The position numbers and the translations under genes were made by a program. A DNA stretch of 64,000 bases from Sphingomonadales bacterium (lineage in GTDB: Bacteria > Pseudomonadota > Alphaproteobacteria > Sphingomonadales > Sphingomonadaceae): assembly GCA_028871475.1 (NCBI GenBank), contig JAGWMZ010000019.1, positions 16,102-80,101 on the forward strand. The letters are read 5' to 3'. Each line of letters starts with the position of its first letter. The stretch's first letter is position 1. Below the pieces are notes generated by a model. That model did not search any database, was not told the origin of the DNA, and was given only the letters and a program-made list of their open reading frames with translations. Shown piece by piece: positions 1 to 64,000 of this stretch.

Positions 1-1
1 C

Positions 2-181
2 ATGAACACCAAAACCGGTCTCCTCATCCAGAAGATGACCTTCACCCGTATGCCCAAGCCCTGGATCAGCTTCAATCTGGCCAGCGGCGAACTGGTGACA
101 GCCGATCGCGTCACCGTGGGCAAACCTGCTCCCGGGAAATTCATCACCCCGGTCGAAATCTGGGTGAGCCCGAAGGATTGA
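2..181 (+). CDS. 3' end of an upstream gene (C-terminal 59 codons, product unknown)
   Basis: The frame is open from the window edge to TGA at 179-181. Third codon positions are strongly G/C-biased, as in the other genes here. No recognisable motif. Confidence 0.45.
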   Translation: MNTKTGLLIQKMTFTRMPKPWISFNLASGELVTADRVTVGKPAPGKFITPVEIWVSPKD

Positions 182-188
182 GGCATTA

Positions 189-404
189 TCAGGGAACTGT
201 CGGTGCCGCCTGGGCTGCGACACCATGCCCGGCCGCTGATGAGGCATCGAGCCGGGTCTGCAATTCCTCCTCCATCGAACTGGCCGCCGCCACCGCCTGA
301 TCGGATTGCTTCTGATAGCGCTCGTCAAAATCATCACGGTGATGGCAGGCACAAGCCGCCATCACCAGAATGACTGCCCAGCCATGTGCCAGAAGCCGCC
401 GCAT
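189..404 (-). CDS. small putative lipoprotein, translationally coupled to tamB
   Basis: ATG at 404 shares one nucleotide with the tamB stop (404-406). The N-terminus MRRLLAHGWAVILVMAAC looks like a signal peptide with a lipobox Cys. Confidence 0.45.
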   Translation of the reverse strand: MRRLLAHGWAVILVMAACACHHRDDFDERYQKQSDQAVAAASSMEEELQTRLDASSAAGHGVAAQAAPTVP

Positions 405-3400
405 CAATAGCGCTTGCGATAGCGCGCCGTCACGCTTTCGCCTCCAAATTGCCCCGCCGCGCTCAGCACCGAAAGCGCCTTGGTCAGGCTGACCTCAAGC
501 TGGGTGGCGGTATAGCCACGCGCATCGGTGATCACTTCGACATAGATGTTGTTGGTGATGTATTTCCCCGCCGCAACGGCTGTTTCCCGCCCTGTTGCGG
601 CATCGGCGCCCAGCACGCGCAGGCGACTGATCCCCGTCGCCGACTGCAAAGTCCCCAGCGGATTGAGTCCCCCCTTCCCGCCGCGCAGCGTGTTGAGCGA
701 GGATGCCAGTTGCACGGCCTGCAAGGTCGTCAGACTGCCCACAGACCCGCCAAACAGCACGCGTGCCATCAATTCATCCTGCGGCAGGCTGGGGGTTGAG
801 GAGAAACTGATCTGCGGACTGGTTGCGGTGCCCGTAATGCTGATCGTCATATCCACATCCGAGATTGTGCTGGTCGCGGAGATCTTCAGGACTGGGTCGG
901 CCAGCCCGCCACCGTCAAAGGTGATCAGGCTGGAATTGTCGAGATCGAAGGAATGGCCGGCAAAGCTGAGCGTGCCGCGCACCACGCCGATGGTGCCGGT
1001 GATGGCGGGCGAGCCCGTGGTGCCGCGCACGCGCAGGTTCGCCGCCCATTCGCTATCCAGCCCCATGCCCGTCACGAAAATCTGATTATCGGCCTTCACC
1101 CGGATGTTGAGCTTCCAGTTGGATGGCACGCTGGTCATCGGTTCGGCGCTGCCCGTGATGCGCTGGGGGCCAACGGCAGGCTTGTGATGAACACCGGTCA
1201 GCGTTGGCACGGTGGCAGAGCCTTCACGCACAATCTTGTAGTGCGTTTCGGGCAGGTTCACCGTGCCGCTGATTGTCGCGGGCTGACCGGGACCATTGAC
1301 GATCTGGATATCGCCACTGGCCCGGGCGGAAAGATCCTGGCCGGTGGCAAGCTGCGCATTATCCATGTTGATGCCCAACTGAATGGGATAGCCCTGCGCG
1401 GCGCTGAGCGAAACGAAGCCGCTGGCGCTGATCGTGCCGTTCCGGGCGCGTGCCGTCAGCTTTTCAACCTGCAGCCGGTCATTGGTGAAATGGCCGAGCA
1501 CCTGCATCTGCGTCAGCTTGGTGCCATAAGAGGCGTTTTCATAGGTCAGGTCATTGCCGCGCACCTCGCCCGTCAGCGAAGGGGCATTGACCGTTCCACC
1601 AAAATCGGCAGCAAGCCCGATGGGCCCCCGCAGGCTCTGATCGGCCAGCGTTGCCATCGACGCCAGCACGTCAGCCGGGCCATTATAGCGCACGCCGCCC
1701 GATAGTGGCGCGGCCATCAGCCTGGTTGACCAGCTTCCAGCCTCGGGCCCATAGGGCGACAGGTTCACCTGCATCTGCCCGATTGCCGTTCCGCCGCGTC
1801 GCAGCAGCGCCTGTGCATGGCCACCGCTCGCTGCAAGTTGTCCGGCCATGGTGATGTCCACCGGCTCGGAGACGGCGACAAGGCTGGTCCGGGTAAAGCC
1901 GGTGATGGCAAGGCGGGCATCGGCCTGCGGGAAGGCATCGGCAGAGGATTGCGAAAAATCGAGGCTGCCCGACGCATGGCCGCCGATCCCGGCCTGCGGG
2001 GCAAAGGCATTGACCAAAGCAAGGTCGACATCCTTGAGGCGGCTCTGCACAGCCATGCCATCGCCATAGCGTCCCTCGATCTGAAGTGTCCCTGTGTTCA
2101 CCGACAGCACGGCGGGACGCAAGGTGTAGGTCCCCTTCTCCGGCACGATCTGCAAGGGCGCGCGGGTGGCCACATCAACCCCGTTCACCCGGCCACGCAG
2201 CGCAACGCGCCACAATTCGGGGGCAAGCTGCGCATTGGCGGCCAGACGGAAGGGATATTGGCGACGCCCCTCCATCAGCAGTTTGGCCTGTCCCGCACCC
2301 GCATGATAGGCCAGATCAGCCCGCGCCACGGCGATATAGAGACCGCCCACGCGCGTTCCCGCCAGTTGCACGTCGCCGCTCATCTGCGGCTGATCGGTCA
2401 TCACCACATCTGCATTGACCAGGGCCCGGTCGACTGTCAGCCCCACCTTCCCCGGCAGGCTGGCATTCTTCGCGGCAAGCGCAATCGACGCCTTTTGCCG
2501 CCCGCCCTGCTCCGACAGATCCATATGCCCGGCAACGCCCGCTCCGGCGAGTGCCACGGTTCCGCCAAACGGGCCCGAGGCCAGTTTGATGATCCGCCCG
2601 GTCATGCCAATGCCGGAAAAGCTGGTCCCTGCCCTGAGATTAACCACCAAGGGGCCCTTGCCAGCGTCCACTGCCAGATCGGCCTTGAGCGGGCCGTAAT
2701 CCGTGCCGGCATGGGCCGTGATGCGATAGACGTTCTTCTCACCCGTCACATCGGCCACCAGATCGGCCAGCCCGACTCCGACGCCGGGCCGGGGGGCGTT
2801 GAGATGCAGCACAGGGCTGCCCACCGTGCCGCTCGCGCTGACAGTCAGCGGGCCATATTGATCCGAGGAGGCATTGGCGGCAAAGGCGATATGGCCTTGC
2901 GCGTCATACTGCCCATGGCCGCCGACCATGCGAAATTGCGGCGCGGCAATGGTCAGCCGGTCAAGCGTGGCGAGGCCATTGCTGTCATAGCCGACATCGG
3001 CATTGATCAGCGTATTGCCGCCAAGAAACCCTGCCAGGCCGTCATTGAGCAGCCGCGTCGAACGCGCCGCCACATGGCCGCCCAGCCTGAAATAGCCGTT
3101 CCCTCCGGTCTTGAGCCCGATGTTCGAGTCGAGGTTGAAGGTGCCGACACTGTCGACGAGATAGCCATTCACGCGTCCGTTGAGTGTGCCCGTATAGAGC
3201 GCCTTGTTCATGTCGGCGATGACGACGGCTTTGGCATCAATCCGGCTGGATTGCAGATGGATGTTGTCCGACAGCAACCGCCCTTTGGCATAAGCGAAAT
3301 CGCCGCTCAGGCGCAGATTGGTCAGCAAGGGCGCGACGCTGGCGCTGACACCCGTGATGGATCGGGCCACCCCCGTGATCGGAATAAGCCACTGGTCCTT

Positions 3401-4642
3401 GTCCAGCTTCGCGCTGCCCGAAACGGCAAGGCCATCGATGCGGGTGGCGCCGAAACCAACCCAGTCCGCGCTGAGCCGATATGTGAGCTGTGGCGCGACA
3501 AAGGGCCCGTTGAAGGTGGCCGTGGCATGGATCGCATCCCCCGCCAGGTTTTTGGTGATCACCTTGGGTTGCGTCAGCTGAAAGGCCAGCGTCATGCCGG
3601 AGAGCGTATTGTTGCCCATATCCATGCCGCCATCGGCCTTGAGCGCGAAACTGGCATTGCCCAGGGTTGCATGCAGATCCATGCGCCGCTGACTGAAGAC
3701 GGCAGCGGCGTCCACACGGGTTTGCGGTTCGAAAGGATTCTTCGCCTGCCCGGTCAACAGGACAGCGGGGCGCAGCACGCCGTGCATGCCAAAACTGCCC
3801 TTGCGCGCTGAAATGGCCACATCGCCCAGCCTCACCGCATCGACCTGCTGCACCAGATGTCCATCCCAGGCGTTCCAGTCGCCCTTGCCCTTGAGCGAGA
3901 TGTTGATGGTCCGCGCCGTGCCGCTCAACGATGCGAGCATCCCTTGCGCGGGCGCGTCAAGTTCCGTGTCGATCGCCAGCCGGTTGGTCTCAGGCGCCGC
4001 GTCGATCATGAGGTGGAGCTTGTCTCCCCCCGCTACGCCGGGAGCGACCAGCGCCTTGCTGTCCATCACGATTTGCGCGCGGCGATCGGCAATATGCACC
4101 CGCCCCGCAAAGGAGACGATATGCCGGTGACCGTCGATCGCCGGAGCGATGTCGAGCCGGTCCACCCGCACCACCCCCAGATCAATGTCGAGATCGGGCA
4201 GCAAGGGCGCATTGCTGGGCGGTGTGGGCTTGAAGGCGGGCTGGCGCAGAAGCTGGGCGCTGGGAACAACCAGCGAGGCAATGTTGATGTGCTGGCGCAG
4301 ATAGTCGAGCGGGGCATAATCGACCGCCACGGTTGGTGCCCGCAGGAACACGCCATGCCCGTCGCCAATCGCCAGATCCCTGATCCGCATTGAGGAGAAG
4401 ATCGATCCTTCGATCCGTCCGATATGCAGGGTCATGCCATTGGCAAAGCTGAGCGCCGAAATGCGCCTTGCGACAAAATCCCGCCCGCTGTCCGTGCCCA
4501 GCCACAAAAAGACGCCGCCGACAAGCAGCGCCAGCACGCCGATGACGCCCAGCAGCGAAAAGGCGATCCTACGCATCCACGGTTTGCGGGTGGCAACGGC
4601 TGGCAGGCCTTCTACCTCGTGCTTGGGAGTGCCCTGCGCCAT
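404..4642 (-). CDS. tamB: translocation and assembly module protein TamB (DUF490 family)
   Basis: 1412 aa with one N-terminal TM anchor, a long beta-rich Gly/Ala/Thr repetitive body and a conserved C-terminal region. It lies directly downstream of, and overlaps, a BamA/TamA-type gene. Confidence 0.88.
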   Translation of the reverse strand: MAQGTPKHEVEGLPAVATRKPWMRRIAFSLLGVIGVLALLVGGVFLWLGTDSGRDFVARRISALSFANGMTLHIGRIEGSIFSSMRIRDLAIGDGHGVFLRAPTVAVDYAPLDYLRQHINIASLVVPSAQLLRQPAFKPTPPSNAPLLPDLDIDLGVVRVDRLDIAPAIDGHRHIVSFAGRVHIADRRAQIVMDSKALVAPGVAGGDKLHLMIDAAPETNRLAIDTELDAPAQGMLASLSGTARTINISLKGKGDWNAWDGHLVQQVDAVRLGDVAISARKGSFGMHGVLRPAVLLTGQAKNPFEPQTRVDAAAVFSQRRMDLHATLGNASFALKADGGMDMGNNTLSGMTLAFQLTQPKVITKNLAGDAIHATATFNGPFVAPQLTYRLSADWVGFGATRIDGLAVSGSAKLDKDQWLIPITGVARSITGVSASVAPLLTNLRLSGDFAYAKGRLLSDNIHLQSSRIDAKAVVIADMNKALYTGTLNGRVNGYLVDSVGTFNLDSNIGLKTGGNGYFRLGGHVAARSTRLLNDGLAGFLGGNTLINADVGYDSNGLATLDRLTIAAPQFRMVGGHGQYDAQGHIAFAANASSDQYGPLTVSASGTVGSPVLHLNAPRPGVGVGLADLVADVTGEKNVYRITAHAGTDYGPLKADLAVDAGKGPLVVNLRAGTSFSGIGMTGRIIKLASGPFGGTVALAGAGVAGHMDLSEQGGRQKASIALAAKNASLPGKVGLTVDRALVNADVVMTDQPQMSGDVQLAGTRVGGLYIAVARADLAYHAGAGQAKLLMEGRRQYPFRLAANAQLAPELWRVALRGRVNGVDVATRAPLQIVPEKGTYTLRPAVLSVNTGTLQIEGRYGDGMAVQSRLKDVDLALVNAFAPQAGIGGHASGSLDFSQSSADAFPQADARLAITGFTRTSLVAVSEPVDITMAGQLAASGGHAQALLRRGGTAIGQMQVNLSPYGPEAGSWSTRLMAAPLSGGVRYNGPADVLASMATLADQSLRGPIGLAADFGGTVNAPSLTGEVRGNDLTYENASYGTKLTQMQVLGHFTNDRLQVEKLTARARNGTISASGFVSLSAAQGYPIQLGINMDNAQLATGQDLSARASGDIQIVNGPGQPATISGTVNLPETHYKIVREGSATVPTLTGVHHKPAVGPQRITGSAEPMTSVPSNWKLNIRVKADNQIFVTGMGLDSEWAANLRVRGTTGSPAITGTIGVVRGTLSFAGHSFDLDNSSLITFDGGGLADPVLKISATSTISDVDMTISITGTATSPQISFSSTPSLPQDELMARVLFGGSVGSLTTLQAVQLASSLNTLRGGKGGLNPLGTLQSATGISRLRVLGADAATGRETAVAAGKYITNNIYVEVITDARGYTATQLEVSLTKALSVLSAAGQFGGESVTARYRKRY

Positions 4643-6876
4643 CAGAAAGCCTGCCCGATGGAGATATAGACCGCAACGCGCGATTCACCGATCTCGCGAT
4701 GGATAGGCGTGGCGATGTCAAGCCGAAGTGGCCCGAAATTGGTGTAGAGCCGGGCGCCGATACCAGCGCCAAGCCGATAGCCGGAGAGCGAGGGAATGCT
4801 GCTGGTCGACAGTTGGCCGCCATCGACAAAGGCAACCAGGCCGTAATCGCCGAAACGGTAACGCGCTTCCACCGAGCTTTCCACCACGCTGCGCCCGCCG
4901 ATGGGCTCGCCATTGGGGTCTTTGGGCCCGAGTTCCTGATAGCCGAAGCCGCGCACCGAACCGCCCCCGCCCGCATAAAGCCGCCGCGACGGCGCGATGC
5001 TCTCACGCGATGCCCCACCGATTACGCCTACCATTGCGCGCCCGGCCAGGACAAAGCCCTTGGCGATGGGGTAATAGCCTGTCGCCTGAACGGAACTGCG
5101 CGCATAGACCTGTCCGCCCGCCCCCAGCGAGGTTTCGGGCGAGAAGGTGAAGGACAGGCGATAACCGCGTGTCGGATCGAGCAGCGAGTTCGACCGATCA
5201 TAGGTCACCTGTCCCGGCAGCGCCAGAACATAGAAGGTACGCCGACGATAACCGCCGAGCTGGACGTCATAATCCTGCTCATTGGTGCCCTCCAGTTCAA
5301 AGCCGTAGGAATAGGTCCAGCGCTTTTGCCAGATCGGTGTGCTGGCATAGGAGATGCGGCCATAGAGCTTGCCGGTATAGGCTTCATAGGCATTGAGGTT
5401 GGAGTGGTCGGCGCTGATGCCGATCTCGACGGTCCGGTCGCGCTGCCCGGCATTGGAGCGCCGAAACGTGCCGGCCAGCCCTTGCTCATTGGTGCCCAGC
5501 GTGGCGCTGCCGATCAGCGCACCTTCGGGCGGGAAGAAGTTGCTGTGCGTCCAGCTTCCCGTCGCCTTGAGGCCTTCGCCCGTGGCATAGCCGGCCTGAG
5601 CCGACAGTGAGCGCGGTGGACCGGCCTGTTCCTGCACCAGCAGATCGGCAAATTCGGTGTTGTCAGGCGCGGGCTTGCCGGTCTGCTGGGGCGTGACGGT
5701 CACGACCGAATAAAGCCCCGTTGCAACGAGCGCCTTGCGCAGATCATCGATCTTGCGACTGTCATACAACTCGCCCTTTTTGAACCGGGCGATGGTAGCG
5801 ATATGTCCGGGCTGGAACACCCGGCGGCGGCCTTTGACGATAATATCGCCATAGCGGCTGCGCGGACCGGGTGTGACCGGCAGGGTGTAGTCGCCCTTGC
5901 GTGTCTCTGCGTCGAGCTCGATGTCGCGCTGGCCGACCTTCACAAAGGGATAGGCCGCCTGAGGCAAGGCGACCCCGATGTTCGCCTCGGCCGCGAGAAT
6001 GCGATCGGCGACAATGGGCTCGCCGCTTTTGGGCACGAAGGCCTTCTCGATCAGATCGCCCGGTGTCACGGGAGGCGAATCGAAACGGATTGCCCCCAGC
6101 ACATAACGCGGCCCCGGCGCGGTATCGAGCGTCACGAGAATTGGCCCGTTGCTGCCCTGCTTTGGCAATTCAACGCTGCCGTGCACGCTGGCATCGAAAA
6201 AACCTTGCGATGACAGCACATCGGCCAGTGTTTTCTGGTCCTGCGTCATGCGCGCCTCGATCATCGCGCCATTGGCAGCCTTGCCCTTTCCCTCCCGCAG
6301 CGCCGAGACGGCATTGAACTGGTCGCGTATGGCATTGCCGTCAATCGGGGCGACGGAGGCATGATCGGCCAGCCTGTCGAGCCCGGTTATCTGATAGGTG
6401 TAATGGATCTGGGCGTCAGGCTTGTCATCGGTCTTGCCAGTGGCGGCGACCAGCGGCTGGGCATCGAAATCGGCCAGTGGTGTGAGCGGTCTGGCAAGCT
6501 CGGCATCCACCGGTGGAAGCGCATCAAGGGTGGTGATCTGCGACGATGGCTCCGTGGTTGCGGGCATGCTGGCGGGCCTTGTCTGCTTTTGCTGGGCCAT
6601 CCAGTCCCGGGCCGCGCCCAGGGGTGCTCCTGACGTGTCGATGGGAGGCAAGGCTGCGTCGAAATCCTTGTCAGGCAGGATGGGTGTGGTGGGGATGTCG
6701 GCCGGGGCCGGTGTCGAAACCGGGGATGTGGCGGGCGTGTGAACGCCTGTTTGGTCTACGGTTTGCCCCATCGCCAGATGGGCGCCGCACACCGCAAGAC
6801 AAACACCGCCAGCCATGATCAAGGCTCGGCGCCGGGACAACGCCATTGTTTCGAGGGGCGCAACCTTGCGTCTCAT
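4642..6876 (-). CDS. tamA: outer-membrane assembly protein TamA (BamA/Omp85 family)
   Basis: 744 aa with a signal peptide, a Pro/Thr-rich linker, POTRA-like region and a C-terminal beta-barrel ending ...YISIGQAF (terminal aromatic). Its stop overlaps the tamB start (TGATG). Confidence 0.88.
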   Translation of the reverse strand: MRRKVAPLETMALSRRRALIMAGGVCLAVCGAHLAMGQTVDQTGVHTPATSPVSTPAPADIPTTPILPDKDFDAALPPIDTSGAPLGAARDWMAQQKQTRPASMPATTEPSSQITTLDALPPVDAELARPLTPLADFDAQPLVAATGKTDDKPDAQIHYTYQITGLDRLADHASVAPIDGNAIRDQFNAVSALREGKGKAANGAMIEARMTQDQKTLADVLSSQGFFDASVHGSVELPKQGSNGPILVTLDTAPGPRYVLGAIRFDSPPVTPGDLIEKAFVPKSGEPIVADRILAAEANIGVALPQAAYPFVKVGQRDIELDAETRKGDYTLPVTPGPRSRYGDIIVKGRRRVFQPGHIATIARFKKGELYDSRKIDDLRKALVATGLYSVVTVTPQQTGKPAPDNTEFADLLVQEQAGPPRSLSAQAGYATGEGLKATGSWTHSNFFPPEGALIGSATLGTNEQGLAGTFRRSNAGQRDRTVEIGISADHSNLNAYEAYTGKLYGRISYASTPIWQKRWTYSYGFELEGTNEQDYDVQLGGYRRRTFYVLALPGQVTYDRSNSLLDPTRGYRLSFTFSPETSLGAGGQVYARSSVQATGYYPIAKGFVLAGRAMVGVIGGASRESIAPSRRLYAGGGGSVRGFGYQELGPKDPNGEPIGGRSVVESSVEARYRFGDYGLVAFVDGGQLSTSSIPSLSGYRLGAGIGARLYTNFGPLRLDIATPIHREIGESRVAVYISIGQAF

Positions 6877-7128
6877 CGAAATGCTGGAAACAAAACTATT
6901 CCCCCTCTGGCGTTTTCGCCCGCTTGGTCACTTGGCCATGTGCACTGGTATGCTTGGCGATGGCAAATGTTCCATGGGTAAAATGTGTTTTCCCACAATG
7001 GCGTATGCCCCTTGCCCGAAAGATTCGAACAGGTCGGCACAATTTTCTCCACAATGGGCGGAACACCTGACCTGTTGCTGTCTTTTCCTGATGATAGGCG
7101 AGAGACGTGTCTGCCACAGGAGGCCAAG

Positions 7129-7488
7129 ATGAAAAAGACAATAGCGCTGGTTTTGCTGACCCTGGCAACCGTGCCGCTGGCCGCGTGCGAGGAGGATGGC
7201 TACGGCGGTGTCTACAGCTATGGCCCCGGCCCCTATGCCTATGACGGCTATTATGATGGCTATTACGGCCCAATCTATGATGGTTATTGGGGCAGCGACA
7301 ATTATTTCTATTACCGCCATGGCGCGGGCGACAGAGCCTATATCCGCGGGGGACGCGATCATTTCTCCCGTAGTATACCTGATCGCGGCGGTCATAATTA
7401 CCAGCCGCTGCATGGCACGATGAACCCGGGGCAAGGCATGCACATGCCGCATTTCCCACACGGGGGCGGTCGCGACCATCATCGCTGA
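7129..7488 (+). CDS. Gly/Tyr-rich small lipoprotein
   Basis: ATG at 7129 follows AGGAGG. MKKTIALVLLTLATVPLAAC is a lipobox. The mature part is low-complexity Tyr/Gly/Asp with a His-rich tail. Confidence 0.6.
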   Translation: MKKTIALVLLTLATVPLAACEEDGYGGVYSYGPGPYAYDGYYDGYYGPIYDGYWGSDNYFYYRHGAGDRAYIRGGRDHFSRSIPDRGGHNYQPLHGTMNPGQGMHMPHFPHGGGRDHHR

Positions 7489-7664
7489 GGTGATCATCAG
7501 GTGATGTCGGGCGCCACGTTCCACCTGGAGCGGGCGGCGTCATTGCCTGACGTTCACTCAGGCGATCGGCGGTGCGTTGTGCCAGCTCTTCCCGCAACAT
7601 CCGGCCTTGGCCCTCTTGCCTGAAGCTTATACCATGGCGAGACGCGTGATGGGCAGCGGCCCGG

Positions 7665-8591
7665 ATGGAGAGGCTAGGCGTGCGACTGGACGATTTCGAC
7701 CCCGACAATGTGGATGTGGGCGATCAGCGCGGGCGTGGTGGCGGCTTTCCCGGATTTGGTTTCGGGAACGGTCAGGGCTTTAGCCTTGGCGGAGGGGGGC
7801 TGGGTATCGGCACGATCATCCTGCTGATGATCGGCGCATGGATGCTGGGGATCAATCCGCTCTCCGTTCTGGGCCTCGCCGGATCTGGTGCCGGCAGCGG
7901 CCCCGCCAGCGCGCCTACTGCCGCGGGTTCCGATGCCGCCAGCAGTTGCCGGGTCGACCGCTTTAGCCTTGAAAGCTGTAATGCGCTGGCCTCGCTCAAC
8001 ACCACCTGGAGCAAGACATTCGCCCAAGCCGGCTACCCCTTCAGCCGCCCTCGCCTGTGGTTCTATTCGCGCTATGGCCGCTCAGGCTGCGGCGCGGCGC
8101 AAAGCGCGATGGGGCCATTCTATTGCCCGGCGGATCACGGCATCTATCTCGACACCGATTTCTACCGCGAAATGGATCAGAAACTGGGCGCCAAGGGGCA
8201 ATTCGCGCGACTTTATGTCATCGCCCATGAATATGGGCATCACATTCAGGTACTGCGCGGCGTGTCGGACAAGATCAGCCGCCTGCAACAGAGCGAACCC
8301 GATCAGGCCAATCATCTCTCGGTCATGCTGGAACTGCAGGCCGACTGCTATGCCGGCGTCTGGGCCGCCAAGAACCGGGACAGGCTGGAGCCCGGTGACA
8401 TGGAGAGCGGCCTCAACGCCGCGCATCAGATCGGCGATGATGTTCTGCTGGCAGCAGCAGGGCGAACGCCCACCGAGTCTGCCTTCACCCATGGCAGCGC
8501 GGCACAGCGCATGGCATGGCTCAAACGCGGCATGGAAACCGGCGACCCGGCCCAGTGCAACACGTTCAAGGCGATAGGCACCGCCAGCTAG
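7665..8591 (+). CDS. ypfJ: YpfJ-family neutral zinc metallopeptidase
   Basis: N-terminus has RLDDFDPDNVDVGDQRG followed by a Gly-rich TM segment. HEYGHH zinc motif. General layout matches YpfJ/DUF933-type peptidases. Confidence 0.75.
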   Translation: MERLGVRLDDFDPDNVDVGDQRGRGGGFPGFGFGNGQGFSLGGGGLGIGTIILLMIGAWMLGINPLSVLGLAGSGAGSGPASAPTAAGSDAASSCRVDRFSLESCNALASLNTTWSKTFAQAGYPFSRPRLWFYSRYGRSGCGAAQSAMGPFYCPADHGIYLDTDFYREMDQKLGAKGQFARLYVIAHEYGHHIQVLRGVSDKISRLQQSEPDQANHLSVMLELQADCYAGVWAAKNRDRLEPGDMESGLNAAHQIGDDVLLAAAGRTPTESAFTHGSAAQRMAWLKRGMETGDPAQCNTFKAIGTAS

Positions 8592-8665
8592 TGGTCCGAT
8601 TCTGACATTCGATATCGTGTGACGAAAGGGCGCGTTCGAATGTCAGAATCTTTTCGGACCACTAG
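8588..8665. repeat. palindromic CTAG-flanked repeat element, copy 1 (REP/MITE-like hairpin)
   Basis: The left arm is CTAGTGGTCCGA+TTCTGACATTCGA. It pairs with a right arm whose reverse complement is identical apart from a 5-nt bulge. The central loop is about 23 nt. The ypfJ stop TAG lies inside the left arm. Confidence 0.6.
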
Positions 8666-8677
8666 AAACCTTTGATG

Positions 8678-8756
8678 CTAGTGGATTTTACGATTTTGAC
8701 ATTTGCAGACCCATCCCATCCGCCAGGGGATGCAAATGTCAAAATCAATCCACTAG
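8678..8756. repeat. palindromic CTAG-flanked repeat element, copy 2 (diverged relative of copy 1)
   Basis: The left arm is CTAGTGGATT(TTAC)GATTTTGACATTTGCA. The reverse complement of the right arm is the same sequence without the 4-nt bulge. It shares the CTAGTGG and TGACATT cores with copy 1. The fumC stop codon lies in the right terminal CTAG. Confidence 0.6.
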
Positions 8757-10144
8757 CGCCCGATCATGGCCTCAGGCCTCACGACGCGGTCGAAGGTCGC
8801 CTCGTCGATCAGGCCAAGCGCCAGGCCTGCCTCCTTCAGCGACAAGCCTTCGTGATGGGCGTGTTTTGCGATTTTGGCCGCATTGTCATAGCCGATCTCC
8901 GGCGCCAGAGCCGTCACCAGCATGAGCGAGCGATCAAGCAGGCCAGCGATACGGGACAGATCGGGCTCGATCCCCTCGACACAGCGCTCCGCAAAGCTGG
9001 CCATGCCCGTCGCCAACAGGGCGATCGAGTGGAGCACATTGGCGCCGATCAGCGGCTTGAAGACGTTGAGTTCCATATGGCCCTGCATGCCGCCCATGGT
9101 GGTGGCGACATGATTGCCCATCACCTGCGCGCAGACCATGGTCAGCATCTCGCACTGGGTCGGGTTGACCTTGCCGGGCATGATCGAGGAGCCCGGCTCG
9201 TTTTCGGGCAATTTCAACTCGCCAAAACCGCAGCGCGGGCCCGAGCCCAGCAGGCGGATGTCATTGGCGATCTTGGTGAGCGACACGGCAAGCGTGTTGA
9301 GCGCGCCAGAGAGGTGAACCAGCGCGTCATTGCAGGCCAGAGCCTCGAACTTGTTGGGCGCCGTGACGAAAGGCAAGCCGGTGATCGCCGCGATTTCCGT
9401 CGCTATATCGACAGCAAAGCCGGGCGGGGTGTTGAGCCCGGTGCCCACCGCCGTCCCGCCTTGGGCAAGGCTGAGCGTGGCAAGGCATGCCTGCTCGATC
9501 CGCTCACGACCGTGAGCGACCTGCGCGGCATAGGCGGAAAATTCATCGCCCAGCGTCAGCGGCGTGGCGTCCTGCAAATGGGTGCGGCCGATCTTGACGA
9601 TGGCGTCCCACGCCTGCGCCTTGGCATCCAGCGCCTGATACAGTCGGGTCAGGGCCGGTAAAAGGTCACGGTGAACGGCCAGCGTTGCGGCGATATGGAG
9701 TGCCGTCGGAAAACTGTCGTTCGACGATTGCCCCTGATTGACGTGATCATTGGGATGGACGGGCGATTTGCCACCGCGCTTGCCCGTCAGCGCTTCATTG
9801 GCGATCCCCGCGATCACCTCATTCACATTCATGTTCGACTGGGTGCCGGATCCGGTCTGCCAGATCACCAGCGGAAACTGATCGTCAAATGCCCCCTTAG
9901 CCACGCGGGCAGCGGCAGCTTCGATGCCCTCGGCCAGATCGGGTGCCAGACCATGTTGGCGGTTCACCCTGGCCGCCGCCTGCTTCACGATGGCCAAAGC
10001 GTGAACGATGCCCAGCGGCATCCTTTCATGCGCAGAAAAGGGGAAATTGTGAATCGAACGCTCGGTCTGGGCGCCCCAATAGGCATCGGCAGGGACTTCG
10101 ATGGGGCCAAAGCTGTCGGTCTCGGTCCTTGTCACACGCATCAC
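8753..10144 (-). CDS. fumC: class II fumarate hydratase
   Basis: 463 aa with the signature [15 protein letters not shown] and full-length resemblance to FumC/aspartase-family lyases. Confidence 0.95.
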
Positions 10145-10204
10145 GGCACTCCACGCATACTGTTGCCGGCAAGCCTGCGTCAGCCGCGCCCCATTTTCAA
10201 CAGC

Positions 10205-11476
10205 TTATGCGACGCGCGGCGCCAGATGCCACTGAGGCGGCGTTTCCCGTTGCCCCAATCGGGCCGCCTCCGTCTGGATATAATCGCGCGTCATGGGAAG
10301 AACGCCCTGCCGCTTGACGCTCTGGATATGGAAATTAACGAGGCGGTCATTGCGGAAAGCCTGCTCGGCGCCAGCCAGATAGAACTGCCACATGCGCAGC
10401 AGTTCGGCATCGTAAAGGCGGGTGATCTCCTCGCCATGCAGCGTCGTGCGCCGATACCATTCGGCCAACGTTTCGGCATAATGATAGCGCAGGATCTCGA
10501 CGTCACCCAATTGCCAGCCCGTCCGCTCGATCGGGCGGATGAGTTCGCTCATGGCCGGGATATAGCCGCCCGGGAAGATGTATTTCCGGGTCCAGGCGTC
10601 GGTAAAGCCCGGCCCGTCGGTGCGTCCAATGGTGTGGGTGAGCATGATGCCATCATCATGCAGCCGGTCAAAAGTATGCTTGAAATATTCGCCGAAATGG
10701 CGAGCACCGACATGTTCAATCATGCCCACGCTGGTGATGCGGTCGAAGCGCTCCGTCAGGTCGCGGTAATCGACCAACTGGAATTTGACCTTGTCGGCAA
10801 CGCCGGCGGCGGCGGCTCGCTCATTGGCGAATTGCACCTGGTCGGGCGCCAGCGAGATGCCCAGCACCTCGCATCCATAGTGGCGGTTGAGATAGAGCCC
10901 CAGGCCGCCCCAGCCACAGCCAATGTCCAGCACGCGCATGCCGCTGGCGTCGGCGGGCATGTGCAGCTTGGCCGCAATCAGGGCCTTCTTCTCAAGCTGG
11001 GCGCGTTCCAGCGTAGCCTTGCCATCGGCAAAATACGCCATGGTGTATTGGCGGTCCTCGTCGAGGAACAGTTCATAGAACTGCCGGTCGAGGTCGTAAT
11101 GGTGCTTGACGTTCTTGCTGGACCGCGCGCGATAGTTGAACTGGTCGGCCCACCAGCCCAGCTTGTCGAACAGAAGGCGCATCTTGCTGCGCGCCTCGAT
11201 CCCTTCGCTGGCATGGCTGGCCTGTGCCGTGATCATCAGGACCAGATCGCGGATGTCATGCGGTGCCTCGACCACCAGCCAACCGCGCATATAGGCCTCA
11301 CCGGCACCGAGTGCGGGATAGCGCGCAATGTGCATGGCGGTGCGCTTATCGGTAAAGCGCAGATGGATGCGGGCCTGCTCGCCTTGGCCGTAGTTATAGA
11401 CGCGCCCGTCCGCATCGGTGATGGTCAATCGACCGGAGCGAACCACCTTGCGCAGGAAACGGTCAAGCAACCACAT
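10205..11476 (-). CDS. cfa: cyclopropane-fatty-acyl-phospholipid synthase (SAM-dependent methyltransferase)
   Basis: 423 aa with the SAM-binding motif VLDIGCGWGGLG and HYDL..FYELFLD typical of the CFA/mycolic acid synthase family. Confidence 0.88.
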   Translation of the reverse strand: MWLLDRFLRKVVRSGRLTITDADGRVYNYGQGEQARIHLRFTDKRTAMHIARYPALGAGEAYMRGWLVVEAPHDIRDLVLMITAQASHASEGIEARSKMRLLFDKLGWWADQFNYRARSSKNVKHHYDLDRQFYELFLDEDRQYTMAYFADGKATLERAQLEKKALIAAKLHMPADASGMRVLDIGCGWGGLGLYLNRHYGCEVLGISLAPDQVQFANERAAAAGVADKVKFQLVDYRDLTERFDRITSVGMIEHVGARHFGEYFKHTFDRLHDDGIMLTHTIGRTDGPGFTDAWTRKYIFPGGYIPAMSELIRPIERTGWQLGDVEILRYHYAETLAEWYRRTTLHGEEITRLYDAELLRMWQFYLAGAEQAFRNDRLVNFHIQSVKRQGVLPMTRDYIQTEAARLGQRETPPQWHLAPRVA

Positions 11477-11505
11477 GAGGACCCTCGTTCAAGCCAGCAA
11501 AAGTT

Positions 11506-11531
11506 AACGCATAAAGGAACTGATTGGTTCC
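11506..11531 (-). promoter_or_regulatory. ECF (EcfG-type general stress) sigma promoter-like motif upstream of cfa
   Basis: On the minus strand the sequence reads GGAAC-N17-CGTT (GGAACcaatcagttcctttatgCGTT). It ends about 30 nt upstream of the cfa ATG. Confidence 0.4.
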
Positions 11532-11668
11532 AAGGAGAATTTCATCCTATACCTTGGTCGCACAACGTATGCCTGCTTTCGCCCTGCCTTGTCAGACCTT
11601 TACGCCATGCCTTGTATTACCCCTTATATCAGCATCTTGATCCGGGCACACGAAGCGCCCCTTCTCCC

Positions 11669-13066
11669 TTACCCTTCGTTCAAAACTGAGGTGCGGAACG
11701 AATAGGTAAAATAGATCAAGCTCGCCACCACGATCCAGACCGCGAACATGAGATAGGTATCGGCTGGCAACCCCGAAATAAGATACAGACAAAAAGCAAC
11801 GCTGGCGACCGGCAAAACGGGATAGAGCGGCACCTTGTAACTGCGCTGCAGGTCCGGTCTCGCCCGGCGCAGCAGAATGACACCGAGCGAAACTGCGGCA
11901 AAGGCGATCAAGGTGCCCATGCTGGTGAGATTGACCAGCACGTCGAGTGGTACGAGCGCCGCCAACAGCGCAACGCCCCCCGAAACGACCCAGGTGTTGA
12001 GGCGAGGCACCCGCTGCTTCTCGTCGACCGTCTGGAACAAGCGGGGCAGCAGGCCGTCACGGCTCATGGCGTAAAGGATGCGGGTCTGGCCATAGAGCGT
12101 GGTGAGCAGCACGCTGAAAATCGAGGCGAGCGCGCCGGCCGAAATCACCACCGCAGGCCAGCCGGCACCGGTCAGATTATGCAGGATAACGGCAAGCCCC
12201 GCCTCTTGTCCGGCAAACTCCGTCCAGCTTTGGGCACCAATGGCGGCCAGAGCCACGAGGATATAGGCCGCCGTCACGATAGCCAGCGACAGAATGATGG
12301 CCAAAGGCAGGTTACGGCGCGGATTTTCCACCTCGTCGCCTGCAGTCGCCACTGTATCGATGCCGATGTAGGAGAAGAAGATCGAGGAGGCTGCCGTGCC
12401 GATGCCGGCCATGCCCTTGGGCGTGAAGGGGTGCAGATGTGCAGGATCGAAATGCATCAGGGCGATGCCCACGAACAGCACCAGCACCAACAGTTTGGCA
12501 GCCACCAGCACCGTATTGGCCAAAACCGACTCCTTGGCCCCCCGCAGCAGCAGGATCAGGCACATGGTAACCAGAAACACCGCGGGCAGATTGACAACGC
12601 CGCCAGCTCCGGGCGGGTTGGCTATGGCTGCCGGCAAGCGCCAGCCAATCGTATCGGCCAGCAATTCATTGAGATACTGCCCCCAGCCGACCGCGATCGC
12701 CGAAGCCGACACGCCATATTCCAGCAAAAGGCAGGCGCCGATCAGAAAGGCGGGCAGTTCACCAAGCGTGGCATAGGCATAAGAATAAGATGAGCCAGTC
12801 GCAGGAACGGCAGAGGCAAGCTCCGCGTAACAGAGCGCCGTCAAGGCCGCCGTGATGCCGGCCAGCACGAAGGACACCAGCACCGCAGGTCCCGCCTCGG
12901 GAACAGCGGCGGTCAGGGCCACGAAAATACCCGTGCCGATTGTCGCCCCGACCCCCAGCATGGTAAGGTGCAGCAGACCGAACCGCCGGGCCAGCCGTGG
13001 CTGATCGCCCTCCTCATCATCCTCAAAGAAGCCGGTGATCGGTTTGGCGCGCACCAGAGCCGTCAT
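11669..13066 (-). CDS. APC-superfamily amino acid permease (cationic amino acid transporter-like)
   Basis: About 12 predicted TM helices and the motif GVGATIGTGIFV. The ATG at 13066 (MTALVRAKPI...) is preferred over the longer track ORF, whose extension has no support. Confidence 0.85.
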   Translation of the reverse strand: MTALVRAKPITGFFEDDEEGDQPRLARRFGLLHLTMLGVGATIGTGIFVALTAAVPEAGPAVLVSFVLAGITAALTALCYAELASAVPATGSSYSYAYATLGELPAFLIGACLLLEYGVSASAIAVGWGQYLNELLADTIGWRLPAAIANPPGAGGVVNLPAVFLVTMCLILLLRGAKESVLANTVLVAAKLLVLVLFVGIALMHFDPAHLHPFTPKGMAGIGTAASSIFFSYIGIDTVATAGDEVENPRRNLPLAIILSLAIVTAAYILVALAAIGAQSWTEFAGQEAGLAVILHNLTGAGWPAVVISAGALASIFSVLLTTLYGQTRILYAMSRDGLLPRLFQTVDEKQRVPRLNTWVVSGGVALLAALVPLDVLVNLTSMGTLIAFAAVSLGVILLRRARPDLQRSYKVPLYPVLPVASVAFCLYLISGLPADTYLMFAVWIVVASLIYFTYSFRTSVLNEG

Positions 13067-13487
13067 GAACGAAGCGACTGACAAAACTTCATACCCCAAT
13101 CGAAACTTTCCAGCCTCCCCGTCGCATGCGGGCGATTGGAGGGCAAGGGGGCGATTCGCGCGCCCAAGCGTGACCCGCCATAGCTGCCAGCGCATACTGC
13201 ATCCGGCATCGCATTCACGATTTCCGCGCCATGTCTGAGGGTTGGTAGCAATGTTGCATGCATTTCGGGGCGAATTTTCTGTGCCTCCACACCCTCGATT
13301 GTTTCACGCCCACGCCTGCTGCACCCATGGTTGAACCTGCGTGCGCCTTAGCCTATATGCGTCATATGCCCCGGCCGCGCGGCGGTGTCGTTTTCTGCGC
13401 GACACAGCCTCGCGCCGGGGCTCTCCATTTTGGGGCGTTCATGCGCTCCGCTCGTCTGACGCTGTTGAATTGATGAAGGATTTGCCC

Positions 13488-14273
13488 ATGTCCCGTCGCC
13501 GCCAGATCTACGAAGGCAAGGCCAAGATCCTTTATGAAGGCCCCGAGCCCGGTACCATCATCCAGTATTTCAAGGATGATGCCACCGCCTTCAACGCTCA
13601 GAAGAAGGGCACCATCAACGGCAAGGGCGTGATCAACAACCGCATCAGCGAGTATGTTTTCACCCGCCTGAACCACATCGGCATCCCCACCCATTTCATC
13701 AAGCGCCTCAACATGCGCGAGCAGCTCGTCCGCCAGGTCGAGATCATCCCCATCGAGGTGGTGGTGCGCAATGTGGCCGCCGGCTCGATCAGCAAGCGCC
13801 TGGGCATCCCCGAGGGCGAGCCCCTGCCCCACACGCTGATCGAATATTATTACAAGGACGATGCGCTGGGCGATCCGATGATCGCCGAAGAGCATATCGC
13901 GGCCTTTGGCTGGGCCACCAATGAGGAGATGCACGACATTTCCAGCATGGCCATCCGCGTGAACGACTTCATGTCGGGCATGTTCGCTGCCATCAACATC
14001 CGCCTGATCGACTTCAAGCTGGAATTCGGCCGCATCTGGGATGGCGATTACAGCCGCGTGATCCTGGCCGACGAAATCAGCCCCGATGGTTGCCGCCTGT
14101 GGGACATGGTGACCGGCGAGAAGCTCGACAAGGACCGCTTCCGTCGCGATCTGGGTGGCGAGGAAGAGGCCTATCAGGAGGTTGCGCGTCGCCTCGGCCT
14201 GCTGGAAAACGAGAACAACGGCCCTTCGGAAGTCTTCGACCTGTCGGTCCATCGCAAGCTGCGGGGCAAGTAA
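13488..14273 (+). CDS. purC: phosphoribosylaminoimidazole-succinocarboxamide (SAICAR) synthase
   Basis: Begins [22 protein letters not shown], the canonical PurC N-terminus. About 261 aa. ATG verified at 13488. Confidence 0.95.
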
Positions 14274-14355
14274 GCTGAACCATACGTCGTCGCGCTCGCT
14301 TCGGGTTTCCGCTCTGTCTCTTCGCACCGTGCTGCTGGTCGCCTGTGCCGGCAGC

Positions 14356-17196
14356 ATGATGTTTGCCCCCGTCGTCGGGGCACGGGAGGTCAGGAACAAG
14401 CCTGCAGCCAGCGCGGCGGCGATACCTTTGGCCACAAGCCCCGACTGGGCCTTTGCCAAGAGCGATGTGCCGCTCGACCCGGCCTATCACTTTGGTCGTC
14501 TGCCCAATGGCATGCGTTACATCATCCGGCCCAATGCCACGCCCAAGGGGGAAGTGTCGATTCGGATGGAGGTGGCGGCAGGATCGCTCGATGAGAGTGA
14601 TGCCGAGCGCGGCTATGCCCATTTTGTCGAACATATGGCCTTTCAGGGCTCGACCCATGTTCCCTCGGGTGAGATGGTGCGCGAACTGGAACGGCTAGGA
14701 CTGGCCTTTGGCGCAGACACCAACGCGCAAACTTCCTTCGACCGCACGACCTATCTCTTCGACCTGCCCCGCAACGATCCCGCGCTGATCGACAAGGCGC
14801 TGATGCTGATGCGGGAAACGGCCAGTGAACTGACCTTCCCCACGGCTGAAACCGCGCGCGAACGCGGCGTGGTGCTGGCCGAAAAGCGCGATCGCAACAG
14901 CTGGGCCTATCGGGCGCTGGAAAACCGGCTTGATTTCCTGGCTCCCGGCGCCCGCTATGTGCAACGCATGCCCATCGGCACCGACGCCACGCTCAATGCC
15001 GCCACGCCAGCGGCGCTGCGGGCATTCTGGGCCCGCAATTACGTGCCGCAAAAGACAACCGTGATCGTGGTGGGTGACATGAACCCCGACGCCGTGGAGG
15101 CGATGATCAAGGTACATTTTGCCAGCTGGAAGCAAAAGCCGTCACCATTGGCGGCCAAAGGCGGCCCGATCGACCTGGCGAACAAGGGCAAGACCTCGAT
15201 CTACATTGATGCGGCCAGCCCGGAACACATCACCATCAGCCGCGAGGGAAGCTGGCCCGTCGAGCCCGACACGATGGCCCAGCGCGACCTCGACCAACTG
15301 CGCTCGATCGGCTATTCGATCATCATGCGCCGCCTGCAGAAGCTGGCAACACAGGCCCAGCCCCCTTTCCGTGCCGCCAGCTATGGCACGTCGGGCATGC
15401 AAAAGGCCGGTCGCATGACCAGTCTGATCGTGGAAACCGACACGGGCAAGTGGCGCGAAGGATTGATGGCCGCCGCCGTCACGGTGCGTCGCGCGCTTGA
15501 GCAGGGCTTTACCGAGCAGGAAGTGGCCCAGCAGGTTGCCAATCTGAAGACCAACGCCGAACATGCCGCCACCGCGCAGGCCACGCGTTCCACTGCGGCC
15601 CTGCTGGGCGCCTCCTTTGCCTTGCTGCGCGAGGATGAAGTGCCCTCGATGCCGACCACTGACTGGGGGCGCATCGAGAAGCTCATCCCGCGCATCACGC
15701 CAGCCTCGGTCCTCGCCGCGCTCAAAAGCGAGATCGTCCCGCTCGATGAGCCGCTCATCCGCTTCGAGGCACCGCTTCAGCCGGATGGCGGGGCCCCGGC
15801 CCTGCGCGCTGCATGGGAGGCGGCCAATAAGGCACCTCTCACGGTCGAGGCTCTCGAACAGCTCAAGCCCTTCGCCTATACCAATTTCGGGCCGGCGGGC
15901 AAAGTCGTCGCCGACAGGCGTGAGCCTTTGCGCGGCATTCGGGAAGTCCGCTTTGCCAATGGAGTACGACTCAACATCAAGCATACCGACCTGGCCAAGG
16001 ACCAGGTGCAGGTCACCATGTCGCTGGATGGCGGATTGATGCTGGCAACAAAGGGCAATCCGCTGGCCGTGGCCATGACCAGCGCCCTGCCTGCCGGCGG
16101 TCTGGGACAGCAAAGTCGCGATGATTTGCGTTCAGTACTGGCCGGCCATTCCTATGGCTTCACACTGGGCACGGGCGGCGATACTTTTGTGAGCACTGGC
16201 GCGGTGTTACCTGCTGACCTTGACCTTCAGCTTGAACTGATGACGGCGCTCATCACCGATCCGGGCTACCGTCCCGAAGGCGAAGTGCTTTACCGGCAGG
16301 CAGTCGATACCATGTTCGCCCAGCGTCGCGCCACGCCGGGGGCGGCTCTCGTCGATGTGCTGGGCGGCATTCTGTCCGATGGTGATCCACGCTTTACCCG
16401 GCAACCGATCGAATCCTATCGTGGGCAGAATTTCACCAAGCTCAAACAGGCTATCGGTGACCGGCTGGCTCATGGTGCCATCGAGGTGGGCATCGTGGGC
16501 GATGTCGACGAAGATAAGGCGATTGGCGCGGTGGCTCGCACACTCGGCGCCCTGCCGGCGCGGGAGGCGCAATTCCAGCCCTATGCCGATCGCCGCAGCC
16601 GCCCCTTTTCGATGAACCACACATTGCGGATCGTTCGCCATGATGGCGCCAAGGATCAGGCACTGGTCTATCTGGCCTGGCTGACGCGCGACGATGAGGA
16701 TCCGCAGGAAAAGCAGGTTCTGAACATGCTCGACCGGGTCGTCCGCATCGAATTGACCGAAACGCTGAGGCAGAAACTGGGTAAGGCCTATTCCCCCGGC
16801 GCGGGCAGCGAAACATCACGCACCTACAAAGGCTTTGGCCTTTTCACCATCAACGCATCGGTCGACGTGAAGGATGTGCCCGCCACGCGCGATGCCATTC
16901 GCGAAACGCTGGCCAACCTGCGCGAGCATGGGGTCAGCGATGACGTGTTCCAGCGTGCGCGTGCGCCCCTGGCCGAAGCTTTTGACAATGCACTCAAAAG
17001 CAACAATGGCTGGATGGCACTGACCATGCGTGCGCAGAGCGAGCCCGAGCATATCGAACGCAACGCCCATGCCAAGGACAGGCTGATGGCGGTCACTCCG
17101 GTGCAGGTTCAAAGGGCAGCGCAGCACTATCTGACCGATGCCCTGGCGGTCGAAACGGTGGTTTTACCCGAAGGCGTCGCTCTGCCTAAATCCTGA
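14356..17196 (+). CDS. M16-family (pitrilysin/insulinase-like) zinc peptidase, two-unit PqqL-like
   Basis: Inverted zinc motif HFVEHMAFQG (HxxEH) and about 950 aa with a duplicated M16 architecture. The start is uncertain: the first ATG is 14356, and GTG at 14329 would add a hydrophobic signal-like segment. Confidence 0.85.
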   Translation: MMFAPVVGAREVRNKPAASAAAIPLATSPDWAFAKSDVPLDPAYHFGRLPNGMRYIIRPNATPKGEVSIRMEVAAGSLDESDAERGYAHFVEHMAFQGSTHVPSGEMVRELERLGLAFGADTNAQTSFDRTTYLFDLPRNDPALIDKALMLMRETASELTFPTAETARERGVVLAEKRDRNSWAYRALENRLDFLAPGARYVQRMPIGTDATLNAATPAALRAFWARNYVPQKTTVIVVGDMNPDAVEAMIKVHFASWKQKPSPLAAKGGPIDLANKGKTSIYIDAASPEHITISREGSWPVEPDTMAQRDLDQLRSIGYSIIMRRLQKLATQAQPPFRAASYGTSGMQKAGRMTSLIVETDTGKWREGLMAAAVTVRRALEQGFTEQEVAQQVANLKTNAEHAATAQATRSTAALLGASFALLREDEVPSMPTTDWGRIEKLIPRITPASVLAALKSEIVPLDEPLIRFEAPLQPDGGAPALRAAWEAANKAPLTVEALEQLKPFAYTNFGPAGKVVADRREPLRGIREVRFANGVRLNIKHTDLAKDQVQVTMSLDGGLMLATKGNPLAVAMTSALPAGGLGQQSRDDLRSVLAGHSYGFTLGTGGDTFVSTGAVLPADLDLQLELMTALITDPGYRPEGEVLYRQAVDTMFAQRRATPGAALVDVLGGILSDGDPRFTRQPIESYRGQNFTKLKQAIGDRLAHGAIEVGIVGDVDEDKAIGAVARTLGALPAREAQFQPYADRRSRPFSMNHTLRIVRHDGAKDQALVYLAWLTRDDEDPQEKQVLNMLDRVVRIELTETLRQKLGKAYSPGAGSETSRTYKGFGLFTINASVDVKDVPATRDAIRETLANLREHGVSDDVFQRARAPLAEAFDNALKSNNGWMALTMRAQSEPEHIERNAHAKDRLMAVTPVQVQRAAQHYLTDALAVETVVLPEGVALPKS

Positions 17197-17362
17197 CATC
17201 GCGCAATATTTATGCTTTTTTGCGCATGAAGGGGGGCTGGTCGACAGTTTTCCCAACTGTTCCGATTTCACCTGATTCGTTCGCGTAATAAATTGTCACC
17301 GACTTGCCAAGTGCGTGTCTTGACCTTGACTTGCCCCCCAAGGTCGACCGAAGACGCCGTTC

Positions 17363-18598
17363 ATGAGCCGTACAGTTTTGTCGCGCGCTTCGGCGTGTCA
17401 TTCCCTTTCCGCCCGTCAAGGCGCCCGCTTCTCCCGCGCCCTTATTTCGGCTGGGTTGGCGCTCACCCTGTCCATCTCGCTGGCCGCCTGCGGCAACAAG
17501 GACGACAAAAAGGGTGCCAAGGGACCGGCGGAAGTCGGCTATTGGGTGGCGACGGAAAGCCAGGTCCCCCTGGAGGTGGAACTGCCCGGACGCACGTCGG
17601 CCTATCGCATTTCGCAAGTGCGACCGCAGGTGTCGGGCGTCATCGAAAAGCGCCTGTTCGAGGAAGGCGCGATGGTCAGGGCCGGGCAGCCGCTCTATCA
17701 GATCGACGCCAGCCTGTACCGCGCCGCCGCCAATCAGGCCGCCGCCAATCTCAGTAGCGCGCAGGCAACGGCGGAGGCCACGAAAATCAAGGCGGACCGT
17801 TACAAGCCACTGGCCGCCAGCCAGGCCGTCGCCCAGCAGGATTACACCGATGCCGCCGCCGCCGCGCGCACAGCCGCAGCCGGCGTCGCCCAGACCAGGG
17901 CAGCGCTTGATACGGCTAGGATCAACCTGCGCTACACCACCGTGCCGGCGCCGCTCACTGGCCGCATCAGTCGCTCCGCCGTCACTGATGGCGCGCTGGT
18001 GACGGCCAATCAGGCCGATGCGCTGGCCACCATATCGGTTCTCGACCCGATCTATGTCGATATCCAGCAAAATGCGGCTGACATCATGAAGCTGCGTCAG
18101 GCGTTGGCCAGTGGAGGCATGCAGGCCAGGGAACCCAAGGTCTCGCTGACGCTTGATGATGGCACGCCCTATCCCCTGCCCGGCACACTGGAATTTTCCG
18201 AAGTGACGGTGGATGCGACAACCGGCACCGTTACCTTGCGGGCGCGCTTTCCCAATCCCCACAACCTGCTGCTGCCGGGCCTGTTCGTCCGTGCCCGGTT
18301 GAGCGAGGCTGTGCAGAGCAAGGTCGTACTGGTCCCGCAGGGCGCGCTGACCCGCGATCCGCGCGGCAATGCTACGGTCTATCTGGTCAGCGCCGATGGC
18401 AAGGCCATCGCACATCCCGTGATCGCCGCGCGCACCATGGGCGACAAATGGGTGGTAACGCAGGGGCTCAAGGCCGGCGACAAGGTCATCACCCAGGGCA
18501 TCGGCCTGCTTCAGCCGGGCAAGTCGGTGAAGGCTGTGCCAGAAAACACGAAACAGACCTACCGGCTTGGTGATGGCGCCAAGAGCGCGGCGAAGTAA
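17363..18598 (+). CDS. RND efflux periplasmic adaptor (AcrA/MexA family membrane fusion protein)
   Basis: Lipoprotein signal (LSISLAAC), a coiled-coil hairpin region, and motifs such as YQID..LY and INLRYT..AP..G. Confidence 0.9.
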   Translation: MSRTVLSRASACHSLSARQGARFSRALISAGLALTLSISLAACGNKDDKKGAKGPAEVGYWVATESQVPLEVELPGRTSAYRISQVRPQVSGVIEKRLFEEGAMVRAGQPLYQIDASLYRAAANQAAANLSSAQATAEATKIKADRYKPLAASQAVAQQDYTDAAAAARTAAAGVAQTRAALDTARINLRYTTVPAPLTGRISRSAVTDGALVTANQADALATISVLDPIYVDIQQNAADIMKLRQALASGGMQAREPKVSLTLDDGTPYPLPGTLEFSEVTVDATTGTVTLRARFPNPHNLLLPGLFVRARLSEAVQSKVVLVPQGALTRDPRGNATVYLVSADGKAIAHPVIAARTMGDKWVVTQGLKAGDKVITQGIGLLQPGKSVKAVPENTKQTYRLGDGAKSAAK

Positions 18599-18604
18599 AC
18601 GGCC

Positions 18605-21600
18605 ATGTCACGCATCTTCATCGACCGGCCCATTTTCGCCTGGGTCATTGCCATCATCACCATGATGATCGGCGTGGGCGCCTTGCTGAACCTTCCCGTG
18701 CAGCAGTTTCCCGACATTGCCCCGCCGCAGGTGAACATCAACGCCACCTATCCGGGCGCATCGGCCGCGACGCTGGAAAGCAGCGTGACGCAGATCATCG
18801 AACAGCAGCTGACGGGGCTTGATGGACTGCTCTATTTCAGCGCCACATCCAGTTCGGCGGGCACGGTGGGCATCACCGCCACCTTCGCGAAGGGCACCAA
18901 TCCCGACATCGCGCAGGTGCAGGTGCAGAACAAGGTGCAGCAGGCCCTTTCGCGCCTGCCCGCCGCCGTGCAGGCGCAGGGCATTCGTGTCACCAAGTCC
19001 AACCCTGACTTCCTGATGATCGCGGCCTTCTACGACGAGACCGACAAGGCGACCAACATCGACGTGTCGGATTTCATGGTCAGCCATATGCAGGAGCCGA
19101 TCGGCCGTATTCCCGGCGTAGGGCAGACCAATGTGTTCGGCTCGCAATATGCGATGCGCATCTGGCTCGATCCGAACAAGCTGGCCAGCTATGCGCTGAT
19201 GCCCAGCGACGTGATCAGCGCGATCACCGCGCAGAACGCCGAAGTCGCCGCCGGCGAAGTGGGCGCGGTGCCCAGTCCCGCCGGCCAGATGCTTGATGCG
19301 ACGGTGACCGCGCAAACGCGCCTGCAGACGCCTGAGCAATTCGCCCAGATCGTCGTCAAGACGCAGCCCAATGGCGCCAATGTCCTGCTCAAGGATGTGG
19401 CCCGCATCGAACTGGGCGCGGAAACCTATGGCGTGTTCAGCCGTGTCAACGGGCATCCCGGCGCGGCGCTGGCGGTATCGCTGTCGCCGGGCGCGGACGC
19501 TTTGGCCACGGCGGAACTGGTGAAGGCTGAGTTCAAGCGGCAGGAGCATTCCTTCCCGCGCGGCTACAAATATGCCTTTGCCAATGACTCGACCCGCTTC
19601 ATCACCAAATCGGTCCATGACGTGGTGGAAACGCTGATCGAGGCCATCGCGCTGGTTGTGGTCGTCATGTTCGTCTTTCTGCAAAGCTGGCGCGCCACGC
19701 TGATCCCGGCGATTGCGGTGCCGGTGGTGCTGCTCGGCACCTTTGGCGTCTTTGCGGCCTTTGGCTATTCCATCAACACGCTGACCCTGTTCGGCATGGT
19801 GCTGGCCATCGGCCTGCTGGTCGATGATGCCATCGTTGTGGTGGAAAATGTCGAGCGCCTGATGGCCGAAAACCCCGGCATGAGCCCGCGTGATGCCACG
19901 ATCCAGTCGATGAAGGAAATCTCGGTCGCTCTGGTTGCCATCGCGCTGGTGCTGTCGGCGGTGTTCCTGCCCATGGCCTTTTTTGGTGGTTCAACGGGCG
20001 TCATCTACCGCCAGTTCTCGCTGACCATCGTGGCGGCCATGGCGCTGTCGGTGCTGGTGGCGCTCATTCTCTCGCCGGCCCTGACAGCAACCTTGCTCAC
20101 CCGGCCGGAGGATGAGAACGAGCACTCGCTGATCGGTCGCGCCAGCCACTGGATGCGCGTCAAGTTCGACAAATACTTTACCGGCCTGCTCGACTGGTAT
20201 CATCCGCGCGCCGCCTATGTGGCGACGCATAAGCGCATACCGATGATCGCCTATGCTCTCTCGCTCATCGCACTGGCATTCCTTTTTGCGCGGCTGCCCA
20301 CCGGCTTTCTGCCCAAGGAAGATCAGGGCTTTGGGCAGTTGAGCTTCCAGTTGCCATCCGGCGCCACGGTGGAGCGCACGCAGGCCGCCCAATTGGCGAT
20401 CGAGAAATATTTCCTCGAGCATGAGCCCAAGAATGTCGAAACCGTGCTCACCGTTGCGGGCGGTGGTGGCGGCGGATCGACCGGGCAGAATGCCGGACGC
20501 GGCTTTATCGCCATGGCTGATTGGGACAAGCGCCCGGGTGAGCAGAACACCGCCCAGGCGATCACCCAGCGCGCGACCAAGGCGCTCACCGGCTTCCGTG
20601 ACGTCGAATTCTACGCGCTCGAGCCCCCCATCGTACGCGGTCTCGGCCAGTCGACAGGCTTTACCGCCGAGTTGCAGAACACCGGCGGGATGAGCCGGGA
20701 GCAATTCGCGCAGGTCCGCGACCAGATCCTTGCCGATGCCCGCGCCGACACGCAGCTGGCCAATGTGCGCCTGACGAACCTGCCCGACCAGCCCACGCTG
20801 CGCATTACGACCGATACAGCCAAGCTGGCCACGCTGGGCCTGACGGCGGCCAGCGTGAATGCTACGCTGTCCACCGCCTGGGGCGGCACCTATGTCAATG
20901 ATTTCGTCGATCGTGACCGTGTGAAGCGCGTCTATGTTGAAGGCGATGGTCCGTTCCGTTCGCGGCCAGAGGATCTTTACGCCTGGCATGTGCGCGGATC
21001 GGGCGGTCAGATGGTCCCTTTCTCGACCTTTGCCACAGCGACCTGGGGTAAGGCGCCGACCTCGCTTCTGCGCTTCAACGCCATCTCCAGCTATGAATTT
21101 TCCGGCCAGCCCACGCCGGGTTATTCTTCCGGCGATGCGATGAACAGCTTTGCGGAGATTGCCGCCAAATATCCTGGCGTCGGGGTTTCCTGGTCGGGCA
21201 CCTCCTATCAGGAGCGTCTGTCGAACGGGCAGGCCCCGATCCTTTATGGCGTGTCGTTGATCGTGGTTTTTCTCTGCCTTGCGGCCCTTTATGAAAGCTG
21301 GAGCGTGCCGGTCGCTGTCCTCCTGGTCATTCCGCTCGGGCTCATTGGTGCGATAGTGGCGGTAAGTCTGCGCGGGCTGCAAAACGACGTTTATCTCCAG
21401 ATCGGCTTGACCACGACCATGGGGCTGGCGGCGAAGAACGCCATCCTCATGATCGAGTTCGCCGAGGCGGAGGTGCATAAAGGCGTCGGCATTCTCGACG
21501 CGGCCCTTTCCTCCGCCCGCATCCGCCTCAGGCCGATTTTGATGACATCCTGTGCCTTCATCTTCGGCGTTATGCCGCTGGCTCTGGCGCATGGCGCCGG

Positions 21601-21781
21601 CGCCAACGCCCGCATTGCCATCGGCACCAGCGTGATCGGCGGCATGTTGACGGCCACGGTTCTGGCGGTGTTCTTCATTCCGCTGTTCTTCGTCGTCGTG
21701 CGCCTGACGCTGAAGGAACAATGGGCCCAGTGGTTCGGCGGGCACAAACGCCGGGGCGGAATTGCGGAGGCGCAGGCATGA
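18605..21781 (+). CDS. RND multidrug efflux permease (AcrB/MexB family)
   Basis: 1058 aa starting MSRIFIDRPIFAWVIAI, with 12 TM helices and two large periplasmic loops. Classic HAE1 family. Confidence 0.95.
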   Translation: MSRIFIDRPIFAWVIAIITMMIGVGALLNLPVQQFPDIAPPQVNINATYPGASAATLESSVTQIIEQQLTGLDGLLYFSATSSSAGTVGITATFAKGTNPDIAQVQVQNKVQQALSRLPAAVQAQGIRVTKSNPDFLMIAAFYDETDKATNIDVSDFMVSHMQEPIGRIPGVGQTNVFGSQYAMRIWLDPNKLASYALMPSDVISAITAQNAEVAAGEVGAVPSPAGQMLDATVTAQTRLQTPEQFAQIVVKTQPNGANVLLKDVARIELGAETYGVFSRVNGHPGAALAVSLSPGADALATAELVKAEFKRQEHSFPRGYKYAFANDSTRFITKSVHDVVETLIEAIALVVVVMFVFLQSWRATLIPAIAVPVVLLGTFGVFAAFGYSINTLTLFGMVLAIGLLVDDAIVVVENVERLMAENPGMSPRDATIQSMKEISVALVAIALVLSAVFLPMAFFGGSTGVIYRQFSLTIVAAMALSVLVALILSPALTATLLTRPEDENEHSLIGRASHWMRVKFDKYFTGLLDWYHPRAAYVATHKRIPMIAYALSLIALAFLFARLPTGFLPKEDQGFGQLSFQLPSGATVERTQAAQLAIEKYFLEHEPKNVETVLTVAGGGGGGSTGQNAGRGFIAMADWDKRPGEQNTAQAITQRATKALTGFRDVEFYALEPPIVRGLGQSTGFTAELQNTGGMSREQFAQVRDQILADARADTQLANVRLTNLPDQPTLRITTDTAKLATLGLTAASVNATLSTAWGGTYVNDFVDRDRVKRVYVEGDGPFRSRPEDLYAWHVRGSGGQMVPFSTFATATWGKAPTSLLRFNAISSYEFSGQPTPGYSSGDAMNSFAEIAAKYPGVGVSWSGTSYQERLSNGQAPILYGVSLIVVFLCLAALYESWSVPVAVLLVIPLGLIGAIVAVSLRGLQNDVYLQIGLTTTMGLAAKNAILMIEFAEAEVHKGVGILDAALSSARIRLRPILMTSCAFIFGVMPLALAHGAGANARIAIGTSVIGGMLTATVLAVFFIPLFFVVVRLTLKEQWAQWFGGHKRRGGIAEAQA

Positions 21782-23214
21782 TGCGCCCTCCTTGCGTCAT
21801 CGCTTTAGCCTGTGCGCTGGCATCGCAGGCAGCATGGGCAAAGCCGGTCAACACCGGCGGCACCCTGCCCATTCCGACACAGTTTCCAACCGGCCCAGCC
21901 TATCCATCACTGACCAATCAGGCCCCCAGCTATTCCTACCGCGATGCGCTGGCCGATCCACGTCTGTTGACGCTGATTGACCAGGGTCTGACGCATAATC
22001 AGGACATCGCCGCGGCGCTGGCCAACATCGAGGCATCACAGGCACAATTTCACATCGCGCGCGCGGCGCTGTTTCCCGAGTTCGATGCCAGCGCGGGTTG
22101 GGTGCACTCTGGCGGCGACCGGGGCCTTGGCGTTTCAAGCAGCGCGAAAGGCGATGCCTTCAATGCACAGGGCATTGTGTCATCCTATGAACTCGACCTC
22201 TTTGGCCGCCTGCGCGATCTGAGCGACCAGGCCCGCGCCAGCTACCTTGGCACCCAGGCTGCCGCCCAGGCAACCCGGCTCACCCTTGTGGCCAGCATTG
22301 CCACCGGTTGGCTGACCTATGGCGCGGACACCAGCCTCCTCCAGTTGGCACGCGATACGGCAAAATCCGCGCAGGCCAGCGTCGAACTGACCAGGAAACG
22401 CGTCGATGGCGGCATCGCGCCACTGGCAGACTTGCGCAAGGCCGAGATCACCTTGCGGCAGGCACAGGCCGACATCGCCAATCAGACCGCGTTGCAGGCG
22501 CAGGATGTCAATGCGTTGCGCCTGCTTGTCGGGGCCGATATTTCGCCAGCCACGCTGCCGACCAGTCTTGCCGATGCCTCGGGACATCTTTCCACCATTC
22601 CTGCCGGGCTCTCCTCCGATATTCTACTGCGCCGGCCTGATGTGATGCAGGCCGAAGATGCCCTTGCTGCCGCGCAGGCCAATGCGGCCGCGGCACGCGC
22701 CGCACTCTTTCCCAGGATCACCCTGACCGGCCTGCTCGGGACAGCCTCCACGGCGCTGGCCAATCTGTTCACCGGCGGCACCTTTGCCTGGGCCGGTGGC
22801 AGCACGATCAGCTATCCCATCTTTCGTGCCGGCGCCGCCAAGGCCACCGCTCGGCAGGCCGAGGCACAGCAACGCGCTTCGCTCGCCGCCTATCGCAAAT
22901 CCGTTCAGGCGGCCTTTTCCGACGTCGCCAATGTTTTGGCCCGGCGCGGCACCATCGCCGATCAGCTCGCCGCCAGCACGGCGGCGCGTGATGCGGCCCG
23001 TGAAAACTATGATCTGACCAGTCAACGCTATCGCGGCGGTATCAATCCCTATCTCGATGTTCTCTCGGCCGAGCAGACGCTCTACAGCTCGGAAAAGACG
23101 TTGATTGCCACGGTGCTGGCCGATGGCGTCAACCGCGTTTCGCTGTATCGCGCGCTGGGTGGTGACCGGCTCGATGGGCCCGGCCTGCCCCGACCGGTGC
23201 GCGATGGCGGTTGA
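21778..23214 (+). CDS. efflux outer-membrane factor lipoprotein (NodT/OprM family)
   Basis: ATG at 21778 overlaps the permease stop (ATGA). Duplicated OEP repeats. Third gene of the efflux operon. Confidence 0.88.
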   Translation: MMRPPCVIALACALASQAAWAKPVNTGGTLPIPTQFPTGPAYPSLTNQAPSYSYRDALADPRLLTLIDQGLTHNQDIAAALANIEASQAQFHIARAALFPEFDASAGWVHSGGDRGLGVSSSAKGDAFNAQGIVSSYELDLFGRLRDLSDQARASYLGTQAAAQATRLTLVASIATGWLTYGADTSLLQLARDTAKSAQASVELTRKRVDGGIAPLADLRKAEITLRQAQADIANQTALQAQDVNALRLLVGADISPATLPTSLADASGHLSTIPAGLSSDILLRRPDVMQAEDALAAAQANAAAARAALFPRITLTGLLGTASTALANLFTGGTFAWAGGSTISYPIFRAGAAKATARQAEAQQRASLAAYRKSVQAAFSDVANVLARRGTIADQLAASTAARDAARENYDLTSQRYRGGINPYLDVLSAEQTLYSSEKTLIATVLADGVNRVSLYRALGGDRLDGPGLPRPVRDGG

Positions 23215-23301
23215 GAGGCGCGCAGCCTCTTGGCTTTTGCGGCCATCGGGGCCATAGGGACGCGCGATTCCCTTTTAGCCGACCAGAAAGGCCTTGCCCC
23301 C

Positions 23302-23538
23302 ATGAAAGTGCGCGTTTTCGTCAGCCTCAAGAACGGCGTGCTCGATCCACAGGGCCGCGCCATCCATCATGCCATCGAAGGGCTGGGCTTTTCGGGCGTG
23401 GCCGATGTGCGCGCCGGCCGCATGATCGAGCTGGAGGTTGACGACACCGTCACCGACGCGGCGCTCGACCAGATGGCGCAGAAGCTGCTCGCCAATATGG
23501 TGATCGAGAACTACTCGATCGAGCGGGTGGCGGCATGA
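23302..23538 (+). CDS. purS: phosphoribosylformylglycinamidine synthase subunit PurS
   Basis: Starts [18 protein letters not shown], a typical PurS N-terminus. 78 aa. Overlaps purQ by 4 nt. Confidence 0.9.
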
Positions 23539-24212
23539 CCTTCCGCTCGGCTGTCATCACCTTTCCGGGTTCGAACTGCGACCGCGACATGGCGGTGGCG
23601 GTCGAGCAGGTCTGCGGCGGCGACGTCCATCGCGTGTGGCACGGCGATGCCAACCTGCCCGAGGGCCTTGATTTCATCGCCCTGCCCGGCGGTTTTTCCT
23701 ATGGCGACTATCTGCGCAGCGGCGCCATGGCGGCCCGCAGTCCGGTGATGCAGGCGGTGATTGCCGCGGCCAACCGCGGTGTGGCCGTGCTGGGCGTCTG
23801 CAACGGCTTTCAGGTGTTGACCGAGGCCGGCCTGCTGCCCGGCGCGTTGATGCGCAATGCCGGCATCCGCTTCGTCTGCCGCGAGGTGGCCCTGCAGGTC
23901 GAGAACAACACCTCGATCTTCACCAACCGCTACTTCAAGGATCAGCGGATCACGGTTCCCGTGGCGCATCACGACGGCAATTTCTTTGCCGACGAGGCCA
24001 CGCTCGACCGTCTGGAGGGCGAAGGCCAGATCGCCTTCCGCTATGCCGAGGAGGTCAATGGTTCGGTACGCAACATCGCGGGCGTGCTCAACGCGAAGGG
24101 CAATGTGCTGGGCATGATGCCTCACCCGGAGCGTCACATCGAAAAGGCGCAAGGCGGCATTGATGGTCGCGCGCTGTTCGAAAGCGTGGTGCGTTCGCTG
24201 GTTTCGGCCTGA
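23535..24212 (+). CDS. purQ: phosphoribosylformylglycinamidine synthase, glutamine amidotransferase subunit PurQ
   Basis: Has the GFSYGDYL motif, the catalytic Cys in GVCNGFQ and MPHPER near the C-terminus. Confidence 0.95.
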
Positions 24213-24233
24213 TCGCATCACCCTGTCATCAGA

Positions 24234-24270
24234 AAGGCCCGGCGGATCTGATCCGGCCGGGCCTTTTTGC
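24234..24270. terminator. bidirectional intrinsic terminator hairpin between purQ and the GGDEF-EAL gene
   Basis: AGGCCCGGCGGATC...GATCCGGCCGGGCCT forms a stem with one bulge. It is flanked by AAA on one side and TTTTT on the other. Confidence 0.6.
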
Positions 24271-24275
24271 ATCGG

Positions 24276-26696
24276 TCAAACTTGACGTGCCCGCCGGTTC
24301 TCGCGGGCGAAAAGGCGGTTGATGGCCACGCTGTCCATGGGCCGGCCAAAGAAATAACCCTGCACCCGCGTGCAGCCCAGTTCGCGCATCAAGGCCAGCT
24401 CCTCGGCTGTCTCTACCCCTTCCGCGACGATGCCCATCTCGAGCCCCTGCGCCATGGCCACGACCGCGCGGATGGTGGCAAGACTCTCCACATTGCCCGA
24501 CAGCGCGCCTTTGACGAAACCGCGATCGACCTTGATGGAAGAGAACTGGAGCTTGCGCAGATAGTCCAGCGAGGAATGACCCGATCCGAAATCATCCAGG
24601 CTGACGGTGCAACCCAGGGCGAGAATGCGCTCCAATGTGGCCCGGATCGCATCGGGGTCACGCTTGAAGATGCTCTCGGTGACTTCAATGTCGAGGCGTT
24701 GTGGAGCCAGCCCTGACACCGCCAAAGCCTGCACCACACTGTCGACGAAATCCGCCCCCATAACCTGACGCGGTGTCACATTGACGCCGATCCGCGCCGG
24801 ACCGGGCCAGCCCGCAGCCTCGCGCGCCGCGGCGTTGAGCACCCATTGGCCGAGCGGCAGGATCAACCCCGTTTCTTCTGCCAGTGGAACGAACTGATCG
24901 GGCCCCAGTAGCCCCTGGGTAGGGTTCTGCCATCGCACCAGCGCCTCGAAGCCGACGACCCGTTCACTGACAAGATCGACAACGGGCTGATATTGAAGGT
25001 GGAACTGCTCGCGCTCCAGAGCCGTGCGCAGGGCATCTTCCTGCCTCTCCCGCTCCCGCACCCGCGCCTGCAGGCTTGCATCATAGGGACTATGGATGCC
25101 GCGTCCGCTGCCTTTTGACCGGTACAGAGCGAGATCGGCGTTGCGCATCATCTCTTCCACGCTGCGCCCGTCGCGCGGGCCCATGGCCGAACCGATGCTG
25201 GCCCCGATCTGCAACTCGTTGGACCCCACCGTGAAGGGTTGCGAGATGCTGTCGATGACCGCATCGGCCAGTGTGGCGATCCGCCCGCTGTCGGCGCCAT
25301 CGGTCAGCACAATGGCGAACTCGTCACCGCCAAGGCGGCCAACCATTTCGCTGGACCTTGTCAAGCCGCGCAGGCGCTGTGCCACCTGTGCCAGCAAGGC
25401 ATCGCCCACCGGATGGCCCAGCGTATCGTTGACGGCCTTGAACCGATCGAGGTCGATCATCATCAGCGCGCAATTGCCGTTCCATTTGCCCGCGCGCGCA
25501 AGGGCATCGCCCAGGGCCTCGGTCACCATCATGCGGTTGGGCAGGCCTGTGAGCGTGTCATAGCGCGCCAGATAGGCAATCCGTTCGGCAGTCTCGCGTT
25601 GCTCGGTGACGTCGGAGGCGACGCCGTGAAAGCCTTCGAACCCACCTGCCGCATCCCAACGCGGCGCGCCGGACATCTCCCACCAGCGCAATCGGCCCAT
25701 GACGTGAACGCGCACCGCAAGCCCGGCAAAGCCCTCTCTGCCCCGCAATCGCGCGACCAATTCCCGCAAGGACGGATGAACATCGCCGGTCTCCCACCCA
25801 GGGCCGGCGATCAGTTGAAAGAGACTTTGTCCCTCGGCATCTTCCGGCGGCAGCCCAATCGCATCGGCGAAGCGGCGGCCAGGCTTGGAAACCCGATGCC
25901 GCGCGTCGAGTGTCCACAGCCAGTCCGCGCCCTCATCCTCTGATTCGCGCAGCAGCAGGCTGACCACCTCGTTGCGTTCGGCAACGCTGGCCACCGCCAT
26001 GCGCGAGAGTAAAAACTGGCGTGCGGATTCCACCGTTCCCAATGCGATGCAGGCGATGAACAGCCCCGCAACGCCGGCCATGGCCATATAGCCGCCGCCG
26101 ACAAAAGACCCAATGGCCGCTCCCCCCACGATGGCTGAAAACAGCAAGGTGGCCATCGGCACGGTGGGAATGACCACTGCGGACACGGTCATCAGCATGG
26201 CCAGGACGGTCCATATTTCGAAATGAGCCTGCCGTGGGCCATAGGGCACGAAAACCCACAAAACCGCGCTCCACACCAAAGCATTGACCACCACCGCCAC
26301 CGCCTGAAACAGGAACTCATAGGCGGTCACCTGCCGAACCTCGGCATTGGCGAGATTGCGGTCACCCAGCATCATGAAGAGCAGCGATGTGACAAGGGCC
26401 AGACACCAGATCGCCATTTGGTCCATGCCCAGCAACGGGGCATAGAGTGCAACGACGACAAGCGCGGCAAGGGCCTGGGTCAGCAGGCGGGTCCGGCTGA
26501 CCTTGGCCAGTTGGGCATATTGAAAACCGCGCAGCCGCGCAGCGTCCTGCGAGCCGAGACCCTTCAACCCCAGCACCATCAAGGTGCTGAGTTCGCCTGT
26601 TGTGGTCGGTGCAACATAGCCTTTCATTCCTGCAGTGTAGCGGGCAATGATTGGCACACCGTAAAGATACTGAAATTGATGGATATTAATCATCAA
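24276..26696 (-). CDS. membrane-anchored PAS-GGDEF-EAL signalling protein (c-di-GMP turnover)
   Basis: Multi-TM N-terminal half, GGDEF motif (RLGGDEFAI) and EAL domain (EALVRW, DDFGSGHSSL). The true start may be an internal Met near 26627. Confidence 0.9.
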   Translation of the reverse strand: MMINIHQFQYLYGVPIIARYTAGMKGYVAPTTTGELSTLMVLGLKGLGSQDAARLRGFQYAQLAKVSRTRLLTQALAALVVVALYAPLLGMDQMAIWCLALVTSLLFMMLGDRNLANAEVRQVTAYEFLFQAVAVVVNALVWSAVLWVFVPYGPRQAHFEIWTVLAMLMTVSAVVIPTVPMATLLFSAIVGGAAIGSFVGGGYMAMAGVAGLFIACIALGTVESARQFLLSRMAVASVAERNEVVSLLLRESEDEGADWLWTLDARHRVSKPGRRFADAIGLPPEDAEGQSLFQLIAGPGWETGDVHPSLRELVARLRGREGFAGLAVRVHVMGRLRWWEMSGAPRWDAAGGFEGFHGVASDVTEQRETAERIAYLARYDTLTGLPNRMMVTEALGDALARAGKWNGNCALMMIDLDRFKAVNDTLGHPVGDALLAQVAQRLRGLTRSSEMVGRLGGDEFAIVLTDGADSGRIATLADAVIDSISQPFTVGSNELQIGASIGSAMGPRDGRSVEEMMRNADLALYRSKGSGRGIHSPYDASLQARVRERERQEDALRTALEREQFHLQYQPVVDLVSERVVGFEALVRWQNPTQGLLGPDQFVPLAEETGLILPLGQWVLNAAAREAAGWPGPARIGVNVTPRQVMGADFVDSVVQALAVSGLAPQRLDIEVTESIFKRDPDAIRATLERILALGCTVSLDDFGSGHSSLDYLRKLQFSSIKVDRGFVKGALSGNVESLATIRAVVAMAQGLEMGIVAEGVETAEELALMRELGCTRVQGYFFGRPMDSVAINRLFARENRRARQV

Positions 26697-26809
26697 GCAG
26701 CTGGAGTCAGGAAAAACACCTTATTTGTCAGCAGTTTGCTTCATTAAGGCGATTATCATCCGAGCCTTCGCCGGTCAGCAGGCCCAGCCCGCACACCGGC
26801 GACGTTAAC

Positions 26810-28633
26810 TCACTCCACCGTCACGGATTTTGCCAGATTGCGTGGCTGATCCACATCCGTTCCCTTCACGCAGGCCACATGATAGGCCAGCAATTGCACC
26901 GGCACGGCATAGACCAGCGGCGCGATCAGCGGATGAACCTTGGGCATCTCGATCGTGGCGATGCACCCCTCGCCCGCCTCGGCCAGACCTTCCGCATCCG
27001 AGATCAGCACGATCTTGCCGCCGCGCGCCCGCACTTCCTGCATGTTGCTGACCGTCTTTTCAAAGAGTGGCCCGCTCGGCGCCAGAACGATCACCGGCAC
27101 ATTTTCGTCGATCAGCGCGATGGGGCCATGCTTCATTTCACCAGCCGCATAACCTTCGGCATGTATATAGCTGATTTCCTTGAGTTTTAGGGCGCCCTCA
27201 AGCGCCAGCGGATAGTCCTGACCACGGCCCAGATACAGCACATCACGGGCCGGGGCGATGAGATGCGCCATGCTGGCGATCGCCTCATCATAGGCCAGGG
27301 CGGCATTGAGCGCGGCAGGCGTTTCCACCAGCTGATGCACCACATGGCGCTCCTCCTCGCGTGTCATGCGACCACGCTTGACCGCCAGATGCGCGGCAAG
27401 GGCGGCGAGCACCGCAAGCTGACAGGTGAACGCCTTGGTTGAGGCCACCCCGATTTCCGGGCCCGCATGGGTGGGAAGCAGCAGGTCTGCCTCACGCGCC
27501 ATCGAGCTGGTTGGCACATTGACCACGACCGCGATCGTTTGCCCATGCGCCTTGCAATGGCGCAGGGCCGCCAGCGTATCAGCCGTCTCACCGGATTGGC
27601 TGATGAAAATGGCCAGACCGCCCGGCTCCAGCACCGGGTCACGGTAACGGAATTCGCTGGCCACGTCGATGTCGACCGGCAGGCGGGCAAAGGCCTCGAA
27701 CCAGTATTTGGCGACGAGACCCGCGTAATAGGAGGTTCCGCAGGCCACGATCGTCACCCGGCGGATGGCGGAAAGGTCGAAGTCAATCTGCGGCAAGGCA
27801 ACGCTCTCATCGACCTGCCGCACATAGGAGCGCAGCGTCTGCGCCACCACCGTGGGCTGGTCGAAAATTTCCTTCTGCATGAAGTGGCGATAATTGCCCT
27901 TCTCGACCGCTGCGGCCGAGGCGCCGCTCGCCACGATGGGGCGGGTAACGGCATGGTTATCCTTGTCGAAGATCTGCGAGCCATCCCGGGTAATGATGAC
28001 CCAGTCGCCCTCTTCGAGGTAGCAGATCCGCTGTGTCAGCGGCGCCAGCGCCAGCGCATCGGAACCCAGATAGGTCTCACCCTCGCCGTAGCCCACCACC
28101 AGCGGCGAGCCCAGACGCGCGCCGATCAGCATGTCGGGGAATTGGCGGAAGGCGATGGCCAGCGCAAACGCACCGCGCAGTTGCGGCAGCGACTGCTTCA
28201 CCGCATCGACAGGCGAAAGCCCCGCCTCAACCTTGGCCGAGATCAGATGGGCGACCACCTCCGTATCGGTTTGCGATTCAAACTGGCGACCCTGGGCCTC
28301 CAGCTCTTCGCGCAGGCTCCGGAAGTTTTCGATAATGCCGTTATGGACCAGCGCCAGAACCGACGTCGCATGCGGATGGGCATTGGCTGCCGTCGGCGCG
28401 CCATGGGTGGCCCAGCGCGTGTGGGCGATGCCCGTCTGGCCCGGCGCGGGATTGACGGCCAGCTCCTTCACCAGATTGTTCAGCTTGCCTGGCGCGCGGC
28501 GGCGGATCAGCTCTCCATCATGGATGGTGCAGACACCGGCCGAATCATAGCCACGATATTCCATCCGCCGCAGACCATCGACCAGACGATCCGCCACTTC
28601 CTCTTTGCCCACGATGCCAATGATGCCGCACAT
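26810..28633 (-). CDS. glmS: glutamine--fructose-6-phosphate aminotransferase
   Basis: Starts MCGIIGIV (N-terminal nucleophile Cys) at the ATG verified at 28633. Ends ...NLAKSVTVE. Two SIS domains. Confidence 0.95.
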   Translation of the reverse strand: MCGIIGIVGKEEVADRLVDGLRRMEYRGYDSAGVCTIHDGELIRRRAPGKLNNLVKELAVNPAPGQTGIAHTRWATHGAPTAANAHPHATSVLALVHNGIIENFRSLREELEAQGRQFESQTDTEVVAHLISAKVEAGLSPVDAVKQSLPQLRGAFALAIAFRQFPDMLIGARLGSPLVVGYGEGETYLGSDALALAPLTQRICYLEEGDWVIITRDGSQIFDKDNHAVTRPIVASGASAAAVEKGNYRHFMQKEIFDQPTVVAQTLRSYVRQVDESVALPQIDFDLSAIRRVTIVACGTSYYAGLVAKYWFEAFARLPVDIDVASEFRYRDPVLEPGGLAIFISQSGETADTLAALRHCKAHGQTIAVVVNVPTSSMAREADLLLPTHAGPEIGVASTKAFTCQLAVLAALAAHLAVKRGRMTREEERHVVHQLVETPAALNAALAYDEAIASMAHLIAPARDVLYLGRGQDYPLALEGALKLKEISYIHAEGYAAGEMKHGPIALIDENVPVIVLAPSGPLFEKTVSNMQEVRARGGKIVLISDAEGLAEAGEGCIATIEMPKVHPLIAPLVYAVPVQLLAYHVACVKGTDVDQPRNLAKSVTVE

Positions 28634-28721
28634 GCGCCTCAATATCCCTGTTCTGCCTGCCCGGCCTTGCGAGCCGGAGCCTGATAATCCTGACTGGCTT
28701 TCCGCCAGATGAAGCGTCTCA

Positions 28722-30104
28722 TCAGCCCTTCTTGGGCAATTTTTCCGCCTTTTTCTTCCGCATGAGATCATGGAACTGGTCGGCCCAGCCCGGCTTCACC
28801 ATCTGCTCGGCACGGACCATGCGCAATTCGCCCGGCGCCACGTCGCGTGTCACCGCGCTGCCCGCCGCCACGATGGCGTCCGCACCAATGGTGATGGGAG
28901 CGATCAGCGAGGAATTCGAACCGATAAAAGCCCGTTCGCCGATGATGGTTCTGTGTTTGAAATAGCCGTTGTAGTTGCAGGTGATCGTCCCCGCGCCCAG
29001 ATTGGCCCCCGCACCCACTTCGGCATCGCCGACATAGGTCAGGTGGTTGGCCTTGGCGCCTTCGCCCATCACAGCGTTCTTGATCTCGACGAAATTGCCG
29101 ACCTTGGCCTTTTCTCGAATATCGGCGCCCGGGCGCAAGCGCGCATAGGGCCCGATGTCAGCCCGTGAGGCGACCGTCGCGCCTTCCAGATGCGAAAAGG
29201 CATGGATCGTGACGTGATCGGCCACCCGAACGCCCGGCCCGAAGATGACATTCGGCTCAACCACGACATCGCGACCAATCACCGTATCCCAGCTGAACCA
29301 CACCGTGTCGGGCGCCACCAGCGTGGCGCCATCGGCCATGGCCTGAACCCGCCGCCGCGCCTGCCAGCGCGCCTCTGCCTGCGCCAGCTCACCGCGACTG
29401 TTGATACCGGCCACCTCATCGGCATCATCGGTCACCACCACGGCGCAGATGCGGCCATCGGCATTGGCGATGTTGACGATGTCGGTAAGGTAATATTCGC
29501 CCTGCGCATTGTCATTGCCGACACGCGCCAGCAAATCCCACAAGTCCGCCGATTTCACCGCCATCAGCCCCGAATTGCAGAGGCGACAGGCACGCTCGTC
29601 CTCGGTCGCATCCTTGTGCTCGACCATCTTCTCGATGCGGCCATGGCTGGCGATAATGCGGCCATACTGCAAAGCGTCCTCAGGCTCGAAACCCAGCACC
29701 ACCACCGCCGGATTGTCCGCCGCGTTCAACCGCGCCAGCATGGCCCGCATCGTCGCCGCGCGCACAAAGGGCACATCGCCATAAAGGATCAGCACATCGC
29801 CGGAAAAGTCCGCAAGGGCCTGCTGTGCCATCTGTACCGCGTGCCCCGTGCCCAATTGCGGTTCCTGCAGCGCGATGTCTGCCCGGCCTCCCAGCGCCTT
29901 TTCCAGCTGATCACGCCCGTGCCCTGCCACCACCACCTGACGGCTCGGCGCAAGCTCGTGTGCGCTGGCCAGCAGATGGTCGAGCATGGAGCGCCCGGCG
30001 ATGCAATGCAGCACCTTGTGCGTATCGCTTTTCATGCGGGTGCCCTTGCCGGCGGCAAGAATGACGGTGGCCAAAGGGGCGGAAGGATTGGCGGTGTCGG
30101 TCAT
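28722..30104 (-). CDS. glmU: bifunctional UDP-N-acetylglucosamine pyrophosphorylase / GlcN-1-P N-acetyltransferase
   Basis: Has LAAGKGTRM, a left-handed beta-helix hexapeptide C-terminal half, and sits upstream of glmS. ATG verified at 30104. Confidence 0.95.
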   Translation of the reverse strand: MTDTANPSAPLATVILAAGKGTRMKSDTHKVLHCIAGRSMLDHLLASAHELAPSRQVVVAGHGRDQLEKALGGRADIALQEPQLGTGHAVQMAQQALADFSGDVLILYGDVPFVRAATMRAMLARLNAADNPAVVVLGFEPEDALQYGRIIASHGRIEKMVEHKDATEDERACRLCNSGLMAVKSADLWDLLARVGNDNAQGEYYLTDIVNIANADGRICAVVVTDDADEVAGINSRGELAQAEARWQARRRVQAMADGATLVAPDTVWFSWDTVIGRDVVVEPNVIFGPGVRVADHVTIHAFSHLEGATVASRADIGPYARLRPGADIREKAKVGNFVEIKNAVMGEGAKANHLTYVGDAEVGAGANLGAGTITCNYNGYFKHRTIIGERAFIGSNSSLIAPITIGADAIVAAGSAVTRDVAPGELRMVRAEQMVKPGWADQFHDLMRKKKAEKLPKKG

Positions 30105-30166
30105 GATTTGCTCCTGTGCCACCAAATGGTTGCGGATTCCATAGAGAGCAGGCACAGAACCGCGCC

Positions 30167-30868
30167 ATGAATGCAGTTACCCCCATCCCCTTCGATCTGG
30201 TCGGCTTTGACCTTGACGGCACCCTTGTCGACAGCGCGGGCGATCTGGGCGCCGCGCTCAACCACGCGCTGGTGCTGGCCGGGCGGAGCCCCGTATCGCT
30301 GGAGGCGGCGCGAAGCTATGTCGGCGGCGGTACGAGGGTGATGCTGGAACGTGCGCTGGCGGCCAATGGCGGCCCTTTACCCGACGACAGGTTTGAGGCC
30401 CTGCTGCCACAACTGGTCGATTATTATGCCGCCCATATCGCCGTGCATTCCACCCTTTATCCAGGCGTGACCGATATGTTGCAGGGTCTGGCGGATGCGG
30501 GGATCAAGCTGGCACTCGTCACCAACAAGCTGGAACGTCTGGCGGTCAAATTGCTGGAAGAGCTTGAGCTGTCGCCGCATTTCTACACGATCATCGGCGG
30601 GGACACGCTGGGTCATGGCAGGGCCAAACCGGCGCCCGACCTGCTGCGGCTGATGATGGAGCGCTCCGGCCTTCCTGCGCCATGCGCCGCCTATGTCGGC
30701 GATACGGTGTATGATTCAAAAGCTGCGCAGGCCGCGGGATTGCCCGTCGTGCTGGTCGATTTCGGATTTTCGCAGGTGGATGTCGGCACGCTTGGCGCCA
30801 ACGCCGTCATCAGCCATTTCGACCAGTTGATGCCTGCCTTGGCGAGGATCGAACGGATCGGCGCCTAA
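30167..30868 (+). CDS. gph: HAD-superfamily phosphoglycolate phosphatase-like hydrolase
   Basis: HAD motif I (FDLDGTLVDS), VTNK and the GD..D motifs. Confidence 0.75.
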   Translation: MNAVTPIPFDLVGFDLDGTLVDSAGDLGAALNHALVLAGRSPVSLEAARSYVGGGTRVMLERALAANGGPLPDDRFEALLPQLVDYYAAHIAVHSTLYPGVTDMLQGLADAGIKLALVTNKLERLAVKLLEELELSPHFYTIIGGDTLGHGRAKPAPDLLRLMMERSGLPAPCAAYVGDTVYDSKAAQAAGLPVVLVDFGFSQVDVGTLGANAVISHFDQLMPALARIERIGA

Positions 30869-31224
30869 CTGTCCACGGCCTTCATCAGTCGCCGCTCGAT
30901 CGGACTGAGCACACTGGCCAGCTCATGGCCACGTTTGAGCACCTGGCCATTCTCGCCAAGCAGGCTCCACATGCCCTGTTTGCCGCGCAAGGCCGGGCAT
31001 TTTTCAATGCGCGCCTGCGGCCTTTCCGCCGTGCGTTGAAAAGCGCTGAAACTGGCGGCTTCCCTGGTGAAATTCATCGCATAATCGCGCCAGAAACCGG
31101 CTGCGACCATTCGCCCATAAAGGTCAAGGATGCGCGTCAGTTCAAGCCGGTCGAAACTGACCTGCGGGACGGCGCGCGGAAAGGCGATGATGGTCGAGGC
31201 GGGATTGGTCCCTTTCGGCTCCAT
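30865..31224 (-). CDS. conserved alphaproteobacterial hypothetical protein (DUF2794-like)
   Basis: 119 aa with good coding bias. The family assignment is from memory of similar small proteins and is unverified. Confidence 0.5.
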   Translation of the reverse strand: MEPKGTNPASTIIAFPRAVPQVSFDRLELTRILDLYGRMVAAGFWRDYAMNFTREAASFSAFQRTAERPQARIEKCPALRGKQGMWSLLGENGQVLKRGHELASVLSPIERRLMKAVDS

Positions 31225-31232
31225 CCCCGCCG

Positions 31233-31937
31233 TTACCCCTTCGTCCCGTCACGCGAGGCGCCACCGCTGGCGGCCTGCGCCAGAACATCGGCAATCTGCG
31301 CCCTGAGGGCAGCCACCTCGCCTTCCAGCGCCTCGATCCGCGATGTCGCCGGCTCGGCATCCGAACATGGCTCGCGGCATGGCGTGCCATAGGGAATAAA
31401 GTCCTTGGCCCAGGTCTCCGCCGCCACCAGCGTGGAGCGCGCCTTGACACCCACCATGGTGGCGCCCTCGGGCACATCCTCGGTCACCACCGCATTGGCA
31501 CCGACGCGCGCGCGCTTGCCGACAATGATGGGCCCGAGAATTTGCGCTCCCGAGCCAATGATGCAGCCATCGGACAGGGTGGGGTGACGTTTGCCCCCCA
31601 CACCATTGGCCGGATTGGTGCCGCCCAATGTAACGCACTGATAGATCGTCACATTGTCACCGATCAGGCTGGTTTCGCCAATCACGGTGAACCCATGATC
31701 AATGAACAGGTGTCGGCCGATCGTGGCGCCGGGGTGAATGTCGATGGCCGTCAGGAAACGGCTGAGGTGGTTGACTGCTCGTGCCAGAAAAAACAGCCGC
31801 GCGGTAAAGAGACTATGTGCCACGCGGTGAAAGGCCAGCGCCCACAGGCCGGGATAGAGCAACACTTCCCAACGCGAGCGCGGCGCCGGATCGCGCGCCA
31901 CTACCGAGTCAATATAGGCCAACAGTCGAGCAAACAT
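31233..31937 (-). CDS. cysE: serine O-acetyltransferase
   Basis: Hexapeptide-repeat core (DIHPGA.IG..LFIDHG..VIGET) and a C-terminal coiled-coil-like tail. Confidence 0.88.
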   Translation of the reverse strand: MFARLLAYIDSVVARDPAPRSRWEVLLYPGLWALAFHRVAHSLFTARLFFLARAVNHLSRFLTAIDIHPGATIGRHLFIDHGFTVIGETSLIGDNVTIYQCVTLGGTNPANGVGGKRHPTLSDGCIIGSGAQILGPIIVGKRARVGANAVVTEDVPEGATMVGVKARSTLVAAETWAKDFIPYGTPCREPCSDAEPATSRIEALEGEVAALRAQIADVLAQAASGGASRDGTKG

Positions 31938-31983
31938 CCGCTCTTATCCCATGCCGACCGCCCCGAGACAAGTACCGCCCTTT

Positions 31984-32592
31984 TCAGGAACGGTTACCCG
32001 GGCCGGCCACCTCCTCCAATGCTTCACGCCAGATCGCCGGGCCGGGCGCGCTTTTGCGCTCCAGGCTCAACCGGTCGATCGCAGCGACAAGCTCCTCGAT
32101 GCCCAGATGGGAACGGGGCCCGCGACTTGCAAGATAGTGGCACGCCTCATCACCCAGCGGCAGGCCGCGTTGTTCGGCATGAACGCCGATCAGCTCTTCC
32201 AGCATGGCATCGTCGGGCTCACCAATGTCGAGCCGCAAGGCCGAACGCAGCCGTGTACCCAGATCGGGCAGCGTCACCTGCCAGTCGAGCACGCCCGAGG
32301 TCAGCAGCAAGGGCGTGGCGCTTTCCTGCGCGCGGTTCCACAGGTGGAAAAGTTCCGTCTCATCCATCCGCTCGGCGTCATCGACCACTTCGCCCAACCG
32401 GGCCTGTTCGAACCAGTTGGCGAGCAAGCTCTTCCCGCTCCTTGGCGGGCCAAAGACGATGGCCGTGTGGTAAGGCCAGTTCTGCGTATGCTGAAACGCC
32501 TCGACGATGTTGCCGTTCGCCGGCCCCACGACGATGTGCGAAGGGTCTCTGCGCCCCAGCGGCCCCAAAGGCAGGGCGATCTGTCCAACCAT
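31984..32592 (-). CDS. hdaA: DnaA regulatory inactivator HdaA-like AAA+ protein
   Basis: N-terminal QIALPL (clamp-binding-like), Walker A GPPRSGKS, about 200 aa and no DNA-binding domain IV. Confidence 0.65.
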   Translation of the reverse strand: MVGQIALPLGPLGRRDPSHIVVGPANGNIVEAFQHTQNWPYHTAIVFGPPRSGKSLLANWFEQARLGEVVDDAERMDETELFHLWNRAQESATPLLLTSGVLDWQVTLPDLGTRLRSALRLDIGEPDDAMLEELIGVHAEQRGLPLGDEACHYLASRGPRSHLGIEELVAAIDRLSLERKSAPGPAIWREALEEVAGPGNRS

Positions 32593-32604
32593 AATCTTGC
32601 GCCC

Positions 32605-33993
32605 TTATCGGTGAATTCTGAGTGTGCCGCCTGATGCAGTCACCTGCCAACCGCGCGCGCGCAGCAGGGTGGCAAGTTCGGCGGCCGTGCCCGCGAAACT
32701 GACCCGCATGACGGAGGTGCCGCCAATGGCAATGCTGGTCGTGGCGGCATTTTCCACGCCCTTTGCTCCCCGCACACCTGCCAGCGCCTGATCGACAGCG
32801 GCGGCATCGGGCGAGGCAAACTGAATTGTGATCGCGCTGGCCGCAGCCTTGGCATCAGGGCGCGGCGCGGCGGCAGGCACTGGCTGCTCGGCCAGGGCTG
32901 CGGCGGCGGCGCGTTCGGCAGCGGCGGCCTGGGCCGCCTGCGCCGCGCGGCCGGCATCGATCAATTGCTGCAAACCGGGATCAATCGCCGGATGCTCAAA
33001 GCTCAGCGTCGGGTCAGGCCGCAATTTGCCGCTGGTCAGTGCCTGCGTGAAAATCTGGTCGAAACGCGCGATCGCCTGATTGAGCATGGCGGGCACCTGC
33101 CCTTCATCCGCCGCGTTCAAGGTGAAACTGTCGAGATAGACATTGTCGGCGCCGTAACGCGCGGTGAAGGTGCCTTTCACAGGACCACCGGGCCATTGCC
33201 GTTCAAGTCGCGCCTCGGGCATCAGCACATCGCTGGCACCGAACTGGTCGAGCAGCCCGCGCCACCAGACACGGCTGCGGCGCCCGGGCTGCCCTGCGGT
33301 CAACAGCAGCGAATCCCCGCCCGAACCTTGCGGACGGATATAGTCAATCGCGCTGCCGCCGGTATGGAACTCAGCCCAGGCCTTCTGCCAGGGGGTGCGC
33401 ATCTCATACACCTGCGCCACGCCGCCGGAATAGAGCACGGGAATGATCAGCATCGGCGCCGAGCGCATACCGCCCGAGGGACCATGGCCCGCAAGGTAGC
33501 CCGATGCCTTGCCCCGATCGAAGACCACGCCAAGGCTGGCACGATAACGGTGCGGGCCGATTTCCTCATTGTCCACCACTACGGCGGAAACGAGATTTTC
33601 GATGGCGTCGGCCCCCATGTCGGGGCCGCCCGCCTTGGCCCAGGCCTGCTTGTAGGCTTCGCGCCACCCGGCCTGACGCGCCTCGAGCGCGGTCTTGCCC
33701 TGCACATCGACCTTGAGGCCGTTGATCTCGATATCGCCGGTCGTGATGACGGGGGAGATCCCGCGATCGCCCTCCACCTGCGCGATGAGCCGTGACGGGC
33801 CGACTGCGACCACGCCGATCGCCAAAACCAGAGCCGCACCGCCGGCGAGCACGGCGTAGGGGCGACGCGCCCACAGGCGGCGCATCGGCACAAGCCGGTT
33901 CTCACGCCTGATTTCGGGAGGAAAAAGGGTCTGCATCGCGCCTACAATCATCAAAGCTGTGCGCGTATTGGCGTAACCCCCATGGAAATCCAA
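32605..33993 (-). CDS. membrane-anchored periplasmic hypothetical protein with Ala-rich linker
   Basis: One TM helix (AVLAGGAALVLAIGVVAV), a long conserved-looking body, an Ala/Gln-rich linker and a C-terminal alpha/beta-like module. No catalytic motif recognised. The start is uncertain. Confidence 0.55.
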   Translation of the reverse strand: MDFHGGYANTRTALMIVGAMQTLFPPEIRRENRLVPMRRLWARRPYAVLAGGAALVLAIGVVAVGPSRLIAQVEGDRGISPVITTGDIEINGLKVDVQGKTALEARQAGWREAYKQAWAKAGGPDMGADAIENLVSAVVVDNEEIGPHRYRASLGVVFDRGKASGYLAGHGPSGGMRSAPMLIIPVLYSGGVAQVYEMRTPWQKAWAEFHTGGSAIDYIRPQGSGGDSLLLTAGQPGRRSRVWWRGLLDQFGASDVLMPEARLERQWPGGPVKGTFTARYGADNVYLDSFTLNAADEGQVPAMLNQAIARFDQIFTQALTSGKLRPDPTLSFEHPAIDPGLQQLIDAGRAAQAAQAAAAERAAAAALAEQPVPAAAPRPDAKAAASAITIQFASPDAAAVDQALAGVRGAKGVENAATTSIAIGGTSVMRVSFAGTAAELATLLRARGWQVTASGGTLRIHR

Positions 33994-34060
33994 GCCGGAA
34001 AGCGCTAGGCGGCGCGCAAAAGCTGTTCACTAGCTCTTATCGAAAGCCCATAACGCCGCC

Positions 34061-35167
34061 ATGACCGACGCAAAAACTCCTCCCGCCAGCTACACCTATG
34101 AGCATTCCGGCGTGTCGATCGCCGCGGGAAATGCACTGGTCAAGGCCATCGGCCCGTTGGCCAAATCGACCGCACGCCCGGGCGCTGACGCTGATCTTGG
34201 CGGATTTGGCGGTTTCTTTGACCCGCGCGCCGCCGGCTACAAGGACCCGCTGCTGGTGGCAGGCAATGACGGTGTGGGCACCAAGGTCAAGCTGGCCATC
34301 GATCATGACCGGCATGACCATATCGGCATCGACCTTGTCGCCATGTGCGTCAACGACCTCATCGTGCAGGGCGCCGAGCCGCTGTTCTTCCTTGACTATT
34401 TCGCCACCGGCAAGCTGGAGAATGGCGTCGCGGAACGCGTCGTCGCGGGCATTGCGCAAGGTTGCAAGATGGCGGGCTGCGCGCTCATTGGCGGTGAAAC
34501 GGCCGAAATGCCAGGCATGTATGCTGCCGGCGATTATGATCTGGCCGGTTTCTGCGTCGGTGCGGTGGAGCGCGGTGAGCAGTTGACGGGCGACAAGGTG
34601 GCAGAGGGCGACGTTCTGTTGGGCCTTGCCTCGTCGGGCGTCCATTCCAACGGCTATTCGCTGGTCCGCCGCCTCGCCGCCGACAAGGGCTGGAAGCTGG
34701 ACCGCCCCGCCCTGTTCGACGCCGATCGCCTGCTGATCGATTTCCTGATCGAGCCGACGCGCATCTATGTGAAGACGCTGCTGCCCTTCATTCGCGCCGG
34801 GCGCATTCATGCGCTGGCCCACATCACCGGCGGGGGCCTGCTGGAGAACGTGCCGCGCGTTCTGCCAGCGCACCTTCATGCTCACATCGACGCGGGCGCG
34901 TGGGAGCAAACCCGCCTGATGGCTTTCCTGCAGGCGCAGGGCAACATCGAGCCCGAGGAAATGGCGCGCACCTTCAACTGCGGCGTGGGCATGGTTCTGG
35001 CCGTCGCGCCCGAGGAAGCCGAGGGGCTGGCCGCCGATCTGACCGCTGCTGGCGAAACCGTCTTCACCATCGGGCGGATCGAGGCGGGCCGGCGCGGCTG
35101 CACCGTCTCGGGCGCTGCCGAGGTCTGGTCGGCGCGTGAGGCATGGACCGCTACCCATAATGCCTGA
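34061..35167 (+). CDS. purM: phosphoribosylformylglycinamidine cyclo-ligase (AIR synthase)
   Basis: [14 protein letters not shown] and DYFATGKL motifs. Confidence 0.95.
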
Positions 35168-36137
35168 CGTCATCCGCCAGTCCGCCCGGGAACGCGCAAA
35201 GGTCGCGGTGCTGATTTCGGGCAGCGGGACCAATATGGCAGCCCTGCTCTATGCCAGCAGGGCCGCCGATTGCCCCTATGAACTCGTGCTGGTGGCCAGC
35301 AACAATCCGCAGGCCGGCGGCCTTGCTCTGGCGGCGGCAGAGGGCGTGGCCACCTTTGCCCTTCCTCACAAGGGGATGACCCGCGCCGAGCATGATGCCG
35401 CAATGGATCAGGCCATCCGGGTCTCGGGCGCGCAATATGTGGCGCTTGCAGGCTATATGCGCATCCTGACGGATGACTTCGTGCAGGGTTGGAGCGGCAG
35501 GATGCTCAACATCCATCCCTCGCTGCTGCCCAAATACAAGGGGCTCCACACGCATCAGCGCGCGATCGAGGCGGGCGACAGCCATGGCGGCGTCAGCGTT
35601 CATCTCGTCACGCCCGAGTTGGATGACGGGCCGATCATCGGCCAGACGCCGGTGGCCATCATCCCGGGCGACACGGCCGACAGCCTTGCAGGCCGCGTGC
35701 TCTTTGCCGAACATCAGCTCTATGCCCGCTGCCTTGCCGCCTGGGTCACGCGTGAGACTTCGCCCGAATGGCTCAGCGCTCAGGTCCGCGCGCGCGCCCT
35801 GGCCCTGCCCGAAGCGGATGAAGTCAACAGCCATGGCATGGCCTGTTTCGGCATCGTGAAGGGCAAGAAATTCGCTTATGTTGCAGCCAACCATCATGCG
35901 GGCGGCCATGTTGCACTGCTGGTCAAGATCAGCGGCGCCGACGAGCAGGCCGGACTGATCGAGCAGGACTGGCAGCGTTATTTCCGCCCGGCCTATTTCG
36001 GTGACAACTGGATCGGCATCCGACTCGATCTGGGCGATACCGATTGGGACGCGATCGAAGGCTGGCTTTCGCGCAGCTGGCGTTCGGTCGCACCTCGGAA
36101 ACTGGCTCATCTGATGGACCTTGCCGATCAGTTCTGA
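35160..36137 (+). CDS. purN: phosphoribosylglycinamide formyltransferase PurN fused to a C-terminal YjbR/MmcQ-like domain
   Basis: The N-terminal 200 aa or so carry PurN motifs ([30 protein letters not shown]). An extra 125 aa or so (from about 35754) resembles YjbR/MmcQ (DUF419) proteins. Confidence 0.85.
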
Positions 36138-36224
36138 TCAGCAAGGTGATCTGTTCATCTGGCAGCAATCTCGCACCGGGCACCAATCGGCGCGCGACAC
36201 CCTGCTGAACCATAAGGATATACC

Positions 36225-36959
36225 ATGCGTCTTCCTTCGCGCAGGCTGGCACTGCCGCTTGTTGTCATAACTGCGGCACTTCTGGCGACTGGTCCGGCCC
36301 TCGCTCAGGGTATGGGTGGCATGGGTGGTATGGGAGGTGGCATGGGTGGAATGGGCGGGGGCGGCCCCGGCGGCGGCGTCGACCACGGGCCCGATGGTCC
36401 GGTCGGCCAATTTCGGCCCCGCCAGGCAAAGCCGATCTCGCTCAAACAGTTCGACGCGGCGGTGACCGATATGTTCCGTATCGCCGATGCCAATCACGAT
36501 GGCATGGTCACGCTGGCAGAATTCAACGAGGTGATCACTGCCCGGCGTGATGCCATCATCCGCGCCCGCTTCAAATCAGTCGACACCAACCACAATGGCC
36601 AGATCGACGAGAGCGAGTTCATTGCCTGGCAGCGTGCCATGGGGTCCACCGCGCTGTCGGAAAGCGCCTCGACCCAATATGACGAGATTATCCCCAACAG
36701 CATCAGCCCCGAATTTCACGATGGCGAAAAGGACGAGGCGCTGGCAATCGCGGTGGAGCCGCTCAACGCGGTGGTGATCGCCGCGGCGAACACGAATTAC
36801 GATGCCGGCATGGGCCTTGCGGAATTGCTCGCCTATGAGCATGCCCGCTTTGACAAGGCCGATGCCGACAAGGACGGTGTGCTGTCGCGCGAAGAGGTCG
36901 ACAGCCTGCAGCCACATCGCCGTGGCCCGGGTGGTCCCGGCGGCCGCCCGCCGCGCTGA
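36225..36959 (+). CDS. secreted EF-hand calcium-binding protein with Gly-Met repeat
   Basis: Signal peptide, a (GMG)n tract, and three EF-hand loops: DANHDGMVTLAEF, DTNHNGQIDESEF and DADKDGVLSREEV. Confidence 0.8.
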   Translation: MRLPSRRLALPLVVITAALLATGPALAQGMGGMGGMGGGMGGMGGGGPGGGVDHGPDGPVGQFRPRQAKPISLKQFDAAVTDMFRIADANHDGMVTLAEFNEVITARRDAIIRARFKSVDTNHNGQIDESEFIAWQRAMGSTALSESASTQYDEIIPNSISPEFHDGEKDEALAIAVEPLNAVVIAAANTNYDAGMGLAELLAYEHARFDKADADKDGVLSREEVDSLQPHRRGPGGPGGRPPR

Positions 36960-36970
36960 TCGTCATGTTG

Positions 36971-36999
36971 ACGAGGGGCGCGATAACCGCGCCCCTCGT
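36971..36999. terminator. perfect 12-bp stem hairpin between convergent genes
   Basis: ACGAGGGGCGCG-ataac-CGCGCCCCTCGT. Confidence 0.6.
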
Positions 37000-37008
37000 G
37001 CCATAGGC

Positions 37009-37260
37009 TTACCGGGCGGCCAGCGCCGCCTCAAGCGCTGCGACACGCTCCTTGAGCGCCTCGGTTTCCTCACGCGCCTTGGCGGCCATGGTCTTGACGG
37101 CATCGAATTCCTCACGGCTTACGAAATCGAGCCCGCCGAAGGTTTCGCGCAGGCGCTCACGCGCCGTTTCCCGAGCTTCCCGCGTAGCGCCGGCAACCGT
37201 GCCCGCCGCACTGTTCATCAGCTTGACGACATCGGCCAGAAAGGGATTTTCGCTCTGCAT
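37009..37260 (-). CDS. ubiK: UbiK/YqiC-family accessory factor (BMFP-like coiled-coil protein)
   Basis: About 83 aa. MQSENPFL....V.REEFDAVK....REE...L..RV..LE is typical of this family. Confidence 0.65.
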   Translation of the reverse strand: MQSENPFLADVVKLMNSAAGTVAGATREARETARERLRETFGGLDFVSREEFDAVKTMAAKAREETEALKERVAALEAALAAR

Positions 37261-37338
37261 AGGGTTGGTATCCACCAGTGAATGTCAGCAATGCGCCCGC
37301 CTTAGCCGCCAAAGGCCATCTGCGCCAGAGTGTGCGGC

Positions 37339-37890
37339 CTAGAACTTCACATGCACCGCCGCAGGGTCAGGCGCACCGTCCGCGCCGGGGTTGAGCGTGA
37401 GGATCTGCCAGTTCAGCAGGCTGGCAAAGAGGATCCACCCCATCACCGGCACCAGCAGCAAAGCTGCCACCGGGCGTAACCGGGCGAACAGCAGAATGGA
37501 GAGCGCCAGTGTCACATCCATCGCCGCAATATCGATCAGCGCCGCAACAATGCGATGGCCGCCAAAGAACAGCGGCGACCAGACCAGATTGAGGGCCACA
37601 TGCAGCGTGAACACGCCAATGGCCAGCCCCCGGCCCGCAGACCCTCGCGCCGATACCACCATCGAAAGCGCCAGCCCCATCAGCACATAGGCCACCGACC
37701 AGACGATCGGGAACAATTGCGCCGGCGGATAGAGGTCCGGCTTGACCAGCGCGGAAAACCAGACGTTCTGTTCACCGCTGTTGGACGCGGCCGCCGACAG
37801 GAAGCCCAGCAACAGCATGGCTGGCACAAACACCGCCACCCAGCGCATCAGCGCTCCCAACAACTGGCCCCGAGAAGCGATTTCCGTCAT
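37339..37890 (-). CDS. tspO: TspO/MBR tryptophan-rich sensory protein
   Basis: Five TM helices with LVWSPLFFG and LNW motifs. Confidence 0.85.
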   Translation of the reverse strand: MTEIASRGQLLGALMRWVAVFVPAMLLLGFLSAAASNSGEQNVWFSALVKPDLYPPAQLFPIVWSVAYVLMGLALSMVVSARGSAGRGLAIGVFTLHVALNLVWSPLFFGGHRIVAALIDIAAMDVTLALSILLFARLRPVAALLLVPVMGWILFASLLNWQILTLNPGADGAPDPAAVHVKF

Positions 37891-38256
37891 CGTATGTAAG
37901 GCCCCGCCTGTCCGATGGTTAACTAGGTGTCCACCCTCATGTTCAACCTTAGGCAAAGAGAAGGCTTCCGAAAAGGGGCCTGTGACCTTCTCCGCATTTT
38001 GCCGTGGTTGAGCGAAAAAGCGCGGACCGAGGCATCAGCGTTGTCACGGCAACCCCTACGCCTTGGTTAACGCGCCGCCTGTCATAGCACCCAGGTCTGA
38101 GGCATGGGGCCAAGGCGTCGGTCTGACCGAGCGGCAACCCATGCGCCTTGGCCTAAACGCCCAAGACAGACATAATTTCAGATGCTTAAAGCAAGACCAT
38201 GAGGCGGCTGAGGACGGTATCTCGTTGACGACCTCCTCGACGACCTCAAGGGCAAT

Positions 38257-39033
38257 TCAGCCGCGAAGGGCGGAAATAAGAAACTCGACATTGCCTTCAG
38301 GACCAGTGATCGGGCTTTCGACTATGCCATCAACGGCAAAACCCAGTCCCTCCACCCACGCCTGTACTTCCGCGCAGACACGCGCATGCAGCGCCGAATC
38401 GCGCACAACGCCTTTGCTGCCCACTTCCGCGCGCCCGACTTCGAACTGGGGCTTGATCAAGGCCACAAGGCGGCAGCGCGGAGCGGCCAGGCGCAGGGGA
38501 ACATCAAGCACTTTGGCAAGCGCGATAAAACTGGCGTCACATACCACCCAGTCGCAAGGCCGGTCGATCTGTGCCTCGGTCAGAATCCGCGCGCTGGTCT
38601 GTTCCAGCACGGTAACGCGCGGGTCCTGACGCAGCTTCCAGGCGAGCTGGTTCGTCCCCGAATCGACGGCAAAGACATGCTCTGCCCCCTTGGTCAGCAA
38701 AACATCGGTAAAGCCGCCCGTCGAACTGCCGATGTCCATGGCCGTAACGCCGCTGGGGTCGAGCGCGAAATGCTCAATGGCATGGGCCAGCTTGATCCCG
38801 CCTCTGCTGACCCATGGGTGGTCGCGCCCACGCGTCTCCAATGGCGCATCGGCCGGGATCGTCTGCCCGGGCTTGGCGATTTTTACCTCGCCCGAAAAGA
38901 CCAGACCGGCAAGCACCAACGCCTGAGCGCGCGCGCGGCTCTCAACCAGCCCGCGATCGACCAGAGCCTGATCGACGCGAATTTTTCCGGGCTTTGACGC
39001 GCCTTTGACGGGGCGGGAAGGAGACTGGCTCAA
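38257..39033 (-). CDS. tlyA: TlyA-family 23S/16S rRNA (cytidine-2'-O)-methyltransferase
   Basis: N-terminal S4 domain (RVDQALV.RGL..SR..A) and an FtsJ-type methyltransferase with DIGSSTGGFTD. Confidence 0.9.
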   Translation of the reverse strand: MSQSPSRPVKGASKPGKIRVDQALVDRGLVESRARAQALVLAGLVFSGEVKIAKPGQTIPADAPLETRGRDHPWVSRGGIKLAHAIEHFALDPSGVTAMDIGSSTGGFTDVLLTKGAEHVFAVDSGTNQLAWKLRQDPRVTVLEQTSARILTEAQIDRPCDWVVCDASFIALAKVLDVPLRLAAPRCRLVALIKPQFEVGRAEVGSKGVVRDSALHARVCAEVQAWVEGLGFAVDGIVESPITGPEGNVEFLISALRG

Positions 39034-39174
39034 GACAGGACCTGTTGGTGGTAAAGAAAGGTTTCGACTCTTGCCGATCCGGGCCCCTCATTCCATAGGG
39101 AGCCGATGAAGGCAAATCGCCCCCTTTGGCCGCTGTGCCCGCCGCTTGCTCCACCTCGTCACCGCCCGCATTCA

Positions 39175-39702
39175 ATGGGGCTCGGGCTTGGCCTGATCGC
39201 GCTGCTGGCAGGCTGCGTAAGCGCGCCAAGGCCGGCTCCTGCGCCTCCACCGCGCCGGGTCACGCCTCCCGTCGCGCGGCCGCTTGCGCCCCCACCCAAG
39301 CCCGCGCCGGCGGTGGACTGGCGCGATGCCCCGATCACACCGGGAGATTGGCACTGGGCCCGCGAAGGAGGCGATTCGGTTGCGCGCTTTGGCCTGCCAG
39401 GAACAACAACGCTTGCGCTACGCTGCATTGCGGCCACCCGCATGGTGGCCATCGACATGGCCAATCCGGGCAGCAGCCAACCCATGACGGTCACGATCGC
39501 CACCTCCAGCCAGACGCGCAATCTGCAAGGGCAGACGCGCGGTCCATGGCTGGAAATCACGTTTGGCGCGCGCGATAATTTTCTGGACGCGATGGCCTTT
39601 TCGCGCGGTCGCTTCATGGTGCTTGCCAGCGGACGGTCCGGGCTTTTCCTGCCCAGTTGGCCTGAAGTGACACGCGTGATCGAGGATTGCCGCAGCCAGT
39701 GA
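39175..39702 (+). CDS. Pro-rich putative lipoprotein
   Basis: MGLGLGLIALLAGC is a lipobox, followed by a Pro/Ala-rich linker. No known domain recognised. Confidence 0.5.
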   Translation: MGLGLGLIALLAGCVSAPRPAPAPPPRRVTPPVARPLAPPPKPAPAVDWRDAPITPGDWHWAREGGDSVARFGLPGTTTLALRCIAATRMVAIDMANPGSSQPMTVTIATSSQTRNLQGQTRGPWLEITFGARDNFLDAMAFSRGRFMVLASGRSGLFLPSWPEVTRVIEDCRSQ

Positions 39703-40025
39703 GTCTGTCACGGCGGCGGCAAATAGTGACAGCAATTATTCGCAATGCAAGTCTTGTTGTGCGCCGCAAAAGAGCGCAAATATCGACTCAAGGCCGAAGG
39801 GTTCCGCACTTTTTGGCCCCGCCGTTGGAAGCTGGCTCAGGCCTGACACGGGCATTGGGCAGCATCGCGGCTCAACACTTGGCTCAACAGCGCGAAAGGA
39901 GGTGATCCGATGTCTCATGGTTCAGCAGAGAGGTCGGCAACCCGCATCGCGGAGCATTATTGCTGAATTTCGATACAGCGATAAAGGCTCCGTTTGCGGC
40001 ACTTCCCGGCCGCTGACCATGCGAA

Positions 40026-40073
40026 GGGCTGTGACGGTGACGGGCCGTCGCAGCCCTTCTCATTTTCGCGTTT
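40026..40073 (+). terminator. intrinsic terminator-like hairpin plus U-rich tail in the ilvE upstream region
   Basis: GGGCTGTGACGG-tgacggg-CCGTCGCAGCCC (one G-U pair) followed by TTCTCATTTTCGCGTTT. Confidence 0.45.
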
Positions 40074-40269
40074 GGCGCCTGCGCTGGCTGTGATAACAAC
40101 ATGCCACAAACCGCTTCTTTCTGAAACTTTCCGGGGCAAACGCCCAGTTTTGCGCTCTCGATCCGGCATGCTATGTCGGAGATGAGAGTTTTTTTATGTC
40201 TTCTGGCTTGCATTTTGTGAAATTTTCATGCAGTTGGCCGGCTGACAAGTCCCCAAAGGAGTAAGCATC

Positions 40270-41364
40270 ATGGCGAGCGCCGCCGATCTGCCCATCACCG
40301 CCCTGCCCCACCCCGCTCCCACACCGGCGGACGTGCGCGATGCGGTGCTGGCCAATCCGGGTTTCGGCACGAACTTCACCGATCACATGGTGACGATCGA
40401 GTGGAGCGAAGGCAAGGGGTGGCATGATGCCATTCTTGGCCCACGCGGCCCCATTGCGCTCGACCCTGCCGCCAGCGTGCTTCACTATGCGCAAGAAATC
40501 TTCGAGGGGCTCAAGGCTTACAAGCAGGCCGATGGCTCCATTGCCCTGTTCCGCCCCGAGGCGAATGCTGCCCGCTTCAACCAGAGCGCCACGCGCCTGG
40601 CCATGCCCACCATCCCGGAGGGCCTGTTCGTCGAGGCCATCCGCCAGCTCGTTTTGGCCGACAAGGACTGGATTCCCGGCCAGGATGGCGCCTCGCTCTA
40701 TCTGCGCCCCTTTATGATCGCGACCGAGGCGTTCCTGGGTGTGCGCCCGGCCAAGCAATACAAGTTCATCGTCATCGCCAGCCCGGCGGGCAATTATTTC
40801 AAGTCGGGCGCTCCGGCAGTGTCGATCTGGGTCAGCCAGTACACCCGCGCGGCGCCTGGTGGCACGGGCGCGGCCAAATGCGGTGGCAACTATGCCGCCA
40901 GCCTCGTGCCGCAGGCCGAAGCCATGGCGCTGGGGCACGATCAGGTCGTTTTCCTCGATGCCGCCGAGCATAAGTGGATTGAGGAACTGGGCGGCATGAA
41001 CCTCTATTTCGCCTTTGACGATGGTTCGCTCATCACCCCGCCGCTCTCGGGCACGATCCTGCCCGGTATCACGCGCGATTCGATCCTGACACTGGCGCGG
41101 GAGGAAGGGCTCACCGTTCGCGAGGAGCGCTACAGCATCGACCAGTGGCGCGCTGACGCTGCCTCGGGCAAGCTGCTCGAAACCTTCGCTTGCGGTACGG
41201 CTGCCGTCGTCACGCCGGTTGGCAAGGTTTCCGACACGAACAGCGCCTTCACCATCGGCACGGGCGGGCCGGGGCAGATCACGGGCAAGCTCAAGGACCG
41301 GCTGGTTGCCATTCAACGCGGCGCGGCGCCTGATACGCATGGCTGGGTTATGAAGCTGAGCTGA
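40270..41364 (+). CDS. ilvE: branched-chain amino acid aminotransferase (long-form class IV)
   Basis: 364 aa with AKCGGNY and LPGITR motifs. AAGGAG lies upstream of the ATG. Confidence 0.95.
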   Translation: MASAADLPITALPHPAPTPADVRDAVLANPGFGTNFTDHMVTIEWSEGKGWHDAILGPRGPIALDPAASVLHYAQEIFEGLKAYKQADGSIALFRPEANAARFNQSATRLAMPTIPEGLFVEAIRQLVLADKDWIPGQDGASLYLRPFMIATEAFLGVRPAKQYKFIVIASPAGNYFKSGAPAVSIWVSQYTRAAPGGTGAAKCGGNYAASLVPQAEAMALGHDQVVFLDAAEHKWIEELGGMNLYFAFDDGSLITPPLSGTILPGITRDSILTLAREEGLTVREERYSIDQWRADAASGKLLETFACGTAAVVTPVGKVSDTNSAFTIGTGGPGQITGKLKDRLVAIQRGAAPDTHGWVMKLS

Positions 41365-41375
41365 CCCGTTACAGA

Positions 41376-41401
41376 GCGCGGGTCGCATCCTCGACCCGCG
41401 C
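41376..41401 (+). terminator. GC-rich hairpin after ilvE
   Basis: GCGCGGGTCG-catcct-CGACCCGCGC with no clear U-tail. Confidence 0.4.
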
Positions 41402-41507
41402 GTCGTCCTCATTCAATCTGTAAATCAATTCCCCTCGCCCCTCACCTCTGGCCAAGTGGCTTGCGGCTTCCTAAGTTCCTGAGGACGCATTTGTCAGGAG
41501 CCATTTC

Positions 41508-42359
41508 ATGACCGAAGCCTACACGCCCCCCACGGTATGGACATGGGACAAGAAGCCGGGCGCCTCCGCCGCGGCTCTCAATCGCCCCGTCGCCGGGGCC
41601 ACGCATGACGCCGCCCTGCCCGAGGGTGAACATCCGTTTCAGCTTTATTCGCTGGGAACACCCAATGGGCAGAAGGTCACCATCCTGTTTGAGGAGCTGA
41701 TCGAGGCCGGCCATGCGGCTGAGTATGATGCCTGGTTCATCAGCATCGGCAATGGCGACCAATTCGGCAGCGGCTTTGTGGAGATCAACCCGAATTCCAA
41801 GATTCCAGCTCTGCTCGACCGCAGTGGACCCGAGCCAGTTCGCGTGTTCGAATCGGGCTCGATCCTGGTGCATCTGGCCGAAAAGTTCGGCGCCTTCCTG
41901 CCCACCAGTGGCCCTGCTCGCACCGAGACCTTCAATTGGCTGATGTGGCAGATGGGCTCTGCCCCCTTCATCGGAGGCGGGTTCGGGCATTTCTATTTCT
42001 ATGCCCCCGAGAAGATCGAATATGCGATCAATCGCTATGCGATGGAGGCCAAGCGGTTGCTGGACGTGGCCGATCGCCGCCTTGGCGAAAGCCGCTTCCT
42101 GGCTGGCGATGACTATACCATTGCGGACATGGCAACCTTCGGATGGTTTCGCGGATTGATCCAGGGCGATGCCTATGGCGATGCAGCCCAGTTCCTTTCG
42201 ACCTCTGACTATACGAATCTGACACGCTGGGTGGATGAAATTGACGCTCGCCCGGCCACGCATCGCGGCCGTTTCGTCAACAAACCCGATGGCATTCGTG
42301 AACGTCACTCAGCCGCCGATTTCGCTCCGCTTTTCGCTAAGGGTGCAGCGGGGCTTTAA
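41508..42359 (+). CDS. yghU: Nu-class glutathione S-transferase-like disulfide-bond oxidoreductase YghU
   Basis: Near-collinear resemblance to E. coli YghU as I remember it: VWTWDK, HP.QLYSLGTPNGQKVTI, EYDAW.I.IG.GDQF.SGFVE.NPNSKIPAL. Confidence 0.88.
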   Translation: MTEAYTPPTVWTWDKKPGASAAALNRPVAGATHDAALPEGEHPFQLYSLGTPNGQKVTILFEELIEAGHAAEYDAWFISIGNGDQFGSGFVEINPNSKIPALLDRSGPEPVRVFESGSILVHLAEKFGAFLPTSGPARTETFNWLMWQMGSAPFIGGGFGHFYFYAPEKIEYAINRYAMEAKRLLDVADRRLGESRFLAGDDYTIADMATFGWFRGLIQGDAYGDAAQFLSTSDYTNLTRWVDEIDARPATHRGRFVNKPDGIRERHSAADFAPLFAKGAAGL

Positions 42360-42368
42360 TTACACATA

Positions 42369-42410
42369 CAAGAGGGGTTTTTCCGCGAAAATTTGCGGTT
42401 TCCCCTCTTG
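42369..42410 (+). terminator. compound hairpin after yghU
   Basis: CAAGAGGGG...CCCCTCTTG encloses an inner CCGC-gaaaattt-GCGG hairpin. Confidence 0.45.
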
Positions 42411-42469
42411 CCCACCGGCTTCAATTCCTGCAAAGCGCGCGTCCGCAGACACGAAATGGTCTGCCATGC

Positions 42470-42544
42470 TGGGGCGTAGCCAAGCGGTAAGGCAGCGGTT
42501 TTTGGTACCGCCATGCGGAGGTTCGAATCCTCCCGCCCCAGCCA
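42470..42544 (+). tRNA. tRNA-Gln (anticodon UUG), CCA encoded
   Basis: TGGGGCGTAGCCAAGCGGTAAGGCA... is near-identical in architecture to E. coli tRNA-Gln. The anticodon arm is GCGGT-ttTTGgt-ACCGC, the T-arm is GGAGGTTCGAATCCTCC, and the acceptor stem pairs TGGGGCG with CGCCCCA. Confidence 0.95.
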
Positions 42545-42674
42545 GTCGTCGAAATAAACCCCTGATTTTAAAAGATTGACCTCATTTTCCACTTTCGGCG
42601 TCCGCCGAAGGTGTTCCGGGCCTTGTGCCGCATCATGTGACGCGTCGGCACAGGCCAGAACCGAGGACAATCCC

Positions 42675-44603
42675 ATGGCCATTCGCCAGTTGAATCTCAT
42701 CCGCCGCGGCGACACTTTCTATTATCGCGCAAGCTTCTCACTGGATGGAAAGGTTTCGGAGGTAAGGCTCTCGCTGAAGACCGGTGATCGTCGCGTCGCC
42801 CGTCAGCGTGCGATCGAGATGGATCGCCTTCTCAGGAGCCAGTGGCAGCGATTGTCGAGAATGAACGAAGGCATCTCCCCATCAGATCGGCTCTCCATCC
42901 TGCGCGAGGGCGCCATCAGGGCGCGCGACGCCTTCGAGCAGGTTTTCGCGGTTGAGCAGCACGACGGCTACGACGACGCCGATGAGGTTCAGCGCGAGAA
43001 CCTGCGCACGCTGCGCTCCATGGATCTGGTCGTCCGGGACATCTTCGCTCACGGCCTTGGTCCTTCCTTCGGCACGCACGACCATTTCCACTCCCGCTTC
43101 GTCGAAGGGATGCCGGATCTGTCCCTCGAGGACGGCGTCCGGGTGCAGGAGATCCTTTTCGTCGCCGAAGAACTGCGCACCGCGATCCAGAAGGGCGCCC
43201 ATCGGGCTCTGGTCCGTCGGAACCTGGAAGTGACCCCGGCTAACCTGACATTGGCACGTCAGCAGATGATGGCCGGCGTGGCGCTTGCTATGCGCGATCT
43301 CCAGAAGGAGATCGCGGAGCCCCACGCCAAGGTTGACGACATCCTGGCCTCGCTGTCGCTCGACGACCTGATCGCCGGCGCGGGGCGGGAGTCCGATCAG
43401 GCCTCGCAGCCGGCTCCGCCTCCTCCTGCCGCTCCACCGCCAGCGGCCAGGGACATGGCGCCCGCGGCTGCAATTGTCCTGTCCGAGCCGGTCACACCTT
43501 CCGCTTCGGCTATGTCCATCCGCCAGGCATCCGAGGCCTTTCTTGCCGCGAACCCCAAGCTTGACGCCGATGTCGCCGGCGCCCGCTGGACTCCGAAAAC
43601 AAGAAGCCAGTTCGAGGCTGCGATCTTCCTGGCGGACAAGCATTTCGGTTCAACGGCAGATATTCGGGGCATCGAAGAGACCCAACTCGCCAATTTCTTC
43701 CGGGTTCTGCGCAAGCTGCCCAGCTCCCATCACAAGACCCCGGCCCATGCGGGCATGACGCTCGCGGAAATCGGGGCTGCCAACAACGGCGACGGTCTGA
43801 GCCTGGCCACCACCAACCGCCACATGCGCTTCCTCAAGGCCGTCTTCCAATGGGTCGCCAAGCGGACGCCCGGGGCTCCGATCATCGAATGGTCCGCTTT
43901 CATCGAAGCCGACACCCGGCTGAAGCGCGACAAGCGTGACGCCTTCAAGGTCGACGAGTTGGAGAAGCTGTTCCACGGTCCCGTGTGGAGCGGGTCGGAC
44001 TCCCGCACCCGTCGCCTCAAGCCGGGGCACACGGTCTTCCAGGACGCTTGCTACTGGATCCCTTTACTTTTGACCTATACCGGCGCGCGGCGCGAGGAGG
44101 TCAGCAAGGCGATGGTGCAAGACGTCGAACTGATCGACGGCATCTGGTGCCTGCGCATCCGGGTCAGTGAAACCGGGCGGGTCAAGAACGTAGCGGCAGT
44201 CCGGGATGTCCCCGTCGCAACGGAACTCAGGAGGCTCGGCTTCTTGGAATTCGTCGAAGGCGTACGCGCCGAAGGGCACAGCGAGCTGTTCCCGGAACTC
44301 AGCACCGGGGGCGCCACCTACGGCGACGCCTTTTATAAGAGGTGGTGGCGGGCGTTCATGCGCGCTGATCTTGTGCCAATGGGCAAGGACATGCATTCGA
44401 TCAGGCATTTCGTCGCGGTACAGCTGGGAATAAAAGGCGTGTCCGAGGAGCGTCGCGCGGACCTGCTCGGCCACACCCTCGACAGCAGCGAGACGGTCAC
44501 GACCTATAGCGAGCGCGCCCCGCTCGAACTTCTTCTCAAGGTCGTGGACACCATTCCGTTGGTCACCAGGCATCTGAAGAGGATGCCGCTTCGACGACCG
44601 TAA
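42675..44603 (+). CDS. int: tyrosine-type site-specific integrase (large, with Pro/Ala-rich linker)
   Basis: The C-terminal catalytic region has ARREE (Arg), HSIRHF..VQL, LLGH and a downstream Tyr (TTYSER). ATG verified at 42675. Adjacent to the tRNA. Confidence 0.88.
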   Translation: MAIRQLNLIRRGDTFYYRASFSLDGKVSEVRLSLKTGDRRVARQRAIEMDRLLRSQWQRLSRMNEGISPSDRLSILREGAIRARDAFEQVFAVEQHDGYDDADEVQRENLRTLRSMDLVVRDIFAHGLGPSFGTHDHFHSRFVEGMPDLSLEDGVRVQEILFVAEELRTAIQKGAHRALVRRNLEVTPANLTLARQQMMAGVALAMRDLQKEIAEPHAKVDDILASLSLDDLIAGAGRESDQASQPAPPPPAAPPPAARDMAPAAAIVLSEPVTPSASAMSIRQASEAFLAANPKLDADVAGARWTPKTRSQFEAAIFLADKHFGSTADIRGIEETQLANFFRVLRKLPSSHHKTPAHAGMTLAEIGAANNGDGLSLATTNRHMRFLKAVFQWVAKRTPGAPIIEWSAFIEADTRLKRDKRDAFKVDELEKLFHGPVWSGSDSRTRRLKPGHTVFQDACYWIPLLLTYTGARREEVSKAMVQDVELIDGIWCLRIRVSETGRVKNVAAVRDVPVATELRRLGFLEFVEGVRAEGHSELFPELSTGGATYGDAFYKRWWRAFMRADLVPMGKDMHSIRHFVAVQLGIKGVSEERRADLLGHTLDSSETVTTYSERAPLELLLKVVDTIPLVTRHLKRMPLRRP

Positions 44604-44908
44604 GATCGACGGCGGGCTAACCGTGGCCGACGGCGCGCGTGGTCGCAATCCGCGCGGGCCGGGCGCGACGCCCCCAATGTCGTGAGACCGGCGCTTGGGA
44701 TCCTTTGGTGGTTGGCAGAGCCCGCGCACGCCAAGGGATGCCTTCCGCCGGGCGCGATCTGACCTCATTCATCCCGGAAGGTGGACGCGACCGAACGGCG
44801 CCATCGTACAAGATTGCACGCCCGAGAAGTGTTCACCTCCCTCTCGCCGCCAACCCCAAGTCAGGGTTCGGGGGCGTTCCTCACCAGAGGTAGTGTCAGG
44901 ACAGCGCG

Positions 44909-45448
44909 ATGGAATGGGTGCCGATTATCCTCCTCACGTTCAAGGCCACCGTGCTTTTCGTGGGCATGTTCTTCGCCATCAAGTGGCACCACGACCAGGA
45001 CCGGAACCAGAGGATCGAGACCGGAGGATCGGAGACGTCCCCCGACATGCGCCTCTTCATGACGATGATCATCGCCCTCGGCATGTCGCTGATCGGGATC
45101 GTCTACGCCGGATGCTGGGGTGTCGCGGCGCATGGAGGATGGGGCGGCGCGCTGGGATGCGCCTTCACCTTCTTCATGCTCCTCATGTCCAGACGTGACG
45201 CTGAGGAGGGCCTGGCGGGAACCGCGGGACAGCCCGGCCACGGTCGCATTGGGCAGGTCCAGGCGCCAATGGGCGAAGACCACGGCGAGGTTGCTGTCCT
45301 CAAGTCTCAGGCCGAACGCCTGCGCGACGCCTTGGTCATCCGGGTGGGAGCCCTCGAACGGGAGAAGATCTATCTCGGCGTGGCGAGCACGGTGAGCGCG
45401 CTGGCCTGGAAGTTTGGTGACACCGCCGCCGCCTGGCTCAAATTCTAG
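44909..45448 (+). CDS. hypothetical integral membrane protein
   Basis: Three or four hydrophobic helices followed by a coiled-coil-like C-terminus. No motif recognised. Confidence 0.45.
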   Translation: MEWVPIILLTFKATVLFVGMFFAIKWHHDQDRNQRIETGGSETSPDMRLFMTMIIALGMSLIGIVYAGCWGVAAHGGWGGALGCAFTFFMLLMSRRDAEEGLAGTAGQPGHGRIGQVQAPMGEDHGEVAVLKSQAERLRDALVIRVGALEREKIYLGVASTVSALAWKFGDTAAAWLKF

Positions 45449-45571
45449 CTCTGCAGGCGCTCGGTCTCTACCTTCCGGTCCAACGCCGGGATGTCGGCTC
45501 TCCATTCTGGAGATCCCCGACGTGCGGCTCGGCAAGTGTATGACCCATTTCTGGGATCTGCCGTAAACACG

Positions 45572-46003
45572 CTAGATGCCTTTGGTGTCAGCCGGAGAAG
45601 GCTTTGTCGGTGGCGGGACTTCGTTTTCGATGGCGGTGGCAAAAAGATCGGCATAATCTTCAAGCTTAGCCAGTTTGATGGCTTCGCGGTTGTCGATTTG
45701 CCCGGCAGACCAGGCATCGAGTATGCCGGAGAGCGACTCCAGATTCTGTTCAGCCCTGGCGATCTCCATGAACGCGCCATCGAGGCTGCGCGCAGCGGAA
45801 ATCATACCGATGAGCCTGACCAGCTGTTCTCCTTCGATACGGCCATGCTCCTCGAACGCGATCACTTCTTGATCGCGCATCTTCGCGCGTCTGGCGATAT
45901 CATGCACGGTCAGGTCTTCACGCACGCGGAGCGCCTTGAGACGAGCGCCAAGCTCTCGCGCCGTAGGAAGCGGTGGCTTTGGAGGCGCATATGACGTTGC
46001 CAT
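45572..46003 (-). CDS. XRE-family helix-turn-helix transcriptional regulator
   Basis: LGARLKALRVREDLTVHDIARRAKMRDQEVIAFEEHGR is a typical HTH_3 pattern. Confidence 0.65.
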   Translation of the reverse strand: MATSYAPPKPPLPTARELGARLKALRVREDLTVHDIARRAKMRDQEVIAFEEHGRIEGEQLVRLIGMISAARSLDGAFMEIARAEQNLESLSGILDAWSAGQIDNREAIKLAKLEDYADLFATAIENEVPPPTKPSPADTKGI

Positions 46004-46373
46004 TCAAACCTCCTTTTAGTTCGACGCCATATCTGGCCATGAGTGGCATTGTACCATTGAAGCTTCTCCGACGGAATTCCCAAAGGATATCGATATGTCA
46101 GGAAGGGTGGTCAGCCATGGGCCACTGGGCTTCGGCCAAAACGACCGGATGATGGGCTGCACAGTTGCCGTTCCATATGGCGATCGCTCTATTATAGCGC
46201 GCTTTTCCTCCACCCCGATGCCTACAAATGCCTGGCCGGACATGAATGGATTTATGCCTGCGGCTTGACAGGTAGGGCCTGCGAGAGGAGGGCCGCCCCG
46301 GGGACGCTGAGTCCATCGAGTTGCTTCCCCCACCAGGTCCGGTTGGGCAAAGCGGAAGGGTAAGAGCAACGCA

Positions 46374-46973
46374 ATGTCAGGCTTTTCGATCGATCTGTTC
46401 GGCGCTCCCCTGCTGCCTGGTCTCGAAGGGGCCGACGACATCCTTTCCGCAGACGAGGAAGCCGCGCTTATCGCCCGCATCGACGAGCAGGCGCTTTCAC
46501 CCTTCAAGTTCCAGGGATGGGAGGGCAAGCGCCTCACGACCTCCTTTGGCTGGAACTACGACTTCGAGAAGGGAACCGCGGCCCGCGCGGCTGAGATTCC
46601 GGACTGGCTTCAGGCCATCAAGGCGCGGGCCGCCGCCTTCGCCCGACTGCCCGACGGCGAACTCGTCCAGGCGCTGCTGATCCGCTACGATCCGGGCGCC
46701 GGGATCGGCTGGCACAGGGATCGCCCGATATTCGAGCACGTCGTCGGCATCTCGCTCGGCGTCCATGCCGTGATGCGGTTTCGCAGGCGCATCGAGAAGG
46801 GTTTCAACCGCGTCTCGGCGCCGCTCGCTCCCCGCTCGATCTACCATCTGAGCGGCGAAGCCCGGTACGAATGGGAGCACAGCATCGCCGAGATGGAGGA
46901 GACACGCTGGTCCATCACCTTTCGCAGCCTGTCGACGCGGGGCCGACGGGAACTCTATATCGAGCCCGCCTAG
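46374..46973 (+). CDS. alkB: AlkB-like Fe(II)/2-oxoglutarate-dependent dioxygenase
   Basis: IGWHRD (HxD), a distal His (EWEHSI) and RWSITFR (2OG-binding Arg), with the size typical of AlkB repair dioxygenases. Confidence 0.8.
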   Translation: MSGFSIDLFGAPLLPGLEGADDILSADEEAALIARIDEQALSPFKFQGWEGKRLTTSFGWNYDFEKGTAARAAEIPDWLQAIKARAAAFARLPDGELVQALLIRYDPGAGIGWHRDRPIFEHVVGISLGVHAVMRFRRRIEKGFNRVSAPLAPRSIYHLSGEARYEWEHSIAEMEETRWSITFRSLSTRGRRELYIEPA

Positions 46974-47140
46974 CCTCCGCCACGCCCAGATCCCATGGCC
47001 TGGCCTCGATATGCCACCGGGGCGAATGCCAACCGGGCGCCCGTCGCCGGCAACCTCGGTTTTCACGTCGCGAGATCAGAGCCTTTTGTCCGCCTCCAGG
47101 CCGAGCGTCTTCTTATGTGGGACGCGGCGTGTGATGACGA

Positions 47141-47833
47141 TCATCCCCGCCAACTGGCTGGGAATAGGCGCTTGAGCGCCTCCACCTTCGGCCGGTCGTT
47201 GATCACGATGTAGGGATAGGTCGGGTTGAGCGCATAGAAGTTCTGGTGGTAGGCCTCGGCCGGGAAGAAGTGCTTGTTGTCCTCGACGCGCGTGGCGATG
47301 GGACGGGCGAAGACGTGAGCCGCCGCGAGCTGCGCGATGTATGCGCGGGCGATCTTGTCCTGTGCCGGGGTCACCGGGAAGAGCGCTGAGCGGTACTGCG
47401 TCCCCACGTCGGGCCCCTGCCGGTTGACGAGCGTGGGATCGGCCACCACCGAAAAGTAGATGCGCAGCAGATCTGAATAGTCGACCTGGGCGGGATCGAA
47501 GACGACCTGGACGGATTCGGCGTGCCCTGTGCTGCCCGTCGAGACCGTCTCGTAGTCGGCGGTCGTCGAGTTGCCTCCCGCATAGCCCGGGGTGGCGCTG
47601 ATGACGCCCCGGACATGGGAGAAGACCCCCTGGACGCCCCAGAAGCAGCCGCCGGCGAAAACGGCGGTTTCGCGATGGCCCGACGCATGCTCGGCGGCGG
47701 CCGGCGGCGGCGCCAGCACGGCGGGCTCCGCGGCGATGCCGGGCGCCATGAAGGCGAGCGCGCCTCCACTGACGCACAACGCGGCGATGAAGGGCATGAA
47801 CCGGGATCTGCGATGGGTGCGAACAAGGGACAT
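47141..47833 (-). CDS. msrA: exported peptide-methionine (S)-S-oxide reductase
   Basis: GGCFWGVQGVF active-site motif and an N-terminal signal-like segment (RRSRFMPFIAALCVSGGALAFMAPGIAA). ATG verified at 47833. Confidence 0.88.
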   Translation of the reverse strand: MSLVRTHRRSRFMPFIAALCVSGGALAFMAPGIAAEPAVLAPPPAAAEHASGHRETAVFAGGCFWGVQGVFSHVRGVISATPGYAGGNSTTADYETVSTGSTGHAESVQVVFDPAQVDYSDLLRIYFSVVADPTLVNRQGPDVGTQYRSALFPVTPAQDKIARAYIAQLAAAHVFARPIATRVEDNKHFFPAEAYHQNFYALNPTYPYIVINDRPKVEALKRLFPASWRG

Positions 47834-48338
47834 GACGGTGAACTCCGTTGGGCGATCCCTCTCAACTACGAAGCGAAGCGGCGGAACGTCACACGGGCTG
47901 CCAAATTTTTTCCTCGATGTCCTCGCGTATCGCGGATGGATCAACCGATGCGGCCCACATCACGTCCGCAGTCGTCAACCTCAGTCGTCGCACCGGCCAG
48001 ACTTGGCGCGTTGCCTATCGGGAGGCTGTGCTTACGGCGATCAGGACAACTGCCGTGAACCGCCCTGCCGCCTTCGGGAAGGTAGCGCCATAGTTCCTCT
48101 CGGGATTGAGTGCGGAAAGCGCCTGACATTCCCTTTTCTGGTGATTGCTCACCTTCCTGCATGTCAGATCGCGCAAGCTACAGAGAACCATCGAAATCCA
48201 TCAAGTCTTGTAAAGACATCTAAAAAACGCATAATAATCTGACGTTATCCATTGGAATCCCTTTTCTTTTATCATGCTTTGTGTCCTGTCTCCTCCAAGC
48301 AACGGACCAAGGGAGATTTTAATCTAAACGACACCTTG

Positions 48339-48359
48339 AATGTCGGATAATCCGACATT
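48339..48359. promoter_or_regulatory. perfect 10-1-10 palindrome, candidate XRE operator
   Basis: AATGTCGGAT-A-ATCCGACATT lies 38 nt upstream of the first ATG of the operon, inside an AT-rich promoter-like stretch. Confidence 0.45.
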
Positions 48360-48396
48360 ATAAAGAAGGAATGTAGGCAAAACGCTCGAGGTCACG

Positions 48397-48741
48397 ATGG
48401 CAACGATCGCTCCCGCAATTCCGAAACCAGACATTTTTCCCCGTGACGACGTCATCAAAGCCTTGGTCGCAGAACTGCTCCAGAATGCAGTCGCCGAGGC
48501 GCAGGTCCGTGGCATCAATCTCCCGGCTGATGTGCCTGGGCGCATGACGGCAGCCGTTCCGATGGATTCACTTTCCGTCGTCGCGACGTTGGTCGCCGTC
48601 GAGGCCGTGGTGGGATTTGAACTGAAGGACAGTCTCGTCCGCACCGGTGGCTACGCCTCGGTCCAAGCTGCCGTCGACCATGTCGTGCCCCGCATCCAGG
48701 CTGTCTGGGAGAAGAAGAAAAGCAAGGGCAAGAAGGCGTGA
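48397..48741 (+). CDS. carrier-protein-like small protein (ACP/PCP-fold candidate)
   Basis: The segment PMDSLSVVATLVAVEAVVGFELKD...YASVQAAVDHV parallels ACP [24 protein letters not shown]...TTVQAAIDYI, including the DSL serine. Its stop overlaps the next start (GTGA). Confidence 0.5.
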   Translation: MATIAPAIPKPDIFPRDDVIKALVAELLQNAVAEAQVRGINLPADVPGRMTAAVPMDSLSVVATLVAVEAVVGFELKDSLVRTGGYASVQAAVDHVVPRIQAVWEKKKSKGKKA

Positions 48742-49106
48742 CCCGCGAAGCACCTCCGATCGAGGACGACGACGCGGCTCGACGCCAGCTCGGCGAGCGA
48801 CTGAAGGAGGCGCGAAAGTACCTCGGCCTGACGCAGGAGGAGGTTGCCGCATATCTTCGGATTGGACGCACCGCCCTCGGAGACATCGAGAGCGGTCAGC
48901 GCCGGGTCGAGGTCATCGAACTGACCCGGCTCGCGAAGCTCTACCGGCAATCGGTGGGATACTTCACCGGCGAGGAGGAATCGTCCGGACTTCCTGCCGA
49001 TGTGGCGCACCTCGCGCGCAGGGTGGCCGATCTGTCGCAAGACGATCGCGACGAACTGGCACGCTTCGCGGATTATCTCCGCACGCGGTCGAGCGGTGAG
49101 CGCTGA
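48738..49106 (+). CDS. XRE-family HTH regulator (ImmR-like)
   Basis: LGERLKEARKYLGLTQEEVAAYLRIGRTALGDIESGQR is a canonical HTH_3 domain. It lies immediately upstream of an ImmA/IrrE-type peptidase. Confidence 0.85.
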   Translation: MTREAPPIEDDDAARRQLGERLKEARKYLGLTQEEVAAYLRIGRTALGDIESGQRRVEVIELTRLAKLYRQSVGYFTGEEESSGLPADVAHLARRVADLSQDDRDELARFADYLRTRSSGER

Positions 49107-49109
49107 ACG

Positions 49110-50120
49110 GTGGCGGCAGATTATCCCAGCGCCGTCAGGGCTGGTGCGCTCGCGGCGGCGCGCCTGCACAACCAACTCGCTGTCCGCGCCGCCGTCGAGA
49201 CCGGAGGCGGTTCCATCGACGTCTTCAGCGCCATCAACGCGCTGGAGCTGCCGCTGCTCCTGCGCCCGCTGAAAGGCCTATTGGGCGCATATCTGAATCT
49301 ACCGGTGCCGGGCGTGCTGGTTACGACCGAACGGCAGATGAGCATCCAGAGGTTCACAGCCGCCCACGAACTCGGCCACTACTTCATGAAGCACGAGCCC
49401 AGCCTCGATGACGAGAGCATCCTGCGACGCATGCCGACGTCTCCCGAGCCCGGCGGACTGTTTCAGGAGGCCGAGGCGGATTCCTTCGCGGTCGCCTTCA
49501 TGATGCCGATGTGGCTGATCCTGATGCACGCTGCCCGACAGGGCTGGCAGGTCCCGGACTTCCAGCGTCCGAACATCGTGTATCAGGCGTCATTGCGCCT
49601 GGGCGCCAGCTACGAGGCCACCTGCAGGACACTCGCCCGTTACGATCTCATCTCCCAGTGGACTATGCACGACCTTCTCAACGTCAAGCCGCGCGAGATG
49701 AAGGTCGATCTCCTCCGGGAGTACCGCCCCCCCAACTACAGGGGCGACGTCTGGCTGCTCACCGCGAAGGACGCGGGGACGCGTATCGATGGCAGCCGCA
49801 ACGACGTGTTCGTGCTCAGATTGAACGAGCATAGTGGTGGTGGCTATCTTTGGGACTTCGAACAGCTGGCGCAAAGTGGTTTCGCCATTGTCCGGGACGA
49901 CCGGGAAGCGATCGATCCCGAGGGGATCGGCAGCCCGGTGATCCGACGCGTGACCGCGGCGATCGAGGATGCCGACCGGGGGCGTATGTCGTTGAGCGAA
50001 CGGCGTCCATGGCAGCCCTCGACCGCGATCGCGGATCTGACCTTCGACTATGATGTCACCGGTCCCGAGCGGGCTGGCCTATCGCGTGCGGAGCGCCGCG
50101 CTCGCCTCGAGGTGGCATGA
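49110..50120 (+). CDS. ImmA/IrrE-family (M78) zinc metallopeptidase fused to a chagasin-like (I42) cysteine-peptidase inhibitor domain
   Basis: HELGHYFMKH zinc motif at 49365-49379 in a COG2856-like context. The C-terminal 105 aa or so carry the three chagasin loop motifs in order: GGGYLWDF (cf. NPTTGYxW), IGSPV (cf. GxGG) and RRPWQP (RPW). GTG start. Confidence 0.75.
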   Translation: MAADYPSAVRAGALAAARLHNQLAVRAAVETGGGSIDVFSAINALELPLLLRPLKGLLGAYLNLPVPGVLVTTERQMSIQRFTAAHELGHYFMKHEPSLDDESILRRMPTSPEPGGLFQEAEADSFAVAFMMPMWLILMHAARQGWQVPDFQRPNIVYQASLRLGASYEATCRTLARYDLISQWTMHDLLNVKPREMKVDLLREYRPPNYRGDVWLLTAKDAGTRIDGSRNDVFVLRLNEHSGGGYLWDFEQLAQSGFAIVRDDREAIDPEGIGSPVIRRVTAAIEDADRGRMSLSERRPWQPSTAIADLTFDYDVTGPERAGLSRAERRARLEVA

Positions 50121-50803
50121 TGGCAACGATTGAGATCGAGGTCGATTTGCGGGAGCGTTTCGGCCCCGCCCGCGACCAGGGCCCGCGACCGACTTGCCTG
50201 GCTTTTGCGACAAGCGACAACCACGCCGGACTTCGCGCGGGCTGGCAGCCGCTCTCGTGTGAATATCTCTACTTCCACGCTCAGCGCCGCGCCGGCCGGT
50301 TGCCAGGGCAAGGGGCCGTGCTCCCGGCTATGCTGGAGGCCCTGCGCGGTGACGGGCAGCCGGTTGAAGCCGGCTGGCCCTATCTGGACGCCTCGCCGCC
50401 GGAAGGCGACGCTTGGAAGCCGCCAATCGAGGTCGGATCATGCTACGGGCGCGTCGGTGTCGCGTCGCAGCCGGACGTTAGCGGCGTTCGCAGCATGCTC
50501 TCGCTGGGCCATCCCATAGTCGTGCTTTCGATGCTCTCGCGCTCATTCTTCAGGCCGGTTGACGGCGCGGTTGCGCCCGTACCGGGAGAGCAGCCGGAAC
50601 CGAGCCAGCGCCATGCGGTCGTCGCCGTCGGCCACGGCAGGGTTGACGGTGAACCGGCGACGCTCGTTCGGAACAGCTGGGGACCCGGGTGGGGGCTCGA
50701 TGGGCACGCATGGCTCACAGACGCATTTCTCGCACCCCGCATCTTCGCCACAGCCACGTTAATGGAGGAAGTGAATGTACCTTCCCGTGCCATCGCAGCC
50801 TGA
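50117..50803 (+). CDS. papain-like (C1 family) cysteine peptidase, no signal peptide, no prodomain
   Basis: DQGPRPTCLAF parallels NQGSCGSCWAF (oxyanion Gln plus catalytic Cys27). HAVVAVGHG parallels HAVAAVGYG. VRNSWGPGWGLDGHAWL parallels IKNSWGTGWGENGYIRI. ATGA overlap with the preceding gene. Confidence 0.78.
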   Translation: MMATIEIEVDLRERFGPARDQGPRPTCLAFATSDNHAGLRAGWQPLSCEYLYFHAQRRAGRLPGQGAVLPAMLEALRGDGQPVEAGWPYLDASPPEGDAWKPPIEVGSCYGRVGVASQPDVSGVRSMLSLGHPIVVLSMLSRSFFRPVDGAVAPVPGEQPEPSQRHAVVAVGHGRVDGEPATLVRNSWGPGWGLDGHAWLTDAFLAPRIFATATLMEEVNVPSRAIAA

Positions 50804-51554
50804 CTGCATCTCCGCATGGCTCAAGGCGGTTCGCCTCGTCGACGCCGAGACCGGCCACCACGCCCACAACGTGATCATCGACGTCGAGGATCCGACGGCG
50901 CGGGCGTCGATGTCGGACCCTGCGGTTGCGGCGGTCAGCCAGTTCCTCGCCGACCACGACAAGAAGCCTGTCGAGACCGTGGCGAACACCATCTTCCCGG
51001 CTGGGCTCTACACCCGATACGGCGCCCCCGCCTTCTTCGACAGGTTCCGGGAGGATGTCCTTCCGAAGGTCCGTCGCTCCGAGGATTGGTCCGGCTACTA
51101 TTTCGAACGGATGATGCATCTGCCTCAGGTCGAGGGCGATCCGATCAACCAGCTCTGGGAGATCGTCGGGCGGCTGCGAAACCCCAATGTGCGGGCGCTG
51201 AACAAGTTCGAGCTGAGCATCTTCGATGCCGCGCGGGACGTGAACGACTCGCCATACGGCGGACAGTGCCTGAGCTTCGCCAGCCTGAAGCTGGTGGGGA
51301 AGCCCGATGCGCGACGGCTCACGATGACGGCCTTCTACCGCAACCACTTCTACATCGAGAAGCTTCTCGGCAACCTCATCGGCCTGGGACGGCTACTCAA
51401 GTTCCTGGCGGTGGAAGGACGAGTCGAAATGGGCTCGCTCACGATCGTGTCAACCCACGCGGAGATCGACATGGCGAAATGGACGCGCGACGACTTCCTC
51501 GAACTGGTGCGAACCGCCGATCAGGCGAACGCCGAAGTCTTGGCCGCTGTGTAG
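50775..51554 (+). CDS. thymidylate synthase / dCMP hydroxymethylase-fold protein (divergent)
   Basis: INQLWEIVGRLRNPNVRA...GGQCLSF...LTMTAFYRNHFYIEKLLGNLIGLGRLLKFLA follows the ThyA pattern DQL...LK.NP.SRR...PCH.F.QF...L.C.LYQRS.D..LG.PFNIASYALL. GGAGG lies 6 nt upstream of the ATG. 29-nt overlap with the peptidase gene. Confidence 0.55.
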   Translation: MYLPVPSQPDCISAWLKAVRLVDAETGHHAHNVIIDVEDPTARASMSDPAVAAVSQFLADHDKKPVETVANTIFPAGLYTRYGAPAFFDRFREDVLPKVRRSEDWSGYYFERMMHLPQVEGDPINQLWEIVGRLRNPNVRALNKFELSIFDAARDVNDSPYGGQCLSFASLKLVGKPDARRLTMTAFYRNHFYIEKLLGNLIGLGRLLKFLAVEGRVEMGSLTIVSTHAEIDMAKWTRDDFLELVRTADQANAEVLAAV

Positions 51555-52219
51555 GCGTTCTCGAAGGGCAGCTTCGGCTCGTCCTCGCCGGACACCCCGT
51601 AGAGGCCGAACATGCTATCGATGAACTCGCGCTGCCCGCCATAGCTCGGGTGCCGCACCCCTTCGGTCGGAAGACCGAATTCCGTGAGCGCCAGCTGCGC
51701 ATCCCGTCCGATCGCGATGATCTGCCGCGGCCTGAGCATCTCGATCAGCGCCTCGAGAAGGGGCCAGGTCGCAACGCGTTCCGCGCGCGTGTGGCAGCGG
51801 TTCGAAAGCGGACTATTGGGCTCGTGAGGGTGGAACGGGAACACGTTCCACAGCATCACCGGCTGGCCGATCCGGCTCAGAACCCTCCATGTCACGGCAG
51901 CCGTCCGCTCGGCCACGACTGGCCCCTCCGTCGCCCGCGCCAGCTCGATCCCGCCCATGAGCGCTGCGGCGCTATCCAGGTGGACCTCGTCGGTAAGGGG
52001 AACGCCAGTCCGGCGCCCTCCCCGGTATCCGAGATCCCGCGCGATCCAGATCGTTTCAACTCTCGTCTCCAGCGCGGCGTCCAGCATCCGCTCCAGATTG
52101 GTCCGCCGCCGCGCCGCCGCGTCCTCGCGGTCATGGACCGGGCACACGTCTGACCACGGATTGAAAACCGAAGGCAGGCGGGCCTCCGAGAGGGCGGTTA
52201 CGAATTCACGGGGCGTCAC
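51521..52219 (-). CDS. uracil-DNA glycosylase-superfamily protein (divergent motif A, HPS motif B)
   Basis: IARDLGYRGGRRTGVPLTDE sits at the motif-A position, with NVFPFHP and GVRHPSYGG (HPS motif B). The GTG start at 52219 overlaps the upstream stop (GTGA). Confidence 0.65.
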   Translation of the reverse strand: MTPREFVTALSEARLPSVFNPWSDVCPVHDREDAAARRRTNLERMLDAALETRVETIWIARDLGYRGGRRTGVPLTDEVHLDSAAALMGGIELARATEGPVVAERTAAVTWRVLSRIGQPVMLWNVFPFHPHEPNSPLSNRCHTRAERVATWPLLEALIEMLRPRQIIAIGRDAQLALTEFGLPTEGVRHPSYGGQREFIDSMFGLYGVSGEDEPKLPFENAYTAAKTSAFA

Positions 52220-53391
52220 TGGGGCAAGTCCTTGATGCGCAGACGGCGGTTGTTCAGGTCTATCGTCACGCGGCCGCGCCGATGCTGCTGGAGGAAGCGG
52301 AACGCCGCGTAGCCCTGGAGGATAGCGTCCTCCCAGAGCCACAATGGGCATTGCGCCACCTCGTAGCCGGCGACGAACTGGCGCACATGCTTCAACATGT
52401 CCAGCGGTAATCCTCCGACCTTCACGTGCGCAAAGAACTCAAGCTGTTGCGCCTGGCCGAACAGCCAGGAGGTGACCCCCTCCTCGATCAGGATCGCCCG
52501 GGCGCCATCCTCCACCTCGTCGATTCGCGGTGCGCTCTTCCGCTTAAGGCGCAGGAGGGACCGGAGGACGGGCGACCAGCCGAGTACCGCGACATAGGCG
52601 TAGTGGAACACGTCATGGAAGCGATAGTCGTCTGGCTCGGCGGAATTGTCGGTGAGCCGATCGCCGACGAACGCCCCGCTCGACCTCTGATATACGTAAG
52701 TCTGCGACCGCACGGTGCGTTCGTAAATGTCGATCGTCATCCTTCTGGGAAGCTGCTCCTCGGGATCCATCGCCGCATCGAAAGACGCCGGATACACCCG
52801 CTCGCGAGGCCAGCGGTCGAAGATCTTGTGGAGATTCTTGACGGCCGCGGCCTCCATGGTCACGCCGGATTCGTTCGCCGCCTGTATGAGCCTCCCCATC
52901 ACCGTTACCAGCCTCCGCCGCAGTTCGGCGGTGACGACGGGGAGCCCCGGACGGAAATCGGCCAGCAGGCCGCCGACTTCGCCGGCAAGCGTCAGCAGGG
53001 TGTTCTCGAATGCCGTGGTCGGGGCCTTCACAAGCGGAATGTGGGCCGGCTGAAGGCTGTGGAACGTAAGGGCGTCGTTGCCGCCCATCACCCACTCCCC
53101 GCCCTCGCGGATGGCTGCCGCGGCAATGTCCGACAGGGAGAAGCGGGTTCGCCGTGAGATGGCGGCTAGATACCAGAGGACGTCGCCGAGCTCCTCGGCC
53201 ACCGCGTCTGCATATCCAAGGTAGGACGCCGCATCACGCTGCTTCTTCTTGGCTACGGAGAGCAGACTTCCCGTCTCTCCGAAGAGCCCAAGCATGGAGA
53301 AGCCGAGGGCTTGGCCCCCTCCCCGCTGGTCCGTCTTGGCCGCCTGCTTGGCGTAGTCCGCCACGGTCAGGGCCTCGAAGTCCTCTCCCAT
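52216..53391 (-). CDS. MazG-like all-alpha NTP pyrophosphohydrolase domain protein with about 230-aa C-terminal region of unknown function
   Basis: The N-terminal domain carries LGLFGETGSL and AVAEELGDVLWYLAAI (EExxD metal motif). A second helical segment ends KNLHKIFDRW. No motif was recognised in the C-terminal half. Confidence 0.65.
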   Translation of the reverse strand: MGEDFEALTVADYAKQAAKTDQRGGGQALGFSMLGLFGETGSLLSVAKKKQRDAASYLGYADAVAEELGDVLWYLAAISRRTRFSLSDIAAAAIREGGEWVMGGNDALTFHSLQPAHIPLVKAPTTAFENTLLTLAGEVGGLLADFRPGLPVVTAELRRRLVTVMGRLIQAANESGVTMEAAAVKNLHKIFDRWPRERVYPASFDAAMDPEEQLPRRMTIDIYERTVRSQTYVYQRSSGAFVGDRLTDNSAEPDDYRFHDVFHYAYVAVLGWSPVLRSLLRLKRKSAPRIDEVEDGARAILIEEGVTSWLFGQAQQLEFFAHVKVGGLPLDMLKHVRQFVAGYEVAQCPLWLWEDAILQGYAAFRFLQQHRRGRVTIDLNNRRLRIKDLPQ

Positions 53392-53396
53392 CAGCG

Positions 53397-53690
53397 CTAG
53401 CCCCCTCTTCGCCGAGCAGTGTCTTCAGGAATGTTCATCCGGTCTGGAGCGAAAGCCCCACGGCCGCTCATTCGGATCGATTCGCCGTAGCGAAATAAGT
53501 GCCGGTCCTGCACTTCTCGTGGGAACTGCGGAAAATGGATCTTGATGTCTTCCCCGACGACCTCATCACCATCCCCCCCTGACGTCATGATGTGTGCATG
53601 AAAACATCGGAAGAGGAAAACATCAAGCTTCTTGCGATACTCGTCTGAATAGGCACCACCCGGCGAGACTAGCGCGACCGATATCCGCAC
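53397..53690 (-). CDS. possible small leader ORF of the MazG-like operon (doubtful)
   Basis: The stop lies 5 nt before the MazG-like ATG. The most plausible start is ATG at 53588 (63 aa). The region has lower GC and weak coding bias. Confidence 0.2.
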   Translation of the reverse strand: MRISVALVSPGGAYSDEYRKKLDVFLFRCFHAHIMTSGGDGDEVVGEDIKIHFPQFPREVQDRHLFRYGESIRMSGRGAFAPDRMNIPEDTARRRGG

Positions 53691-53809
53691 GCTTCGCCAG
53701 ATCGGACAGTTACAGCGGTGAAGCAGAAAGCATCTTCATCGAGGACTTCGGTCGATCGAATTGGCTTTCTGCCTTGCTATTGCGAGGCATGATCCTCCAT
53801 GGGTGGTCG

Positions 53810-54991
53810 ATGACGCATCGCGAACCCCGTGCCTTCTGGATCTGGCTCCATCGCTACACCGGGCTGTTGGCCTGCCTGTTTTTGGGCTTCGCCGCGATAA
53901 CCGGCTGCGTGCTGTGCTTCGTCCGCCCGCTCGATGCGGCGATCAATGCGGACCTGTTCAAGGCGGCGCCCGTGGCGCGGGGGATCGATGTGGCCACGGC
54001 GGTCGACCGCTTCCAGGCGGTACATGCCGACCTGTACGTCCGTTCTTTTCCCCTCTCGATCCCACTCGACCAGACTATTCCGGTGAAGGTGGAAGCGGCG
54101 CGCATGGGTAAGGCCCTGCCGTTCGATCAGGTCTTCCTGGACCGGGGCGACGGGCATCTCGTCGGCACCCGCCGGTCGAAGGCCGCATGGAGCCGCCGGG
54201 GCGCCATGGAACTGTTGCATGACGCGCATTACACGCTGTTGGGTGGCGACTGGGCCAAATGGTTCATGGGTGTGATGGCGTTGCTCTGGCTGATCAGCAA
54301 TCCGGTGGGTGCCTATCTGACCCTGCCGCTGCGCAGGCCCTTCTGGAGGAACTGGCGGCGGATGTGGCGCTTCAGCTTCGGGAGCCAGTTGCCACGCCTG
54401 CTGCTCGACCTGCACCGATCCAGCGGCCTGTGGCTTCTGCTGCCGATGACGGCGCTGGCCTTCACGTCGGTCGCGCTCAACTTCTTTACCCTCGCCTATG
54501 AGCCGACCGTCTCCAAGCTGGTGCCAGCGAACCCCTCGCCCTTCGACGGCAAGCCCGCCTTCCCCACCGGTGTCGCGGGCAAGATCGGGTTTGCCAGGGC
54601 CGTCGCACTGGTCTCGGCAGACAATGTGCGCAGCGGCGAGCCGTGGCTTCCCGCCACCGTGCAATATGTGTCCAAGCGCGGGATCTACGGCGTCTCGCTG
54701 ACCGATGACGGCCTGCCCGGCTACAAGGGCCTGGGTCCGAAAACCATCTACCTGCATGGCGACGGTGGCAGCCCGGCCGGCATGGACAGCCCCTACGGCA
54801 ACCCCGGCCTGGCGCTGATCCCCTTCCTCTATCCCGTCCACAGCGGGCGCATGGGCGGGGTCTGGGGTGTGGCCCTCGTCTTCCTGCTCGGCCTGGTGAC
54901 CACTGGCCATTGCATCACGGGCGTCTACATCTGGTGGAAGAAGCGGCGCTCCCGCGTGGCCTCGGCCCGGAAGGTCGCGGCGGCCCGGTGA
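53810..54991 (+). CDS. PepSY-associated TM-helix domain protein
   Basis: FWIWLHRYTGL at the N-terminus, four TM helices, a C-terminal YPVHSGR...G motif and a basic tail. This is the family usually partnered with TonB-dependent siderophore receptors. Confidence 0.8.
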   Translation: MTHREPRAFWIWLHRYTGLLACLFLGFAAITGCVLCFVRPLDAAINADLFKAAPVARGIDVATAVDRFQAVHADLYVRSFPLSIPLDQTIPVKVEAARMGKALPFDQVFLDRGDGHLVGTRRSKAAWSRRGAMELLHDAHYTLLGGDWAKWFMGVMALLWLISNPVGAYLTLPLRRPFWRNWRRMWRFSFGSQLPRLLLDLHRSSGLWLLLPMTALAFTSVALNFFTLAYEPTVSKLVPANPSPFDGKPAFPTGVAGKIGFARAVALVSADNVRSGEPWLPATVQYVSKRGIYGVSLTDDGLPGYKGLGPKTIYLHGDGGSPAGMDSPYGNPGLALIPFLYPVHSGRMGGVWGVALVFLLGLVTTGHCITGVYIWWKKRRSRVASARKVAAAR

Positions 54992-55009
54992 AGGCCGCCG
55001 CAAGGTTAC

Positions 55010-55240
55010 TCAGTATTCGAAGGTCAGCGACGACTTGATCGTGCGCGGCGTCCCCTGCAGCAGATAGCCGCCGAAGGCCGAGGCCCAGTAGCGCGTGTTG
55101 GCGATGTTCTCCACGCTCACGCGGAAGGTGATCGGGTGCTTCGCCGCGACCGCCACGTAGCGCAGCCCCAGATCGACATGCGTCCAACCGGGTACCCTCT
55201 GGAGGTTGGTCCCACGGGTTGGCCTTTTTTTCGTCCGCAC
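55010..55240 (-). pseudogene. C-terminal remnant of a TonB-dependent receptor
   Basis: VPGWTHVDLGLRY...FRVSVENIANTRYWAS...GTPRTIKSSLTFEY is the last few strands of a TBDR barrel with the terminal aromatic. Only about 75 codons remain, and the upstream frame is lost before the imuA promoter. Confidence 0.7.
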
Positions 55241-55344
55241 GGCACGCCACTCTCGAATGGTTCGTTGCCCGCCTCCTTCGGTGAAAATGCTAACCCCCTG
55301 TGGACACGCATTTCATCCAGCTTGACGCGCAGCGCCCTTCACGA

Positions 55345-55359
55345 GAACATAAAGGGAAC
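55345..55359 (+). promoter_or_regulatory. alphaproteobacterial LexA (SOS) box
   Basis: GAAC-ataaagg-GAAC (GAAC-N7-GAAC, i.e. GTTC-N7-GTTC on the other strand) lies 18 nt upstream of the imuA ATG. Confidence 0.6.
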
Positions 55360-55376
55360 GAAAGAGTCGTTTTCCT

Positions 55377-56150
55377 ATGTCCTTGCCTTCTGCCTTCCCT
55401 GCTGCCTCCCGCGACCAACTCGATGCCCTGCGCGCCGAGCTTTCCAGTGCGCGCAGACTGCGGGGGCCGGCTCTGCCCTTTGGCGTGCCGATGCTCGACG
55501 ACCGGCTGGCCGCTCAGGGGCTGGATGGCGCGGGGCTCCACGAGATCGCCGCAGCCTCGTCGCGCCTGGGCGATGACGCTGCAGCCTCCCTCTTCGCCGC
55601 CGGCATCGCCGCACGCTTCGCCGATCAGGGCAACTTCACCGTCCTGTGGGCCCTGTCGCGCTTCGATCTCTATGCTCCCGGCCTGGAACAGGTCGGCCTT
55701 GCTCCCTCGCAACTGCTCTACGCCCAGGGCAGGAACGATCAGGAGGTGCTGGCGGTCGCCGAGGACGCCCTGCGCGACGGCTCGCTCGCCTGCGTGATCG
55801 CGGAAGTGAAGGCGGCCGACATGACCGCCACGCGCCGCCTTCAGCTGGCGACCAGCGACGGCAAGACGCCCATGCTGCTCTACCGGCGACACCGGGCCCG
55901 TGACCACTGCCCGCTGACGCAGAACTCGTCGGCCATGACGCGGTGGCGGATCGGCTGCCTGCCATCCCTTCCACTGCCCCACCCTGGCGTCGGCCGGTCC
56001 CGCTGGTCGGTCGAACTCGTCCGCCAGCGTGGCGGCAATCCCTTTTCCCTCGACTTGGATGCCTGCGATGACAAGGGTTGCCTCGCTCACCCTGCCCTTT
56101 CTGCCGATCGAGCGATTGCGTCGGCTGGAAAGGCCAGTCGCGTGGCCTGA
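55377..56150 (+). CDS. imuA: ImuA, RecA-fold SOS mutagenesis protein
   Basis: It is the first gene of the imuA-imuB-dnaE2 arrangement. It has the G.P.LD..L..GL..G.LHE pattern and a W.VEL.R.RGG tail. Confidence 0.78.
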   Translation: MSLPSAFPAASRDQLDALRAELSSARRLRGPALPFGVPMLDDRLAAQGLDGAGLHEIAAASSRLGDDAAASLFAAGIAARFADQGNFTVLWALSRFDLYAPGLEQVGLAPSQLLYAQGRNDQEVLAVAEDALRDGSLACVIAEVKAADMTATRRLQLATSDGKTPMLLYRRHRARDHCPLTQNSSAMTRWRIGCLPSLPLPHPGVGRSRWSVELVRQRGGNPFSLDLDACDDKGCLAHPALSADRAIASAGKASRVA

Positions 56151-57876
56151 ACCCATCGCCTTCGGCGCGCCTGCGCCCTCCGTCATCGACGACGATCCCG
56201 GCGCCTGCTCGGTGCCGCGTGGCGGTGGCTGGCGCCCCGGCGCGCGATGGGCGCGCGATGGCGCGCTTGCATCAGACAGGGCGAGCCAAGCAGAGATCGA
56301 CACCCTGCCGGCGCACCAGCGCCCGACCATGCGCGAGATGGGCCGCCGCAGCGAAGGTGCGGATCATCCCTTCAAGGCCATGCCAGCTGATGAGGGATCG
56401 CCTGCGCCTGCACCGCGCCTGACCTGGGCCAACCTCTGGGGCACGCCGACCGTGCTGGTCACCCGGACCGGCCAGCGCGACGTGATCACCGCAGCCTGCC
56501 CGGTCGCCATCGGCCTCGGCCTGCATCTCGGCATGGCTGCGGCCCATGCCCGCGCGCTGGTGGCCGATCTGGAAGTGCGCGAGGCGGAACCGCAAAAGGA
56601 CCGCGCTTGGCTCGATCGGCTCGCGCTCCATGCCGTCAGACATTGGACACCCGGCGCCAGCGTTTCAGGGGACGACGGCCTATGGCTGGACCTCTCGGGC
56701 ACCAGCCATCTCTTCGGAGGTGAGGAGCGCTTCTGCCGCCGACTGCTGCGTTTCCTGGCCCGCCTTGGCTTCTCCGCACAAATCGCCATCGCGGGGGCTC
56801 CCGGGGCGGCCAATGCGATGGCGCGCCACGGCGGCAAGGCCATAACGCTGGTCCATCCGGGCCGTGAGGCCGATGCTATCGCATCGCTGCCGCTGGAGGC
56901 GCTGCGGCTTACGCCCGATGTGTTGACGGCTGCAGCACGCGTCGGCCTGGAGCGCATCGCCGATCTCTACCCTATGCCCCGTGGACCTCTGGCCAAACGG
57001 TTCGGCATCGCCACCGTGACCCGCCTCGATCAGGCGCGCGGCATCGTCGCCGAGCCCATCGTGCCGGTGGTGCCCTTCGAGACACCGCAGGCCGAGCGCC
57101 GGCTGCTGGAGCCCATCGGCACGGCCGAGGCGATCGCCCAGGTGATCGGCGATCTGGTCGACGATCTGATGGGCCAGCTGCAGGAGCGCAGGCTGGGCCT
57201 GCGCACCGCCCTGCTCACCTGCCTAGTCGTCGATGGCGGCCAGCAGCGGATCGGGATCGGCACGGCCAAGGCCAGCCGCGATGCCCGCCACCTCAAGCGC
57301 ATGCTCGCCATGCGGATCGATCGCATCGACCCGGGCTTGGGCATCGAGGCGATGACGCTGGTGGCGCCGCGCGTCGAGGACCTGCAGCCTGAAGCCATTG
57401 CCGCCAAGCTGGGCACCGGCGACCGCCCAGCGGAGCTGGCGCCGCTGGTGGATCAGCTCTCTGGCCGGATCGAGCCGCAGGGCTTGTTCCGCATCGAGCC
57501 GAAGGAGAGCGATGTCCCTGAGCGAGCGACCCGTCGCGTCGATCCGTTGTCAAAACCTACAGGCTGGCCGGCATGGAAGCGCCCCGTCAGGCTGCTGGCC
57601 CGCCCGGAACCGCTGGCCCGCGTCATGGCCCTGCTTCCAGACGCGCCACCGCGCCGCTTCGAATGGCGCGGAGCGTCCTATCAGGTTGCCAGTGGCGAAG
57701 GGCCTGAGCGTATCCATGGCGAATGGTGGCGCAACGAGAGGGAGATGTGGGCGGTCCGGGACTATTTCATGGTCGAGGCCCAGACCGGCGAGCGCTTCTG
57801 GCTGTTCCGGCGCGGAGACGGCGTGGAGCCCCCCACAGGCGATTTGTCCTGGTATCTCCATGGGCTGTTCGGCTGA
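56068..57876 (+). CDS. imuB: ImuB, Y-family DNA polymerase-like protein
   Basis: Begins [17 protein letters not shown]. It has the length and position typical of ImuB, and its stop overlaps the dnaE2 start (TGATG). Confidence 0.82.
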
Positions 57877-60800
57877 TGGCCACCTATGTCGAACTTCAGG
57901 TGACCAGCCACTTCTCGTTCCTGCGCGGCGCCTCGGCACCCGAGGAGCTGTTCTCGAAGGCGGCGGCTCTCGGTCACAAGGCGCTGGGCCTGACCGACTG
58001 GGGAAGCGTGGCCGGCGTTGTCCGTGGCTGGACCGGCCAAAAGGACACAGGCGTTCGCATGATCCCCGGCGCGCGGGTCGATCTGACCGACGGCAAGGCA
58101 CTGCTGCTCTATCCCATGAACCGCGAGGCCTGGTCCCGGCTCACCCGCCTGCTCTCCGTGGGCAAGGCGCGCGGCGGCAAGGGCCGCTGCCTGCTCGACT
58201 GGAGCGATGTGGCCGCCCATGCCGAGGGGTTGATCGCCAACCTGGTCCCGGACATGCCCGACGAGCGAACCGTGTCCGACTTGAAGGCCTTGCGAGAGGC
58301 GTTTGGCTCGCATGGCTATTGCGCCCTGTCCTTTCGACGACGCCCCGGCGATGCCGGACGCCTCTATGCCCTAGATGCCATGGCCCGCACCGCTCGCGTG
58401 CGCTGCGTGGCGACCGGCGATGTCCTCTATCACGCCCCCGAGCTTCGCCCCCTGCAGGACGTGCTGACAGCCATCCGTGCCGGCTCAACCATCGACGCAC
58501 TGGGCTTTCGGCGCGAGCGCTACATGGACCGGAACCTGAAATCCCCGGAGGAAATGGAAAGGCGCTTCGCCTCCTATCCCGATGCTATCCAGGCCAGCGC
58601 CGACATCGCGGCCCAATGCACCTTCGATCTGGGCGAGATCCGCTACCAGTACCCCTATGAGCAGGTCATGGCCGAGCGCAGCGCCCAGGATGCGCTCGCG
58701 GCGCTGACCGAGGAGGCCGCCGCCGCTATGTTCCCGAGCGGTCTGCCCGCCCCCTACCGTAGCCAGATCGACCATGAGCTGCGGCTGATCGACAGCCTGG
58801 GCTATGCCCCCTATTTTCTCACCGTCCATTCCATTGTGGCAGAAGCCCGGCGGCGGGGCATCCTCTGCCAGGGACGCGGCTCGGCGGCCAACAGCTGTGT
58901 CTGCTACATGCTGGGCATCACCTCGATCGATCCGATCCAGCATGAGCTGCTCTTCGAGCGCTTCGTCTCGGGCGAGCGCAAGGAGCCACCCGACATCGAT
59001 GTGGACTTCGAGCATGAGCGCCGCGAGGAGATCATCCAGTGGATCTATGAGACCTATGGCCGCCATCGCTCGGCGCTGACCGCCGTCGTCACCCGCTACC
59101 GCACGCGCGGCGCGGTGGCAGAAGTGGGCAAGGCACTCGGTCTGCCGCGCGATCTCACCAAGATGCTCACCGGCCTGGTCTGGGGCTGGTCGGTCGACGG
59201 TATCTCGGATGAGCAGATCGAGAGCCTGAACCTCAATGCCCAGGATCACCGTCTGCGACTATGCCTCGATCTCTCCCGGCAGCTGATCGGCACGCCGCGC
59301 CATCTCTCGCAGCATCCTGGCGGCTTCGTGCTAACGCAGGATCGACTCGATGACCTCGTGCCCATCGAGCCAGCCCGCATGGCCGATAGGCAGATCATCG
59401 AGTGGGACAAGGACGATATCGACGCGCTCAAATTCATGAAGGTCGATATCCTGGGGCTGGGCATGCTGGGCTGCATGAACCGGGCCTTCAACATGCTGGC
59501 GGACATGAAGGGCATCGCCATCGGCATGGCCGATCTCCAGAAGGACGACCCTGCCGTCTATGCGATGATCCAGAAGGCGGACACGCTGGGCACCTTCCAG
59601 ATCGAGAGCCGGGCCCAAATGTCGATGCTACCCCGGATCAAGCCCGCTAAATTCTATGATCTCGTGATCGAGGTGGCCATTGTGCGCCCCGGGCCCATCC
59701 AGGGCGATATGGTCCATCCCTATCTGCGGAGGCGAGAAGGTCGCGAGAAGCCCGAGTACCCGAAACCAGAATTACGCGCCGTGCTCGAAAAGACGCTGGG
59801 CGTGCCCCTCTTTCAGGAGCAGGCGATGAAGGTCGCCATCGTCGGCGCTGGCTTCACCCCCGCCGAGGCCGATCAATTGCGCCGGGCCATGGCGACCTTT
59901 AAGATGACGGGCGGCGTCAGTCATTTTTACGACCAGCTGGTCGGCGGTATGGTCTCGCGCGGCTACAGTCAGGACTTTGCCGAGCGCACATTCAAGCAGA
60001 TCGAGGGATTCGGGAGCTACGGCTTTCCCGAGAGCCATGCCGCCAGCTTCGCCAAGATCGCCTATGCTTCATGCTGGATGAAGCACCACCACCCCGACGT
60101 CTTCTGCGCCTCGTTGCTCAATGCCCAGCCCATGGGATTCTACGCCCCGGCCCAGATCGTGGCGGATGCCAGGAAGCACGGGGTGGAGGTTCGGCCCGTC
60201 TCGATCAACCACAGCCATTGGGACTGTACGCTCGAATACACCAACCGCCGGCACCTGGCCGTGCGCCTCGGCTTCCGGCAGGTGCGCGGGCTGGCCAACC
60301 TGCACGGCGCGCGGATCGTGGCCGCCAGAGGCGATCAGCCCTATGGCAGCGTGGAGGAGGTCTGGCGGCGGGCGGGCGTGCCGCGCGCGGCGATCGAGCG
60401 CCTGGCCGAAGCCGATGCCTTCTCGGCCATCGCGCAGGACCGGCGGCAAGGGTTATGGAAGGTCAAGGGACTGGGTGATGCCCCCTTGCCCCTCTTTGCA
60501 GCAGCGGATGCCAAAGAGGAGCAGTTCTCACCTGAAGGTGTCGAGCCGACCGTGACGCTCATGCCGCTGACCGAAGGACGGGAGGTGGTCGAGGATTATC
60601 GCTCGATCCAGCTCTCCCTGCGGGCCCATCCGGTGAGCTTCCTGCGCGAGGAGCTGGCGGGCATGAAGATCGTGTCCTGCGGCGATCTGCCCAGCCAGCG
60701 CGATGGCCGCAATCTGGAGGTGGCCGGCATCGTGCTGGTCCGCCAGCGCCCCGGCAGCGCCAAGGGCGTGCTCTTCGTCACCATCGAGGACGAGACAGGC

Positions 60801-61136
60801 GTGGCCAACGCCATCCTGTGGCCCGACAAGTTCGAGACCTATCGGCGCCAGATCATGTCGGCCTCGATGATCGCGGTGCGGGGGCGCCTGCAGAAGGAGG
60901 GCGAGATCATCCATGTCATCGCTGACAGGATCACGAACCTGGACGCCATGCTGCGCTCGATCGGGAGGCAGGACCTGCAGCTACCTCACGGGCGCGGCGA
61001 TGGCGCGGCTCAGGGCGGTGGCCCCGACCCTCGCGACCCAGGTTTTCCGAAGGGCCGCGTGCTTTCAGCTCCCGCCTTCAGGACCGATGGGAAGCAGGAT
61101 GAGATACTGCCCGTCCGCAGCCATGATTTTCATTGA
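57876..61136 (+). CDS. dnaE2: error-prone DNA polymerase DnaE2 (ImuC)
   Basis: Begins [20 protein letters not shown] (PHP domain). Also has the Pol III alpha core ([22 protein letters not shown]) and an OB fold. Confidence 0.95.
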
Positions 61137-61290
61137 AGGCGGGTGCACGCCATAGAAAGGCGCCGATGCGTTTTCAAATTCTACAGCGAAAAGCTAAGCC
61201 ATTTTCGCGGAGATTGAACAATCCTTCCCTGTCGCATCTGTCACACAGAAACTATAGAATGGCTCAATCCGCTTTCATGATGGGGATGCT

Positions 61291-62349
61291 ATGCGCGCGC
61301 TTCTGACCGCCCTTGTCCTGTCGCTTGCCACTCTCAACCCAGGTACCGCCATGGCATGGGGAGAACCGGGGCATCAGGTGATCGGGTCCATTGCGCAGCA
61401 GATCCTGGAGAAGGATCACCCCGACATCGCCAGTCAGGTAAAGCAGATCCTGCCCGAATTCGACCTGCCGCTTGCCTCGACCTGGGCGGACTGCGCCCGC
61501 GATGTCCACAAGGATGCGAGCGGCACCTTCAGCTATGCCACGGGCCGCTACACACCCAATATCTGCCTGTCGATGCCAGCGGGGGAGACGCAGCACATGA
61601 TCGATTACGCCTCTCGCAACTGGGACAACTGCGTCTACACCGCCAGCGAGGGTTGCCTGGGCGCCTACCATTTCGCGGATGCCGCCTACCAGCATGGCAA
61701 CTACAGCCGCACCTATGTCGGCACGAGCGAACACGACATCGTCAGCGCCATCAACGCTGCGATCATCGTCCTGCAAGGCGGCACCGCGCCCGAACCGTTC
61801 TCGATCGCCAGCAAGCGCGAAGCCTTGCTGATGCTCGCCCACTTTGTCGGCGACCTGCACCAGCCTCTCCATGTGGGAGCCGTCTATCTCGATCCGAACG
61901 GGAGCGTCGTCGATCCCGACGCGCAAGGGCTCGCCCTCAACTACTGCGAAGGCGGGGTTCAGGCTCCCTGCACCGAAGGCGGAAACGCCATCGCCACCTC
62001 GCGTAGTGAAAATCTGCATCACGTATGGGACACGATACCCGCCGCGCTCGGGACGAGTGCCAGCGCGGATCTCGTGAGCGCGGCGGAGGCTGTACCTGCA
62101 ACCGATGGGCCGGTCTCAGGCTGGGCGGCGGCATGGGCGTCCGACACGGTGAACGAGGCTGCCACGACGGCGTTTCAAGGTCCTGCCTACGCCGGCAACA
62201 GCGACAGTGCCCACCCCAAGTGGACCGTCACCCTTCCGGCGACCTATGCCTCCATGCGTGATGCGGAACAGCGCCAGCAGCTGATCAAGGGTGGCGGACG
62301 GCTGGCCCAATTGCTGGTTGCGGCCCTAAGCGCTCAGCCCATACAATAA
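61291..62349 (+). CDS. secreted S1/P1-family zinc nuclease
   Basis: Signal peptide followed by AWGEPGHQVIGSIAQ, HFVGDLHQPLH and NLHHVWD motifs. Confidence 0.88.
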   Translation: MRALLTALVLSLATLNPGTAMAWGEPGHQVIGSIAQQILEKDHPDIASQVKQILPEFDLPLASTWADCARDVHKDASGTFSYATGRYTPNICLSMPAGETQHMIDYASRNWDNCVYTASEGCLGAYHFADAAYQHGNYSRTYVGTSEHDIVSAINAAIIVLQGGTAPEPFSIASKREALLMLAHFVGDLHQPLHVGAVYLDPNGSVVDPDAQGLALNYCEGGVQAPCTEGGNAIATSRSENLHHVWDTIPAALGTSASADLVSAAEAVPATDGPVSGWAAAWASDTVNEAATTAFQGPAYAGNSDSAHPKWTVTLPATYASMRDAEQRQQLIKGGGRLAQLLVAALSAQPIQ

Positions 62350-62557
62350 ATCTATCTGCCGAGGTGTACGGAACGATGCGATCTGCGCCCCGGAATTGCG
62401 ATGGCTACTGTCGGCATCACGAGACCTGAAGCGGTGGCAGGTGACCAAGGTTGGTTATTCTTTTCGACTAGGGCGAACGTCTAATCCTGCAAGACACCGC
62501 ATTGACGACGAGTGGAATTCAGGGGGAGCCGTGGACCACGTTACTGCATCGACGATC

Positions 62558-63169
62558 ATGAAAATTGCCCTCGACGCTGCCGACCAGGCGACCATCGATA
62601 GTGATGAACATGACCTCTCAGCCCGCGAACTTGGCCTCCTGAACGAGCAGTGGATCCACTCTTACGTTGGCGACGCCATATCCCGACACCTACAGGCCGC
62701 GTATGATGGCGCTCATTGCCGCCCTTTCGTTACCTACGAGACTTCGGTGTCGTGGCTGGAATACTTCATCGACCAGGAGCGGACCCGCGGGCGAATCCCG
62801 GGCAAGCTTTCCGACAGAAGGCGGTTCGACCTGACAGTGTGGTCGCGGGACAGACAGGCGATGGGCCTCATAGAGATAAAATATCAGCCCATAATGTCGA
62901 CCTACTCGCGCACTTCCGACCCCGAGAAACTCCTCGGCGCGCTTCGGCGATGGGACAGCTTGCGTTGGGGCATGTTCTTATATTGCACGAGAAACAACAG
63001 TGGGAGGGACGGAGAAAAACTCCTCAAGCACCTCAAGGAGTCATCCAAGCGAACGTTCAACCTCATAGAGGAAGCTTTATCGGGAAGGGCTCGCTTATCT
63101 TACAAGGTCTCGGACGTCATTGAGCGGCAGGCGCTCTGGGCCGCCGTGTTGGTTCGACGCCCAGGCTAA
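62558..63169 (+). CDS. hypothetical protein with PD-(D/E)xK nuclease-like motif
   Basis: E (YETSV) ... FDLTVW ... LIEIKY spacing fits the E-D-ExK restriction-endonuclease fold. Lower local GC. ATG verified at 62558. Confidence 0.45.
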   Translation: MKIALDAADQATIDSDEHDLSARELGLLNEQWIHSYVGDAISRHLQAAYDGAHCRPFVTYETSVSWLEYFIDQERTRGRIPGKLSDRRRFDLTVWSRDRQAMGLIEIKYQPIMSTYSRTSDPEKLLGALRRWDSLRWGMFLYCTRNNSGRDGEKLLKHLKESSKRTFNLIEEALSGRARLSYKVSDVIERQALWAAVLVRRPG

Positions 63170-63338
63170 GGCAGATACCGACCAGATTGGGACGTTCGAC
63201 GCTGCTGGCGCGAACGTCGCAATATGACGGAAGCGGTCATTCGAGTTACCTCAGACCGTCAGGTGACCTGTAAACATCATGTTGCGGTAGCCGCTATGCC
63301 CACGATGGGGCATTTAGGCTTGCATCCATGTAACGGGG

Positions 63339-64000
63339 TCAAAGTCGCTCGATCTCATCGGAACAGAACCAATTGTTGCGGAGTGCTGCAGCAACGACAG
63401 CATCAGGATCCTGAGTATAGGCAACAAGCGCTAAGCTTTTCCTCGCACGAGTGCAGGTGACGTACAGAAGGCGCCGGGTTCGATTGATTCCACCATCGGT
63501 GGCATCGGCAAGATGCTTACGGTCCGTATCCGACAGCGGCTTGGCTTCGAATAGTTTTTCATAAGAGAAGAGAAAACCTCGCGCGTCGCTATCATCGAGA
63601 ATTACTAGGACACGCTCAAACTCAAGCCCTTTGACGCCTTGGTGGGTTCCGAATGGCCCACGGTCGCTGACATATTCGGCGAAGGGGGTCGTCTGGCGAA
63701 AAGGTGTCTCCAGAAAAGCACGCCATGCTTCGAGACTTGCAGGAGACACCTCTACCGTTTCGTCGTCAGGTTCCAATTTCTCTTCGTCGATGATCGCGTC
63801 GGCACTTGTTGCCTCTGGACCGTGATCATCAGCCACAAAAGGCCGCAGTGAGGCTGGAATGTCAAATAGTTGGTATTTAGCCACACATTCAAGAACGGCG
63901 AGGAAGGTGGTTGTCGGGCTTTCAGGATTGAGAGCGAGCAGTGCTTCCACTCCCGCCCGTACCGGCCGCAGAGGATCGTCCGGGGGCGTAGTTTGGACAA
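63339..64000 (-). CDS. UvrD/Rep-like superfamily 1 helicase, C-terminal part (5' end outside window)
   Basis: HQGVKGLEFERVLVILDD and RRLLYVTCTRARKSLALV are the SF1 motifs V/VI. The frame stays open upstream of 63950 to the window edge. Confidence 0.7.
   Translation of the reverse strand, partial: VQTTPPDDPLRPVRAGVEALLALNPESPTTTFLAVLECVAKYQLFDIPASLRPFVADDHGPEATSADAIIDEEKLEPDDETVEVSPASLEAWRAFLETPFRQTTPFAEYVSDRGPFGTHQGVKGLEFERVLVILDDSDARGFLFSYEKLFEAKPLSDTDRKHLADATDGGINRTRRLLYVTCTRARKSLALVAYTQDPDAVVAAALRNNWFCSDEIERL

Follow-up and report, generated by a model that had tools for sequence, protein, structure and literature searches.

The minus-strand genes for a MazG-MazG_C protein and a UDG-superfamily protein in the window (the whole 64,000-nucleotide stretch of Sphingomonadales DNA that was analysed) are real and intact, and they make up half of a seven-gene cassette, about 5.06 kb long, that is discrete and horizontally mobile. 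The other half is a convergent five-gene operon on the plus strand, whose products are an ACP-like protein, a CapH-like HTH repressor, a CapP-like M78 peptidase with a chagasin-type domain fused to it, a C1 peptidase, and a thymidylate synthase (TS)-like enzyme (Table 1). The two arms meet as the original prediction described, with the MazG-UDG operon converging on the peptidase operon. The 3′ ends of the TS-like and UDG genes overlap by 34 nt (51521-51554). A single block of DNA homology to other genomes takes in both arms together, corresponding exactly to window positions 48335-53398, and homology to other loci stops at 48335 and about 53398. Across 69 genome loci with 50–79% MazG identity, all seven genes are found in constant order and orientation in approximately 63, the exceptions being contig ends or decayed copies. 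The full set is also present in 35 of 58 non-redundant related loci, a sample restricted to loci that have 4.5 kb or more of sequence on each side.

The MazG-UDG pair had been proposed to be either a separate second module or part of a larger, eight-gene system including the operon at 48.4-51.5 kb. Co-location with that operon in the loci counted above speaks for one larger system, which for this cassette is preferred to a separate module. The count of eight genes does not stand, as the window holds seven intact genes and the eighth is only a diverged remnant that is probably non-functional here. In 76 related loci this small ORF is intact 5′ of MazG, and its stop overlaps the MazG start (TGATG). 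The family HMM does not detect it in the window, and the closest relatives (L238 and L239) likewise lack it.

The possibility that the MazG-UDG pair and the protease/TS operon are independent modules that happen to be neighbours seems extremely unlikely. The pair is indeed recombined elsewhere with Nmad2 and TIR partners (5/58 loci), as in locus L075, which carries MazG_C, UDG, Nmad2, and TIR, and a candidate operator is found at one of the two promoters only. Nevertheless, loci of the TS-like class keep both arms in essentially every case where the flanks are long enough, the order and orientation of the arms do not vary, and the arrangement holds down to 38–39% MazG identity and across Alpha- and Betaproteobacteria, in addition to the homology block that spans both arms.

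Table 1. Positions of the cassette features in the window and the basis of each assignment.
Feature	Position	Strand	Basis
Palindrome AATGTCGGAT-A-ATCCGACATT, perfect 10+10, followed directly by TATAAA	48339..48359	.	Shuffles and related loci
ACP-like protein, 114 aa, conserved D-S-L/M serine	48397..48741	+	Window residues PMDSLSVV
XRE-type HTH repressor, CapH-like	48738..49106	+	Pfam HTH_3 2.2e-11; PADLOC capH 1.3e-12
M78 (ImmA/IrrE, CapP-like) metallopeptidase fused to chagasin-type I42 inhibitor domain	49110..50120	+	Pfam and PADLOC
Papain-family (C1) cysteine peptidase	50117..50803	+	Pfam Peptidase_C1 3.2e-8
Thymidylate-synthase-fold enzyme, 259 aa, not canonical ThyA	50775..51554	+	Family profile versus TS structures
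UDG-superfamily protein, 232 aa, GTG start, translationally coupled to MazG	51521..52219	-	Pfam PF03167
MazG-MazG_C protein, 391 aa	52216..53391	-	Pfam; AF2 model
MazG domain	about 53107-53391	-	
Degenerate second MazG-like repeat (about residues 100-195)	about 52807-53094	-	
MazG_C PF18722 (residues 202-388)	52228-52788	-	Pfam, 271 bits versus cut-off 29.7, E 6e-81
Diverged remnant of small upstream ORF, probably non-functional here	53397..53588	-	26% identity over 43 aa, ungapped

The first gene of the minus-strand arm had been described as encoding a MazG-type protein with an EExxD motif and an uncharacterized C-terminal region of about 230 residues. The MazG assignment is borne out by a Pfam match above cut-off (PF03819, residues 36-93, 25.3 bits versus 22). 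Glu39, Glu66, Glu67, and Asp70 are invariant in 59 homologues, the last three lying within EELGD. Relative to the ExxE...ExxD pattern, the first acidic motif is GETGS, with the second Glu replaced by Ser or Gly. The description of the C-terminus has to be revised, as this region consists of a degenerate second MazG-like repeat and a named Pfam domain, MazG_C, which was identified by profile search and whose function is predicted only; Pfam-derived annotation predicts a nucleotide kinase. PDB relatives of MazG_C were sought by sequence profile and by structure comparison, and none were found. The AF2 model of the protein (pLDDT 91.4, pTM 0.86) agrees with the all-alpha four-helix fold of the MazG superfamily. 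In Foldseek, the N-terminal ~200 residues match dimeric dUTPases (1w2y, probability 0.99), DCTPP1, and iMazG with probabilities of 0.96–0.99, the dimeric dUTPases being the closest structures. This half also resembles phage two-repeat MazG/dUTPases, with the putative dUTPase of phiW-14 at rank 47.

The UDG gene is joined to MazG by the expected GTGA overlap at 52216-52219, in which the MazG stop TGA occupies 52218-52216 and the UDG start GTG occupies 52219-52217, and AAGGA is found 9 nt upstream. The 120 UDG homologues are 218–246 aa in length, mostly 231–236 aa, and those with a full-length N-terminus start with M-T-P (or M-N), in register with V-T-P in the window protein. An ATG at 52351 was also considered as the start, but it is disfavoured by these lengths and by the M-T-P register, which back the GTG. 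A same-strand UDG ORF directly follows MazG in 68 of 105 non-redundant relatives, all chosen so that the sequence 3′ of MazG exceeds 800 bp.

The prediction that this protein has a UDG fold with a retained HPS motif and an atypical motif A agrees with the profile searches and alignments. PF03167 is matched at 25.9 bits (cut-off 24.3), and, when compared with known structures, the family profile finds the family 4 UDGs 1l9g and 1vk2 (E 0.007). The motif B sequence RHPSYGG (R-H-P-S-x-G-G) and LWNVFPxHPH are invariant. At the motif A position, which was assigned by reading the alignment without a structure, the window protein has ARDLGYRGGRRTG instead of GxxPG or GQDPY, and A-R-D-L-G-Y-R-G-G-R-R-T-G is invariant in 13 diverse homologues. 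The motif A sequences of UDG families 1–5 (GQDPY, GINPG, GMNPG, GE(A/G)PG, and GLAPG) are absent from these 13 aligned proteins. Family 4 UDGs (Thermotoga maritima TM0511, 1l9g, 1vk2) are the best profile match, and they share with the window protein an Asn-containing beta-2 motif and the motif B His. They differ in motif A, which is GE(A/G)PG as opposed to ARDLG, and in their four-Cys 4Fe-4S signature, which is not conserved in the UDG-like sequences, where C26 alone is invariant and C142 is present in most. The family 4 NCBIfam models score below cut-off (NF040953, 14.6 versus 250; TIGR00758, 13.4 versus 125.3). Given the non-canonical motif A, base excision by this protein is not assured.

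The TS-like protein has no Pfam match and reaches 27 bits against a cut-off of 174.55 with NCBIfam TIGR03283. Nevertheless, its family profile retrieves almost exclusively TS structures from the PDB, over the catalytic core, with a best E of 0.05. By manual ungapped mapping, the invariant residues C165, Y109, R189, and N200 align with C146, Y94, R166, and N177 of E. coli ThyA, conservation having been read from 12 diverse homologues. The same mapping places Phe192, Glu, and Asp at ThyA D169, H207, and Y209, which are thus not kept, and the protein (~259 aa) has nothing that obviously corresponds to the C-terminal segment of TS. In ThyA, the Cys is the nucleophile, Arg166 binds phosphate, Asn177 specifies uracil, Asp169 belongs to the folate site, and His207 and Tyr209 bind deoxyribose. 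Judging from the alignments, catalytic or signature residues are retained in all seven proteins of the cassette.

The palindrome at the head of the plus-strand operon is likely the operator of the HTH repressor, situated in the operon promoter. The window has a single copy, against an expectation of 0 from shuffles. About 25 distinct related loci have the pattern ATGTC(G/T)GA-N3-5-TC(C/A)GACAT at an equal distance 5′ of their first gene, and the arms covary, TGTCTGA being mirrored by TCAGACA. No copy is present 5′ of MazG. The DS(L/M) motif of the ACP-like protein is retained in 7 of 8 aligned homologues. The window protein has no significant Pfam match, a Streptomyces homologue is recognized as PP-binding by Pfam (E 9e-8), and several variant loci have an adjacent gene for a holo-ACP synthase. 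Both halves of the M78-chagasin protein are recognized by Pfam (Peptidase_M78, 1.2e-7; Inhibitor_I42, 4.7e-7, 30.4 bits versus cut-off 27.2), while PADLOC capP (7.5e-13) matches the peptidase half only, over model positions 37-153 of 242. The MazG, UDG, TS-like, and C1 proteins are not represented among the PADLOC models. HELGH at residues 86-90 of the M78 peptidase is conserved in 33 sequences, as are Q21, C27, H166, and N186 of the C1 peptidase in 34. The I42 domain follows the C1 gene in its distribution, with both present in 62 loci and I42 without C1 in none.

The explanation that we favour, which we consider quite plausible if somewhat short of probable, is that the cassette encodes a pathway, induced by damage or infection, that makes a C5-modified deoxyuridine nucleotide, and that the UDG-fold enzyme then acts on the base in DNA, as a form of anti-phage defence and possibly of abortive infection. 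By analogy with CapP/CapH, a signal of DNA damage or infection such as ssDNA would cause the M78 peptidase to cleave the repressor and turn the plus-strand operon on. The dUTPase-like MazG domain would provide a dUMP-type substrate, and the TS-fold enzyme, by comparison with phage dUMP hydroxymethylases, would attack uracil at C6 and add a group at C5. MazG_C, as a predicted nucleotide kinase, may help restore the product to the triphosphate pool, from which polymerases would put the modified base into replicating DNA, mostly phage DNA during infection. The UDG-fold protein would recognize this base in DNA and, by excision or further modification, produce a replication-blocking lesion, a step for which sister cassettes would use a 5-hmdU DNA kinase instead. 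The C1 peptidase, restrained by the fused chagasin domain, may be a second effector or switch. A more specific version, which must be considered doubtful, is a “suicide-base” immunity. Here, a C5-modified dUTP made by the cell upon a signal of DNA damage or infection, through the dUTPase-like MazG domain, a folate-independent TS-fold enzyme, and MazG_C, with the ACP-like protein perhaps supplying the donor group, would enter phage DNA, the UDG-fold enzyme or 5-hmdU DNA kinase would turn each such base into a lesion, and the chagasin-gated papain-like protease would act as a second arm.

The C5-modification pathway is supported by the closeness of the MazG N-terminal half to dimeric dUTPases and by the retention in the TS-like protein of the Cys nucleophile and the equivalents of Tyr94, Arg166, and the uracil-specifying Asn177. 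It is weakened by the missing equivalents of Asp169 and His207/Tyr209 in a protein that Pfam and NCBIfam do not accept as a TS, by a kinase role that is only predicted for a domain with no sequence or structural relative, by an operator at the plus-strand operon and none at the MazG-UDG operon, and by an ACP-like protein that has no role in the scheme.

Variant cassettes provide further evidence as to the substrate. Among the 58 non-redundant loci, UDG is present in 43, the 5-hmdU DNA kinase domain PF18723 (HMUDK_hel) in 13, and both in none. The kinase is seen in sister cassettes only where UDG is absent, and this exclusivity is an argument for a shared target base in DNA. The TS-like enzyme and Nmad2 are found in 52 and 5 of these loci, respectively, and never together. 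Some variants carry extra dCTP-deaminase-like (DCD), NDK, or NUDIX genes, or a thymidylate kinase-MazG_C fusion, which fit a flux from dCTP through dUTP, dUMP, and X-dUMP to X-dUTP. A flux of that type exists in phages that make 5-hmdU DNA (PMC5889632, PMC8989533). An alternative possibility, although a decidedly unlikely one, is that the cell makes no modified nucleotide and instead defends itself against phages in which 5-hmU or a derivative replaces thymine, with MazG hydrolysing the non-canonical dNTP of the phage and the UDG-like enzyme or 5-hmdU DNA kinase attacking the phage base. MazG enzymes are known hydrolases of non-canonical NTPs, the alternation of UDG and 5-hmdU DNA kinase points to a 5-hmU-type target in DNA, and the UDG retains the uracil-recognizing Asn and the motif B His. 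However, this leaves no role for the strictly co-occurring TS-like enzyme (52/58 loci) or for the variant kinases and dCTP-deaminase-like genes, which point to synthesis as opposed to degradation, and so narrow a class of phages is at odds with a very large family (more than 7,600 proteins and 1,974 clusters at 50% identity).

The mobility of the cassette is evident from its distribution. Homologues are carried by 36 plasmids, 19 of them conjugative, and a 21-kb segment is 100% identical in five genera. The flanks are unrelated among Rhizorhabdus wittichii RW1, a Burkholderia plasmid, a Rep3/ParAB/ArdC plasmid contig, and the window, where the cassette adjoins AlkB-like, MsrA, and imuA-imuB-dnaE2 genes; its closest relative adjoins Rep3, ParAB, SSB, and ArdC. 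Hachiman genes (HamA and a helicase) abut one copy, and a TIR island hosts one variant. Both MazG_C and the cassette are rare in viruses, with full-length MazG-MazG_C matched by 7 of the best 80 loci in a scan of 2.9 million IMG/VR contigs. The defence or DNA-modification role put forward in the original prediction is consistent with plasmid carriage, the Hachiman and TIR neighbours, and the inclusion of a related system among the DefensePredictor predictions (PMC13092281), the function itself being predicted only. The neighbours in the window, together with a DdrO/IrrE-like regulator pair that follows damage-response logic and a dUTPase-like MazG domain, could also be taken to indicate damage-inducible accessory repair, in which dUTP and other damaged dNTPs are cleaned from the pool and uracil is excised with no role in conflict with phages or other elements. 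This is very unlikely, considering that flanking genes differ in other genomes, that the cassette has a patchy distribution, is carried by plasmids, and was transferred recently, that motif A of the UDG is non-canonical, and that there is an invariable link to a C1 peptidase with its inhibitor domain, an ACP-like protein, and a TS-like enzyme of non-canonical type, for which repair has no need.

Since the cassette is often found on plasmids near anti-restriction genes (ArdC), a DNA-protective role fits this aspect of the data equally well. The mobile element would have its own newly made DNA marked by a modified analogue of thymidine, the UDG-fold protein would be a base-flipping transferase and not a glycosylase, the ACP-like protein would deliver the appended group, and the ssDNA-sensing peptidase would switch the system on at plasmid entry. 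The aGPT-Pplases of phages, which have a glycosylase fold, offer a model for such a transferase. Carriage on conjugative plasmids, a motif A without the usual catalytic residues, the association with an ACP-like protein and holo-ACP synthase, and the alternation of UDG with 5-hmdU DNA kinase, a phage hypermodification enzyme (PMC5889632), are all in keeping with this idea. We nonetheless consider it unlikely. Relatives reside in defence islands with Hachiman and TIR, a related enzyme set, DS-4, protects E. coli from phage (PMC13092281), no aGPT-Pplase or other transferase is found by Pfam among the seven proteins, the MazG_C family is rare in viral contigs, and tight repression with damage induction suggests that expression is costly.

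Several known systems resemble parts of the cassette. CapH/CapP, DdrO/IrrE, and ImmR/ImmA are protease-repressor switches through which ssDNA or damage to DNA induces CBASS and other defence operons (Lau et al. 2022, 10.1101/2022.04.27.489752; Calloji et al. 2026, 10.64898/2026.05.16.725639). As in CapH/CapP, an HTH repressor and an M78 peptidase are adjacent near the operon head, both match PADLOC models, and a palindromic operator is conserved. Unlike in CapH/CapP, the ACP-like gene lies 5′ of the regulator pair, and the GAF domain of CapP with its ssDNA groove is replaced by a chagasin-type domain that co-occurs with C1. In phage thymidine hypermodification, which employs dUMP hydroxymethyltransferase, 5-HMUDK, and aGPT-Pplase (Iyer et al. 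2013; Lee et al. 2018, 2021; PMC5889632, PMC8989533), a TS-family enzyme likewise acts in the pool to modify dUMP, and further enzymes act at the DNA level on 5-hmdU once replication has taken place. The window cassette differs in being cellular or plasmid-borne and repressor-controlled, in a TS-like enzyme without the folate-site residues, and in the absence (by Pfam) of 5-hmdU DNA kinase and aGPT-Pplase from its seven proteins, a UDG-fold protein standing in the place of the kinase.

The closest literature consists of one predicted and one validated defence system. The first, “MazG + MazG-C, NMAD, UDG,” is an unvalidated DefensePredictor prediction (DeWeirdt, Mahoney and Laub, Science 2026; PMC13092281, Fig. 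6F, S12B) in which the MazG-MazG_C family is followed by the same UDG-like gene, an architecture recovered here at L075. That system has Nmad2, whereas Pfam finds neither Nmad2 nor TIR among the seven window proteins, whose partners are instead the ACP-like, HTH, M78-chagasin, C1, and TS-like proteins. The second, DS-4 (“NTTI”), combines a TS, an adenylate/dNMP kinase, a 5-hmdU DNA kinase, TIR, and Nmad2, and protects E. coli against phage (PMC13092281). The thymidylate synthase of DS-4 (361 aa) is canonical by Pfam and its kinase is of the P-loop type, and DS-4 lacks the MazG/MazG_C protein, UDG, CapH/CapP-like switch, and C1 peptidase of the window cassette. Despite these differences, the two follow the same logic, in which a TS-family enzyme is combined with a nucleotide kinase and with an enzyme acting on 5-hmdU in DNA, and DS-4 shares the 5-hmdU DNA kinase domain PF18723 with the sister cassettes in which it replaces UDG.

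The MazG-MazG_C and UDG-like genes of the minus strand belong to a compact, mobile and tightly conserved cassette of seven genes, in which the enzymes are intact by sequence and the parts are interchangeable. When a single genome of each species was scanned, MazG relatives at 50-79% identity turned up at 67 loci, and with two further loci included, about 63 of 69 carry all seven window proteins in the same order and orientation; loci missing cassette genes are contig ends or decayed copies. In addition, local HMMs were run over 122 non-redundant MazG_C loci, drawn from viral contigs and metagenomes as well as from genomes and plasmids, and architectures were counted in the 58 with at least 4.5 kb on both sides, 35 of which hold the window's seven genes. 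The pair is thus co-localised with the plus-strand operon rather than randomly distributed. The original prediction weighed a separate second module against one larger eight-gene system. The co-linearity of the pair with the five plus-strand genes speaks for the larger system and against a separate module, and it is extremely improbable that the two arms are unrelated modules that are merely neighbours. Seven of the proposed eight genes are co-linear, while the eighth, upstream of MazG, persists in the window only as a diverged in-frame remnant. In 76 related loci, this position is occupied by an ORF of 60-65 aa whose stop overlaps the MazG start (TGATG), and where counted, it brings the cassette to eight genes. 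Its consensus (...DEHLQIQVPAxTKRDLGQRALDTREPIRMIVLRALxAYGV...DRRKRR) has no match in a Pfam search and looks ribbon-helix-helix-like in its residue pattern; the ORF is also absent from the closest relatives, L238 and L239.

The GTGA overlap said to couple the two minus-strand genes is confirmed by their stop and start codons, and AAGGA is located 9 nt upstream of the UDG GTG start. A mechanical ORF list places the UDG start at ATG 52351 (276 aa), which is contradicted by the homologues. Among the matches listed, 120 homologues are 218-246 aa long, mostly 231-236, and those with complete N-termini start M-T-P or M-N, in register with V-T-P in the window. The shorter gene, translationally coupled to MazG, is therefore adopted. 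At their 3' ends, the UDG-like and convergent TS-like genes overlap by 34 nt, leaving no room for a terminator between them, so the transcripts must overlap. This overlap is kept in relatives at 65-93% protein identity, and a small gap separates the genes in the more distant L072 and L077. Antisense coupling through the overlap was considered as a general mechanism and set aside because the genes are co-directional or otherwise arranged in Nostoc, Mycobacterium and metagenome variants. A promoter and terminator scan gave no signal above shuffled expectation.

Features of the cassette, its surroundings and related MazG_C loci in other assemblies (L numbers, with their own coordinates)
Feature	Position	Strand	Remarks
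Palindrome AATGTCGGAT-A-ATCCGACATT	48339-48359		start of plus-strand operon; perfect, abuts TATAAA
ACP-like gene		plus	first operon gene; 114 aa, conserved D-S-L serine
M78-I42 and C1 peptidase genes	49110-50803	plus	Pfam, PADLOC
TS-like gene	50775-51554	plus	last operon gene
UDG-like gene	51521-52219	minus	232 aa; GTG start 52219-52217
MazG-MazG_C gene	52216-53391	minus	391-aa ORF; TGA stop 52218-52216
UDG/TS-like 3' overlap	51521-51554; L001 9844-9877; L238 9838-9871		34 nt in each
Small upstream ORF, remnant	53397-53690	minus
Small upstream ORF, examples	L001 7804-8001; L007 about 9800-10004; 74 other loci
Integrase-like gene	42576-44603	plus	675 aa
AlkB-like gene	46374-46973	plus
imuA-like, imuB, dnaE2	55377-61136	plus
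Holo-ACP synthase	L070 3054-3455; L074 8182-8571; L104-L110, L115, L118, L122
DCD/NUDIX/NDK	L074 10460-14898; L076 13908-14594; L101, L107, L109, L118, L122, L124, L132, L136-L138

The surroundings of the cassette differ from host to host. It lies between msrA and a PepSY gene near imuA-imuB-dnaE2 in the window, between sulfite-reductase genes and a hemolysin-type gene in Rhizorhabdus wittichii RW1, beside an integrase on a mobilisable plasmid in Burkholderia glumae, and downstream of Rep3, ParA/ParB, SSB and ArdC in the closest relative, which is 84% identical at the DNA level. Several of these loci resemble the window in DNA sequence from 48335 to 53392-53398. One seven-gene copy has Hachiman genes as its immediate neighbours. 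A homologue is carried by 36 plasmids, 19 of them conjugative; by megablast against plasmids, the window matches no known plasmid record. A plasmid pathway for protective DNA hypermodification is an unlikely account of the cassette. Segments of 21,173 bp around the cassette are 100% identical in L007, L009, L019, L021, L022 and L026, and the assemblies with this version bear the names Sphingopyxis, Acidovorax, Sphingobium, Novosphingobium and Qipengyuania. Either a single element spread very recently or the assemblies are cross-contaminated. The imuA-like, imuB (IMS family, with DUF6504) and dnaE2 (error-prone Pol III alpha) genes form a canonical SOS mutagenesis cassette at a distance of about 2 kb from the start of MazG, an adjacency that is not conserved in other genomes. 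Upstream of the seven genes are an AlkB-like 2OG-Fe(II) oxygenase and a protein that carries DUF6538 and weakly matches phage integrases (tyrosine recombinases). The region may belong to a genomic island of larger extent.

The MazG-domain call holds, with PF03819 scoring 25.3 bits against a cut-off of 22 (Pfam, residues 36-93) and with E66, E67, D70 and likewise E39 invariant in 59 homologues. The C-terminal region was originally described as uncharacterised, which proved incorrect, as it contains the named Pfam domain MazG_C (PF18722, E 6e-81, residues 202-388). In an alignment of 44 diverse relatives, the stretch from about residue 100 to 195 is an optional insert that resembles a degenerate second MazG repeat, with GEVGG and without the EExxD helix, and that is missing from short forms of about 290 aa. 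A single-sequence AF2 model was unusable (pLDDT 43), and one built on a 59-sequence alignment was used instead (pLDDT 91.4, pTM 0.86). In Foldseek, the N-terminal ~200 residues of this model match dimeric dUTPases (C. jejuni 1w2y, prob 0.99), DCTPP1, iMazG and phage two-repeat MazG/dUTPases, and the whole-protein search is driven by this half and is uninformative on MazG_C. In MazG_C, a beta-hairpin and a C-terminal hairpin accompany a helical core, and H259-D260-x-x-H263, K283-R284-K285, D291, D295, R298 and E303-E304 are invariant. The MazG_C profile found no relative among PDB sequences, the sole match being a chance 24 residues of PAF acetylhydrolase, and the helical domain of 5-hmdU DNA kinase likewise gave no profile similarity. 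The DefensePredictor paper (PMC13092281) cites Burroughs et al. 2015 in terming MazG_C "a predicted nucleotide kinase." The family comprises >7,600 proteins in 1,974 clusters at 50% identity. Phage genomes gave matches to the N-terminal MazG domain only, full-length MazG-MazG_C occurs in 7 of the best 80 loci from a scan of 2.9 million IMG/VR contigs, and PHROG 229 contains a MazG_C-like region.

The UDG fold, the retained HPS motif and the atypical motif A were all correctly predicted. Pfam UDG (PF03167) scores 25.9 bits against a cut-off of 24.3, and the family profile matches the family-4 structures 1l9g and 1vk2 at E 0.007. The invariant blocks are FNPW..C..HD, W-x-A-R-D-L-G-Y-R-G-G-R-R-T-G-x-x-x-T-D-E, L-W-N-V-F-P-x-H-P-H and R-H-P-S-x-G-G; the last includes the motif B His, the uracil-recognising Asn is kept, and ARDLG stands by position where GE(A/G)PG or GQDPY is expected. 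The four-Cys Fe-S signature of family-4 UDGs was not found in this family, and the protein scores far below the cut-offs of their NCBIfam models. From its sequence, the protein forms a branch of its own within the UDG superfamily, with a predicted glycosylase fold. An accessory repair set is a highly unlikely reading of the cassette. Single-sequence PDB searches with the MazG, UDG-like and TS-like proteins gave nothing meaningful.

The palindrome at the start of the plus-strand operon is found again in the corresponding position of about 25 distinct loci, with changes in one arm mirrored in the other. No full or convincing half-site was found upstream of MazG, and shared operator control of both arms was therefore dropped. 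A Streptomyces homologue of the ACP-like protein passes Pfam PP-binding. Within the window cassette, no holo-ACP synthase (4'-phosphopantetheinyl transferase) was found; such a gene lies near many 5-hmdU DNA kinase variants and one UDG variant, and since it accompanies these variants, the ACP-like protein is probably phosphopantetheinylated. The cassette holds a CapH/CapP-like switch (PADLOC, 1.3e-12 for the CapH-like HTH and 7.5e-13 for the CapP-like M78 peptidase). In its C-terminal half, the M78 protein consists of a chagasin-type I42 inhibitor domain (Pfam), and the adjacent C1 peptidase keeps Q21, C27, H166 and N186. Across 69 non-redundant related loci, I42 and C1 are both present in 62 and both missing in 5, C1 occurs alone in 2 and I42 alone in none. 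That I42 is found only where the C1 gene follows suggests a built-in inhibitor of that protease. The TS-like protein has no Pfam match and a weak NCBIfam match; its family profile matches thymidylate synthases almost exclusively, across the catalytic core. By ungapped manual mapping, its invariant C165, Y109, R189 and N200 correspond to ThyA C146, Y94, R166 and N177, and ThyA D169, H207 and Y209 are replaced.

Further evidence on function comes from the variants. Among the 58 loci, 5-hmdU DNA kinase (PF18723) replaces UDG in 13, often with holo-ACP synthase, and MazG_C and UDG occur with Nmad2 and TIR in five, one Nmad2 variant being located in a TIR island. UDG is present in 43 loci and the kinase in 13, with both in none and neither in 2; TS-like and Nmad2 likewise exclude one another (52, 5, 0 and 1). 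The UDG/kinase alternation suggests one shared target, a modified pyrimidine in DNA, for the UDG-like protein and the kinase, which phosphorylates 5-hmdU in DNA (PMC5889632). A defence directed at 5-hmU phages is quite unlikely. In some loci, thymidylate kinase is fused to MazG_C. Genes for dCTP-deaminase-like (DCD), NUDIX and nucleoside-diphosphate kinase (NDK) proteins recur near MazG_C in variants, which fits pyrimidine dNTP biosynthetic flux. The dUTPase-like MazG, the TS fold with a uracil-type Asn, the predicted kinase and the variants' extra kinase and deaminase genes resemble, by analogy, the route by which phages make 5-hmdU DNA, here brought under the control of an inducible repressor. 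Taken with the UDG/kinase alternation, this likeness tentatively favours a defence in which the cell would insert a non-canonical base into replicating DNA and would then attack it.

If this mechanism is true, bacteria would be using the phages' own non-canonical thymidine analogues against them, and it would provide the first experimentally established function for MazG_C and likewise for a separate UDG family whose motif A is non-canonical and for a TS-fold enzyme lacking the folate site. The UDG/kinase alternation provides a concrete, testable hypothesis on the DNA base involved, and a chagasin-gated C1 peptidase beside a CapP-like sensor fusion would be a new wiring of a protease effector. 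Even if ordinary, the cassette is a candidate system that is clean and compact and occurs very widely. It is absent from PADLOC 2.0, in which the MazG, UDG, TS-like and C1 proteins have no model. The literature accessible to this survey yielded no experimental test of the cassette, and targeted searches on chagasin/ImmA and on Nmad2 brought up irrelevant papers only. DefensePredictor highlights a MazG/MazG-C, NMAD and UDG system without testing it and validates DS-4, which combines TS, a kinase, 5-hmdU DNA kinase, TIR and Nmad2 (PMC13092281). The window cassette has the MazG-UDG pair in common with the former and the enzyme logic in common with the latter, but differs from both in its partners, namely the ACP-like protein, the putatively chagasin-gated C1 peptidase, the CapP-like switch and the non-canonical TS-like protein.
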